Shown here: positions 1 through 16,094 of the stretch, piece after piece
Numbering within the stretch: the stretch's first letter is position 1
How the letters are laid out: the number at the start of each line of letters is the position of its first letter
IMG/VR virus record: IMGVR_UViG_2778261454_000010
Coordinates: 1 to 16,094 of that record
Source of the DNA: a virus
Taxonomy: Duplodnaviria > Heunggongvirae > Uroviricota > Caudoviricetes
Length of the DNA stretch: 16,094 nt
Strand: one strand, 5' to 3'
The notes under the pieces: generated by a model
Told to the model about the DNA's origin: nothing
Seen by the model: the letters and a program-made list of their open reading frames with translations, nothing else
Database searches by the model: none
Program-made: the position numbers and the translations under genes

Positions 1-714
1 TCAGATTATAACCTTCTTCCAGTCTAATCCTCGGTCGTCAGCGTACTCGTCACTCATCCCATCAGTTGTATGACCGAGCAATGTTTTCACATCAATTCCC
101 TGCTTCTTGTATAGCCTCGAAGAGAGAGATCTCTGCTCATGAAAAGATGGTGGTGTGGACCCAGCAGGGAACTTCAGTCCTGATTCGTCTCTCGCGGTGT
201 AAAAATAGCGTGATATTGAGTTAACCTTGATTTTACCGCCAGGTAAGGCTGATCCATGAGCGACGGTATGATGTACAAGATATTTGCTGACTACACCGTC
301 TCTACACCTTGCTACTACTTCTCTCAACGACATGCCGATAGCATCAAGCCTCAGTGATAAAGGGATAGCAACCTTCGAGCCTGTCTTGTTCTGGTTGATG
401 TGGAGGTGATCATCCCAAATATCAGAGAACTTTAGGTCTACAATATCGCCCGCTCGCTGCCCTGTAACCAACGCCAGAAGCATCGCGTTTTGAGCTGCAT
501 CCTGCATCCTCTCGGCGTGCTCATAAATAATCTTCCACTCTTCAAGTGTCAGGCGTTTACGCTTCACCTTAGCAACAGGATTTCTGGCAGCTAATGCCGG
601 ATTGTAACCTGGTGGAACCTCGCCAGCATGTTGCGCTTCCTTGAAGACGTCGTTTAAAACAGCCCTGACAAGCTGCCCTATCGCAGGTACGCTCTTCGCC
701 TTCTTTGTGCCAGG
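1..714 (-). pseudogene. int: Lambda-family tyrosine integrase, C-terminal catalytic region only (about 140 N-terminal residues missing)
   Basis: The minus-strand frame is open from 714 to a TGA stop at 3..1. The translation (..KRLTLEEWKIIYEHAE..LLALVTGQRAGDIVDLKFSDI..HEQRSLSSRLY..LLGHTTDGMSDEYADDRG) aligns by eye with the lambda Int catalytic domain. An in-frame TAG lies at 715-717 and there is no in-frame ATG; the only possible start is GTG at 565-567. Confidence 0.8.
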
Positions 715-997
715 CTACAACGTCGGCCACTGGCTCGGCGTTAACTACCGGTGCTGGCGGGGCGGTGTATAGCGGCAAACCTTGCCCACCGCCTGAGAAT
801 TGGTTATGTCCGTTATATTCAATTTCGTCACCGTGAGCACATACCCACGCCACAGGCTCGGCGTCCATTGCCGCCAGCGCGATACGGAAAACCTGAGCCG
901 TCATGCTGTTTTCTGAGTGCTCATCGTGAGCCGGGTCAGTGAGAAAGCCCGTGATGAATACTCGAAGCTCATGCTCTTTTGTGATTGGGGTTGTCAT
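569..997 (-). CDS. Hypothetical protein; the first ~95 residues look protein-like, the C-terminal ~45 residues are read out of frame across the integrase 5' region
   Basis: Six-frame ORF whose 3' portion (569-714) overlaps the integrase frame in a different phase and translates to a Cys/Arg/Gln-rich tail (..RTCDRAACQGCFKRRLQGSATCWRGS..). The start overlaps the stop of the upstream HNH gene (994-997). Confidence 0.3.
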   Translation of the reverse strand: MTTPITKEHELRVFITGFLTDPAHDEHSENSMTAQVFRIALAAMDAEPVAWVCAHGDEIEYNGHNQFSGGGQGLPLYTAPPAPVVNAEPVADVVAWHKEGEERTCDRAACQGCFKRRLQGSATCWRGSTRLQSGISCQKSCC

Positions 998-1701
998 ATT
1001 TTACCGTTCTCCAGTTTTTCTCCCTCGCCAAAAAAATCTCCGTGATACTTTCTCCTAGCTTCCATAGAAACAAGGCCTGCAAGCTCAATATCATCGTACA
1101 ATCCAAGGGATAGCTTCCTGCCATCAACGCCGATTGTTACGTACCATTTGGAAAACTTTTTATGCCAACTAACACCTTTAATTCCGCTAGTGTTGTGTGA
1201 ATGAACCTTCTGGTTTCTTGCGTTGTCTGCCCTACTTGCGTTTCTCAGGTTTATCCATCTGTCATCATTTCTTACTCTATTGATATGATCCGCTTCTGTA
1301 GGGAATTTCCCGGGCATATACAGAAATGCAAGCCTTCCTGCTTTATATTCCTTACCATTAATTTTTATATGCCTATATCCAGTGTGATGAATGCACCCAG
1401 CGATATCTCCACACTTAAAACCTCCCTTTGTATTTTTAATCCGAGTAAATACACCTGTATCTGGGTTGTAATGCAGATGCTCTTTCAAGACGTCCTGAGT
1501 TACCAGCGCCAGCACGTTGGCTGGCGTCGCTTCATCGTGAAATGAGTTAAGCGCCGTTATGTCCGCATCAAGCTGGGTGCCTTCAGCGAGTGAGATATCG
1601 AAAAGATCGCCCTCTGGCATCACGCTCAGACGCTCATACGCTCCCGTCGCGTTCAGCGCCGCCGCTTTCATACGCTGCGCCAGTTCTGTTGTCATGCTCA
1701 T
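994..1701 (-). CDS. HNH endonuclease (HNH_3-like motif) with a C-terminal AP2-like DNA-binding segment; phage homing-endonuclease-like
   Basis: ATG at 1699-1701 is preceded by GGGAGG and overlaps the TGA of the upstream 69-aa gene (ATGA). The translation carries ..GYRHIKINGKEYKAGRLAFLY..EADHINRVRNDDRWINLRNASRADNARNQ.. (HNH-type) and ..GIKGVSWHKKFSKWYVTIGVDGRKLSLGLYDDIELA.. (AP2-like). Confidence 0.75.
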   Translation of the reverse strand: MSMTTELAQRMKAAALNATGAYERLSVMPEGDLFDISLAEGTQLDADITALNSFHDEATPANVLALVTQDVLKEHLHYNPDTGVFTRIKNTKGGFKCGDIAGCIHHTGYRHIKINGKEYKAGRLAFLYMPGKFPTEADHINRVRNDDRWINLRNASRADNARNQKVHSHNTSGIKGVSWHKKFSKWYVTIGVDGRKLSLGLYDDIELAGLVSMEARRKYHGDFFGEGEKLENGKI

Positions 1702-1907
1702 GCTGCCTCCCAGCAAATCTGAGTTTTATAGACGCTCTTAACGCGTTGCACTTTTCCGGCAACTTCAAGCTTCTTCAGTCTGCGCAATACGTATGCGGTA
1801 TCGAGAGGTCGGTAGTTATCTCGAAGCCAGTTCGTCACTACGTAGGTCATGCAGCGACCATGCTCATTCAGCACCTGAATGATTTCTTCATCGGTTGGCT
1901 TGTTCAT
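1698..1907 (-). CDS. Small hypothetical protein, 69 aa (possible winged-helix DNA-binding fold, inferred)
   Basis: ATG at 1905-1907 is preceded by CGAGGAG with an 8-nt spacer, directly after the methyltransferase TAA. Its stop overlaps the HNH gene start. The sequence (..MTYVVTNWLRDNYRPLDTAYVLRRLKKLEVAGKVQR..) looks helical and basic. Confidence 0.5.
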   Translation of the reverse strand: MNKPTDEEIIQVLNEHGRCMTYVVTNWLRDNYRPLDTAYVLRRLKKLEVAGKVQRVKSVYKTQICWEAA

Positions 1908-1922
1908 GCTGCTCGCTCCTCG

Positions 1923-2660
1923 TTATTCACCATCACACAGCATGGAGAATGCTGCCGCTGCCACTCTTGGAACTTGTCCATTGCCAAGGGCTTTAATTCT
2001 GTCCACCCGATGGGCCACCCCATGAACCACTCGACCCATTCCGGGTTCAACTGTCCATCCTGGGGTGGCTGCGACCCATCTGGAAGTGGACGCATCTTTA
2101 TTGCACTTGGCAAGTCCGGAGTTCTGCGTAAGCGCTCGCTTGGACAATCGCCCCGTATTGTTGCTTTCGCTGTAGGCCACAATCCACATCCTGTCTCTTT
2201 CATGGGGCGCTCCGCAGTTCGATGCTGAAATACGAAACCACTCACAGCCACACCCCATTTCGGCAAGGTTACCAATGACCACTGCAAGGCCTTTTCCTCT
2301 GAGTCGCGGCGAATTTTCCACGCAGACGAATGCAGGTCGTACCTCACTGACGATTCTCGCCATTTCTGCCCACAGTCCAGAACGGCGTCCATTGATGCCG
2401 GCACCATGACCATTTGCGCTAATGTCCTGGCATGGAAACCCGCCAGATATGACATCAACAATCCCTCTCCACGGCTTTCCGTCAAAACTGCACACGTCAG
2501 ACCAAATCGGGAAAGGGCGGAGAATTCCATCGTTTTGTCGTTGCGCGAGAACTTGTGCTGCGTAGGCATCACGTTCAACTGCGCATACTGTTCGCCAGCC
2601 AAGGAGATGCCCTCCGAGTATTCCTCCGCCAGCGCCTGCGAAAAGAGCCAACTCATTCAC
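1923..2660 (-). CDS. DNA (cytosine-5)-methyltransferase, small phage-type enzyme of about 245 aa
   Basis: GTG start at 2658-2660 with GGAGGT five nt upstream, overlapping the TGA of the upstream ORF. Motifs read in order: I ..ELALFAGAGGGILGG.., IV ..GGFPCQDIS.., VI ..FVCVENSP.., VIII ..GAPHERDRMWIVA.., X-like ..RIKALGNGQVPRVAAAAF... Stop TAA at 1923-1925. Confidence 0.85.
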   Translation of the reverse strand: MNELALFAGAGGGILGGHLLGWRTVCAVERDAYAAQVLAQRQNDGILRPFPIWSDVCSFDGKPWRGIVDVISGGFPCQDISANGHGAGINGRRSGLWAEMARIVSEVRPAFVCVENSPRLRGKGLAVVIGNLAEMGCGCEWFRISASNCGAPHERDRMWIVAYSESNNTGRLSKRALTQNSGLAKCNKDASTSRWVAATPGWTVEPGMGRVVHGVAHRVDRIKALGNGQVPRVAAAAFSMLCDGE

Positions 2661-3015
2661 CGTTACCTCCGCGCAGCTGCCTTGCCAGATATTCAAGAGC
2701 CATTGCCGGAACGCCGACATGTCCTGTGCACGCAAATTTCGTGAGCAAATGCTCAATGGCTTTATCAACACCCCGCGCCTCAGCTTCTCGCAGGATGCTG
2801 TCTGTTGCCGGAGTTTCATGACAGGCACACAGCAATTCATGAATTGTCTGCATATCGACAATATCGCCGTCCGGCTGCTGTGTTAAATTCCACCGCTTAT
2901 AAATCTGGACTGACTCATCAGCCAGTAATATCGCCGCCGACTTAATCGCCAAATTCTCAGCCACCAAAGCCTTCAAATGCTCCTGCAACTCCACACCCTG
3001 TGGACAGTTCGTCAC
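2653..3015 (-). CDS. Hypothetical phage early-region protein, probably 5'-truncated at the 3060-3075 junction
   Basis: The frame is open upstream to 3072 with no ATG; the annotated start is GTG at 3013-3015. The TGA stop overlaps the methyltransferase start. No recognisable motif. Confidence 0.4.
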   Translation of the reverse strand: MTNCPQGVELQEHLKALVAENLAIKSAAILLADESVQIYKRWNLTQQPDGDIVDMQTIHELLCACHETPATDSILREAEARGVDKAIEHLLTKFACTGHVGVPAMALEYLARQLRGGNGE

Positions 3016-3072
3016 TTCACGCGCTTTCTCAATCGTTGAGTGTGCTGCTGTTAGTTCGCCTGCATGGTCGAG

Positions 3073-3314
3073 TTACCGGTCTCACCAATTACCGTGATTG
3101 CGGTAATGGTCTGAAGATTGACCTGGTTACTAACCCTGAACTGCTGGAGAAAGACATCAATGCCGCGCGTTCTGCTGCATGGTTCTATGCCTCCAAAGGT
3201 TGCCTGAAGTACACCGATGACCTGGTGCGCATCACTCAGATTATCAATGGCGGGCAGAACGGCATTAACGACAGACGCGTGCGTTACGCCAAAGCGAAAG
3301 CGGTGATTGCATGA
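3073..3314 (+). pseudogene. Endolysin remnant: C-terminal ~80 aa of a GH19 (chitinase-like) phage lysozyme; catalytic N-terminal part missing
   Basis: The translation ..TGLTNYRDCGNGLKIDLVTNPELLEKDINAARSAAWFYASKGC..ITQIINGGQNGINDRRVRYAKAKAVIA matches the conserved C-terminal block of GH19 endolysins as I recall it. Upstream in-frame sequence (3000-3070) is not protein-like and overlaps the minus-strand ORF. The stop overlaps the spanin start (ATGA at 3311-3314). Confidence 0.6.
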
Positions 3315-3589
3315 GCATTGTAGAAATCATCATTGGTGTCATTGGCGCTATCTGTGTTGCCGCTGCTAGTGGGTTTGGTCTTGGCCACATTCACGGTACC
3401 AGCAAAGCAGAAGCGAAAGCCGATCAACAACGCACTGAAGAAAACGCTGCCGCCATGAAAAAAGCTGCAGATCGTTGTGTGGAAGTCATCAAGGAGACAA
3501 GAGATGTGCAGGAGAATGTTAGTCGCATGCCTGATGACGATGTTGATCGCGAGCTGCGCGAAAACTTCACCCGCCCCGGTGGTGATTGA
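3311..3589 (+). CDS. Rz-like inner-membrane spanin (i-spanin)
   Basis: The N-terminus (MSIVEIIIGVIGAICVAAASGFGLG) is a single hydrophobic TM helix, followed by a charged, helical periplasmic segment. It sits directly after the endolysin remnant with ATGA coupling. Confidence 0.6.
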   Translation: MSIVEIIIGVIGAICVAAASGFGLGHIHGTSKAEAKADQQRTEENAAAMKKAADRCVEVIKETRDVQENVSRMPDDDVDRELRENFTRPGGD

Positions 3590-3716
3590 TACCGGTTGCC
3601 TGTGGGCACGGATTGTCTATCTGACCAACAGCGATATTGACCTGCTGGATAAGCAGACGAAGCGCGACATCCTAGCGCATAACAAAGCGTGGCAGGCGAA
3701 CTGTCAGAAAAAATGA
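3504..3716 (+). CDS. Rz1-like outer-membrane lipoprotein spanin (o-spanin), overlapping the i-spanin in the +1 frame
   Basis: ATG at 3504 with AAGGAG seven nt upstream. The N-terminus MCRRMLVACLMTMLIASC carries a lipobox (I-A-S-C) and the mature part is Pro-rich. It begins inside the Rz-like gene and extends past its stop. Confidence 0.55.
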   Translation: MCRRMLVACLMTMLIASCAKTSPAPVVIDTGCLWARIVYLTNSDIDLLDKQTKRDILAHNKAWQANCQKK

Positions 3717-3731
3717 ACTAATTAATGCAGT

Positions 3732-4319
3732 TTATAAAAAAATCTCTTCTGCGCATAAAAGATAACTTTCGTAAAAAGTTATCCCAAGCTCTGCAATAAC
3801 TATTGGATTTTTAGAATTCACTTCTTGTCCTAAGTGCGACTGAGGAGGGTTGTATGTGATCCCACGGTTACGACATGGAACTGCCTCTACTGAGCTTTGA
3901 GTAACTTCAACTCTCATTGGTGAGCCTGGAACGATTGTTGCACCACCATTACTATCAAATGAAATTGATTTGATGTGAACCATGCCACCTTGCTTTTCTG
4001 GATAGATACTAAACCCGCCAGGAACATATTTAGAGGTATCAGCAATCCCATGATGTGCTGAATTTCTGGCTTGCTTGAGATAGATGAGTAAACTATCAGA
4101 ATCACGCAGGTAGTTTGTTTTTGATGAAAATGAAGGGTATTTCTTGTGCTGCGCAGCAGCTACTTTTATCTTACCGTATACGTTTTCAATGCGGCTCAAA
4201 AAATCGCTCCAAGCCTCATCGTACTCATCATATGACTTAGCATTCTTCATACGCTCAACGCAGCGCTTTGCTCTTACCAATTCTTTTCTTGAAGGAAGTA
4301 AGTCCATTACCGTCACCAT
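3732..4319 (-). CDS. Orphan hypothetical protein (195 aa) in an AT-rich cargo segment; function unknown
   Basis: Long ORF on the minus strand, convergent with the spanin genes. Sampled 60-nt lines in this segment are about 38-42% G+C versus about 55-67% in the structural genes. No signal peptide, TM segment or assignable catalytic motif. Alternative ATG at 4305-4307 has GGTGA upstream. Confidence 0.6.
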   Translation of the reverse strand: MVTVMDLLPSRKELVRAKRCVERMKNAKSYDEYDEAWSDFLSRIENVYGKIKVAAAQHKKYPSFSSKTNYLRDSDSLLIYLKQARNSAHHGIADTSKYVPGGFSIYPEKQGGMVHIKSISFDSNGGATIVPGSPMRVEVTQSSVEAVPCRNRGITYNPPQSHLGQEVNSKNPIVIAELGITFYESYLLCAEEIFL

Positions 4320-4444
4320 TTTTAGTAGAAATGAAAAGCAAAGCTAACTCTTCATGAAACTTTAATCAATTAGCCAATAACCGAACTACAAATTATCCCC
4401 ACAAACGGATAAGACAATCAATATACCCTCTAAAGGATAAAACT

Positions 4445-4645
4445 ATGACGCCATTAGTTCTGACAGCAGAGCAGATAAAATCTCTTGCAGAATTTGCGGA
4501 GCAGGAAGGTCAGCCGTTCTATACCATCACCCACTCAACCATCCCTGAGTTTGAATCAGAAAGTGGTGATGTTGTTCCGGCATATGAAGGGCTGATTGCC
4601 TACTCAGAGTCAGAGGAACACGGCGTTCTTCAGCTCGACGACTGA
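4445..4645 (+). CDS. Small, highly acidic hypothetical protein (66 aa; about 14 Asp/Glu against 1 Lys)
   Basis: ATG at 4445 with AAGGA about seven nt upstream. The translation is MTPLVLTAEQIKSLAEFAEQEGQPFYTITHSTIPEFESESGDVVPAYEGLIAYSESEEHGVLQLDD. First gene of a short operon that ends at the terminator at 4978-5000. Confidence 0.5.
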   Translation: MTPLVLTAEQIKSLAEFAEQEGQPFYTITHSTIPEFESESGDVVPAYEGLIAYSESEEHGVLQLDD

Positions 4646-4684
4646 ACTGCCATTACAGAAGCTCTTCATTCAGGGGCTTCGATA

Positions 4685-4960
4685 ATGACCTTGAAATCTA
4701 TGGCCTTATCCGAGCATACTTTAGCAACCCTCCGTGTTGGTGGGGTGTTAAAGGGGATTGTTATGCTTGATAATTATTTCTACGATAAAAGTGGTTTTGA
4801 GCAAAAAGACGAAGTTAAGCGAGAAAAAGCAGTAGCTGCTGTACTTGAAATCCTTAAAGTTTCTGCTGGTCACTCACCAAGCCACGTAATTATTAGTGCT
4901 CTTAAGAACGAAGTAAATGAAGCAGCGGATGCGATTCAAGGAGCATTGGATAAAAAGTAA
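4685..4960 (+). CDS. Hypothetical protein (91 aa), second gene of the cargo cassette
   Basis: ATG at 4685 with AGGGG eight nt upstream. The sequence is helical and Lys-rich at the C-terminus. Followed 18 nt downstream by a strong intrinsic terminator. Confidence 0.5.
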   Translation: MTLKSMALSEHTLATLRVGGVLKGIVMLDNYFYDKSGFEQKDEVKREKAVAAVLEILKVSAGHSPSHVIISALKNEVNEAADAIQGALDKK

Positions 4961-4977
4961 CTGAGATGAAATAACAT

Positions 4978-5000
4978 AAACCGCCTATGGGCGGTTTTTT
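4978..5000 (+). terminator. Rho-independent terminator
   Basis: Perfect 8-bp stem AAACCGCC / GGCGGTTT with loop TATG, followed by a T-run to 5000. Confidence 0.75.
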
Positions 5001-5136
5001 ACTGCCATCACTGTGGGTAGGCTCATCCTAATAGCAATATCCCCCGCAAGGGATAATTAACGTGATATCCCCGTCGGGGGATAAAATCATATTTAAGCCA
5101 CTGGTATCCGCTGGTGGCTTTTTTATTGGAGTGAAT

Positions 5137-5427
5137 ATGGCATCCAATTCACCGTGGCATAGCCTCTATAATTCCAAGCGCTGGTACCGACTCCGATATC
5201 ACCAGCTTCAGAAGCAGCCTCTCTGCGAGTTCCACCTCCGGCGCAATCAGGTTATAGCCGCCACGATCGTTGACCATATCACCCCGCACAAGGGTAACGA
5301 GGCGCTATTTCATGACCAGGACAATCTTCAGTCACTCTGCAAACGTTGCCACGACTCGGTAAAGCAGAGGATGGAGAAGGGTGGAACGGTCACCGAGTTC
5401 GATAATAAAGGCCGTGTTATCTGGTAA
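5137..5427 (+). CDS. HNH endonuclease, packaging-associated (HK97 gp74-like position next to the terminase genes)
   Basis: ATG at 5137 with GGAG five nt upstream. HNH signature in the translation: ..CEFHLRRNQVIAATIVDHITPHKGNEALFHDQDNLQSLCKRCHDSVKQ... Located immediately upstream of TerS and TerL. Confidence 0.8.
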   Translation: MASNSPWHSLYNSKRWYRLRYHQLQKQPLCEFHLRRNQVIAATIVDHITPHKGNEALFHDQDNLQSLCKRCHDSVKQRMEKGGTVTEFDNKGRVIW

Positions 5428-5439
5428 CAGGAGTAGTTG

Positions 5440-5649
5440 ATGCAAGACATGAAGATTGAATACCGTGATGGGAAGTTGATTGAGTTGAGCATTGATAGCG
5501 TGAGCTTTAAACATGCCACTGCAGTCTCCTTCAATCATGAGGTCGTTGAGATGCTGCCTACCATTACCCTCACATTGCCAATCGGCGTTGGTGATCGTCT
5601 GGTGCCCTCTGGCATACCTCACTCAAGCTTACACGTAATTGAGAAATGA
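5440..5649 (+). CDS. Small hypothetical protein (69 aa) between the HNH and TerS genes
   Basis: ATG at 5440 with AGGAG six nt upstream. No recognisable motif. Confidence 0.4.
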   Translation: MQDMKIEYRDGKLIELSIDSVSFKHATAVSFNHEVVEMLPTITLTLPIGVGDRLVPSGIPHSSLHVIEK

Positions 5650-5769
5650 TATCAATTCTCATATTTATTTTGGTAAGGGAGGGGGTGGGATAAAACTCTG
5701 GTACCAAATTCTTAAAGACCGCGCCCTCAACTCTTTTTTTAAAAACGTCCAGAAAAAAAGGAAAAACCG

Positions 5770-6204
5770 ATGGCACAGCGAGGCAGAAAGTCTCTGGCTG
5801 CGACGTCTGCTGTCTCGTTGCCGGCACTGGCTGAAAGCAGGCTGCAGCCGTCCATTCATCTGAGCGATCCGGAAATTAATGTATGGGTAAGGCTCGTTAA
5901 TGACAATCCAGCTAGTTCATTCACTGAAACTCATCGAGACATGATGGAGATGTACTGCCGCCATGTTGTTCAGGCCAGAATAATCACCACTCAGCTTGAA
6001 GAGTTTGAACTGGAGTGGCTATCGCGCGAGGACGGACTTAAGCGGTACGACAAGCTTCTTGCCATGCGCGAGCGTGAAGTGCGTTCGGCATCTTCACTGG
6101 CAACACGTTTAAGGATCACCCGCCAGGCTACTGCCGACCCAAAAACAGTTGGCCGAGCGCACAACAATCTGGCTCGGGAGAAAAAACCCTGGGAAATTGA
6201 TTAA
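5770..6204 (+). CDS. Terminase small subunit (P27/HK97 gp1-like, by position and N-terminal basic segment)
   Basis: ATG at 5770 after an A-rich AAGGA region. The N-terminus MAQRGRKSLAATS.. is basic. The gene lies directly upstream of the large terminase gene. Confidence 0.7.
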   Translation: MAQRGRKSLAATSAVSLPALAESRLQPSIHLSDPEINVWVRLVNDNPASSFTETHRDMMEMYCRHVVQARIITTQLEEFELEWLSREDGLKRYDKLLAMREREVRSASSLATRLRITRQATADPKTVGRAHNNLAREKKPWEID

Positions 6205-6213
6205 GGCTCTTTG

Positions 6214-7746
6214 ATGGCAAAAAAAAATCTGACAAGAGCCGAGAGAAATATTCTCTGGTGCGAAAGAAATATTGTTATTCCTGAAGGAAAGTTCGTGGGC
6301 CAGCCACTGAAAATGGCTGAGTTCATGAAGGATGATTTTAGGGCTATTTTCGATAACAAGCATGGCACACGTCGCGCAATTATCAGCCGTGGGCGAAAGA
6401 ACGCCAAAACGGTAGAGACCGCCATGCTGATGCTGCTCTACCTGGTGGGGCCGGAGGCGGCGCCGAACTCGCAGCTGTATTCTGCCGCACGCTCGCGTGA
6501 CCAGGCGGCCATTCTGTTTAACCTGGCCTCCAAGATGTGCCGGATGAATCCGGTGCTCATGCAGTATGTGGCGATAAAGGACTCGGCGAAAGAAATTCAC
6601 TGCCCCGAACTGGGTTCTTATTATCGGGCGCTGAGCGCAGAGGCCACGACTGCCTATGGTTTCTCGCCTCGATTTGTCGCGCATGATGAACTGGGACAGG
6701 TTCGTGGGCCCCGTGATCCCCTTTATGAAGCACTGGAAACTGCGACTGCTGCTCAGGATAACCCTATCTCGGTGATTATCAGCACTCAGGCGCCCGATGC
6801 GAGCGATCTACTCAGCCTGCTGATTGATGATGGACTGACCGGTGCTGACCCGCGCACGGTGGTCCGTCTACAGACGGCCCCGGAAGATATCGATCCTTTC
6901 TCCGTTGACGCCATAAGGCTGGCAAACCCGGCCTTCGATGTGTTTATGAACCAGAAAGAAGTGCTTGATATGGCCGCCAGCGCGAAGCGCCTCCCGTCAC
7001 GACAGGCTGAGTTTGAGAACCTTGTGCTGAATCGCAGGGTTGAAGCTAAAAGTCCTTTCGTCAGTCAGACAGTCTGGCACATGAATAAAGAAGAACCCGG
7101 CGAACTGGCAGGGGCTACCGTCTGGGGCGGGCTGGACCTTTCCAGTGTCTCGGACCTTACCGCACTGGTACTCAACACAACCCAGGGTGATGTGCACTGT
7201 AAGTTCTGGCTACCTGAAGAGGGGCTGGCGGACAAGGCGCGTAACGATCGAGTGCCTTATGACATCTGGGCCAGGCAGGGTTTTCTCAATACGACACCCG
7301 GAAAGGCCATTGAATATGCATTTATTGCGCGCGAAATGCGGCGCGTTTTCGACATTTGCAATGTCAGGGCGCTGGCGTTCGACCGTTACAACATGCGTTT
7401 CCTTCGCCCACATCTAATAGACGCAGGATTCACGGAAACTGAGCTCGAGCGGTTCGTGGAATTCGGCCAGGGCTTTGTCTCCATGTCACCTGCGCTGAGG
7501 GAGCTGGAAGCCAAGCTACTCGGAGCGCAGCTTAAACATGGCAACCATCCGATCCTCGAAATGTGCGCCAAAAACGCCACGGTTATTTCTGATCCCGCCG
7601 GAAACCGAAAGTTTGTGAAAGGTAAATCAAGCGGGCGTATCGATGGAATGGTTGCTCTGGCGATGTCAATCGGCGCCCAGACGAGTGATGAGGTGGAGGA
7701 TCCAGGCGACGTCAATGATTTCATTTATAACTTCTTGAGCGTGTAA
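6214..7746 (+). CDS. Terminase large subunit (ATPase plus nuclease)
   Basis: 510-aa product with an ATPase region (..RFVAHDELGQV.. Walker-B-like) and a C-terminal nuclease region. Standard position after TerS. The ATG at 6214 is preferred over the TTG at 6211. Confidence 0.9.
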   Translation: MAKKNLTRAERNILWCERNIVIPEGKFVGQPLKMAEFMKDDFRAIFDNKHGTRRAIISRGRKNAKTVETAMLMLLYLVGPEAAPNSQLYSAARSRDQAAILFNLASKMCRMNPVLMQYVAIKDSAKEIHCPELGSYYRALSAEATTAYGFSPRFVAHDELGQVRGPRDPLYEALETATAAQDNPISVIISTQAPDASDLLSLLIDDGLTGADPRTVVRLQTAPEDIDPFSVDAIRLANPAFDVFMNQKEVLDMAASAKRLPSRQAEFENLVLNRRVEAKSPFVSQTVWHMNKEEPGELAGATVWGGLDLSSVSDLTALVLNTTQGDVHCKFWLPEEGLADKARNDRVPYDIWARQGFLNTTPGKAIEYAFIAREMRRVFDICNVRALAFDRYNMRFLRPHLIDAGFTETELERFVEFGQGFVSMSPALRELEAKLLGAQLKHGNHPILEMCAKNATVISDPAGNRKFVKGKSSGRIDGMVALAMSIGAQTSDEVEDPGDVNDFIYNFLSV

Positions 7747-7748
7747 AA

Positions 7749-9026
7749 ATGGCAGATACCGATTACAGCATTGACCTGCGAACGCGATCGCCATTCTGGG
7801 CGCGCATGGCCTCCATCCTGACAGGGGGCCGCCTTGTGACGCCTGACAAGGGCTCGCAGATGGCAGGAACGTCCGCGCACGGTGTGGTTGGCGACTCCGT
7901 AGTGACTGACGAGCGAAATATGCAAATCAGCACTGTGTGGGCATGCATCAGGCTTATCTCTACCGTGACCGCATCATTACCCCTTGATGTCTACCAGACC
8001 AAAGACAATCAGAGAAGCAAGGTACCTGGCACACACCCTCTCGCGAGGTTACTGCGCTTCCGTCCCAACAATTTCATGACCGCGCTGGAGTTTCGTGAGG
8101 CCATGACCATGCAGCTTTGTGCTTATGGAAACGCCTACGCGCATGTGGAGCGAAACAGCGTCGGCGACGTTATCAGCATGGTTCCGCTGATGAGCGCCAA
8201 TATGGAAGTGCGGCTCAGTGAAAACGGCAAAACCATTATCTACCGCTACCAGCGTGATACTGAATATGCCAATTTTTCGCAGAAAGAAATTTTCCATCTT
8301 AAGGGTTTTGGCTTCAACGGACTGACCGGCCTGTCTCCGCTGGCGTTCAGCGCGAAGTCTGCAGGTGTCGCCATTGCCATGGAAGACAATCAGCGTGAGT
8401 TTTTCGCAAACGGCGCGAAGTCTCCTCAGATTCTGATGACCGATGGCAAGGTGCTTACCAAAGAGCAGCGTGGACAGCTGGAGGAAAACTTCAAGGAGAT
8501 TGCTGGCGGCCCGGTTAAAAAGCGCCTCTGGATCCTGGAGAGCGGTTTTACGACTCAAGCTATTGGCGTCTCTCCTCAGGACTCGGAAATTCTGGCCGCG
8601 CGAAAGTTTCAGGTTGCCGAGCTGGCGCGGTTCTATGGTGTACCGCCGCACCTGGTCGGTGATGTGGAAAAAACAACATCGTGGGGCTCGGGGATTGAGC
8701 AGCAAAACCTGGGCTTTCTCCAGTACACCCTCAAGCCCTATCTCGATCGGTGGGAGTACAGCATTGAACGCTGGCTGGTTAAAGAGTCCGAACAGGGCAC
8801 TATTCACGCTGAGCATAACCTCGATGGGCTGCTGCGCGGTGATTCAACAAGCCGGGCATCGTTTATGCAGATCATGGTTAACACCGGGATCCGAACCGTT
8901 AACGAAGTGCGGCGACTGGACAACCTGCCGCCTCTGCCAGGGGGTGACGTTGCCACCCGCCAGTCGCAGAACGTACCCATTACCGACCTTGGAACAAACA
9001 ATAAGTCCCTCAATGAAGGGACTTAA
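7749..9026 (+). CDS. Portal protein (HK97 family)
   Basis: 425-aa ORF starting 2 nt after the TerL stop. Size, position and sequence character match HK97-type portals. Confidence 0.85.
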   Translation: MADTDYSIDLRTRSPFWARMASILTGGRLVTPDKGSQMAGTSAHGVVGDSVVTDERNMQISTVWACIRLISTVTASLPLDVYQTKDNQRSKVPGTHPLARLLRFRPNNFMTALEFREAMTMQLCAYGNAYAHVERNSVGDVISMVPLMSANMEVRLSENGKTIIYRYQRDTEYANFSQKEIFHLKGFGFNGLTGLSPLAFSAKSAGVAIAMEDNQREFFANGAKSPQILMTDGKVLTKEQRGQLEENFKEIAGGPVKKRLWILESGFTTQAIGVSPQDSEILAARKFQVAELARFYGVPPHLVGDVEKTTSWGSGIEQQNLGFLQYTLKPYLDRWEYSIERWLVKESEQGTIHAEHNLDGLLRGDSTSRASFMQIMVNTGIRTVNEVRRLDNLPPLPGGDVATRQSQNVPITDLGTNNKSLNEGT

Positions 9027-9031
9027 TTTTT

Positions 9032-9712
9032 ATGGGGGCCATGATGCCTGACATTCACAAAACACTGGCTTTTGACCAGACCGAAATTAAGTTCACCGGC
9101 GACGGTGAAAGCGGCATCTTTGAGGGGTACGCCTCCGTTTTTAATAATACTGATTCTGACGGCGATATTATCCTTCCCGGCGCATTCAGCGGTGTTATTT
9201 CCGGTCAGAGCCGTAAGGTGGCGATGTTCTTTAACCATCAGACGCGCGCTATCCCGGTCGGCAAATGGGATTCCATGCATGAGGATGAAAAAGGTTTGTT
9301 TGTCCGTGGGCAACTCACTCCAGGACTAAGCCTCTCTGAAGACCTGAAAGCGGCGATGAAACATGGCACCGTTGATGGGATGTCAGTGGGATTCTCTGTT
9401 GGCCCTGATGATTACACCGTTGGTTCGTCCGGCCTCATCTTCAAAAATATTTCGTATCTGCGGGAAATCAGTGTCTGCACTTTCCCGGCCAACGAGCTGG
9501 CGGGTATCACCGCCATGAAGTGCATCGACAGTATCAAAACCATTCGTGACGCGGAGGCCTGGCTGAGGGATTCAGTCGGCTTAACGCGCGCAGAAGCGCA
9601 GGCCTTTATTGCCCGCGTGAAGTCCGCAGGCCGGAGCGAGTCCGGTAGCGGCGACATTGACGCGCTGGCACAGCGCATAACTTCATTTGCCGCTAATCTG
9701 CGGAATACATAA
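9032..9712 (+). CDS. Prohead maturation protease (HK97 gp4-like)
   Basis: 226-aa ORF between the portal and capsid genes. The N-terminal region (..FEGYASVFNNTDSDGDIILPGAFSG..FFNHQTRAIPVGKW..) is typical of HK97-family prohead proteases. Confidence 0.85.
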   Translation: MGAMMPDIHKTLAFDQTEIKFTGDGESGIFEGYASVFNNTDSDGDIILPGAFSGVISGQSRKVAMFFNHQTRAIPVGKWDSMHEDEKGLFVRGQLTPGLSLSEDLKAAMKHGTVDGMSVGFSVGPDDYTVGSSGLIFKNISYLREISVCTFPANELAGITAMKCIDSIKTIRDAEAWLRDSVGLTRAEAQAFIARVKSAGRSESGSGDIDALAQRITSFAANLRNT

Positions 9713-9723
9713 CGGAGTACCAC

Positions 9724-10887
9724 ATGTCTGAATTAGCAACCCTCGAAAAAGCGATTGAGAATTCACAGAAAGAAGTGAAAGAACTCATCGAAGAGCAGCG
9801 TAAATCCATCAGCCAGAACGGCGAAATCAACAAACAGCTGCAGACCGACCTGACCAAAGCGCAGGAAGAGCTGAAAACCACCGGCTCCCGCCTGTTCGAT
9901 CTGGAACAGAAGCTGGCCGGAAACTCACCTGACCAGACCACCCAGAAGTCCTTTGCGGAGCGCGTTTCTGAAGACCTGATGAAAGGCTGGGACGGCTCCC
10001 GTACCAAAGCGAAAGTCACCAGTTTCGATAAGGCGATCGGTTCTGGCGCTGCATCCGCCGGTGTGCTTGTACAGCCCCAGCAGGTACCTGGTATTCTGAT
10101 GCCGGGCCTGCGTCGCCTGACCGTTCGTGACCTGCTGGCACAAGGGCGCATCACCAGTAACGCGCTGGAATATGTGCGTGAAAATGTGTTCACCAACGCC
10201 GCCGCACCGGTTGCTGAAGGTACCCTCAAACCAGAGAGTAATATCACGTTCACCAAAGAAACAGCGAATGTCAAAACCATTGCCCACTGGATCCAGGCAT
10301 CACGCCAGATTATGGATGACGCCCCGGCGCTGCAGTCCTATATCAACTCCCGCATGATGTACGGTCTCGCGCTGGTGGAAGAGAATCAGATGCTTAACGG
10401 TGATGGCACCGGCGACAACCTCCAGGGGTTGAACGTGGTGGCGAACGAATACGAAACCGCACTTAACGCGACCGGGGATACTGGTGCTGATGTTCTGGCG
10501 CATGCCATCTACCAGGTGTCGCTAAGTGAGTTCGAAGCCGACGGCATCATTCTCAACCCGGCTGACTGGCATCGCATCGCATTGCTGAAGGACGCCAATG
10601 GCAATTACATCCTCGGCGGCCCTCAGGCGTTTGCGTCAAAAGTGCTCTGGGGCCTGCCGGTTGTATCAACAACCGCGCAGACGGCAGGAAAGTTCACCGT
10701 TGGTGCATTTGGCCTGGCGTCTCAGGTGTGGGACCGCATGGATGCCACTATCGAAATCAGTAACCAGGATCGCGATAACTTCGTTAAAAACATGCTGACC
10801 ATTCTGTGCGAAGAGCGTCTGGCTCTGGCGCACTACCGTCCCGCAGCTATCGTCACTGGCGATATTGCGATTTCTTCCGGCGAATAA
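9724..10887 (+). CDS. Major capsid protein (HK97 fold) with N-terminal delta/scaffolding domain
   Basis: ATG at 9724 with GGAG upstream. The first ~100 aa form a charged coiled-coil-like region (delta domain), followed by a capsid-fold region (..AEGTLKPESNITF..). Standard position after the protease. Confidence 0.9.
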   Translation: MSELATLEKAIENSQKEVKELIEEQRKSISQNGEINKQLQTDLTKAQEELKTTGSRLFDLEQKLAGNSPDQTTQKSFAERVSEDLMKGWDGSRTKAKVTSFDKAIGSGAASAGVLVQPQQVPGILMPGLRRLTVRDLLAQGRITSNALEYVRENVFTNAAAPVAEGTLKPESNITFTKETANVKTIAHWIQASRQIMDDAPALQSYINSRMMYGLALVEENQMLNGDGTGDNLQGLNVVANEYETALNATGDTGADVLAHAIYQVSLSEFEADGIILNPADWHRIALLKDANGNYILGGPQAFASKVLWGLPVVSTTAQTAGKFTVGAFGLASQVWDRMDATIEISNQDRDNFVKNMLTILCEERLALAHYRPAAIVTGDIAISSGE

Positions 10888-10895
10888 CAGCAGGG

Positions 10896-10918
10896 CGCGG
10901 TCAGAAATGGCCGCGTTT
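10896..10918 (+). terminator. Weak stem-loop after the capsid gene (possible partial terminator)
   Basis: CGCGG - 10-nt loop - CCGCG followed by TTT. Short stem and short T-tract, so likely low efficiency. Confidence 0.3.
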
Positions 10919-10923
10919 ACGAT

Positions 10924-11166
10924 ATGAAAATTAAAGCTCTCCGTATGTTCTCACATTACCACCTCGGAACTGTATCCCAAGGCGAGAGCCGGGTGGTGAA
11001 GAAAGAGATCGGCGACGCGCTGGTGAAACTGCGCCTTGCCGAAGAGATTGAACCCGAAAAGGCGGAAACTTCCGTTCCTGAAAAGCCTGTAAAAACCAAA
11101 GCCGGGGGTAAAGGTGGAAATAAGCGCGGAGCAGATGGCGCTGATAAAGGCGCATCTGAGGGTTGA
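10924..11166 (+). CDS. Small hypothetical protein after the capsid gene (Lys/Gly-rich C-terminus)
   Basis: 80-aa ORF with no clear Shine-Dalgarno sequence. Its 3' end overlaps the start of the connector gene. Confidence 0.35.
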   Translation: MKIKALRMFSHYHLGTVSQGESRVVKKEIGDALVKLRLAEEIEPEKAETSVPEKPVKTKAGGKGGNKRGADGADKGASEG

Positions 11167-11440
11167 TAGTGACGCTGAAGATTCGCTAATCACCGCTTAT
11201 ACATCAGCGGCCGTCGATTATGTTGAGCAGTTCTGCGACGGCGCGCTGGTGGAATCGTTAACGCCGCCGGAGGAAGGGGAAATGCCACCTCGTGAGATCC
11301 TGTTTACTCCCGGTATCTGGGCAGCAATGCTTTTGCTGATTGCACACTGGTATGCGAACCGCGAAGCAGCAGCGCAGAACCTCACGGAAATGCCTTTAGG
11401 TGTTGAGGCGCTGTTAATACGGCACCGGAGGTGGCACTGA
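11114..11440 (+). CDS. Head-tail connector (gp6-like adaptor) protein
   Basis: Translation ..EISAEQMALIKAHLRVDSDAEDSLITAYTSAAVDYVEQ.. matches the characteristic N-terminus of gp6-like connectors. The start is uncertain: GTG at 11114 or ATG at 11135. Confidence 0.65.
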   Translation: MEISAEQMALIKAHLRVDSDAEDSLITAYTSAAVDYVEQFCDGALVESLTPPEEGEMPPREILFTPGIWAAMLLLIAHWYANREAAAQNLTEMPLGVEALLIRHRRWH

Positions 11441-11500
11441 TGGCATGTTCCGGGTGCGCCGCCCGTCGAGAGTGGCTTAAAAAGTGGATGAAAATCGCCT

Positions 11501-11686
11501 ATGAACGAGCAACAGGTAAAAAATCTGCTGGCAGCAATGACCGCGCAGACCAACGCAATGAACCGCCTGGCGGAGTCAAATGAAGCCCTGGTCGCTTTAC
11601 TCTATCAATCCCTCGCTGATGACATCGAAACGACAACGTTAGATTCCCCGGTGCCGACCTACCTAAGCGGAAAGCCCAGGGGGTAG
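11501..11686 (+). CDS. Small hypothetical head-tail region protein
   Basis: 61-aa helical ORF whose TAG stop is immediately followed by the ATG of the head-closure gene. Weak ribosome-binding site. Confidence 0.35.
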   Translation: MNEQQVKNLLAAMTAQTNAMNRLAESNEALVALLYQSLADDIETTTLDSPVPTYLSGKPRG

Positions 11687-11688
11687 CG

Positions 11689-12021
11689 ATGCAGGCTGGA
11701 AAGCTCAATAAACGAATCACGCTTCAGAAGCCTGTTAAAACCCAGAGCCCTGTTACCGGCGCAGTAGTTAGTGGATGGGCTGATGTGTCTGAGCTTTGGG
11801 CTAACGTTGCCGATTTGTCAGCCCGTGACTTTGTTGCCGCGCAAGCGGGGCAGAGCGAGGTAACAACGCGGATCACTATCCGCTGGCGTGATGATGTCAC
11901 GGATAAGCATCGCATTCTTTACCGTGGGCGTGTTTACGACATTCAGGGTGTACTGGAAGATGATAAAAGCGGACGGGAATATCTGACGCTACCCTGCTCG
12001 CGAGGTGTTAACGATGGCTGA
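11689..12021 (+). CDS. Head closure / head-tail joining protein (SPP1 gp16-like)
   Basis: ATG at 11689 with AGGGGG upstream. The translation ..KRITLQKPVKTQ..TRITIRWRDDVTDKHRILYRGRVYDIQGV..LTLPC.. fits the family pattern. Confidence 0.65.
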   Translation: MQAGKLNKRITLQKPVKTQSPVTGAVVSGWADVSELWANVADLSARDFVAAQAGQSEVTTRITIRWRDDVTDKHRILYRGRVYDIQGVLEDDKSGREYLTLPCSRGVNDG

Positions 12022-12553
12022 TGGCATTGATTTTAGTATAACCGGGGTCGATTCACTTCTGGGGAAGCTGGACAGTATCAGCGATGATCTGCGCCGCCGT
12101 GGTGGTCGGGCAGCACTTCGTAAGGCGGCAAATGTGATTGCCGCTAAAGCCAGAGATAACGCAGCCCGTGTGGATGATCCGCTAACCAAGGAATCGATTA
12201 GCAAAAATATTGTGGCCAGATGGAGCAATGTTACATTCCGAAGAACCGGTAATCTGGCTTTCAGGGTTGGCGTTTTGGGCGGAGCCATTTCGTATGCTGA
12301 TTCAAGAGAAAACAGGCGGAAAGGTCGTGCGGGAAGATTGTATTACACCCCCGGCAATTCACAAAATCCAGGCGGGAATACCTGGTACTGGCGTTTTTTG
12401 GAGTTTGGCACAGAAAATATGCCAGCCCAGCCCATTCTTCGCCCGGCAGCGCAAGGCAGTGTGGACGAAGTGGTAAGCGTATTCGCCTCGGAATACGAAA
12501 AGTCTATTGACCGTGCCATCAGGCGCGCGGCGAAAAAAGGAGTACCCCCGTGA
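12014..12553 (+). CDS. HK97 gp10-like head-tail/tail component protein
   Basis: ATG at 12014 with GAGGTG six nt upstream, overlapping the end of the previous gene. Size and position are consistent with the family. Confidence 0.6.
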   Translation: MADGIDFSITGVDSLLGKLDSISDDLRRRGGRAALRKAANVIAAKARDNAARVDDPLTKESISKNIVARWSNVTFRRTGNLAFRVGVLGGAISYADSRENRRKGRAGRLYYTPGNSQNPGGNTWYWRFLEFGTENMPAQPILRPAAQGSVDEVVSVFASEYEKSIDRAIRRAAKKGVPP

Positions 12554-12915
12554 TTGCGCCGATCTTTATCGTCTGCGCCGCAAGTCCTCCGGTGGTTGCG
12601 CTACTGGGCGGTGACACACTGCGCCTGTATCCGTTCGGCCAGCAGGACGACAACGTGGTCTATCCCTATGTGGTCTGGCAGAACATCACCGGTTCTCCGG
12701 AGAACTACCTTGCCCAGCGCCCTGATGCAGACTTTTTCACGCTGCAGGTGGATGCATATGCCGACACAGTGGATGAAGTGATTGCCGTGGCTACTGCGCT
12801 GCGGGATGCCATTGAGCCGCACGCGCATATCACGCGCTGGGGCGGACAGGAAAGAGATCCCGAAACAAAACGCTATCGCTATTCGTTCGATGTGGACTGG
12901 ATAGTCAATCGATAA
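12550..12915 (+). CDS. Tail completion / tail terminator protein (DUF3168-like)
   Basis: GTG at 12550 overlaps the upstream TGA, with AAGGAG eight nt upstream. 121-aa product in the expected slot before the major tail gene. Confidence 0.55.
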   Translation: MIAPIFIVCAASPPVVALLGGDTLRLYPFGQQDDNVVYPYVVWQNITGSPENYLAQRPDADFFTLQVDAYADTVDEVIAVATALRDAIEPHAHITRWGGQERDPETKRYRYSFDVDWIVNR

Positions 12916-12925
12916 GAACCTTCCC

Positions 12926-12949
12926 AACCGGCCTTGAGCCGGTTTTTTT
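12926..12949 (+). terminator. Rho-independent terminator
   Basis: Stem AACCGGC / GCCGGTT with loop CTTGA, followed by a run of seven T. Confidence 0.7.
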
Positions 12950-12966
12950 ATGACCGGAGATAATAA

Positions 12967-13464
12967 ATGTCTGTATTAACTCAAGGCACACAACTCTTTG
13001 TGCTTGCCAGTGGCGCGGTGAGCGAAATCGAGTGTATCACTGCATTTTCGCCTGGTAGTAACCCTGCCGACCAGATTGAAGACACGTGTCTTTCTGAAAA
13101 GTTTGACCGCTCCTATAAGCGGGGCCTACGAACTCCCGGGACCGCCTCACTCACTCTGAATGCCGACCCAAAAAATACCAGCCACGTGATGCTGCACAAC
13201 CTGTCGATTTCCGATGATGAGAGCGATCAGGATCTGACGTTTGCGATTGGCTGGGCCGATGGTACAGCGTCACCAACAGTTGCTACCGAAGAGGCAAGCG
13301 GTGCTGTTGATGGGCTGGTGCTCCCGGACAGCCGTACGTGGTTTGTTTTTAAAGGTTACGTCTCCGACTTCCCTTTTGATTTTGCAGCAAACACGGTCGT
13401 CTCCACCTCCGCATCTATCCAGCGTTCCGGTTCTGCGGTGTGGGTTCCTAAGGCAGCTTCTTAA
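12967..13464 (+). CDS. Major tail (tube) protein
   Basis: ATG at 12967 with GGAGA upstream. 165-aa beta-rich protein in the position immediately before the G/G-T chaperone genes. Confidence 0.6.
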
Positions 13465-13468
13465 ACTG

Positions 13469-13487
13469 ATGGGGCTTGATGCCCCAT
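13469..13487 (+). promoter_or_regulatory. Stem-loop between the major tail and chaperone genes
   Basis: ATGGGGC - TTGAT - GCCCCAT, a 7-bp perfect stem followed by TTTC; a possible attenuator or partial terminator. Confidence 0.3.
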
Positions 13488-13501
13488 TTCGAGAGACAAA
13501 A

Positions 13502-13987
13502 ATGAAATTAACGCTTGAAGCACTCAAGGAGTCCGGCGCGTTTACCGGCCGTCCGGTTGAGAAAGAGATATCCTGGAAACAGGGCGATAAGAAAATCACT
13601 GCGACCGTGTATGTTCGCCCGATGGGGTATCACACAGCGACGTCCGATGTACTGGCATTTGGGGGTAAGGTGGATGGTGTGGCAGGACGCATTGCAGCAT
13701 CTATCTGCGATGAACTGGGTAAGCCTGTCTTCACCCCGGCAGACATCACTGGTGAGGCCGACCCTGAGCGTGGTGCGCTGGATGGTGGTCTGACGGTTGC
13801 GCTACTGTTGGCTATTCAGGAAGTTAACGATCTGGGAAAGACTTCGAGCTCAGCGCCGAAGACGAATTCTGGTGCGAGCTCGTCCTCAACGGAATCGGAG
13901 GTAAAACGATCGCCGAAGCGCGTGAGTCGCTCTCATTCAAAGAGTCCCAGCTCTGGGCAAAATACCGGGAAAGATATGGAAGCCTGA
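13502..13987 (+). CDS. Tail assembly chaperone G (zero-frame product)
   Basis: ATG at 13502. Contains the slip heptamer G_GGA_AAG at 13834-13840 in the correct phase. The zero-frame sequence after the slip site is Ser-rich and low-complexity. Confidence 0.7.
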   Translation: MKLTLEALKESGAFTGRPVEKEISWKQGDKKITATVYVRPMGYHTATSDVLAFGGKVDGVAGRIAASICDELGKPVFTPADITGEADPERGALDGGLTVALLLAIQEVNDLGKTSSSAPKTNSGASSSSTESEVKRSPKRVSRSHSKSPSSGQNTGKDMEA

Positions 13988-14211
13988 ACCCGATGATGCG
14001 GGTTGAGTGGGGGGCTGGGCTGGTGGCCAGCATGATAGCCAACGTCAACAGAGACCCCAAACATCCACCATTCACTCCGACCGATTTCACACTGCACTTC
14101 ACCAAAGTCAAAGCTGTTGATGGGCCAATCTCGTTATGGGGATCGGCGTTGAAAACACGCCCAGCGGCATGCAGTCGCAGGTTGTTTTCCTCGCTGACCG
14201 CTTTGCAGTGA
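13502..14211 (+). CDS. Tail assembly chaperone G-T fusion, made by programmed -1 ribosomal frameshift at 13834-13840
   Basis: The -1 frame is open from 13840 to the TGA at 14209-14211 and encodes protein-like sequence (..DFELSAEDEFWCELVLNGIGGKTIAEARESLSFKESQLWAKYRERYG..). The architecture matches lambda G/G-T. Confidence 0.6.
13834..13840 (+). other. Programmed -1 frameshift slippery heptamer GGGAAAG
   Basis: Exact X_XXY_YYZ heptamer (G GGA AAG) positioned in the G reading frame; the same heptamer is used by lambda G-T. Confidence 0.75.
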
Positions 14212-14495
14212 CAACGGCTGTCGGCGGCGTGACGACGCTACCGTTCGTTATTCAGAACGGGCAGACGATAATCCGGGATACAGTAATCGGTGATGGAACT
14301 ATCAGCAACGCCAAAATCGGTAACTACATTCAGTCCAATAACTATGTCGCGAACACCAGCGGCTGGCACATCAATAAAGCCGGAACATTTTATATAAATG
14401 GCAGCGCGGGAACCGGTCGGATGGTTATCAGTAATACATTGATTCAGATTTACGATAACAACAACGTTCTGCGCGTTCGTATGGGCTTATGGTAA
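14121..14495 (+). pseudogene. C-terminal fragment of a tail protein (central fibre / host-specificity J-like or tail fibre), with no start of its own
   Basis: The frame opens right after a TGA at 14118-14120, has no Shine-Dalgarno sequence, and encodes ..FLADRFAVTTAVGGVTTLPFVIQNGQTIIRDTVIGDGTISNAKIGNYIQSNNYVANTSGWHINKAGTFYINGSAG.. (beta-rich, fibre-like). It occupies the slot where a tape-measure gene should begin. Confidence 0.35.
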
Positions 14496-14505
14496 GGAGT
14501 TGATT

Positions 14506-14805
14506 ATGCCTCAAGGGGTACAATGCTGGGATGCATCAGGCAATCTTGTCGCTGACATTGGTGATTATAATTGTCGTTATGTGGGCTCTCTGGTTATTTC
14601 AGTCCCTGCAAGTGCGACGGTCGTTACCACAAGTTATGCAGGTGCAACAGCAGCTGGTTACTTTGCGGTGCCAGTATCGGTATCAGCTGGCCGTGAAATT
14701 GGTTATTACTACTGTCGGGCATACGATGGAGGAATAAGAACATTTATTCTTTTAAAATATGCTTATGCCCATACAGTGACTGTTAATGTGTACGCATTTA
14801 TATGA
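14506..14805 (+). CDS. Hypothetical protein (99 aa), first gene of an AT-rich module
   Basis: ATG at 14506 with AAGGAG six nt upstream. Beta-rich, Tyr/Gly/Ala-rich translation. Its stop overlaps the next start (ATGA at 14802-14805). Confidence 0.5.
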   Translation: MPQGVQCWDASGNLVADIGDYNCRYVGSLVISVPASATVVTTSYAGATAAGYFAVPVSVSAGREIGYYYCRAYDGGIRTFILLKYAYAHTVTVNVYAFI

Positions 14806-15443
14806 GCGGATTCCAGTCCTTTAATACAGCAGGCGCGAAGGTGGTCGACTCTGTCTTTTACGGTACTTATTATCGTGATTCAAAAGTTTACTCGACCATT
14901 TCCGATACTGGCTATTTCGAAATTTCAACGCCACTTGGAAACGGTACGGATATGGGATTTGCAATAAACCCTTTTCCTTACAATAACGATTTGCAGTGGT
15001 TCAAGTTCAATAACAATGCGAAGGTTATCTTCGGTTACCCTTACATGACGGCTAATGCGGGAACAATGGCTCGTACTGGCTATGATGTCACAACCACAAG
15101 TGGCTATGTCGATGTGTTCAACGCCCAGGGAAAGCTTGTCTGGTCAGCCGTGACAGCTGCAAAAGTACCGCGCGTGACAGGCTTCTTTGAAATACCTGCA
15201 AATTATGATTTAGATAACACAGCCTATTCACAGAGCATTGGAACAAACAGCTGGTTACTGGCCAGCGATTGTCCGGGGAATCTCAATACTGACGGTACTG
15301 TTTCAGGGTATTCAGGTTTGTTTTTTAAATTCTCGGGAGGAATGTTGCAGGCTGTCTGGATAAATCGAAATCAGGTGTCGTGGGCAAATACCTTAAAGCC
15401 ATACGGACTGAAAATCCCATTCGCTATTCTGCCGAATCTATAA
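14802..15443 (+). CDS. Hypothetical protein (213 aa), Tyr/Asn/Gly/Thr-rich, beta-rich, no signal peptide
   Basis: Translationally coupled to the upstream gene. Sampled lines are about 32-40% G+C. Followed by a strong terminator. No assignable motif. Confidence 0.55.
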   Translation: MSGFQSFNTAGAKVVDSVFYGTYYRDSKVYSTISDTGYFEISTPLGNGTDMGFAINPFPYNNDLQWFKFNNNAKVIFGYPYMTANAGTMARTGYDVTTTSGYVDVFNAQGKLVWSAVTAAKVPRVTGFFEIPANYDLDNTAYSQSIGTNSWLLASDCPGNLNTDGTVSGYSGLFFKFSGGMLQAVWINRNQVSWANTLKPYGLKIPFAILPNL

Positions 15444-15476
15444 CGATATAGTCGGTTCAAACATTTATTAAACTTC

Positions 15477-15500
15477 AAACCCGCTCCGGCGGGTTTTTTT
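15477..15500 (+). terminator. Rho-independent terminator
   Basis: Perfect 8-bp stem AAACCCGC / GCGGGTTT with loop TCCG, followed by a run of seven T. Confidence 0.75.
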
Positions 15501-15515
15501 ATGTCTGGAGTAAAT

Positions 15516-16094
15516 ATGATTTATAACACCGGAACCATCAGCATCAACGGTAATACCGCAACAGGCACCGGAACGAACTGGACAGCGGCGGCGAGCCAGA
15601 TTCGCGTTAGCCAGACGATTATTGTCATGTCTAACCCAGTTCAGATGTTCCAGATTTCATCCGTGAATAGCGCCACGTCAATGACGGTAACACCTGCTGC
15701 ATCACCGTCGCTGAGCGGCCAGAAGTACGGCATTCTGGTATCAGACAATATCTCGGTTGATGGGCTGGTGCAGGCCATGTCTCAGCTCATTAATGAGTAC
15801 GACGAGAATATCGGAGCATGGGAGACGTTCGCCAGCACCTCAGCGAACCAGCTGGTCACTGTGACAATCAACGGCACCAGCCTCAGCATTCCGGCCATCG
15901 GCGGCCTCGCCCGGAAAGGGGCAAACAGCGATATCACAGAGCTGAAAGGGTTAACTACAGCACTGAGTATTGCCCAGGGGGGAACCGGCGCAAAGACAGC
16001 CGCAGACGCTCGCACAAACCTCGGTTTAGGAAGTAGCTCAACTCTTGACTATGTTTCAACACTTTATGAAACGGGTAATTCTCAAAAAGCTTTA
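15516..16094 (+). CDS. Tail fibre protein, N-terminal part (runs off the window)
   Basis: ATG at 15516 with GGAG five nt upstream; the frame is open to the window end (193 codons). Contains the tail-fibre-type motif ..LSIAQGGTGAKTAADARTNLGLGS... This ORF is not in the supplied track because it has no stop inside the window. Confidence 0.65.
   Translation, partial: MIYNTGTISINGNTATGTGTNWTAAASQIRVSQTIIVMSNPVQMFQISSVNSATSMTVTPAASPSLSGQKYGILVSDNISVDGLVQAMSQLINEYDENIGAWETFASTSANQLVTVTINGTSLSIPAIGGLARKGANSDITELKGLTTALSIAQGGTGAKTAADARTNLGLGSSSTLDYVSTLYETGNSQKAL

Follow-up and report, generated by a model that had tools for sequence, protein, structure and literature searches.

In this study, we found that a single segment of DNA probably encodes, in two reading frames, a two-subunit DNA (cytosine-5) methyltransferase; we give this reading a probability of about 0.7. 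The locus lies in a 16,094-nucleotide stretch of viral DNA (Caudoviricetes; hereafter the window), and the two ORFs are designated alpha (main frame) and beta (alternative frame). Selection maintains both ORFs and changes frame along the gene, and the arrangement of the two starts is conserved. We infer that beta is translated, that it binds alpha and that it is needed for methylation. The features of the locus are as follows.

1923..2660, minus strand: alpha ORF, 245 codons from a GTG start, in the main frame; predicted C5 DNA methyltransferase catalytic subunit
1904..2656, minus strand: beta ORF, 250 codons (250 aa) from an ATG start, in the alternative frame, shifted +1 from alpha; proposed recognition and motif IX subunit
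2622-2642, minus strand: alpha motif I, FAGAGGG; the beta frame there reads MSWLFSQAL..
2427-2441, minus strand: alpha motif IV, GFPCQ; the beta frame there reads ..AGFHARTLAQ..
2307-2318, minus strand: alpha motif VI, ENSP; also within the conceptual translation of the beta frame
2184-2204, minus strand: alpha motif VIII, HERDRMW; also within the conceptual translation of the beta frame
2171..2185, minus strand: first 'WPT(P)' unit of beta, G-L-W-P-T, lying over the end of alpha motif VIII (..RMWIVAY)
2063..2161, minus strand: variable (target-recognition) region; purifying selection on beta only, alpha being an open, unconserved linker
2000..2050, minus strand: beta L203-T219, LNPEWVEWFMGWPIGWT, motif-IX-like; overlaps alpha ..EPGMGRVVHGVAHRVD
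1968..2000, minus strand: alpha R220-P230, RIKALGNGQVP, putative motif X block; overlaps the beta tail ELKPLAMDKFQEW
2653..2670, minus strand: shared initiation region, with GGAGG at 2670-2666, alpha GTG at 2660-2658 and beta ATG at 2656-2654
1904..1907, minus strand: ATGA overlap between the beta stop TGA (1906-1904) and the ATG (1907-1905) of the downstream 69-aa gene

Beta starts 4 nt past the alpha start and stops 19 nt past the alpha stop. It is as long as alpha, and about 245 codons, the entire methyltransferase gene, are dual-coded. Alpha consists of motifs I-VIII, an unconserved linker of about 40 aa and a putative motif X (..RVDRIKALGNGQVP..), and the motif X block begins at the final base of the motif-IX-like block of beta. 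A preliminary description of this DNA had pointed to an ORF at 1904-2656 on the minus strand that overlaps the methyltransferase in another phase. This ORF is present, as are the peptides quoted from it (..GLWPTAKATIRGDCPSERLRRTPDLPSAIK.. and ..GQLNPEWVEWFMGWPIGWTELKPL..), and the overlap of its TGA with the ATG of the 69-aa gene was likewise seen in the sequence. The same description placed the onset of protein-like sequence near the end of motif VIII, where G158-L-W-P-T indeed begins at 2185, and described a main frame intact to a motif-X-like end, which we found open and finishing ..RIKALGNGQVPRVAAAAF... It had taken the upstream part of the alternative frame for noise, but those 157 codons are conserved across the family. 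Dual coding in the target-recognition region, one of its suggestions, is strongly supported, although the overlap extends over the whole gene and not just over the last ~90 codons.

Alpha carries the C5 methyltransferase motifs I, IV, VI and VIII in order (FAGAGGG, GFPCQ, ENSP, HERDR). Its match to Pfam PF00145 (E=6e-31) was confined to positions 5-180 of the 324 in the profile, and its match to TIGR00675 (E=9e-22) was under the curated cutoff. The alpha family profile aligned to residues 16-178 of M.HhaI (motifs I-VIII; E=2e-19), and the match to phrog_363, 'DNA methyltransferase', spans alpha residues 3-239. An identical copy at NCBI (EFH8448820.1) is named 'DNA cytosine methyltransferase [Escherichia coli]'. 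Motif X of alpha was left unaligned both by PF00145 and by the M.HhaI comparison; GNGQVP stands at the place of the motif X GNSV of M.HhaI (PDB 10mh, 1mht), 34 alpha sequences share G225, N226 and Q228 without exception, and the region is conserved above the alternative-frame shuffle null (z 22-31). No conserved recognition domain or motif IX was found in the segment between motifs VIII and X, which is about 40 aa long in the window and variable in length among relatives, and its conservation equals the null (z -0.8 to 4). The linker stays open, with 23 stops against 280 expected. No single frame of the locus yields a full-length PF00145 match. In contrast to the monomeric C5 methyltransferases (PF00145), the small domain and motif IX of the window's enzyme would lie outside the frame of the catalytic domain.

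We then considered whether the two ORFs are kept together. Both were retained in 72 of 76 relatives chosen via the methyltransferase frame alone (51-89% identity), and both were open in nearly all of 144 distinct loci seeded by the alternative frame. The hosts were Enterobacteria, Pseudomonas, Acinetobacter, Betaproteobacteria, Desulfobacterota, Verrucomicrobiota, Planctomycetota and Saccharibacteria, and cultured phages were also represented. When the window's gene was shuffled synonymously in the main frame, about 4 stops were expected in the alternative frame, and 0.3% of the shuffles were stop-free. The shuffles keep the main protein and codon usage and predict about 5 alternative-frame stops per gene across homologues. 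In 34 diverged homologues (representatives below 70% identity), 0 internal stops were observed in the +1 frame against 162 expected from synonymous shuffles, the 15 stops counted there being ORF-terminal; the +2 frame had 575. In 80 flanking control ORFs, 970 stops were observed and 1000 expected, so the test is calibrated. The alternative frame was uninterrupted in relatives, whether close or distant.

These results make it scarcely credible that the alternative ORF is untranslated and owes its openness to codon usage, nucleotide-level constraints or a decayed ancestral frameshift. The main motifs do dictate some of the alternative sequence (GGFPCQ gives GFPAK or GFHAR in +1, and WIVA gives GLWP), and spurious ORFs are easily called by gene callers. 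However, the shuffles predict, besides the stops, a far lower alternative-frame identity, with the control ORFs as calibration. Substitutions in the middle region look coded in the alternative frame and not in the main frame, and the alternative ATG and its Shine-Dalgarno spacing are conserved. Insertions in the variable region of relatives add WPTP units that are recognisable in the alternative frame. Chance resemblance and an ancestral frameshifted relic, both offered in the preliminary description, are contradicted by the stop avoidance, the frame-specific purifying selection and the conserved ATG with its Shine-Dalgarno sequence, and for these reasons chance and a dead relic were excluded.

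Pair identity of beta was 0.427 compared to 0.254 in the synonymous-shuffle null, and every 15-column interval of the alignment gave a z of 5 to 62. Constraint acts on both frames in the first 150 codons, and more strongly on the methyltransferase frame; in the window's clade, 487 changes in the first 150 beta codons are nonsynonymous in the alternative frame and synonymous in the main frame. This part of beta is under weak constraint and may be little beyond a translated leader. At 2063-2161, comparison of the window with 15 close relatives gave 205 changes that are synonymous in the alternative frame and nonsynonymous in the main frame, against 27 of the reverse kind, and the most variable codon position there becomes beta position 3 (0.48 differences per site). 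Both frames are conserved at 2000-2050, where the alpha frame leads into motif X. Alpha is conserved beyond the shadow of the alternative frame over motifs I-VIII and X only, and not in the middle. The clean change of the dominant frame along the gene is of evolutionary interest, and the hundreds of diverged loci in hand form a large natural data set on two proteins that share about 245 codons.

A single Shine-Dalgarno sequence (GGAGG) precedes both the alpha GTG at 2660, a start assigned by homologues, and the beta ATG at 2656. The start motif (A/G/T)TG-A-ATG-AG(C/T)-TGG is conserved among relatives: the alpha start position is ATG, GTG or TTG in 120 of 136 distinct loci, and the beta start position is ATG in 139 of 144. 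The Shine-Dalgarno core ends mostly 8-9 nt upstream of the beta ATG, and this conserved ATG has an in-frame TGA before it. In the window, beta is coupled by ATGA to both neighbour genes, on the upstream side through the stop TGA (2655-2653) of a 120-aa gene. Two starts 4 nt apart behind one Shine-Dalgarno sequence would be a simple route to two subunits per message. An internal beta start at M151 (ATG 2206-2204, with GGAG upstream) was rejected; M151 is unconserved and is Ile in most relatives.

The beta family is large. A single-sequence search returned 2268 homologues and a profile search at least 7191, none with a Pfam domain, and at E<=1e-3 the family comprised 30,879 representatives of 50%-identity clusters, the database entries being gene-caller output and not proof of expression. 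Beta matched phrog_1008, 'DNA methyltransferase' (4e-14), and an identical copy at NCBI, DAV62403.1, is named 'hypothetical protein'. Pfam and NCBIfam searches with the window's beta protein gave zero matches. Pfam searches of 118 family members gave scattered chance matches only, with PF00145 absent, and a PDB sequence search with the beta profile gave nothing under E=0.7. Among the matches listed, the ten longest family members (392-548 aa) had no Pfam domain and hence no in-frame fusion of a recognition region and motif IX to PF00145; the two longest that also bear motif X are variants with an HNH insertion. AlphaFold models of beta alone, from two alignments, had low global confidence (pLDDT 57 and 64; pTM 0.24 and 0.30), with moderate local confidence for a beta-sheet at 101-144 (pLDDT ~80) and helices at 60-73 and 205-212. 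A Foldseek search of the PDB with this weak model found no match at E<=0.001.

Within beta, LNPEWVEWFMGWPIGWT is the best conserved block, with a pair identity of 0.80 compared to 0.29 in the null (z=62). The sole hhalign match of beta to M.HhaI, residues 202-218, fell on motif IX at 273-289 (KLHPRECARVMGYPDSY) with E=0.57. The pattern L.P.{5}[LVIMF][MQ]G[FYW]P..[FYW], designed after viewing both sequences, occurred in 182 of 246 loci, with 0.004 chance hits expected. We call the block motif-IX-like, a candidate homologue of the C5 methyltransferase motif IX that lacks statistical significance by profile methods. The resemblance noted in the preliminary description was reproduced in the single best M.HhaI alignment and in a highly specific pattern, but it reached no significance by the hhalign E-value and was not detected by Pfam. 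In homologues, W-P-T and LNPEW..GWP..GWT lie always in the alternative frame and never in the main frame, and the beta alignments show G158 and T162 as invariant or nearly so. Neither of the two patterns that the preliminary description had named as refuting (these peptides confined to the main frame, or stops in the alternative frame of relatives) was seen.

An unlikely explanation, although one to be weighed, is that beta is translated but acts independently, for example in regulation, anti-defence or DNA binding, and is not an enzyme subunit. The same selection evidence would fit. Profile methods detect no significant similarity of beta to any part of a C5 methyltransferase, known methyltransferases contain nothing that corresponds to the N-terminal half of beta, and the beta-sheet module in the AlphaFold models is of unknown fold. 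However, an independent beta would leave a strongly conserved alpha without a recognition domain or motif IX. The top beta block is at the place of motif IX, just before motif X, and its pattern fits. Alpha and beta also occur together across the 220 loci examined (72/76 and nearly all of 144), and M.EcoHK31I is a precedent for a paired enzyme.

In the two-subunit reading, alpha would be the catalytic large domain, in which a junk linker separates motifs I-VIII from motif X. The first ~150 residues of beta are overprinted on the catalytic motifs; after them come the WPT(P) units, the only part of the variable region that is conserved, and a putative motif-IX-like helix, LNPEWVEWFMGWPIGWT. After translation the chains would assemble, with beta providing the small domain, for DNA recognition, and motif IX, as may be compared with the beta chain of M.EcoHK31I. 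A broader version, in which the whole gene is dual-coded across many phyla, the recognition subunit is overprinted on the catalytic domain and the N-terminal ~150 residues are part of a folded subunit, is put forward tentatively, at slightly less than even odds. Where an HNH endonuclease has been inserted into the locus, alpha stops at motif VIII and the linker, and motif X shares the reading phase of beta. With this layout, an active enzyme is possible only if the chains assemble.

A single polypeptide might also be made by ribosomal frameshifting, +1 after motif VIII and then -1 for motif X. The pieces so joined give the canonical order I-VIII, variable region, IX, X, and in the HNH-insertion variants a single shift suffices. 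We consider this very improbable, however. In the window two shifts are needed, neither junction showed a slippery or stall site on inspection by eye, and the motif X junction of relatives consists of CGC GTC GAC CGC CTC AAG-type codons. There is no main-frame stop after motif VIII, the linker being kept open against the stop expectation given above, and the alternative frame, which has its own ATG and Shine-Dalgarno sequence 157 codons upstream of the supposed shift site, is open and conserved from that ATG onwards. An open main-frame linker and an early-conserved alternative frame are features that frameshifting does not need, and recoding, which the preliminary description had also allowed, is not favoured. 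In a hand-built chimera of this kind (alpha I-VIII, beta recognition region and IX, alpha X), Pfam coverage ended at profile position 161, so that sequence profiles lend no support to a single frameshifted chain.

The original study of M.EcoHK31I is reportedly that of Lee, Kam & Shaw (Nucleic Acids Res 1995), and M.AquI is said to have been studied by Karreman & de Waard (1990) and Pinarbasi et al. (2002). The two-subunit reading was compared with these enzymes by published description. M.EcoHK31I is described as a C5 methyltransferase whose two-polypeptide architecture was established by experiment; both chains are needed, with motifs I-VIII and X on alpha and motif IX on beta; as far as these sources describe it, the recognition domain is in alpha, beta lies wholly inside alpha, and the N-terminal part of beta aids association and not catalysis (PMC2836561, PMC3404938). 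The likeness is that the alpha gene also contains, in a different frame, a second ORF, which in the window's family is maintained by selection. In contrast, the variable region of the window is conserved in the beta frame only and not in alpha, and the overlap spans the whole gene, with beta running past the alpha stop. The location of the M.EcoHK31I recognition domain in alpha, and not in beta, argues against the two-subunit model proposed here. A further difference is the setting: the window's methyltransferase gene is an orphan in a prophage, with no restriction enzyme next to it.

M.AquI is a split C5 methyltransferase. According to the account available, its second polypeptide, beta, bears motifs IX and X and at least part of the variable region (PMC3404938). 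It resembles the window's locus as a naturally split enzyme with the recognition region and motif IX on the second chain (in the window, as proposed), and differs in that motif X of the window is on alpha. The M.AquI distribution (alpha I-VIII; beta recognition, IX and X) was seen only in the two HNH-insertion variants L247 and L248. Another embedded phage gene pair is lambda Rz/Rz1, where Rz1 is described as a short ORF inside Rz (PMC11445585, PMC9409062). Both cases have a second frame on the same strand of a phage gene, with products that form one complex (proposed for the window), and gene callers routinely overlook one member. Unlike Rz/Rz1, the window dual-codes about 245 codons, and one of its frames is an ancient enzyme fold. 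Literature searches for a family-wide overlap found only M.EcoHK31I and M.AquI as precedents.

If the broader version is true, tens of thousands of 'hypothetical proteins' would be methyltransferase beta subunits, and each alpha annotated alone would be an incomplete enzyme. A codon-optimised synthetic alpha gene destroys beta and should be inactive, whereas cloning of alpha alone as native sequence would succeed by accident. These points would be relevant to methylome studies, to the assignment of methyltransferase specificity (REBASE-style) and to the engineering of phages against restriction. In the phage and E. coli records that we inspected, one or other of the frames was called, and never both as an annotated pair. 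Predicted tryptic peptides from the beta-frame sequence include FGLTCAVLTESR, YDLHSSAWK, TPDLPSAIK and FQEWQR.

The window is a piece of an enterobacterial lambdoid prophage in which the main frame, alpha, is overlapped by an alternative frame, beta. The features of the locus are as follows.

994-1716, - strand: 240-aa ORF just 3' of the 69-aa gene, its start overlapping the end of that gene
1698-1907, - strand: downstream 69-aa gene, phrog_9799 match (8e-37), ATGA coupling to beta
1907-1904, - strand: ATGA, beta stop and ATG of the 69-aa gene
1904-2656, - strand: beta, 250 aa, open from ATG 2656 to TGA 1904, +1 of alpha
1923-2660, - strand: alpha, C5 DNA methyltransferase (Pfam PF00145), 245 aa, GTG start
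from 2000, - strand: RIKALGNGQVP of alpha, main frame
2050-2000, - strand: LNPEWVEWFMGWPIGWT of beta, motif-IX-like block
from 2185, - strand: GLWPT of beta, directly above the motif VIII end of alpha
2656-2653, - strand: ATGA, beta ATG and stop of the 120-aa gene
2653-3015, - strand: upstream 120-aa gene, phrog_492 match (7e-12), ATGA coupling to beta
2670-2666, - strand: GGAGG

The two alternative-frame peptides quoted in the preliminary description, GLWPT and LNPEWVEWFMGWPIGWT, were present, as was the overlap of the beta stop with the ATG of the 69-aa gene. Alpha matched PF00145 (E=6e-31) over profile positions 5-180 of 324 only, corresponding to motifs I-VIII. A profile of 34 homologues matched M.HhaI residues 16-178 and left the rest unmatched. 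The proteins in NCBI identical to alpha and beta are a 'DNA cytosine methyltransferase' from E. coli and a 'hypothetical protein' from a Caudoviricetes assembly, respectively. For the 69-aa protein, Pfam gave a weak suggestion of a winged helix (E about 0.02). The C-terminal half of the 240-aa ORF reads ..HINRVRNDDRWINLR..NARN..SGIKGVSWHK..KWYV.., which by eye we take to resemble a homing-endonuclease-like HNH and AP2-type DNA-binding arrangement.

Stops in relatives had been named as evidence that would count against the alternative frame. Synonymous codons were shuffled in 34 representatives (<70% main identity), preserving the methyltransferase protein and codon usage. The shuffle predicted 162 stops in the +1 frame, whereas 15 were observed, all ORF-terminal and none internal; the +2 frame contained 575. 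The window's own gene was stop-free in +1 in 0.3% of shuffles. When 80 flanking ORFs were treated in the same way, 970 +1 stops were observed against 1000 expected, and just one of the 80 had none. A pseudogene copy in the E. coli PCP07014 prophage (L002 2523-3284) has stops in both frames near codon 120, at roughly one place (main ..LLV*IGL.., alternative ..LFE*DLQ..).

Conservation of the alternative frame was measured as pair identity against shuffles in a main-guided codon alignment. Amino-acid identity was 0.427 compared to 0.254 in shuffles, and it exceeded the null in all 15-column windows (z 5 to 62), the N-terminal third included. In the LNPEW..GWT block, the alternative frame (0.80) was more conserved than the main frame (0.66). 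In the reverse test, codons were shuffled synonymously for the alternative frame and main conservation was measured. The main frame was conserved past the shadow of the alternative frame at motifs I-VIII (z 21-52) and putative motif X (z 22-31), and showed no conservation beyond the null in the variable middle (z -0.8 to 4). Yet it was open there, with 23 stops observed versus 280 expected.

Codon-position variability was compared in 477 pairs at 80-97% nucleotide identity. The most variable position was main position 3 over alternative codons 1-150 (0.187 differences per site) and alternative position 3 in the variable middle (0.48); in the IX/X block every position was low (0.05-0.15). Over the first 150 codons, main wobble varied about 2.6 times less than alternative wobble did in the middle region, the result expected were alternative-frame coding to restrain main wobble. 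Substitutions between the window and its 15 close indel-free relatives were divided into alternative-synonymous/main-nonsynonymous and alternative-nonsynonymous/main-synonymous classes. The counts were 205 versus 27 at 2063-2161, where the preliminary description had proposed looking for constraint, 135 versus 487 in the first 150 codons, and 68 versus 58 in the IX/X block. Therefore, the alternative frame really is the coding one in the region first singled out, the catalytic region is coded chiefly by the main frame under an additional, weaker constraint, and the IX/X block is truly dual coding. Inside the window's clade, constraint on beta is only weak over its N-terminal 150 residues. That beta is untranslated is contradicted by every comparative test and is extremely improbable. 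Double frameshifting into one chain is scarcely more credible, since both frames are held open and constrained where that model requires neither; no shift site was seen by eye. Low-complexity alpha linkers of relatives carry recurring (V/L/M)A(D/N)(A/T) motifs, the -1 frame shadow of beta WPTP units (TGG CCN ACN CCN read as nTG GCC NAC NCC). This shadow explains the odd spacers of many annotated short phage C5 methyltransferases.

A single-protein search with beta retrieved 2268 homologues matching over the full length, all of them lacking Pfam domains, and a search with a profile of diverged members retrieved at least 7191. Exhaustive HMMER against 1.84 billion 50%-identity representatives gave 30,879 at E<=1e-3, 16,351 at E<=1e-10 and 3,643 at E<=1e-30. 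In PHROGs, beta matched phrog_1008 'DNA methyltransferase' (4e-14 for the window protein, 1e-28 for a distant member) and, by its C-terminal block only, small families of ~70 aa. In 160 loci from genomes and viral contigs picked by alternative-frame peptides, both frames were full-length matches in 160/160, with the alternative always +1 of main; both ORFs were open for 230-370 codons in nearly all of the 144 distinct loci. Because this sample favours intact alternative frames, a second was picked by the main frame alone (GFPCQDI-like patterns). Both ORFs were kept in 72 of its 76 distinct loci (51-89% main identity); the exceptions were main alone (1), alternative alone (2) and a contig end (1).

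The starts share the conserved motif (A/G/T)TG-A-ATG-AG(C/T)-TGG. The alternative start was ATG in 139/144 loci, with an in-frame TGA before it, and the main start was ATG, GTG or TTG 4 bases 5' in 120/136. The Shine-Dalgarno core mostly ended 8-9 nt before the alternative ATG and hence 4-5 nt before the main start. An internal start at M151 of the window was rejected, as this Met is not conserved in relatives. Given the conserved start motif and the unconserved M151, translation of beta appears to begin at its own 5' ATG beside the main start, with one common ribosome-binding site.

In alignments, beta consists of a conserved N-terminal part (MSWLFSQAL.., KF.RNDK, SRFGLT, W.T..C.., LP.WG..R.G), a variable number of WPTP.A.D units, where relatives differ in length, and the block G.LNP.WVEWLMGWP.GWT.L.PL..D.F..W...H. 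AlphaFold gave low global confidence for the window beta (pLDDT 57, pTM 0.24 with 118 sequences; 64 and 0.30 with a more diverse set) and, locally, a beta-sheet at 101-144 (pLDDT about 80) and helices at 60-73 and 205-212; Foldseek returned no match for the model. The likeness to motif IX noted initially held in part. The sole hhalign alignment of the beta family to M.HhaI (sequence exact to PDB) placed alternative residues 202-218 on HhaI 273-289 (KLHPRECARVMGYPDSY), which is motif IX, at a non-significant E=0.57, and Pfam detected no motif IX in beta. The pattern L.P.{5}[LVIMF][MQ]G[FYW]P..[FYW], written after viewing both sequences, occurred in 182/246 loci against a chance expectation of 0.004 matches; of the 183 matches, 182 fell on beta-family blocks and one on a canonical methyltransferase encoded in a flank. 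The evidence is consistent with motif IX, by position and pattern, since the beta block ends on the base where the motif X block of alpha starts and alpha otherwise lacks motif IX as well as any conserved recognition region. Motif X of alpha is likewise assigned provisionally from position and pattern, with no significant profile score.

These comparisons suggest, with a probability of roughly 70%, that the locus encodes a heterodimeric methyltransferase. Alpha would form the catalytic large domain, beta would contribute the recognition region and motif IX, and both would be made from neighbouring starts on a single message. A real beta with an unrelated function is unlikely, as it would leave alpha without a recognition domain; it ranks ahead of double frameshifting, and an untranslated beta comes last.

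As described in PMC2836561 and PMC3404938, M.EcoHK31I is a two-chain C5 methyltransferase that needs both chains; motifs I-VIII and X lie in its alpha together with the recognition domain, and the chains associate less strongly when beta is truncated at its N-terminus. Set beside that description, the window pair follows the same principle but differs in that the overlap extends over the entire gene, beta alone codes the variable region, and the enzyme is an orphan borne by a prophage. No account of the family-wide overlap turned up in literature searches. In M.AquI, as described in PMC3404938, alpha has I-VIII and beta has IX, X and a portion of the variable region. An HNH endonuclease ORF (..CECCG..HH..N..CVWCH..) lies in the third frame within the motif IX/X overlap of L247 689-2335, L248 1519-3024 and L249 305-1810 (proteins P0289, P0263), an arrangement put at two metagenomic loci in one count with these three listed. 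The inserted length equals 1 mod 3, and a duplicated portion of the beta tail comes after the insertion. There the methyltransferase frame ends ..EPDVGGTSDGLA* after motif VIII and the linker, and motif X (..RVDRLRALGNGQVP..) falls in the reading phase of beta. This resembles the M.AquI distribution as described, with I-VIII in alpha and the recognition region, IX and X in beta, and it fits assembly of separate chains; these copies could be dead.

The GenBank phage records inspected annotate one frame or the other, never both. L164 1501-2229 (Pseudomonas phage phPA-G), L165 1501-2187 (phage Shamal) and L163 1662-2177 (Klebsiella phage BUCT711) have either beta only ('hypothetical protein', no methyltransferase) or a 5'-truncated alpha only, and such deposits show systematic half-annotation of the pair. 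In P0010 and P0058 (430-432 aa) and in L084 (alternative ORF of 430 codons), the beta frame stays open up to a Dam-type adenine methylase gene (PF05869) on its 3' side and continues into it in frame. P0010 and P0058 are called as beta-Dam fusion ORFs, with 37 sequences in the cluster of P0010. The gene order differs in Salmonella phage S9-5, where the adenine methylase sits immediately 5' of the alpha/beta pair.

Follow-up and report, generated by a model that had tools for sequence, protein, structure and literature searches.

A cryptic lambdoid prophage of Escherichia coli carrying the scar of a 10,813-bp deletion that very probably removed its immunity, replication and holin genes in one event

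The stretch of DNA analysed here (IMG/VR record IMGVR_UViG_2778261454_000010, 16,094 nucleotides in all and called the window in what follows) is almost certainly a cryptic prophage of Escherichia coli with lambdoid organisation and an HK97-type head, in which positions 3073/3074 are the scar of one 10,813-bp deletion, presumably by illegitimate recombination. At this junction, D3, a leftward early gene, cut at codon 33, meets a rightward GH19 endolysin gene at codon 124, and the two genes now stand head to head. An earlier interpretation made from the letters alone (the sequence-only reading) had proposed that a deletion brought the early-left and lysis regions together and truncated both genes, and the comparison with an intact prophage bears this out: the left gene keeps 139 of its 171 codons and the endolysin gene 79 of its 203. 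The element has the properties by which a prophage made defective through internal deletion can be recognised, specifically (i) collinear flanks, (ii) truncated boundary genes, (iii) a reproducible junction and (iv) the disappearance of lytic-cycle functions.

The features to the left of the junction and in the lysis region are collected in Table 1, together with the deletion scars and the blocks that are shared with the intact prophage. Beyond the reverse-oriented moron, the plus strand carries HNH, small and large terminase, portal, protease, capsid, connector and tail-tube genes; the module running from terminase through portal, protease and capsid to connector is complete in the window, and the tail-tip genes are missing. 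The sequence-only reading had remarked that no repressor, replication, antiterminator or holin gene separates the early-left genes from the lysis genes. Indeed, no repressor, replication, antiterminator (Q) or holin gene was found in the whole window by ORF listing and by Pfam and PHROG scans, and in the intact relatives all of these genes lie between the two breakpoints. PADLOC, NCBIfam and Pfam returned nothing for the 195-aa moron and for two further ORFs of 66 and 91 aa, the only match being phrog_23516 (function unknown).

Table 1. Features, deletion scars and parental blocks in the window (contig positions refer to AASXDH010000003.1)
Feature	Window position	Strand	Basis or remark
Integrase C-terminal ORF	1-567	-	ORF listing and family scans; int 3' fragment spans 1-682
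Chimeric 142-aa ORF	569-997	-	product of D1
Deletion scar D1	679..682		1,757 bp lost, overlap TATC
HNH/AP2 ORF, 235/240 aa	994-1716	-	product of D2; HNH_3/AP2 match in C-terminal part only
Deletion scar D2	1501..1502		364 bp lost, overlap TA
69-aa gene	1698-1907	-	ORF listing
C5 cytosine methyltransferase	1923-2660	-	family scan
Early-left gene remnant, phrog_492	2653..3072	-	3' 139 codons and stop of 171-aa parent
Chimeric 104-aa ORF	3000..3314	+	deletion-made; ORF listing
D3 junction, shared TT	3073..3074		base-by-base comparison with intact prophage
GH19 endolysin 3' fragment, SPN1S-type	3075..3314	+	codons 125-203 of 203 and stop
Rz-like inner-membrane spanin, 92 aa	3311..3589	+	phrog_1026, 3e-27; identical protein in L008
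Rz1-like outer-membrane lipoprotein spanin, 60 aa, MTMLIASC lipobox	3534..3716	+	phrog_1275, 1.7e-31, scored on longer ORF 3477-3716; 60-aa call at L008 10224-10406
195-aa moron, reverse-oriented	3732-4319	-	ORF listing and family scans
Deletion scar D4	14135..14136		9,228 bp lost, overlap TA
Block 1	1-682		contig 9521-10202, 99.85% identity
Block 2	679-1502		contig 11956-12779, 100% identity
Block 3	1501-3074		contig 13142-14715, 100% identity
Block 4	3073-14136		contig 25527-36590, 100% identity
Block 5	14135-16094		contig 45817-47776, 100% identity

Exact-protein look-ups with the window proteins returned both junction-bearing contigs and contigs with an intact prophage. The intact form, referred to here as the parent, is found in E. 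coli GCA_012619805.1 on contig AASXDH010000003.1 (loci L008, L012 and L017), with an identical copy in SRR6068312. When the window was compared by BLAST with the composite intact sequence, five collinear blocks were obtained; the identity of the fourth was measured over 3073-13589 and 14030-14136, the interval 13590-14029 being a gap between fetched loci. More specifically, window 3073-13589 corresponds to contig 25527-36043 at 100% identity. The prophage DNA differs from the intact copy by at most two substitutions in 10.5 kb, and therefore all events described below are recent. Since the host flank differs by 0.6-0.8%, the intact prophage is to be regarded as sister to the true ancestor, and not as that ancestor itself.

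The intact prophage and the window element occupy the same chromosomal site, as seen from a comparison of the flanking genes. This site is presumably between yeaH and yeaI, the K-12 gene names having been assigned by synteny. The left flank of the intact prophage holds what we take to be yeaI/yeaJ/yeaK-type genes (MASE4-GGDEF, GAPES1-GGDEF and tRNA_edit), and the right flank genes presumably of the yeaH/yeaG/mipA type (DUF444, PrkA and MipA). A second intact relative, in E. coli F467 (L001), is 79-85% identical and shows the same overall lambdoid order in its RefSeq annotation, which makes the long form the normal architecture of the family. Complete genomes were less helpful in this respect: a megablast search with window 2400-3800 against 5,426 complete E. 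coli genomes and a phage collection gave no record covering either the junction or the intact parent, the only matches being the F467 relative (79%) and partial Dcm and spanin matches. A junction-spanning 50-mer had no exact match in a contig collection, a result that is uninformative because that collection holds one genome per species.

The alignment to an intact related prophage that had been suggested as a check maps both endpoints of D3 to the base. The left parental segment ends at contig position 14715 and the right one starts at 25527, with a 2-nt overlap (TT) and 10,813 bp absent between them, where the sequence-only reading had expected about 10 kb to separate the two regions. Across the site, the left parent reads ...GGTCGAG-TT-TACGCACC... 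and the right parent ...ATTCAGA-TT-ACCGGTCT..., and the window reads ...GGTCGAG-TT-ACCGGTCT... E. coli often has several lambdoid prophages that recombine, and a larger rearrangement could in principle have produced such a junction, either because the missing segment was inverted or translocated elsewhere in the genome or because two resident prophages recombined. This is very improbable, since the two flanks match one single parent at 100%, collinearly and without a change of orientation, a 2-nt overlap does not fit homologous recombination between prophages, and the chromosomal genes that border the element are those that border the intact prophage.

On the left side of the junction, the native start and the first 32 codons have been deleted, and what is left of the gene is codons 33-171; the 139 residues that these encode are 100% identical to the 171-aa protein P0001. 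The sequence-only reading had described the minus-strand frame ending at 2653 as open back to 3072 without a proper start. The first part of this description stands, with a stop at 3073-3075, and the second does not: a GTG at 3015 is the first possible start and a usable one, from which gene callers report a 120-aa product, the native start having been lost 32 codons upstream. The fragment matches phrog_492 (function unknown) over profile positions 73-175 of 195, a family in which the name ead/Ea22-like is given to some relatives.

On the plus strand, the protein-like sequence 'TGLTNYRDCGNG...' runs from 3075, in agreement with the earlier placement of the start of endolysin sequence at about 3073; the GH19 gene of the F467 relative aligns, at 79%, from exactly window 3073 onwards, and the parent is 100% identical from that same base. 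The fragment 3075-3311 matches the phrog_181 endolysin family (E = 2.4e-32), and its match to Pfam Glyco_hydro_19 (E = 0.002) is below the curated cut-off. The intact endolysin of the parent is a 203-aa Glyco_hydro_19 protein (L008 9393-10004) which matches the SPN1S-type structure 4OK7 over its full length (E = 6.9e-82). In the window the first 123 of its 203 codons, that is the catalytic N-terminal 60%, have been deleted, codon 124 is chimeric (ATT to GTT), and in the native frame the fragment has no start codon. Catalysis by GH19 endolysins depends on two glutamates of the N-terminal part, as established by LysO78 mutagenesis (PMC8229158), and in this related phage GH19 endolysin the catalytic residues are E54 and E64, assigned by mutagenesis and by superposition on SPN1S (PMC8229158). 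The corresponding glutamates of the parent, in the 'GHES...VENF' stretch, are E49 and E58 as counted on the 4OK7 alignment, and both are in the deleted part. The tail is thus homologous to the GH19 family by descent, yet it lacks the catalytic glutamates by which an active enzyme is recognised, and the earlier view that the endolysin is inactive would hold on these grounds.

The deletion has also created an ORF of its own at 3000..3314, which starts with ~24 codons antisense to the left gene and continues into the endolysin tail. Annotation pipelines call a 90-aa or 104-aa gene at this place (L002 and L010), and no evidence of any meaning was found for the 104-aa frame. Further to the right the spanin genes were said to have been retained, and this proved correct: Rz and Rz1, the latter overlapping the end of the former, are intact and identical to those of the parent, and the head genes are untouched and 100% identical as well. 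The parent thus has the arrangement of an SPN1S-type (4OK7) cassette, where two holin genes precede the 203-aa endolysin homologue and overlapping Rz/Rz1 genes follow it, whereas the window has only the last 79 codons of the endolysin with neither start nor catalytic glutamates, no holins, and spanins that are intact but orphaned. A simple consensus scan, which is a weak test, predicted no sigma-70-like promoter on the plus strand from 2400 to the spanin genes, and in a promoter and terminator scan of 2400-4500 the sites were no more numerous than in shuffled sequence.

The content of the deleted segment was established from gene calls and Pfam matches on the two parental loci that cover it (L008 and L012). 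D3 has taken a 98-aa gene, a cI-type repressor (with HTH and Peptidase_S24 domains), cro and a CP76/cII-like gene, DUF4222 and a replication protein (Phg_2220_C), an MT-A70 methylase, a LexA_DNA_bind protein, RusA, a pRha/ANT (antirepressor-like) gene, DUF968, the Q antiterminator (DUF1133/Phage_antitermQ), a 66-aa gene, an SDH-type protease and two holins (Phage_holin_8 and Phage_holin_3_7). The intergenic regions expected to contain pL/pR and the late promoter are gone with these genes.

A junction between two prophage regions in an assembled sequence naturally raises the question of whether an assembler has chimerically joined two prophage fragments, and a check for misassembly had been recommended for this site. 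One contig assembled in Logan (L004) does end exactly at another junction of the element, at window 679. At D3, the junction 30-mer occurs exactly in 13 fetched loci from 10 independent samples, namely GCA_037105485.1, GCA_035826215.1, GCA_002518125.1, the JGI metagenome 3300056440 and six SRA runs. These samples passed through different pipelines (NCBI, JGI and Logan) and the 30-mer lies inside contigs of up to 272 kb, which leaves an assembly artefact with next to no probability. In GCA_002518125.1, contig NODD01000014.1 matches the window at 100% wherever the two were compared (L030 and L023).

D3 is one of four deletion scars by which the window differs from the parent, with 22,162 bp lost in all. 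The leftmost, D1, has removed the 5' half of int, xis, genes of 86 and 166 aa and part of a 168-aa gene, and the same structure is present in GCA_002518125.1 (L030). D2 is an in-frame fusion between the N-terminus of a 185-aa Ead/Ea22 gene and the C-terminal part of a 173-aa HNH gene. D4 has taken the tape measure gene, gpM-, gpL- and gpK-like genes, a KilA-N gene, two small genes and ~1,027 codons of J, from which a 119-aa tail fragment remains at 14136-14495; it was confirmed in the window and in L018, L022, L023 and L024.

Related contigs carry different combinations of these scars and can be sorted into haplotypes. Haplotype A comprises the window, L004 and L030. In haplotype B (e.g. L009, L010 and L016), D2 and D3 are shared and D1 is replaced by a 584-bp int deletion with a 10-nt overlap and a 1,091-bp deletion. 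Haplotype C (L011), in which D3 is again present, has kept int and xis intact, and an extra deletion of 3,222 bp takes the HNH gene, Dcm and most of the 171-aa gene fragment. A further copy, in GCA_964205775.1 (L024), has been eroded more extensively: D4 is shared and the D3 site is gone. The chromosomal flanks of A, B and C are 99.98-100% identical among themselves, and only 99.2-99.4% identical to those of the strain with the intact prophage. Since D3 is common to A, B and C, with differing later deletions, a single ancestral event is indicated, after which erosion continued. The simplest reading of these sequences would be that one phage lysogenised one lineage, that D3 happened once and that pieces of the left end were then lost independently in the descendants; this order applies to D3 and to the left-end losses that differ between the haplotypes.

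The gene order of the window might also be native to a distinct mobile element. Capsid-forming phage satellites (cf-PICI) carry head-morphogenesis and packaging genes without a complete tail or lysis module, and the window is like them in that head and packaging genes are present, the tail is incomplete and the lysis module is absent. A phage satellite or capsid-forming island that is naturally without immunity, replication and lysis genes would therefore look superficially similar, with its complete head/packaging module and no tail-tip genes. Such an origin is nonetheless extremely improbable. For both boundary genes the window has only a fragment, and the full-length gene, 100% identical, is present in the intact prophage at the same site; 100% identity to an intact phage over 10.5 kb leaves no time for an independent lineage. 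Unlike a cf-PICI, the window has no integrase/excisionase, regulator or replication module of its own, int being truncated and xis deleted, and its gaps are deletion scars in a recently intact phage; the gap in the tail region, in particular, is the further deletion scar that left the J fragment. The element consequently does not qualify as a satellite or capsid-forming island, having fragmentary boundary genes and none of these modules, and an unusual phage family in which this order is native, a possibility that the sequence-only reading had itself put forward, is excluded by the identical parent and by the same full lambdoid order in the F467 relative.

Finally, the polarity of the change could be the reverse, with the short form ancestral and the intact prophage having gained a 10.8-kb module by insertion or recombination, and the short form is indeed found in at least 20 contigs, against five contigs for the full-length 171-aa protein; this deserves hardly any credence, since an insertion would need to complete two truncated genes precisely, full-length homologues of both genes are numerous (the 171-aa family ranges over 115-235 aa and the endolysin matches 4OK7 in full length), and it is the long form whose gene order is canonically lambdoid, as it is in F467.

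For the preferred reading, a deletion from a recently intact prophage, the question of mechanism arises. Microhomology at the breakpoint had been named as something to look for, and the 2-nt overlap at D3 is not beyond chance by itself: an overlap of this length is expected by chance in ~16% of cases, and microhomology is not claimed as the mechanism for D3 taken alone. Nine distinct junctions have been mapped in the lineage, all with overlaps of 2-10 nt. Taken together, these nine overlaps, none of them shorter than 2 nt, are suggestive and fit short-homology illegitimate recombination. Short-homology recombination independent of RecA is an established route to deletions, and the deletions may have arisen in this way, e.g. 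through replication slippage or end joining.

The extent of D3 may in turn reflect what a lysogen can tolerate. A deletion that removes the repressor would be survivable only if replication and killing functions were also removed or silenced, and such a requirement, under which repressor loss is tolerable only with the killing functions gone, would explain why D3 begins on the pL side and reaches as far as the holin and endolysin genes. The resulting remnant would be neither repressible nor inducible, and would be unable to replicate, to activate late transcription or to lyse the cell. To judge from gene content and the simple consensus scan, Rz, Rz1, terminase, head and early-left genes would now be without phage promoters. 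That the element cannot be induced, as the sequence-only reading held, is a strong inference from its gene content, and it is strengthened by the three further deletions, among them those that took xis with the 5' half of int, and the genes from tape measure to J.

Whether the survivors are of use to the host is a separate matter. The remnant might have been kept because its surviving genes benefit the cell, in which case haplotypes A, B, C and L024 would form a time series of domestication that removes only harmful modules. This is unlikely; candidates for useful genes may be the 195-aa moron, which has a promoter-like site upstream, the alpha/beta Dcm methyltransferase and possibly the head module.

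The methyltransferase gene shows a peculiarity of its own. Window 1904-2660 contains two same-strand ORFs of 245 aa (alpha) and 250 aa (beta) that overlap almost fully. Alpha matches Pfam DNA_methylase at 1e-30, and beta starts 4 nt downstream of the alpha start in the +1 frame and ends in 'LNPEWVEWFMGWPIGWT', which by eye is motif-IX-like. In five distant phages, those of Salmonella, Acinetobacter, Pseudomonas, Microcystis and Ralstonia, neither frame is interrupted and both are recognisably conserved, also across inserts specific to a lineage; stops in the third frame of those sequences number 10-28, and when alpha was shuffled synonymously the beta frame acquired 3-9 stops. Of the two frames, annotation pipelines report one and never both. 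A known case is M.EcoHK31I, a heterodimeric C5 methyltransferase in which beta is encoded within another reading frame of alpha, with alpha carrying the catalytic motifs and beta supplying motif IX (PMC2836561). The Dcm gene of the window thus appears to be dual-coding, in a layout that matches the alpha/beta architecture of M.EcoHK31I, as compared by published description only.

The event that produced the window is of a known kind, the standard route to cryptic lambdoid prophages, and the anatomy of the element holds no departure from it. The K-12 prophages DLP12, Rac, Qin and e14 are reportedly cryptic or defective lambdoid prophages formed by internal deletion. Like these, the window is a fixed remnant in which immunity, replication and lysis have been lost through deletions that truncate boundary genes, with stepwise decay and some modules kept. 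The K-12 remnants differ in being much older and more mosaic, whereas for the window there is a parent that is 100% identical, breakpoints that are mapped to the base, and sister haplotypes that show the order of events.

For annotation, the consequence is that several products currently called as 'genes' (those of 120, 90/104, 142, 235 and 119 aa) are the outcome of truncation or fusion and should be marked as pseudogenes, and that the element as a whole should be scored as a non-inducible remnant. For the biology of lambdoid prophages, it offers a tidy worked example of the expected order of decay, in which a large deletion of immunity, replication and lysis functions is followed by smaller, independent losses, including those of int and xis.

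Within one E. coli host lineage, the prophage exists in at least four distinct stages of decay (haplotypes A, B and C at L030, L009 and L011, and the more eroded form L024, compared with L012, the locus of the intact parent), and the host flanks are 99.98-100% identical across these states. Three of them have the 10.8-kb scar (the deletion junction at 3073/3074) in common, while their int/xis-region deletions differ. In L024 everything from int through portal is gone, together with part of the capsid gene.

The window itself carries three further deletion scars (see table), which have left truncated and hybrid reading frames. The int/xis deletion cost the element xis, adjoining genes and the 5′ half of int. 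The remaining int ORF encodes the catalytic C-terminal half only, and a chimeric ORF next to it reads out of frame into int sequence. At the second scar, approximately 66 N-terminal codons of an Ead/Ea22-family gene now continue in frame into the C-terminal region of an HNH endonuclease gene, and pipelines take this hybrid for a normal gene. The tail-gene deletion took with it the tape measure, gpM-, gpL- and gpK-like genes, a KilA-N gene and two small genes. It also shortened the coding sequence for the J tail-tip protein by about 1,027 codons.

Features of the window, with the extent of deletions and of reading frames
Feature	Position	Strand	Description
int ORF	1-567		188 aa
Chimeric ORF	569-997		142 aa
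Deletion scar (int/xis)	679-682		1,757 bp lost; 4-nt overlap 'TATC'
Ead/Ea22-HNH fusion ORF	994-1716		235/240 aa
Deletion scar (Ead/Ea22-HNH)	1501-1502		364 bp lost; in-frame gene fusion
Methyltransferase gene	1904-2660	-	C5 cytosine methyltransferase (Dcm)
Alpha frame	1923-2660	-	245 aa; Pfam DNA_methylase match
Beta frame	1904-2656	-	250 aa; +1 frame; start 4 nt downstream of alpha start
195-aa gene	3732-4319	-	reverse-oriented; between lysis and packaging modules
Promoter-like site	4421-4392		upstream of 195-aa gene
Deletion scar (tail genes)	14135-14136		9,228 bp lost; 2-nt overlap
Residual J fragment	14136-14495		119 aa

The reverse-oriented 195-aa gene occupies a moron position and is intact in every deletion haplotype examined. 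Its sole family match is phrog_23516, a family with unknown function, and searches of Pfam, NCBIfam and PADLOC returned no match.

Judged from its sequence, the Dcm methyltransferase gene is dual-coding. The beta frame ends at its C-terminus in a motif-IX-like 'LNPEWVEWFMGWPIGWT', and neither frame is interrupted in phages of Salmonella, Acinetobacter, Pseudomonas, Microcystis and Ralstonia, where both are also conserved. Annotation pipelines call one frame and omit the other. An alpha/beta architecture has been published for M.EcoHK31I (PMC2836561), with which the predicted layout in the window agrees. At the DNA level, comparison of the Dcm region (1880-2680) with a phage collection gave 73-79% nucleotide identity to phages of Pseudomonas, Ralstonia, Acinetobacter and Microcystis, whose hosts are very distant, and Lacticaseibacillus phages match a short stretch of the same region. 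Such breadth of DNA-level conservation is unusual, and it fits with constraint from two overlapping reading frames.

Follow-up and report, generated by a model that had tools for sequence, protein, structure and literature searches.

An overlapped, sequence-intact spanin gene pair of the HK639/mEp390 type, very probably stranded as a silent relic in a defective prophage of E. coli

Background

The window analysed in this study, a stretch of 16,094 nt of viral DNA from the IMG/VR collection, contains two short genes that overlap on the plus strand directly behind a fragment of an endolysin gene. This arrangement raises the question of whether the two genes encode a genuine spanin pair, consisting of an inner-membrane subunit (i-spanin) together with a lipoprotein of the outer membrane (o-spanin), and whether such a pair can still be of use within a prophage that has lost other parts of its lysis cassette. 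The original prediction, which was deduced from the nucleotide sequence alone, had described a compact overlapped spanin pair with an unusually short i-spanin and had regarded both genes as probable functionless relics, since the endolysin was considered truncated and a holin gene was not found. The analysis presented here leads us to conclude that the pair very probably represents genuine, sequence-intact spanins of the HK639/mEp390 type that were recently stranded as silent relics in a defective E. coli prophage.

Results

Genetic organization of the spanin locus

The features of the locus are compiled in Table 1. Translation of the i-spanin gene, whose ATG overlaps the stop codon of the endolysin remnant in the tetranucleotide ATGA, yielded the full 92-aa product MSIVEIIIGVIGAICVAAASGFGLGHIHGTSKAEAKADQQRTEENAAAMKKAADRCVEVIKETRDVQENVSRMPDDDVDRELRENFTRPGGD. 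This protein contains one hydrophobic N-terminal segment (approximately residues 3-25; best 19-residue Kyte-Doolittle mean 2.43) and a charged remainder that carries the conserved motif MPDDDVDRELRE.FTRPG at the C-terminus. The periplasmic part of the i-spanin is predicted to comprise ~65 residues and to be mostly helical.

Table 1. Features of the spanin locus and of the adjacent junction (positions refer to the window)
Feature	Position (nt)	Strand	Description
Deletion/recombination junction	3072..3073		distal early-left genes (minus strand, 1..3015) joined to mid-endolysin
GH19 endolysin 3' remnant	3073..3314	+	codons ~124-203 of 203; start codon and N-terminal 123 residues gone
i-spanin gene	3311..3589	+	92 aa; from translation
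o-spanin Shine-Dalgarno sequence AAGGAG	3490..3495	+	7 nt before ATG 3504; read from sequence
Dual-coding overlap	3504..3589	+	86 nt; i-spanin C-terminal motif in frame 0, o-spanin signal peptide and lipobox in frame +1
o-spanin gene	3504..3716	+	70-aa precursor, 52-aa mature lipoprotein; from translation

The o-spanin gene is located in the +1 frame relative to the i-spanin gene, as (3504-3311) mod 3 = 1, within an ORF that is open from position 3477, and it extends 127 nt beyond the i-spanin stop codon; the 92-aa ORF, the lipoprotein start, the frame and this extension had been predicted correctly to the base. The o-spanin precursor is composed of MCRRMLVACLMTMLIAS ahead of the cleavage site and CAKTSPAPVVIDTGCLWARIVYLTNSDIDLLDKQTKRDILAHNKAWQANCQKK behind it, so that the mature protein begins with CAK. 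The signal peptide displays an n-region with two arginines (RR), a hydrophobic core and the canonical lipobox LIAS↓C, and the alanine at position +2, which is not an aspartate, predicts sorting to the outer membrane. The o-spanin contains two further cysteines (C32 and C67), both of which were retained in each of the 58 unique sequences. Together with C56 of the i-spanin encoded in the window, these residues would provide the predicted complex with periplasmic cysteines.

Assignment to a catalogued spanin family

The deduced proteins were compared with protein family collections and with the curated spanin pairs of SpaninDB. Both were matched from end to end by PHROG profiles named 'Rz-like spanin': the i-spanin by PHROG 1026 (E 3e-27; residues 1-89 versus profile positions 4-84 of 85) and the o-spanin by PHROG 1275 (E 5e-31; residues 1-70 versus profile positions 4-72 of 81). 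The i-spanin is 65% identical to HK639 gp70 and 59% identical to its mEp390 counterpart over the full length, and the identity of the o-spanin amounts to 77% with that of HK639, read from its corrected start, and to 64% with that of mEp390. SpaninDB lists the HK639 and mEp390 pairs under the architecture 'ovl' (overlapped) with an overlap of 86 nt (Kongari et al. 2018, PMC6139136). Their i-spanins comprise 91 aa, of which 65-67 are periplasmic; helix is predicted for ~72%, a coiled coil is not predicted, and the periplasmic part lacks cysteine. Their o-spanins comprise 75 aa, or 58 aa after maturation, and carry two cysteines in the periplasmic part. The same resource places the two i-spanins in the family 'HK639' (HK639, mEp390) and the o-spanins in 'BcepNazgul', a family of 10 to which that of Pseudomonas phage AF also belongs (PMC6139136). 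Judged by the SpaninDB threshold, which asks for an identity of 40% or more across no less than 40% of an i-spanin's periplasmic domain or an o-spanin's mature domain, the i-spanin of the window falls into the family 'HK639' and its o-spanin into the family 'BcepNazgul'. It thus belongs, by its deduced protein sequences, to an already catalogued family, of which it represents another allele, and the predicted compact overlapped pair is supported by the end-to-end PHROG matches and by an HK639 pair with the same overlap.

With respect to the length of the i-spanin, the original prediction holds when lambda Rz is taken as the reference and fails within the family, in which 87-93 aa is the rule: lengths in this range were found in 79 of 79 complete IMG/VR loci (91 aa in 55 of them, 92 aa in another 18), and the family is short, as is also evident from the 85 positions of the PHROG 1026 profile. 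In a wider protein collection 1454 clusters of i-spanin homologues were detected, and the best 120 of these 1454 all contained proteins of 90-96 aa. A frameshifted or truncated i-spanin, which would offer another explanation for a small product, was ruled out by the full-length PHROG match and by the 87-93 aa of the relatives. Additionally, SpaninDB contains other short i-spanins, among them those of the Chi group (84 aa), Jenny_12G5 (80 aa) and AF (82 aa), as well as an ICP3 i-spanin gene of 144 nt (PMC6139136). The 92 aa of the i-spanin are therefore at the low end of the range and are neither unique nor the shortest.

The members of the i-spanin clusters originated from E. coli, Enterobacter, Citrobacter, Kluyvera, Klebsiella, Salmonella and Pseudocitrobacter and were named 'hypothetical protein' throughout. 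The o-spanin yielded 256 clusters with called lengths of 60-122 aa, and an overlapped lipoprotein gene of this kind is evidently often missed or provided with a wrong start. When phage genomes were searched for distant matches at the DNA level, 87 records were obtained, among which were HK639 and mEp390, both lambdoid, and numerous temperate phages of Klebsiella and Salmonella. Searches of Pfam and NCBIfam revealed no match to the Rz, Rz1 or LysB/LysC families, the Pfam families Rz and Rz1 being absent even at E values of up to 1; the o-spanin matched no Pfam or NCBIfam family at all, and neither spanin has a model in these collections. Sub-threshold matches to DUF6550, DUF2681 and TrbK were regarded as noise caused by signal peptides or low complexity.

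Conservation of the overlap and selection in both reading frames

An IMG/VR scan with an alignment of the o-spanin detected at least 565 relatives, and the best 80 loci were analysed. In all of these 80 loci an ATG at the equivalent position, the sequence LI[A/G]SC, the overlap of 86 nt and the +1 frame were present, and the overlap has the same extent in HK639 and mEp390 (SpaninDB Table S4). An i-spanin of ~90 aa and an 86-nt overlap in the +1 frame are fixed features across the whole family.

The per-site entropy at codon positions 1/2/3 was calculated from 72 unique DNA segments. The variation was concentrated at third positions both in the part encoding solely the i-spanin (0.28/0.36/1.11) and, in its own frame, in the part encoding solely the o-spanin (0.35/0.27/0.86), and the corresponding pairwise pN/pS ratios were 0.235 and 0.213. 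Within the overlap the entropy was depressed at all three positions (0.19/0.21/0.41), as compared with 1.1 at third positions outside. These data demonstrate that purifying selection acts in both frames across the family and that the overlap is doubly constrained. In this region the i-spanin motif MPDDDVDRELRE dominates, and the signal peptide of the o-spanin adapts to it. An analysis of covariation between the two proteins at the C-terminus of the i-spanin carries no information, as the segments concerned are encoded by the same or by tightly linked DNA.

The probability that an alternative frame of 79 codons is open by chance is ~0.02, so that the lipoprotein ORF taken by itself is weak evidence of a gene and its conservation is decisive. 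The view that the ORF is a chance open frame, or that the shorter called versions (44-66 aa, devoid of a signal peptide) are the real products, can draw on this value of ~2% and on the fact that such shorter products were annotated by RefSeq and by automated callers. It is nonetheless so improbable as to be practically negligible, since the ATG, an RR/K n-region, the lipobox cysteine and the two distal cysteines are kept in 80 of 80 loci, third-position variation occurs in the own frame of the ORF at a pN/pS of 0.21, a strong AAGGAG precedes the start codon at the correct spacing, and the start of the HK639 gene has been explicitly corrected in SpaninDB. A chance origin of the ORF had already been refuted by the conservation analysis. 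The comparison with relatives accordingly bears out the predicted pair on both sides, the lipoprotein ORF being conserved in 80 of 80 loci and the i-spanin being free of a frameshift.

Predicted structure and mode of action

The structures of both proteins were modelled with AF2. The i-spanin model, based on an alignment of 51 sequences, was of low confidence (pLDDT 56), too low for a comparison of folds, and was used for rough helix boundaries alone; the helices at residues 3-23, 37-71 and 75-84 agree with the helix content of ~72% given by SpaninDB. The o-spanin model reached a pLDDT of 83-94 over residues 31-68 and predicts a compact helical domain (approximately residues 30-68) that is bracketed by the two conserved cysteines and is separated from the lipid-modified cysteine by a flexible linker of ~12 residues. 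A Foldseek search of the BFVD with the o-spanin model retrieved phage proteins named O-spanin from Pectobacterium PP101, Escherichia Mangalitsa and Proteus Myduc at ~32% identity, and a search of solved structures yielded nothing meaningful for either protein.

According to these predictions, the 92-aa protein would constitute the inner-membrane subunit, with one N-terminal transmembrane (TM) helix and a conserved acidic/basic motif at the C-terminus, and the 70-aa precursor would be processed to a 52-aa outer-membrane lipoprotein in which a short flexible linker is followed by the small helical domain. By analogy to lambda Rz/Rz1, the subunits would bind each other via their C-terminal regions and thereby bridge the periplasm, the peptidoglycan mesh would keep them inactive, and after destruction of the wall by the endolysin they would fuse or disrupt the outer membrane. 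With helices counted at 0.15 nm per residue and linkers taken as extended, the length of the complex is estimated at roughly 18-19 nm, with ~11-12 nm contributed by the i-spanin ectodomain and ~6-7 nm by the o-spanin, and such a complex would only just span the periplasm of E. coli. Kongari et al. 2018 (PMC6139136) note that spanins belonging to one host show no conservation of periplasmic length.

Topology of the i-spanin

The i-spanin family is characterized by an invariant glutamate ahead of the TM helix (Glu5 in the window) and by basic residues behind it (GH.RG.SK). These flanking charges do not favour the required N-in/C-out topology, and the curators of SpaninDB flagged a doubt about topology for HK639, mEp390 and AF (PMC6139136). 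The searchable literature yielded no experimental report on the HK639-type spanin family, and its members are accordingly assigned as spanins on the basis of gene position, membrane signals and curated prediction.

The charge distribution, the curators' doubt and the absence of a predicted coiled coil from HK639 and mEp390 in SpaninDB Table S3 could also indicate that the 92-aa protein is a small membrane protein of N-out/C-in topology, such as a lysis regulator or a holin accessory, and that the lipoprotein acts with another partner or alone. We regard this reading as very unlikely in view of the invariable position of the gene behind the endolysin and its invariable 86-nt overlap with the gene of an outer-membrane lipoprotein. 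Moreover, the C-terminal motif is the most conserved part of the protein, as is expected for a contact with an o-spanin, the cassettes of HK639, mEp390 and the intact sister prophage described below offer no other candidate for an inner-membrane partner, and the same combination of features occurs in Pseudomonas phage AF, where it is annotated as Rz/Rz1.

The short i-spanins that pair with o-spanins of the BcepNazgul type may be viewed as one class, with an acidic N-terminus, the invariant glutamate, basic residues behind the TM helix, an ectodomain of ~65 residues and no predicted coiled coil. It is similarly improbable that this class acts or inserts in a manner unlike the Rz paradigm, or that the stranded copy is kept for an envelope function beneficial to the host; if it were so, the class would be atypical, for instance by an unusual route to its topology or by a fully extended length that barely spans the periplasm.

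Prophage context and loss of the lysis cassette

Contigs carrying the exact i-spanin sequence were collected, a procedure by which decayed copies would be missed. Among the 24 contigs obtained, six contain an intact cassette (the sister prophage L004 and five similar ones) and 18 are truncated. The gene order of the intact prophage L004 includes a Q-like antiterminator, followed after further genes by two holins (Phage_holin_8 and Phage_holin_3_7), the 203-aa GH19 endolysin, the i-spanin, the o-spanin and, further downstream, the terminase. In the truncated layout a minus-strand integrase remnant, Exc, HNH, a DNA methylase and a 120-aa protein abut the endolysin fragment, and the genes upstream of the spanin pair are thus oriented divergently from it. 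The window is 100% identical to L004 at positions 3073-9589 and unrelated before; for the stranded copies the identity of the right arm to the intact prophage is 99.985-100%, corresponding to at most 1 nt difference in 6.6 kb.

The endolysin remnant was recognized by PHROG 181 (endolysin) and by a partial match to the Pfam GH19 family. It retains residues ~124-203 of 203, in accordance with the truncation that had been predicted, and the segment GHES...EN, which precedes this portion in the L004 endolysin, is absent from the window. Position 3073 falls in codon 124; an alignment to the 203-aa enzyme extended over residues 123-203, and residues 1-122 are without a counterpart. The predicted lack of a holin was likewise substantiated: neither of the L004 holins gave a tblastn match in the window, and no holin family was found among the neighbouring ORFs. 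Furthermore, the LexA-like, RusA, Rha/ANT, DUF968, Q-like, protease and holin genes of L004 matched nothing in the window at the protein or DNA level, and L004 positions 1-5762, which include the Q-like gene (DUF1133/antitermQ), have no counterpart there. A scan of positions 2500-3311 for sigma-70-like promoters on the plus strand found none, this being a crude consensus scan that weak or alternative-sigma sites may escape. Models of defence systems matched neither the minus-strand 195-aa gene nor the other flanking ORFs.

The integrase of the window is a fragment of the catalytic domain, and the chromosomal genes that border the prophage on sister contigs show 100% identity to the cdgI-dgcJ region of E. 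coli, which identifies E. coli as the host and places the defective prophage beside cdgI/dgcJ. The junction at 3072/3073 is common to the truncated-type contigs L005, L006, L007 and L088-L093. Since the sister contigs share it despite differing int/xis lesions, the junction predates those rearrangements. An intact prophage with the left arm of the window was not found, and the truncated layout was seen in each of the 20 contigs that carry the 120-aa neighbour in identical form. The junction may have formed either through a simple deletion or through a recombination event involving two prophages.

Relic or retained function

In the scenario suggested by these comparisons, a single deletion or recombination event would have removed everything from the early-left genes to endolysin codon 123, and with it the genes for immunity and replication, the Q-like antiterminator including its late promoter region, and both holins would have been lost. 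As a consequence, the spanin genes would be devoid of an evident promoter, a translational coupling partner and a wall-degrading trigger, any coupling to the i-spanin ATG being lost because the endolysin remnant has no proper start. The prophage is defective and cannot lyse its host with its own genes. The 100% identity to the intact sister prophage implies that the deletion is recent, and the intact state of the stranded genes is explained by too little time for decay and permits no inference on selection; at 99.985-100% identity to the intact prophage, a comparison of the stranded copies has no power in this respect. Judged from this sequence context, the spanin genes are most likely silent, recently stranded relics, and the original prediction of probable functionless relics is well supported by the loss of the holins, the Q-like antiterminator, the entire set of early-right genes and the endolysin N-terminus, and by the fragmentary integrase.

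Spanins such as Rz/Rz1 act in trans where the cell wall is degraded, and the stranded pair could in principle serve any wall-degraded cell. A domesticated pair that is retained and used, be it together with the holin and endolysin of another prophage, in vesicle formation or in explosive lysis, would fit with the intact state of both spanin genes in all 18 truncated-type contigs read and with the diversification of the truncated prophage in the int/xis region while the same junction was kept. We nevertheless consider domestication very unlikely, as over 6.5 kb the right arm matches the intact prophage at 100% (or 99.985%), the Q-like antiterminator is missing together with the late promoter region, no promoter-like site was found on the plus strand upstream of the pair, and the look-up by exact protein sequence selects for undecayed copies. 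The preferred reading remains that of silent relics.

Discussion

The spanin pair of the window carries little biological weight in itself, being another allele of a family known from the 2018 catalogue and covered by PHROGs, and residing in a recently crippled prophage. The only features specific to the locus are the stranded context, a slightly shorter o-spanin C-terminus and Cys56, which lies in the periplasmic helix of the i-spanin, is replaced by arginine in HK639, mEp390 and nearly all relatives, and is also present in the intact sister prophage. The practical value of the analysis concerns annotation, as neither Pfam nor NCBIfam provides a model, for which reason RefSeq names both proteins 'hypothetical protein', and the lipoprotein gene is routinely mis-started or missed, as reflected by 256 clusters versus 1454 for the i-spanin. 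The family moreover offers a natural minimal spanin with which the shortest fusion machine that spans the periplasm, and an N-in topology in the presence of an acidic N-terminus, might be probed.

Among known systems, the closest counterparts of the pair are those of the plaque-forming phages HK639 (gp70/gp71) and mEp390 (gp51/gp52), in which the genes are arranged in the order holin, holin, GH19 endolysin and spanin pair. As in the window, the spanin genes follow the GH19 endolysin directly and overlap in the +1 frame by exactly 86 nt, the i-spanins comprise 91-92 aa with ~65 periplasmic residues, and the o-spanins contain the lipobox LIAS↓C, Ala or Val at position +2 and two further conserved cysteines. 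The window differs from both phages by an o-spanin that is 5 residues shorter at the C-terminus and by a cassette without holins and without the catalytic half of the endolysin.

Pseudomonas phage AF resembles the window in its short i-spanin (82 aa, 61 periplasmic residues) with an acidic N-terminus and in the overlapped architecture, and its o-spanin is clearly homologous to that of the window (PVVIDT.C.W...TK..I.AHN..W...C), whereas its i-spanin is distant in sequence and stands alone in SpaninDB as a singleton family, and AF is a phage of another type with another host.

More remote is the relation to lambda Rz/Rz1, which likewise combine an inner-membrane subunit with an outer-membrane lipoprotein, share DNA and are located at the end of the lysis cassette, and whose presumed action, the formation of a C-terminal complex and the disruption of the outer membrane after degradation of the wall, would be the same. 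The lambda genes, however, are embedded, Rz has a length of 153 aa and contains two coiled-coil domains, Rz1 is an unstructured protein rich in proline, and both lambda subunits carry periplasmic cysteines. Since no match to the Pfam Rz and Rz1 families was obtained, the pair of the window is to be regarded as analogous to Rz/Rz1 and not as detectably homologous.

LysB/LysC of P2 exhibit the same overlapped +1 architecture, but LysB comprises 141 aa, and there is no relation between the sequence families. PseT.3/PseT.2 of T4 share with the family of the window an i-spanin that is typically devoid of periplasmic cysteines and an o-spanin that contains two of them and displays real secondary structure instead of a proline-rich coil, whereas the T4 genes are separated, the i-spanin is longer and the families are unrelated.

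Structure of the defective prophage

The integrase region of the window retains only the C-terminal catalytic part of the gene, while the sister contigs carry either the arm-binding N-terminal fragment alone (155 aa) or an intact integrase of 379 aa. The endolysin junction is nevertheless common to the window and these sister contigs. Since the same junction is combined with differing integrase forms, the data point to one defective prophage lineage at E. coli cdgI/dgcJ that subsequently acquired several independent lesions. The host flank is typical of E. coli, and a search of the whole window against the ecoli_genomes collection detected the lysis region at >79% identity in none of 5,426 complete E. 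coli genomes. All occurrences of the prophage (42 index blocks) came from draft assemblies or metagenomes.

Among the remaining genes, a 250-aa ORF shows 91.6% DNA identity to the DNA cytosine methyltransferase/adenine methylase region of Salmonella phage S9-5, and as an orphan methylase it possibly belongs to the small set of remnant genes that could still have relevance for the host. The moron-like stretch between the lysis genes and the HNH and terminase genes (window 3650-5000) is low in GC (0.38-0.45) and includes a converging 195-aa gene that had no match in Pfam, NCBIfam or PADLOC.

Coordinates of genes and gene regions in the window and in related sequences
Feature	Sequence	Position	Strand	Remark
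Integrase, C-terminal catalytic fragment only (188-aa ORF)	window	1-997		
Integrase region	sister contigs L005/L006	2611-3434		
Integrase region	sister contig L007	3792-4931		
250-aa ORF	window	1904-2656	minus	DNA match to Salmonella phage S9-5
195-aa gene, converging	window	3732..4319	minus	PHROG 23516
Two small ORFs	window	within 3650-5000	+	PHROG 9518 and PHROG 5901
o-spanin HK639_71, as annotated	phage HK639 (L001)	3016-3165		RefSeq start: GTG 3' of lipobox
o-spanin gp52, as annotated	phage mEp390 (L002)	3015-3167		RefSeq start: GTG 3' of lipobox
o-spanin, as called	intact sister prophage L004	6224-6406		contig gene caller
o-spanin, as called	sister contig L005	6272-6406		contig gene caller

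Annotation and sequence features of the spanin genes

Wrong o-spanin starts were found systematically across annotations, affecting the window allele (3504-3716), HK639 and mEp390. Contig gene callers assigned products of 44-66 aa to the window's own allele. The ATG and the lipobox are kept in all of the best 80 of at least 565 IMG/VR loci. Protein clusters numbered only 256 for the o-spanin versus 1454 for the i-spanin. The start error was already remarked in SpaninDB ('had a wrong start again'; PMC6139136).

Codon 56 of the i-spanin (3476-3478) specifies a cysteine in the periplasmic helix, a position occupied by arginine in nearly all relatives, and 65 of the 67 unique IMG/VR i-spanins lack a periplasmic cysteine. 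The Cys56 allele is also present in the intact sister prophage and is therefore not a decay mutation. Within residues 1-30 (3311-3400), an invariant glutamate at residue 4/5 precedes the transmembrane helix and basic residues directly follow it. These flanking charges do not favour the N-in/C-out orientation required of an i-spanin, and the SpaninDB curators raised the same doubt about the topology of the HK639, mEp390 and Pseudomonas phage AF i-spanins (PMC6139136).

What the first reader, a model, noticed from the sequence alone, without database searches (positions are those of the whole stretch)
3717..4444. AT-rich orphan gene (195 aa) inserted between the lysis cassette and the packaging genes
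Seen in sequence: a 588-nt minus-strand ORF (3732-4319) convergent with the Rz/Rz1 genes, in a segment that is about 38-42% G+C on sampled lines while the flanking structural genes are about 55-67%. The translation has no signal peptide, TM helix or nucleotide-binding, HNH or methyltransferase motif that I can assign. Established knowledge: the slot between the lysis genes and the terminase in lambdoid prophages is a classical moron/cargo site for exclusion, virulence and anti-phage genes. Inference: this is horizontally acquired cargo and a candidate single-gene defence, exclusion or host-interaction function. I cannot place it in any family from memory, which does not by itself make it novel.
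Basis: partly seen in the sequence, partly recalled or inferred. Interest (0 to 1): 0.7.

Follow-up and report, generated by a model that had tools for sequence, protein, structure and literature searches.

The report
Prophage cargo gene, candidate solo RNase defence
The AT-rich gene is real, is mobile cargo that always sits just after the lysis genes of enterobacterial prophages, and belongs to a large unnamed protein family whose only invariant residues resemble an RNase (HEPN) active site, so it is a good but unproven candidate for a single-gene anti-phage defence.

Summary
The ORF is real (3732-4319, minus strand). The true start is probably 4307, giving 191 aa. It is under purifying selection and has 40% G+C against 50-55% in the flanks.

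It is not an orphan. A profile search finds 1,781 clusters (50% identity), all unnamed, with no Pfam, NCBIfam or PADLOC match; PHROG 23516 is 'unknown function'.

In six enterobacterial genera, and in 29 of 35 IMG/VR contigs, the gene lies directly after the spanin genes, antisense to the late operon and before the packaging genes. Between prophages whose flanks are 91-97% identical, a ~730-bp promoter-plus-gene cassette is swapped for a 45%-identical allele. Relatives elsewhere sit in a type I R-M operon, on small plasmids beside toxin-antitoxin or Fic genes, or as single-gene islets. There is no conserved partner gene.

The AlphaFold model (pLDDT 92) is a helical bundle with a beta-rich insert. 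Arg85-x4-His90 is invariant in 275 sequences and sits at the end of helix 3, where HEPN RNases carry Rx4-6H. However, profile and fold comparisons to HEPN families are not significant.

Best reading: a stand-alone HEPN-like abortive-infection nuclease, analogous to HepS or Tha (confidence about 0.45). That it is cargo is firmly shown; the chemistry and the phenotype are untested.

The parts
3732..4307 (-). Coding sequence, 191 aa from the likely true start (Met5 of the 195-codon ORF, which extends to 4319). Soluble, basic protein of a large unnamed family.
   Evidence: ORF. Start and Shine-Dalgarno sequence. Family size. Purifying selection. pI and absence of TM helix. PHROG 23516, unknown function.
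4313..4317 (-). Shine-Dalgarno-like GGTGA, 5 nt upstream of the ATG at 4307.
   Evidence: Sequence read. Equivalent GGTGA/AGGAG elements precede the MDL/MDF start in the Klebsiella, Enterobacter, Leclercia and Cronobacter alleles.
4392..4421 (-). Sigma-70-like promoter candidate for the gene (TTGATT, 18 nt, GATAAT) in the 31% G+C divergent intergenic region 4320-4444.
   Evidence: Consensus scan, 9 of 12 matches. Intergenic G+C. Not validated; the number of sites is close to that in shuffled sequence.
4050..4067 (-). Codons for Arg85-Asn-Ser-Ala-His-His90 (195-aa numbering), the invariant Rx4H motif at the C-terminal end of helix 76-89.
   Evidence: Arg85 and His90 are identical in 275 of 275 family sequences. 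Helix position comes from the AlphaFold model. This matches the published position of the HEPN Rx4-6H motif (PMC3710099).
3852..4034 (-). Beta-rich insert (residues 96-156, eight strands) between the motif and the last helix. Proposed sensor or regulatory module.
   Evidence: AlphaFold2 model, pLDDT 82-92 over this stretch. No significant structural match. The role is inferred.
3834..3845 (-). Codons for Pro159-Pro-Gln-Ser-His162. Pro159 is conserved in 99% and His162 in 97% of sequences, in the loop before the C-terminal helix 172-194.
   Evidence: Conservation counts. Secondary structure.
3710..4444 (.). The autonomous cassette: gene plus promoter region, about 0.73 kb.
   Evidence: Homology to the F467 prophage stops at 3709. 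In Enterobacter/Klebsiella-type prophages an equivalent ~730-bp block, from 118 nt upstream of the start to 29 nt after the stop, has no nucleotide homology between flanks that are 90.7% and 96.9% identical.
3710..5120 (.). Whole variable cargo segment of this prophage: the gene plus orf66 (4445-4645, +) and orf91 (4685-4960, +).
   Evidence: There is no homology to the closest E. coli relatives between 3710 and 5113-5121. orf66 and orf91 are absent beside the gene in all other loci. Both match PHROGs of unknown function.
3311..3716 (+). Spanin genes Rz (3311-3589) and Rz1 (3477-3716). They are the conserved left neighbour, convergent with the gene.
   Evidence: PHROG 1026 and 1275, E = 3e-27 and 1.7e-31. 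Lysis genes lie just downstream, on the opposite strand, in 29 of 35 viral contigs.
5062..7746 (+). Packaging module to the right of the slot: HNH endonuclease, small terminase (5770-6204) and large terminase (6211-7746).
   Evidence: Pfam and PHROG hits. Gene tables of identical loci.

Best explanation
The finding is a self-contained prophage cargo cassette of about 0.73 kb: its own promoter and one gene. It is placed immediately after the spanin genes and runs antisense to the late (lysis and packaging) transcript.

It encodes a soluble, basic 191-aa enzyme of a large unnamed family. The most likely function is a stand-alone HEPN-type, metal-independent ribonuclease acting as an abortive-infection effector.

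Proposed mechanism:
1. The gene is transcribed from its own promoter in the lysogen.
2. The protein is held inactive, because there is no antitoxin gene.
3. A component of an infecting phage switches it on, probably through the beta-rich insert wedged between the catalytic motif and the last helix.
4. It then cleaves RNA using the Arg85/His90 site, stopping phage growth.
5. When its own prophage is induced, read-through late transcription from the opposite strand would damp its expression.

Shown here: it is a gene, it is cargo, the slot is conserved, alleles are swapped as a cassette, it works without a partner gene, the Rx4H motif is invariant and the fold has the stated topology.

Inferred: RNase chemistry, the trigger, the Abi outcome and antisense silencing.
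For: **Cargo and slot**
- The gene has the same position and orientation in E. coli, Klebsiella, Enterobacter, Leclercia and Cronobacter prophages, which carry GH19, GH108 or GH24 lysins and different terminases.
- Of 35 IMG/VR contigs, 29 have lysis genes just downstream on the opposite strand and 22 have packaging genes upstream.
- The F467 relative has another minus-strand gene in the slot.

**Arms-race signature**
- The family protein is only 39-46% identical between two allele groups, while the adjacent 485-aa protein is 84-92% identical between the same groups.
- Nucleotide homology is lost over exactly the promoter-plus-gene block.

**Conflict-system contexts**
- A Rhodoferax locus reads hsdM-Fic-hsdS-x-[gene]-hsdR.
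- Two Acinetobacter MOBQ plasmids carry it, one among BrnT/BrnA pairs and one beside Fic.
- One locus is next to an IS110 transposase.
- The gene is 8-14 G+C points below its locus in every host except the Acinetobacter plasmid.
- It is absent from 50,697 cultured phage genomes.

**Solo arrangement**
- No family recurs among 89 neighbouring proteins, and orf66/orf91 are not conserved beside it.

**Catalytic signature**
- In 275 sequences Arg85, His90 and Trp37 are 100% conserved. Asp75, Pro159 and Tyr80 are 99%, His162 97% and Arg72 96%.
- The residue after Arg85 is N, D or H in 60% of sequences.
- The helix-2 position 45 is acidic in 87%, and position 50 is Lys/Arg in 96%.
- The motif sits at the end of helix 3 of a helical bundle (pLDDT 92). 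This is where the HEPN Rx4-6H motif lies (PMC3710099).
- HepT HEPN toxins (5yep, 7ae8, 7ae9) are among the weak Foldseek hits.
- There is a borderline Pfam DUF4145 hit, a HEPN-clan family, at E = 0.08.

**Precedents**
- HepS is a solo prophage HEPN Abi activated by the tail-tip protein (PMC13043305).
- Tha is a prophage HEPN RNase whose activity is coupled to the life cycle by antisense architecture (PMC11087260).
Against: No statistical link to any HEPN family was obtained.
- hhalign of the family profile against a DUF86/HepT profile gives a probability below 1%. When forced, it pairs the HepT motif with Arg72 rather than Arg85.
- hhalign against Tha-1 gives nothing.
- No HEPN-clan Pfam family recurs among 69 full-length or 80 N-terminal sequences.
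- There is no sequence hit in the PDB.
- The best Foldseek E-values are 0.1-1. Generic four-helix bundles (NiSOD, cytochrome b562) score as well as or better than HEPN toxins, both for the full model and for the helical part alone.

Other weaknesses:
- The residue after Arg85 is Gly in 37% of sequences, and the acidic/basic pair is spaced Ex4K rather than Ex3[KR].
- Two further near-invariant residues, His162 and Asp75, would also fit a metal site.
- No PADLOC model matches.
- There are no expression or phenotype data.
- The promoter is only a consensus match, at a frequency close to chance.
Confidence: 0.45

Rival explanations
1. It has the same cargo or defence role but different chemistry. 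The protein is not a HEPN RNase. It is a new enzyme or ligand-binding protein built on a four-helix bundle, for example a metal-dependent hydrolase using His90, His162 and Asp75 (or Glu45), with Arg72, Arg85, Tyr80 and Trp37 binding the substrate.
For: - Eight or more near-invariant polar or aromatic residues are present, more than a minimal HEPN site needs.
- All profile and fold comparisons to HEPN are non-significant.
- The best structural neighbours include the metal-binding bundles NiSOD and engineered cytochrome b562.
- Weak hits to DUF3788, of unknown function, recur in 5 of 69 and 4 of 80 sequences.
Against: - The exact Rx4H spacing is invariant in 275 sequences. It is followed mostly by N, D or H, and it sits at the end of helix 3, which is a specific HEPN hallmark.
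- No HExxH, HxH or other known metal motif is present.
- NiSOD and cytochrome b562 hits are the usual generic matches for any up-down bundle.
Confidence: 0.25
2. It is a toxin or addiction-type selfish module whose main role is to stabilise the element that carries it (prophage or plasmid), not to defend against phages. It would be neutralised by an unrecognised antitoxin, such as a small RNA, a tiny ORF or a host factor.
For: - It occurs on small mobilizable Acinetobacter plasmids among BrnT/BrnA modules.
- It is retained intact in several differently deleted, defective E. coli prophages.
- It is AT-rich, mobile and under purifying selection.
Against: - There is no conserved neighbouring ORF in 13 genome loci or in the prophage loci.
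- There is no Rfam match in the window and no direct repeats in the 3400-5300 region.
- The upstream regions of the alleles are unrelated in sequence.
- The strict post-lysis, antisense slot in prophages and the R-M operon context fit defence better.
Confidence: 0.12
3. It is a lysogenic-conversion or host-interaction factor of the lambda bor type. It would be expressed from the prophage to change host physiology or virulence, without targeting phages.
For: It has the same position and orientation as the classical lambda bor moron, which lies downstream of Rz on the opposite strand (my own knowledge of lambda). It has its own promoter-like site.
Against: - The protein is cytoplasmic, with no signal peptide, lipobox or TM helix (model).
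- The family is spread through environmental Proteobacteria, Nitrospira and Longimicrobiaceae, mostly in metagenomes. This does not fit a host-adaptation factor for enteric pathogens.
- The invariant catalytic-looking residues point to an enzyme.
Confidence: 0.08
4. It is an accessory function for the phage's own lytic cycle, such as lysis timing or packaging help, and is linked to the lysis cassette for that reason.
For: The gene is almost always adjacent to the spanin genes, in 29 of 35 viral contigs.
Against: - It is on the strand opposite to the late operon in every case.
- It is absent from all 50,697 cultured phage genomes, and related prophages carry other genes in the slot.
- It also occurs on plasmids, in an R-M operon and as islets between housekeeping genes.
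Confidence: 0.05

Closest known systems
HepS (HEPN Solo) of Salmonella prophage Gifsy-1 (PMC13043305; PDB 9OIJ/9OIK)
   Same: - A single prophage-encoded protein with no partner or antitoxin gene.
- About 200 aa with a canonical Rx4-6H motif.
- Sits in an accessory-gene slot of a lambdoid prophage.
- The proposed logic is the same: constitutively made, inactive until a phage late protein triggers it.
   Different: - No detectable sequence similarity to any PDB chain, and HepS is not among the top Foldseek hits.
[quoted passage not shown]
- A roughly 60-residue beta-rich insert follows the motif.
- Activity, oligomeric state, substrate and trigger are untested here.
Tha-1/Tha-2 of Staphylococcus aureus prophages (PMC11087260)
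   Same: - A prophage-borne HEPN RNase defence.
[quoted passage not shown]
- The motif R-N-S-x-x-H resembles R-N-S-A-H-H.
   Different: - Tha is 301 aa with a C-terminal HEPN domain. It lies in the cI operon and has a dedicated inhibitor, Ith.
- Here the protein is 191 aa and no inhibitor gene is conserved.
- hhalign finds no relation.
- Here the immune gene itself is antisense to the late operon.
HEPN superfamily, especially minimal HepT/DUF86 toxins and R-M-embedded Abi HEPN families (PMC3710099)
   Same: - A four-helix up-down core with Rx4H at the end of helix 3.
- A polar residue after the Arg in most members, and an acidic residue in helix 2.
- Occurs inside a type I R-M operon and beside Fic genes, as described for several HEPN families.
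   Different: - No significant profile or fold match.
- No MNT partner.
- A large beta insert lies between helix 3 and helix 4; only Csx1 is described with a beta-hairpin there.
- Additional near-invariant His162, Pro159, Asp75 and Trp37.
Lambda bor-type morons (positional class)
   Same: An autonomous gene with its own promoter, downstream of Rz/Rz1, transcribed against the late operon, and AT-rich relative to the phage backbone.
   Different: Bor is a small outer-membrane lipoprotein. This protein is cytoplasmic and enzyme-like. It belongs to a family that also lives outside phages.

Membership tests
HEPN superfamily | Conserved Rx4-6H motif | tested here: met
   Arg85-x4-His90 is identical in 275 of 275 family sequences.
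HEPN superfamily | [quoted passage not shown] | tested here: met
   In the AlphaFold model (pLDDT 92) the helices are 8-25, 30-55, 61-74 and 76-89; I read 61-89 as one kinked helix. The motif lies at the end of this helix, followed by the insert and then helix 172-194. This agrees with the definition in PMC3710099. Only the secondary-structure order could be checked, not the 3D packing.
HEPN superfamily | Polar residue (N/D/H) right after the Arg, and an acidic residue in helix 2 (Ex3[KR]) | tested here: inconclusive
   Position 86 is N 36%, D 17%, H 7% and G 37%. Position 45 is E/D in 87% and position 50 is K/R in 96%, but the spacing is Ex4K.
HEPN superfamily | Detectable profile or fold similarity to an established HEPN family | tested here: not met
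   - hhalign against a DUF86 profile gives probability below 1%; against Tha-1 there is nothing.
- Pfam gives only one DUF4145 hit, at E = 0.08, and no recurrent HEPN hit.
- Foldseek E-values are 0.7 or higher, and generic bundles score equally well.
HEPN superfamily | Metal-independent RNase activity at a composite dimer site | not testable with these tools
   This needs biochemistry, or at least a multimer model.
HepS family | Sequence or structural homology to HepS (9OIJ) | tested here: not met
   phmmer and hmmsearch against all PDB sequences give no hit at E up to 10 other than noise. HepS is not among the top 50 Foldseek matches. The HepS sequence itself could not be retrieved, because the LT2 Gifsy-1 record lacks it.
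HepS family | Stand-alone prophage gene without a partner | tested here: met
   No conserved neighbour is found.
Tha system | Tha-type protein plus overlapping antisense inhibitor gene (ith) | tested here: not met
   hhalign against Tha-1 finds no match. The divergent acidic orf66 is not conserved beside other alleles.
Type II toxin-antitoxin module | Conserved adjacent antitoxin gene | tested here: not met
   The 89 neighbouring proteins from 13 loci share no family. The prophage loci have different neighbours.
Known anti-phage systems (PADLOC-DB v2) | Match to a system model | tested here: not met
   There are 0 families at E up to 1.
bor-type moron (positional class) | Autonomous gene after Rz/Rz1 on the opposite strand | tested here: met
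   Supported. The lipoprotein character of Bor itself is not met.

The most novel reading that the evidence does not exclude
The protein is not a HEPN domain at all. It would be the founding member of a new single-protein sensor-effector immune family: a helical-bundle enzyme with a built-in beta-domain sensor and a novel Arg/His/His/Asp active site. It would be spread across Proteobacteria and beyond, and would have its own dedicated, exchangeable cassette site behind the lysis genes of lambdoid prophages.
Probability: 0.2. Interest if true: 0.8.

Novelty: new variant of a known kind. Interest (0 to 1): 0.58.

Why it matters
If the phenotype is confirmed, this adds a widespread single-gene defence family to the anti-phage repertoire. 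The family has at least 1,781 clusters at 50% identity and is missing from Pfam, NCBIfam and PADLOC; PHROGs lists it only as a family of unknown function.

It would also define the post-spanin, antisense position of enterobacterial prophages as a cassette-exchange site for such genes.

It would give a second architecture, besides HepS, for a partner-less HEPN-like effector that has to sense infection by itself. The beta insert is an obvious candidate sensor, and the natural allele series (39-46% identical alleles between 84-97% identical flanks) is a ready-made resource for mapping trigger specificity.

The gene is small, so it is directly testable.

Tried and rejected
**Family libraries.** Pfam, NCBIfam and PADLOC gave nothing for the protein itself. 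Pfam also gave nothing useful for 69 relatives, for consensus sequences or for 80 N-terminal fragments.

**PDB.** Sequence searches with the protein and with the family profile gave nothing.

**Fold searches.**
- Foldseek against PDB found no significant match, for the full model or for the helical part alone.
- Foldseek against BFVD gave only one unnamed viral protein, with TM-score 0.52-0.60.

**Direct HEPN tests.**
- I tried to fetch HepS from the Gifsy-1 record. The LT2 copy has no such gene.
- I looked for a DUF4145 gene in the E. coli K-12 immigration-control region and found none.
- hhalign against Tha-1 and against a DUF86 profile, built from hits to a typed consensus, was not significant.

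**Partner hypotheses.**
- orf66, an acidic 66-aa protein divergent from the gene, was considered as an Ith-like inhibitor. It is rejected as a conserved partner because it is absent beside all other alleles.
- The 485-aa neighbour was considered as a partner. It is rejected because it stays 80-100% identical while the gene diverges to 39-46%. It looks like phage backbone or separate cargo.

**Other checks.**
- The N-terminal extensions in a few long homologues look like gene-call artefacts.
- The 15-nt inverted repeat bracketing the cassette (3701-3715 and 4452-4466) is at chance level (my estimate).
- There is no Rfam family in the window.
- Literature searches found no description of this family.
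Full report
**1. The observation**

The window has a 195-codon minus-strand ORF at 3732-4319. Its stop lies 15 nt from the stop of Rz1 (3477-3716), so the two are convergent. Rz (3311-3589) and Rz1 are confirmed by PHROG 1026 and 1275.

To the right lie two small plus-strand ORFs, then an HNH endonuclease, the small and large terminase, the portal, a protease and the capsid gene.

The ORF has 40.3% G+C and GC3 of 33.7%. The lysis and structural genes have 50.5-55% G+C and GC3 of 44-68%. 300-nt windows over 3601-4500 give 38-42%.

The protein has no TM segment and a pI of 8.7.

The true start is probably Met5 at 4307, for three reasons:
- GGTGA lies 5 nt upstream.
- All homologues begin MDL or MDF behind their own ribosome-binding sites.
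- The public annotation is 191 aa.

Among six enterobacterial alleles, non-synonymous differences are 0.17-0.40 per site while synonymous sites are saturated at 0.68-0.89. This is a protein-coding gene under purifying selection.

**2. It is not an orphan**

- A word-indexed search found 35 clusters, in Enterobacter, Leclercia, Citrobacter, Cronobacter and Klebsiella, plus a distant Hydrogenophaga protein.
- An exhaustive profile search found 1,781 representatives at 50% identity with E at or below 1e-3, and 1,223 at or below 1e-10. Nearly all are 170-210 aa.
- A second profile search returned 174 proteins; the 120 listed are almost all unnamed or called 'hypothetical protein', and none has a Pfam domain.
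- Pfam, NCBIfam and PADLOC give nothing. The only library hit is PHROG 23516, of unknown function.
- The exact E. coli allele exists only in draft assemblies and metagenomes. No copy is present in 5,426 complete E. coli genomes, even at low stringency. None of 50,697 cultured phage genomes has one.

**3. It is mobile cargo with a fixed address**

In E. coli, Klebsiella, two Enterobacter lineages, Leclercia and Cronobacter, the gene lies immediately after the spanin genes on the opposite strand and before the packaging genes. The lysins differ (GH19, GH108, GH24) and so do the terminase types.

Thirty-five IMG/VR contigs carry relatives. I searched them with a probe panel of lysis and packaging proteins:
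- 29 have lysis genes just downstream on the opposite strand.
- 22 have packaging genes upstream on the opposite strand.
- 21 have both.

This holds for alleles down to about 30% identity.

The closest complete E. coli relative is the prophage of strain F467. It is homologous to the window up to 3709 and again from 5121, and it carries a different minus-strand 141-aa gene in between. Another relative carries DUF2560 and a hypothetical gene there.

The most telling result concerns two groups of Enterobacter/Klebsiella-type prophages:
- The neighbouring 485-aa protein is 84-92% identical between the groups, while the family protein is only 39-46% identical.
- At the DNA level, 90.7% identity runs to 118 nt upstream of the start codon, and 96.9% identity resumes 29 nt after the stop. 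The ~730 bp in between share no detectable homology.

It behaves as an exchangeable promoter-plus-gene cassette.

In every host examined but one, the gene is 8-14 G+C points below its surroundings; in Hydrogenophaga it is 51% against 65%. The exception is an Acinetobacter plasmid, where gene and locus are both about 35-36%.

**4. Contexts outside prophages**

I retrieved 13 genome loci from Beta- and Gammaproteobacteria, Nitrospira and Longimicrobiaceae. Their 89 neighbouring proteins share no recurrent family, so there is no partner gene.

Several copies are single-gene islets between housekeeping genes: accC and prmA, yggX and rpiA, and after pgk.

Informative exceptions:
- A Rhodoferax locus reads hsdM-Fic-hsdS-148 aa-[gene]-hsdR.
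- Two small MOBQ Acinetobacter plasmids carry the gene. In one it lies between two BrnT/BrnA toxin-antitoxin pairs; in the other it is next to a Fic protein.
- One locus is next to an IS110 transposase.

These are the settings in which abortive-infection and toxin genes are usually found. The HEPN survey lists R-M operons and Fic/Doc neighbours as typical for several HEPN families.

In this window, the co-resident orf66 (pI 4.05) and orf91 are not found beside any other allele.

**5. The protein**

AlphaFold2 with a 20-sequence alignment gives a confident model (mean pLDDT 91.9, pTM 0.80). It has helices 8-25, 30-55, 61-74 and 76-89, then eight short strands (96-156), then helix 172-194.

Conservation across 275 family sequences:

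| Residue | Conservation |
|---|---|
| Arg85, His90, Trp37 | 100% |
| Asp75, Pro159, Tyr80 | 99% |
| Ala84 | 98% |
| His162 | 97% |
| Arg72 | 96% |
| position 50 | Lys/Arg 96% |
| position 45 | Glu/Asp 87% |

In a 69-sequence alignment the only fully invariant columns were Arg85, His90 and Pro159.

Arg85-x4-His90 reads R-N-S-A-H-H here and A-R-[GND]-[AS]-[DE]-x-H in the family. It sits at the C-terminal end of the third long helix, and the chain then leaves the bundle.

[quoted passage not shown] It also describes a polar N, D or H after the Arg, an acidic residue in helix 2, and occasional inserts. The Csx1 family has a beta-hairpin right after the motif (PMC3710099). The anatomy here matches this description. 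The unusual feature is a roughly 60-residue beta-rich insert between the motif and helix 4.

**6. Attempts to prove HEPN membership failed**

- No HEPN-clan Pfam family is hit by 69 full-length members or 80 N-terminal fragments.
- One consensus sequence hits DUF4145, a HEPN family, but only at E = 0.08.
- I built a DUF86/HepT profile from real proteins. hhalign gives a probability below 1%. In a forced alignment it pairs the HepT motif with Arg72 rather than Arg85.
- Tha-1 of phage 80alpha gives nothing.
- Foldseek against the PDB has no hit better than E = 0.1. HepT toxins (5yep, 7ae8, 7ae9) are among the top 50, but so are NiSOD and cytochrome b562, which are generic four-helix bundles.
- A model of the helical part alone (pLDDT 82) behaves the same way.

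HEPN is therefore a well-motivated hypothesis, not a demonstrated membership. An alternative, a metal site formed by His90, His162 and Asp75, cannot be excluded.

**7. How it most likely works**

The best-supported model is a partner-less HEPN-like abortive-infection nuclease.

Two recent precedents make this concrete:
- HepS of Gifsy-1 is a single HEPN protein made constitutively. It is inactive as a tetramer, is opened by the tail-tip protein J of infecting siphoviruses, and then cuts tRNA anticodon loops (PMC13043305).
- Tha of S. aureus prophages is a HEPN RNase triggered by minor tail proteins. Antisense 'noncontiguous operon' architecture switches immunity off on induction (PMC11087260).

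Here the gene has its own AT-rich upstream region with a sigma-70-like site (4421-4392). No terminator-like site was found between it and the convergent late genes.

In an intact prophage, late transcription would therefore run antisense through the gene. This is a plausible way to avoid self-targeting, but it is an inference.

The beta insert is the obvious candidate for a sensor or autoinhibitory module. This too is an inference.

In this window the prophage is defective. It is identical to the intact prophage L001 only from 3073 onward, the endolysin is truncated to its C-terminal half, and the early, immunity and holin regions are gone. The cassette would thus be free of antisense late transcription here. 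It has been retained intact in at least three different deletion derivatives.

**8. Rivals**

| Reading | Confidence |
|---|---|
| Same role, non-HEPN chemistry | 0.25 |
| Addiction or toxin module with a hidden antitoxin | 0.12 |
| bor-like lysogenic conversion | 0.08 |
| Lytic-cycle accessory function | 0.05 |

The last two are disfavoured by the cytoplasmic, enzyme-like protein, the opposite strand, the absence from cultured phages and the occurrence outside phages.

**9. Novelty and interest**

The kind is known: a prophage moron encoding a solo immune effector, probably HEPN-like. The family is unnamed. It is missing from every library searched except PHROGs, which lists it without a function.

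It has an architecture not described for HEPN proteins and shows a striking cassette-exchange behaviour at a fixed prophage site.

It is a strong and cheap experimental candidate rather than a surprise. Interest is about 0.58.

Noticed in passing
window 1-3073: The prophage in the window is defective. It is identical to an intact prophage (L001) only from 3073 onward, so the GH19 endolysin is cut to its C-terminal half (3000-3314). The holins, Q, replication and immunity regions are missing. The left side joins directly to minus-strand genes next to the integrase. Other assemblies show different deletion endpoints, all of which keep the cargo gene.
   Followed up: partly
window 1-997: The window's left end holds a 188-aa minus-strand ORF (1-567) matching the phage integrase catalytic domain, directly preceded by a separate 142-aa ORF (569-997). 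This looks like a split or inactivated integrase.
   Followed up: no
window 4445-4645 and 4685-4960: Two small plus-strand ORFs share the variable AT-rich segment: orf66 (very acidic, pI 4.05, PHROG 9518) and orf91 (PHROG 5901). Both have unknown function. Neither is found beside any other allele of the cargo gene, so they appear to be separate cargo.
   Followed up: partly
window 3701-3715 and 4452-4466: A 15-nt imperfect inverted repeat (13 of 15 bases) brackets the cassette almost exactly. By my estimate about 1.7 such pairs are expected by chance in 1.9 kb, so it is probably coincidence.
   Followed up: partly
window 4978-5120: A cluster of terminator-like hairpins lies just before the HNH gene, at the right edge of the variable segment: 4978-4997, the 5038-5055/5066-5083 inverted repeat, and 5095-5120. 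They may be a late-operon terminator or attenuator, or elements related to cos.
   Followed up: no
window 994-1716: A minus-strand 240-aa ORF combines an HNH_3 and an AP2 domain, a combination I associate with homing endonucleases, in the integrase-proximal region.
   Followed up: no
L028, L040, L044-L051, L057-L068 (about 3470-4940 and 2070-2750 in locus coordinates): In many Enterobacter/Klebsiella-type prophages the space between the cargo gene and HNH holds a conserved 485-aa protein and a ~196-aa protein on the late strand. Neither has a Pfam hit on record or a PADLOC hit. The 485-aa sequence has a glycosyltransferase-like VVVVDDGS motif. These may be DNA- or surface-modifying enzymes.
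   Followed up: partly
L025 3487-3912: The closest E. coli relative, the prophage of strain F467, carries a different minus-strand 141-aa gene in the same slot. It has no Pfam or PADLOC match and is another candidate cargo or defence gene.
   Followed up: partly
L017 1308-9738: A Rhodoferax type I R-M operon is interrupted by a Fic-domain gene, a 148-aa unknown gene and the family gene, between hsdS and hsdR. It looks like a compact multi-gene defence locus.
   Followed up: partly
family alignments A2 and A5: Pfam DUF3788, of unknown function, is hit weakly but repeatedly by family members: 5 of 69 full-length sequences and 4 of 80 N-terminal fragments, with a best E-value of 0.0067. This is a possible remote relationship that I could not resolve.
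   Followed up: partly

Follow-up and report, generated by a model that had tools for sequence, protein, structure and literature searches.

Evidence for a recent 9,228-bp deletion in the tail operon of a defective HK022/HK97-like prophage of Escherichia coli

The HK97-like lambdoid siphoviruses HK022, HK140 and mEp235 (Hendrixvirinae) carry the genes for the head-tail connectors, the tail terminator, the major tail protein and the G/G-T chaperone one after the other, and in the HK022-type order these are followed by the tape measure gene (TMP), M, L, K, I, J, a gp25-like gene, a gp26-like gene and stf. The first part of this order is the same in the stretch of 16,094 nt analyzed here (positions 1 to 16,094 of the IMG/VR record IMGVR_UViG_2778261454_000010, hereafter the window), and the order onward is matched by an intact sibling prophage that is described below. 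The window shares 79-84% nucleotide identity with the three phages between positions 11815 and 14136, and 73-75% over the first ~215 nt of a remnant of gene J (14136-14350), but it lacks the 8.4-8.9 kb that lie between the two matching points. It also differs from them in that cor is missing between its gp26-like gene and stf. From terminase to capsid, the head module has more in common with Klebsiella phages and with the prophage of E. coli F467 (83-84%). The closest relative in a complete genome (L002; E. coli F467, NZ_OY754409.1, 1618255-1655736) is 84% identical over window positions 3073-14136; it is a full prophage at a different site, between yejO and tRNA-Pro/yejM, with umuDC-like polymerase V genes at its right end.

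The second group of described systems comprises the cryptic prophages of E. coli that were formed by deletion (PMC6379469, PMC7744054). The window is likewise an integrated lambdoid element, inherited with the chromosome and carrying several internal deletions that truncate genes, and it has likewise lost regulation, replication, lysis and tail-tip functions. Unlike them, it is very young, and the genes that it kept are identical to those of a complete phage. Because of this identity, no statement can yet be made on selection acting on the kept genes.

In the tail interval the features described here lie on the plus strand. The major tail tube gene (12967-13464; 165 aa) is intact, matches PHROG 158 (major tail protein, E = 1.4e-33) and Pfam Phage_TTP_11, and is 83.6% identical at the nucleotide level to HK022 gp12. 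The gene of tail assembly chaperone G (13502-13987; 161 aa; PHROG 1749, E = 4.5e-55) is also intact and as long as HK022 gp13. The slippery heptamer G GGA AAG for a -1 G-T frameshift is located at 13834-13840, the same heptamer as in lambda G-T. It has the phase of the G frame (phase 0) and lies within the T frame, which is open from 13828; the signal for frameshifting has thus been kept intact. A second GGGAAAG near the end of G (13967-13973) was discarded as a frameshift site, since its phase does not fit that of G. In the G-T fusion, the T part (13840-14211; Pfam Phage_tail_T, E = 2.7e-5; PHROG 5297, E = 9.4e-16) is native up to 14136 and continues with 24 foreign codons, which are J-derived sequence read out of frame, to a TGA at 14209-14211, where the preliminary description had placed the end of the G-T frame. 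In the intact sibling T ends with ...GPISLEEARASWT and in the window with ...GPISLWGSALKTRPAACSRRLFSSLTALQ, each followed by the stop codon. The predicted G-T product of the window thus reads ...GPISL and then 24 foreign residues that replace the last 8.

The next frame is open from 14121 (a TGA occupies 14118-14120) to the TAA at 14493-14495. It had been described from the letters alone as fibre-like and as lacking the context of a start codon. The first part is borne out, since the ORF of 119 aa gave hits to Pfam Phage_Tail_Tip (E = 1.8e-33, over positions 37-135 of the 139 in the profile) and to 'central tail fiber J' (PHROG 31; E = 3.8e-30), and these identify it as the C-terminus of the central fibre J and not as a side fibre. 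The second part holds only in so far as no Shine-Dalgarno sequence was found ahead of the first ATG, in the upstream context gggccaatctcgttATG; the ATG itself exists, at 14136, and is the native internal Met1028 of J. The remnant (14136-14495) covers codons 1028-1146 of 1146, i.e., 119 codons. As the J remnant has no ribosome-binding site, its translation is improbable. At 14164-14178, a short way into the J-derived sequence, a weak terminator-like hairpin was observed (GCGGCATGCAGTCGC, with a T-rich run behind it); J of the intact sibling has it too, and hence it was not made by the deletion.

Downstream of the remnant, a 99-aa gene (14506-14805; PHROG 7961, E = 3.1e-19) is preceded by a good Shine-Dalgarno sequence, taaggag. 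It is the counterpart of HK022 gp25, shares its position after J with HK022_25 and HK140_022, and is intact and 100% identical to the gene of the sibling. It is followed by an intact 213-aa gene with a DUF8377 domain, the counterpart of HK022 gp26 (14802-15443; PHROG 4524, E = 4.9e-44; Pfam DUF8377). The exact 213-aa protein occurs in 42 blocks of the sequence collection, from intact as well as deleted prophages. A terminator-like hairpin with a T run (15477-15496) lies upstream of the side tail-fibre gene, and a rho-independent terminator is annotated at the equivalent place in HK140. The stf-like gene itself (15516-16094; PHROG 1591, E = 2.3e-68) runs off the window after the N-terminal 193 of its 444 codons; in related loci the full 444-aa gene carries Phage_tail_C_2. 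The sibling has the gp25-like, gp26-like (DUF8377) and stf-like genes in identical form. The tail operon of the window thus keeps the major tail tube gene, G/G-T with its in-phase heptamer and the gp25-like/gp26-like/stf order. As had been noted from the open reading frames, no tape-measure ORF lies between G/G-T and the fibre gene at 15516, where the plus-strand ORFs are of only 119, 99 and 213 aa. M, L, K, I and a full-length J are likewise missing from the window, and all of them are present in the sibling.

The left tail module was compared with HK022, HK140, mEp235, mEpX2 and the complete prophage of E. coli F467. Nucleotide identity was 79-93%, and the similarity of all five relatives ended at window position 14136, within the T part of the G-T chaperone. 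From 14136 on, the relatives matched again, now with the 3'-terminal 360 nt of J, the gene of the central tail fibre; this stop and resumption was seen with HK022, HK140, mEp235 and the F467 prophage. Position 14136 corresponds to HK022 position 8431, 27 nt before the T-frame stop at 8458, and the similarity resumes at 17314 in HK022 (J, 14137-17688), at 16901 in HK140 (J, 13820-17275) and at 35749 in the F467 locus (J, 32311-36108). In these relatives 8.4-8.9 kb separate the two matching points, and the genes of the tape measure, M, L, K and I, together with most of J, lie in between. The synteny comparison with intact HK97-like relatives that the preliminary description had proposed found the TMP-to-J segment present there and missing here.

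Look-ups of the exact 213-aa and tail-tube proteins in draft assemblies led to a single chromosomal site with contigs of two types. The intact and the deleted form are both integrated between yeaH and yeaI of E. coli; yeaH-yeaG-mipA-yeaE-yeaD-gapA lies to one side of them and yeaI-yeaJ-yeaK to the other, and the host flank shares 99.9% identity with E. coli yeaH-yeaG-mipA-yeaE-yeaD. The intact sibling was found in GCA_012619805.1 (loci L004 and L012), GCA_903972445.1 (L007) and SRR6068312 (L008); among 5,426 complete E. coli genomes, none carried the window at a coverage of at least 80%. In the intact loci both arms are 100% identical to the window, and the sibling differs from it by a tail segment of 9,228 extra bp between the arms; in GCA_012619805.1 it additionally has a cI-to-endolysin region that is absent from the window. 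Its tail genes encode a TMP of 806 aa (Tape_meas_lam_C), a Phage_min_tail protein of 112 aa, a Phage_tail_L protein of 251 aa, a K-like JAB/NlpC-P60 protein of 236 aa, a KilA-N protein of 169 aa, a protein of 137 aa, an I-like protein of 196 aa and J of 1146 aa. The KilA-N and 137-aa genes, between the K-like and I-like genes (L012 15604-16614), lie inside the deleted segment; their position is taken by small 'moron' genes in HK022 and by a 141-aa gene in the relatives L015 and L018.

Window positions 3073-14136 correspond to L012 107-11170 with a single mismatch in 11,064 nt and no gaps, positions 14135-14236 to L012 20397-20498, and positions 14135-16094 to L004 9334-11293 with zero mismatches. 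When L012 107-11170 and 20399-20498 were joined in silico, the window was recreated with one mismatch in 11,164 nt. The loss therefore amounts to exactly 9,228 bp (L012 11171-20398), with the junction at 14136/14137, within the 8-10 kb of tail genes that had been estimated in advance. The lost segment accounts for the final 8 codons of T and for residues 1-1027 of J, with the genes of the 806-aa tape measure, M, L, K, the KilA-N protein, the 137-aa protein and I in between. The absence of divergence between the flanks and the intact sibling indicates that the tail deletion is recent. Over 11.3 kb of chromosomal flank, 5 SNPs separate the intact carrier L007 from the deletion carriers; hence, the host lineages of the two forms are very close.

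The junction itself (14135-14137, without strand) reads CTCGTTA/TGGGGATC. The parent left site is ...CTCGTTA/GAGGAAGCC, the parent right site ...GCGGCGGGTA/TGGGGATCGG, and the window ...CTCGTTA/TGGGGATCGG. The left arm extends to 14136 and the right arm starts from 14135-14137, because TA (14135-14136) is common to both parent sites; the microhomology is 2 nt on sliding to the left and 0 on sliding to the right. Longer homology was sought at both parent breakpoints and none was found beyond TA. We consider it about 97% probable that a single deletion by illegitimate recombination, within the tail operon of an E. coli prophage of the HK022/HK97 type, has left this interval as its scar. In the proposed event, illegitimate recombination would have joined a point 27 nt before the T stop to codon 1028 of J through the 2-nt TA microhomology, and this single event would have taken out 9,228 bp of the tail operon. 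An overlap of 2 nt would fit replication slippage as well as a break repaired by end joining, and does not separate the two.

Lambdoid phages are mosaic, and the relatives L015, L018 and L020 pair the same tail genes with different head modules, so that the tail-tip genes might have been swapped with another phage, leaving a viable phage with tail genes elsewhere. Modular exchange of this kind should be discounted almost entirely: there is no foreign DNA at the junction, where T abuts J and both derive from the same sibling, and the immunity, replication and lysis genes are gone too.

A contig that was collapsed or mis-joined, with the full tail operon present in the real genome, would be the alternative to a deletion, judged here from assembled sequences. 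The 26-nt junction string was, however, found in 19 loci from 12 samples (GCA_002518125.1, GCA_964205775.1, GCA_037105485.1, GCA_041382475.1, GCA_029738555.1, ERZ28599506, JGI 3300056440, SRR31598949, SRR13870767, SRR31374166, SRR13870911 and ERR13910457), which come from four public sources (NCBI, ENA, JGI and Logan) with differing assemblers, and the parent sites share 2 nt only, which leaves no repeat to collapse. One Logan contig (L028) starts just 47 nt upstream of the junction, which might speak for an artefact; its first 47 nt are, however, the T-side sequence of the deleted form, so that this contig too has the junction. The intact left and right strings co-occurred only in L004, L007, L008 and L012 among the loci compared, and in the mosaic relative L020, the locus of which stops short of J, the intact left string was found by itself. 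The exact 119-aa protein of the remnant is indexed in 32 blocks of the sequence collection. The junction string had no match in genome contigs with one genome per species, the E. coli representative being without the deleted form, and a plasmid search with window positions 13950-14520 gave no match. An identical junction in 19 loci from 12 samples and four public sources indicates that, as far as sequence data allow, the deletion is real and not the assembly collapse that the preliminary description had considered; an artefact is extremely improbable.

The tail deletion is not the only lesion. A second deletion junction is found at 3072/3073 (region 3000-3314), where the intact sibling L036 matches the window from 3073 onwards only. 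About 9.7 kb of L036 upstream of this point are absent from the window, with the genes for a cI-like repressor, Cro, a CII-like protein, replication proteins, MT-A70, RusA, Rha/ANT and DUF968, and with those for a Q-like antiterminator, a protease, two holins and the N-terminus of a GH19 endolysin. The endolysin is present in the window as a fragment only, with a weak Glyco_hydro_19 match. Window positions 2986-3072 are common to other deleted carriers and had no match in the 10 kb of L036 compared. A 250-aa ORF on the minus strand (1904-2656) had no Pfam match in our scan; a 265-aa call at this position in another carrier is listed with PF00145 (DNA_methylase), and the DNA of 1939-2660 is 91.6% identical to methyltransferase genes of Salmonella phage S9-5.

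At the left end (region 1-997), positions 1-682 equal the 3'-terminal 682 nt of an integrase gene of 1,140 nt (L039 7792-8473), base 1 being the first base of the stop codon, and the excisionase gene and the N-terminus of the integrase are absent from the window. The following 62 nt (683-744) had no match in L012, L036, L037 or L039, and the locus L032 bears out the integrase arrangement of the window at 100% from base 679. L037, which has the same tail deletion, carries another integrase lesion: in a comparison of L037 6697-7164 with L039 7792-8931, an internal loss of L039 7898-8471 was found that leaves a 155-aa Arm-binding fragment. One of the two breakpoints of this loss (about L039 8472) is within a base or two of the integrase breakpoint of the window (8473). 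The preliminary description had seen a cryptic prophage with two further lesions, and both the deletion at 3072/3073 and the truncated integrase agree with it.

Other carriers of the same tail junction have lost different pieces. In L017 (GCA_029738555.1) int-xis is joined directly to window position 3349, and in L021 (GCA_964205775.1) everything to the left of window position 9263 is lost (terminase, portal and part of the protease), as is 10481-11186, inside the capsid gene. Together the carriers are a young decay series in one E. coli lineage. The deletion is probably inherited vertically in this lineage, in which the prophage is still shedding further pieces.

In the window itself, the block from terminase to tail tube (3073-14136) has 0-1 mismatches and no gaps relative to the intact sibling, in keeping with the earlier claim of an intact head and packaging module. 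The complete head, packaging and connector module and the cos/HNH-terminase system are retained, and the gene tables list the head set of capsid-forming satellites (cf-PICIs): HNH, TerL, portal, Peptidase_S78, Phage_capsid, Phage_connect_1 and Phage_HCP. The element resembles a cf-PICI in having HNH, terminase, portal, protease, HK97-type capsid and connectors without a complete tail or holins (PMC10085698). It might therefore be a product of design and not of decay, i.e., a tail-less satellite that forms its own heads and takes its tails from a helper phage. In favour of this, the genes for terminase, portal, protease, capsid and head-tail connectors are undamaged and remain collinear with their counterparts in the functional sibling, and the element is, like cf-PICIs, without holins and most of the tail genes (PMC10085698). 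In the cf-PICI model of SatelliteFinder, however, tail and holin genes are forbidden components (PMC10085698), and here the tube, tail terminator and G/G-T genes, the J remnant and stf are kept. Both breakpoints interrupt genes (T, J and the endolysin), a complete phage has identical flanks, the integrase is cut short, and the element differs from a cf-PICI in its origin by recent, truncating deletions of a phage. Nor was an AlpA/MerR-type regulator, a primase or any other Pfam match to a regulator or primase-replicase found among the seven ORFs scanned in window positions 1-4319, a scan that covered small ORFs in part; the matches were only the integrase catalytic domain (of the truncated gene), HNH_3/AP2 and the weak GH19 fragment. 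The head module is not preserved among the carriers either, since L021 is without terminase, portal and part of the capsid gene, and no sign of its preservation was found across the carriers compared. A satellite nature is thus very unlikely. There is a slightly better, though still slim, chance that the doubly deleted element may be expressed during infection or induction of a related lambdoid phage, package its own or host DNA and gain helper tails. If so, it would be a snapshot of a capsid-forming satellite or transducing remnant arising from a phage by two deletions.

On the preferred reading, a truncating deletion in a phage, the consequences for the element can be drawn from tail assembly in lambda, where the tail is nucleated by the tip complex together with the tape measure. 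With the tape measure gone, and the tip proteins (M, L, K, I and J) as well, no tail initiator would form, and we infer that the surviving tube, terminator and chaperone genes would be unable to make a tail. Relative to the complete relative, the element lacks essential genes of the lytic cycle, namely TMP to J, cI, cro, the replication genes, Q, the holins and the N-terminus of the endolysin. It is a cryptic (defective) prophage in decay, of a kind already known and shaped by ordinary illegitimate recombination. In annotation, the interval should be treated as a deletion junction with two pseudogenes (the T-end fusion and the J remnant) and the prophage as defective; beyond this, the finding matters little. 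Since the intact parent and further-decayed derivatives are present in public E. coli assemblies with identical flanks, they form a clean, datable series, and the locus could be used to measure how fast a prophage is dismantled and by which kinds of junctions.
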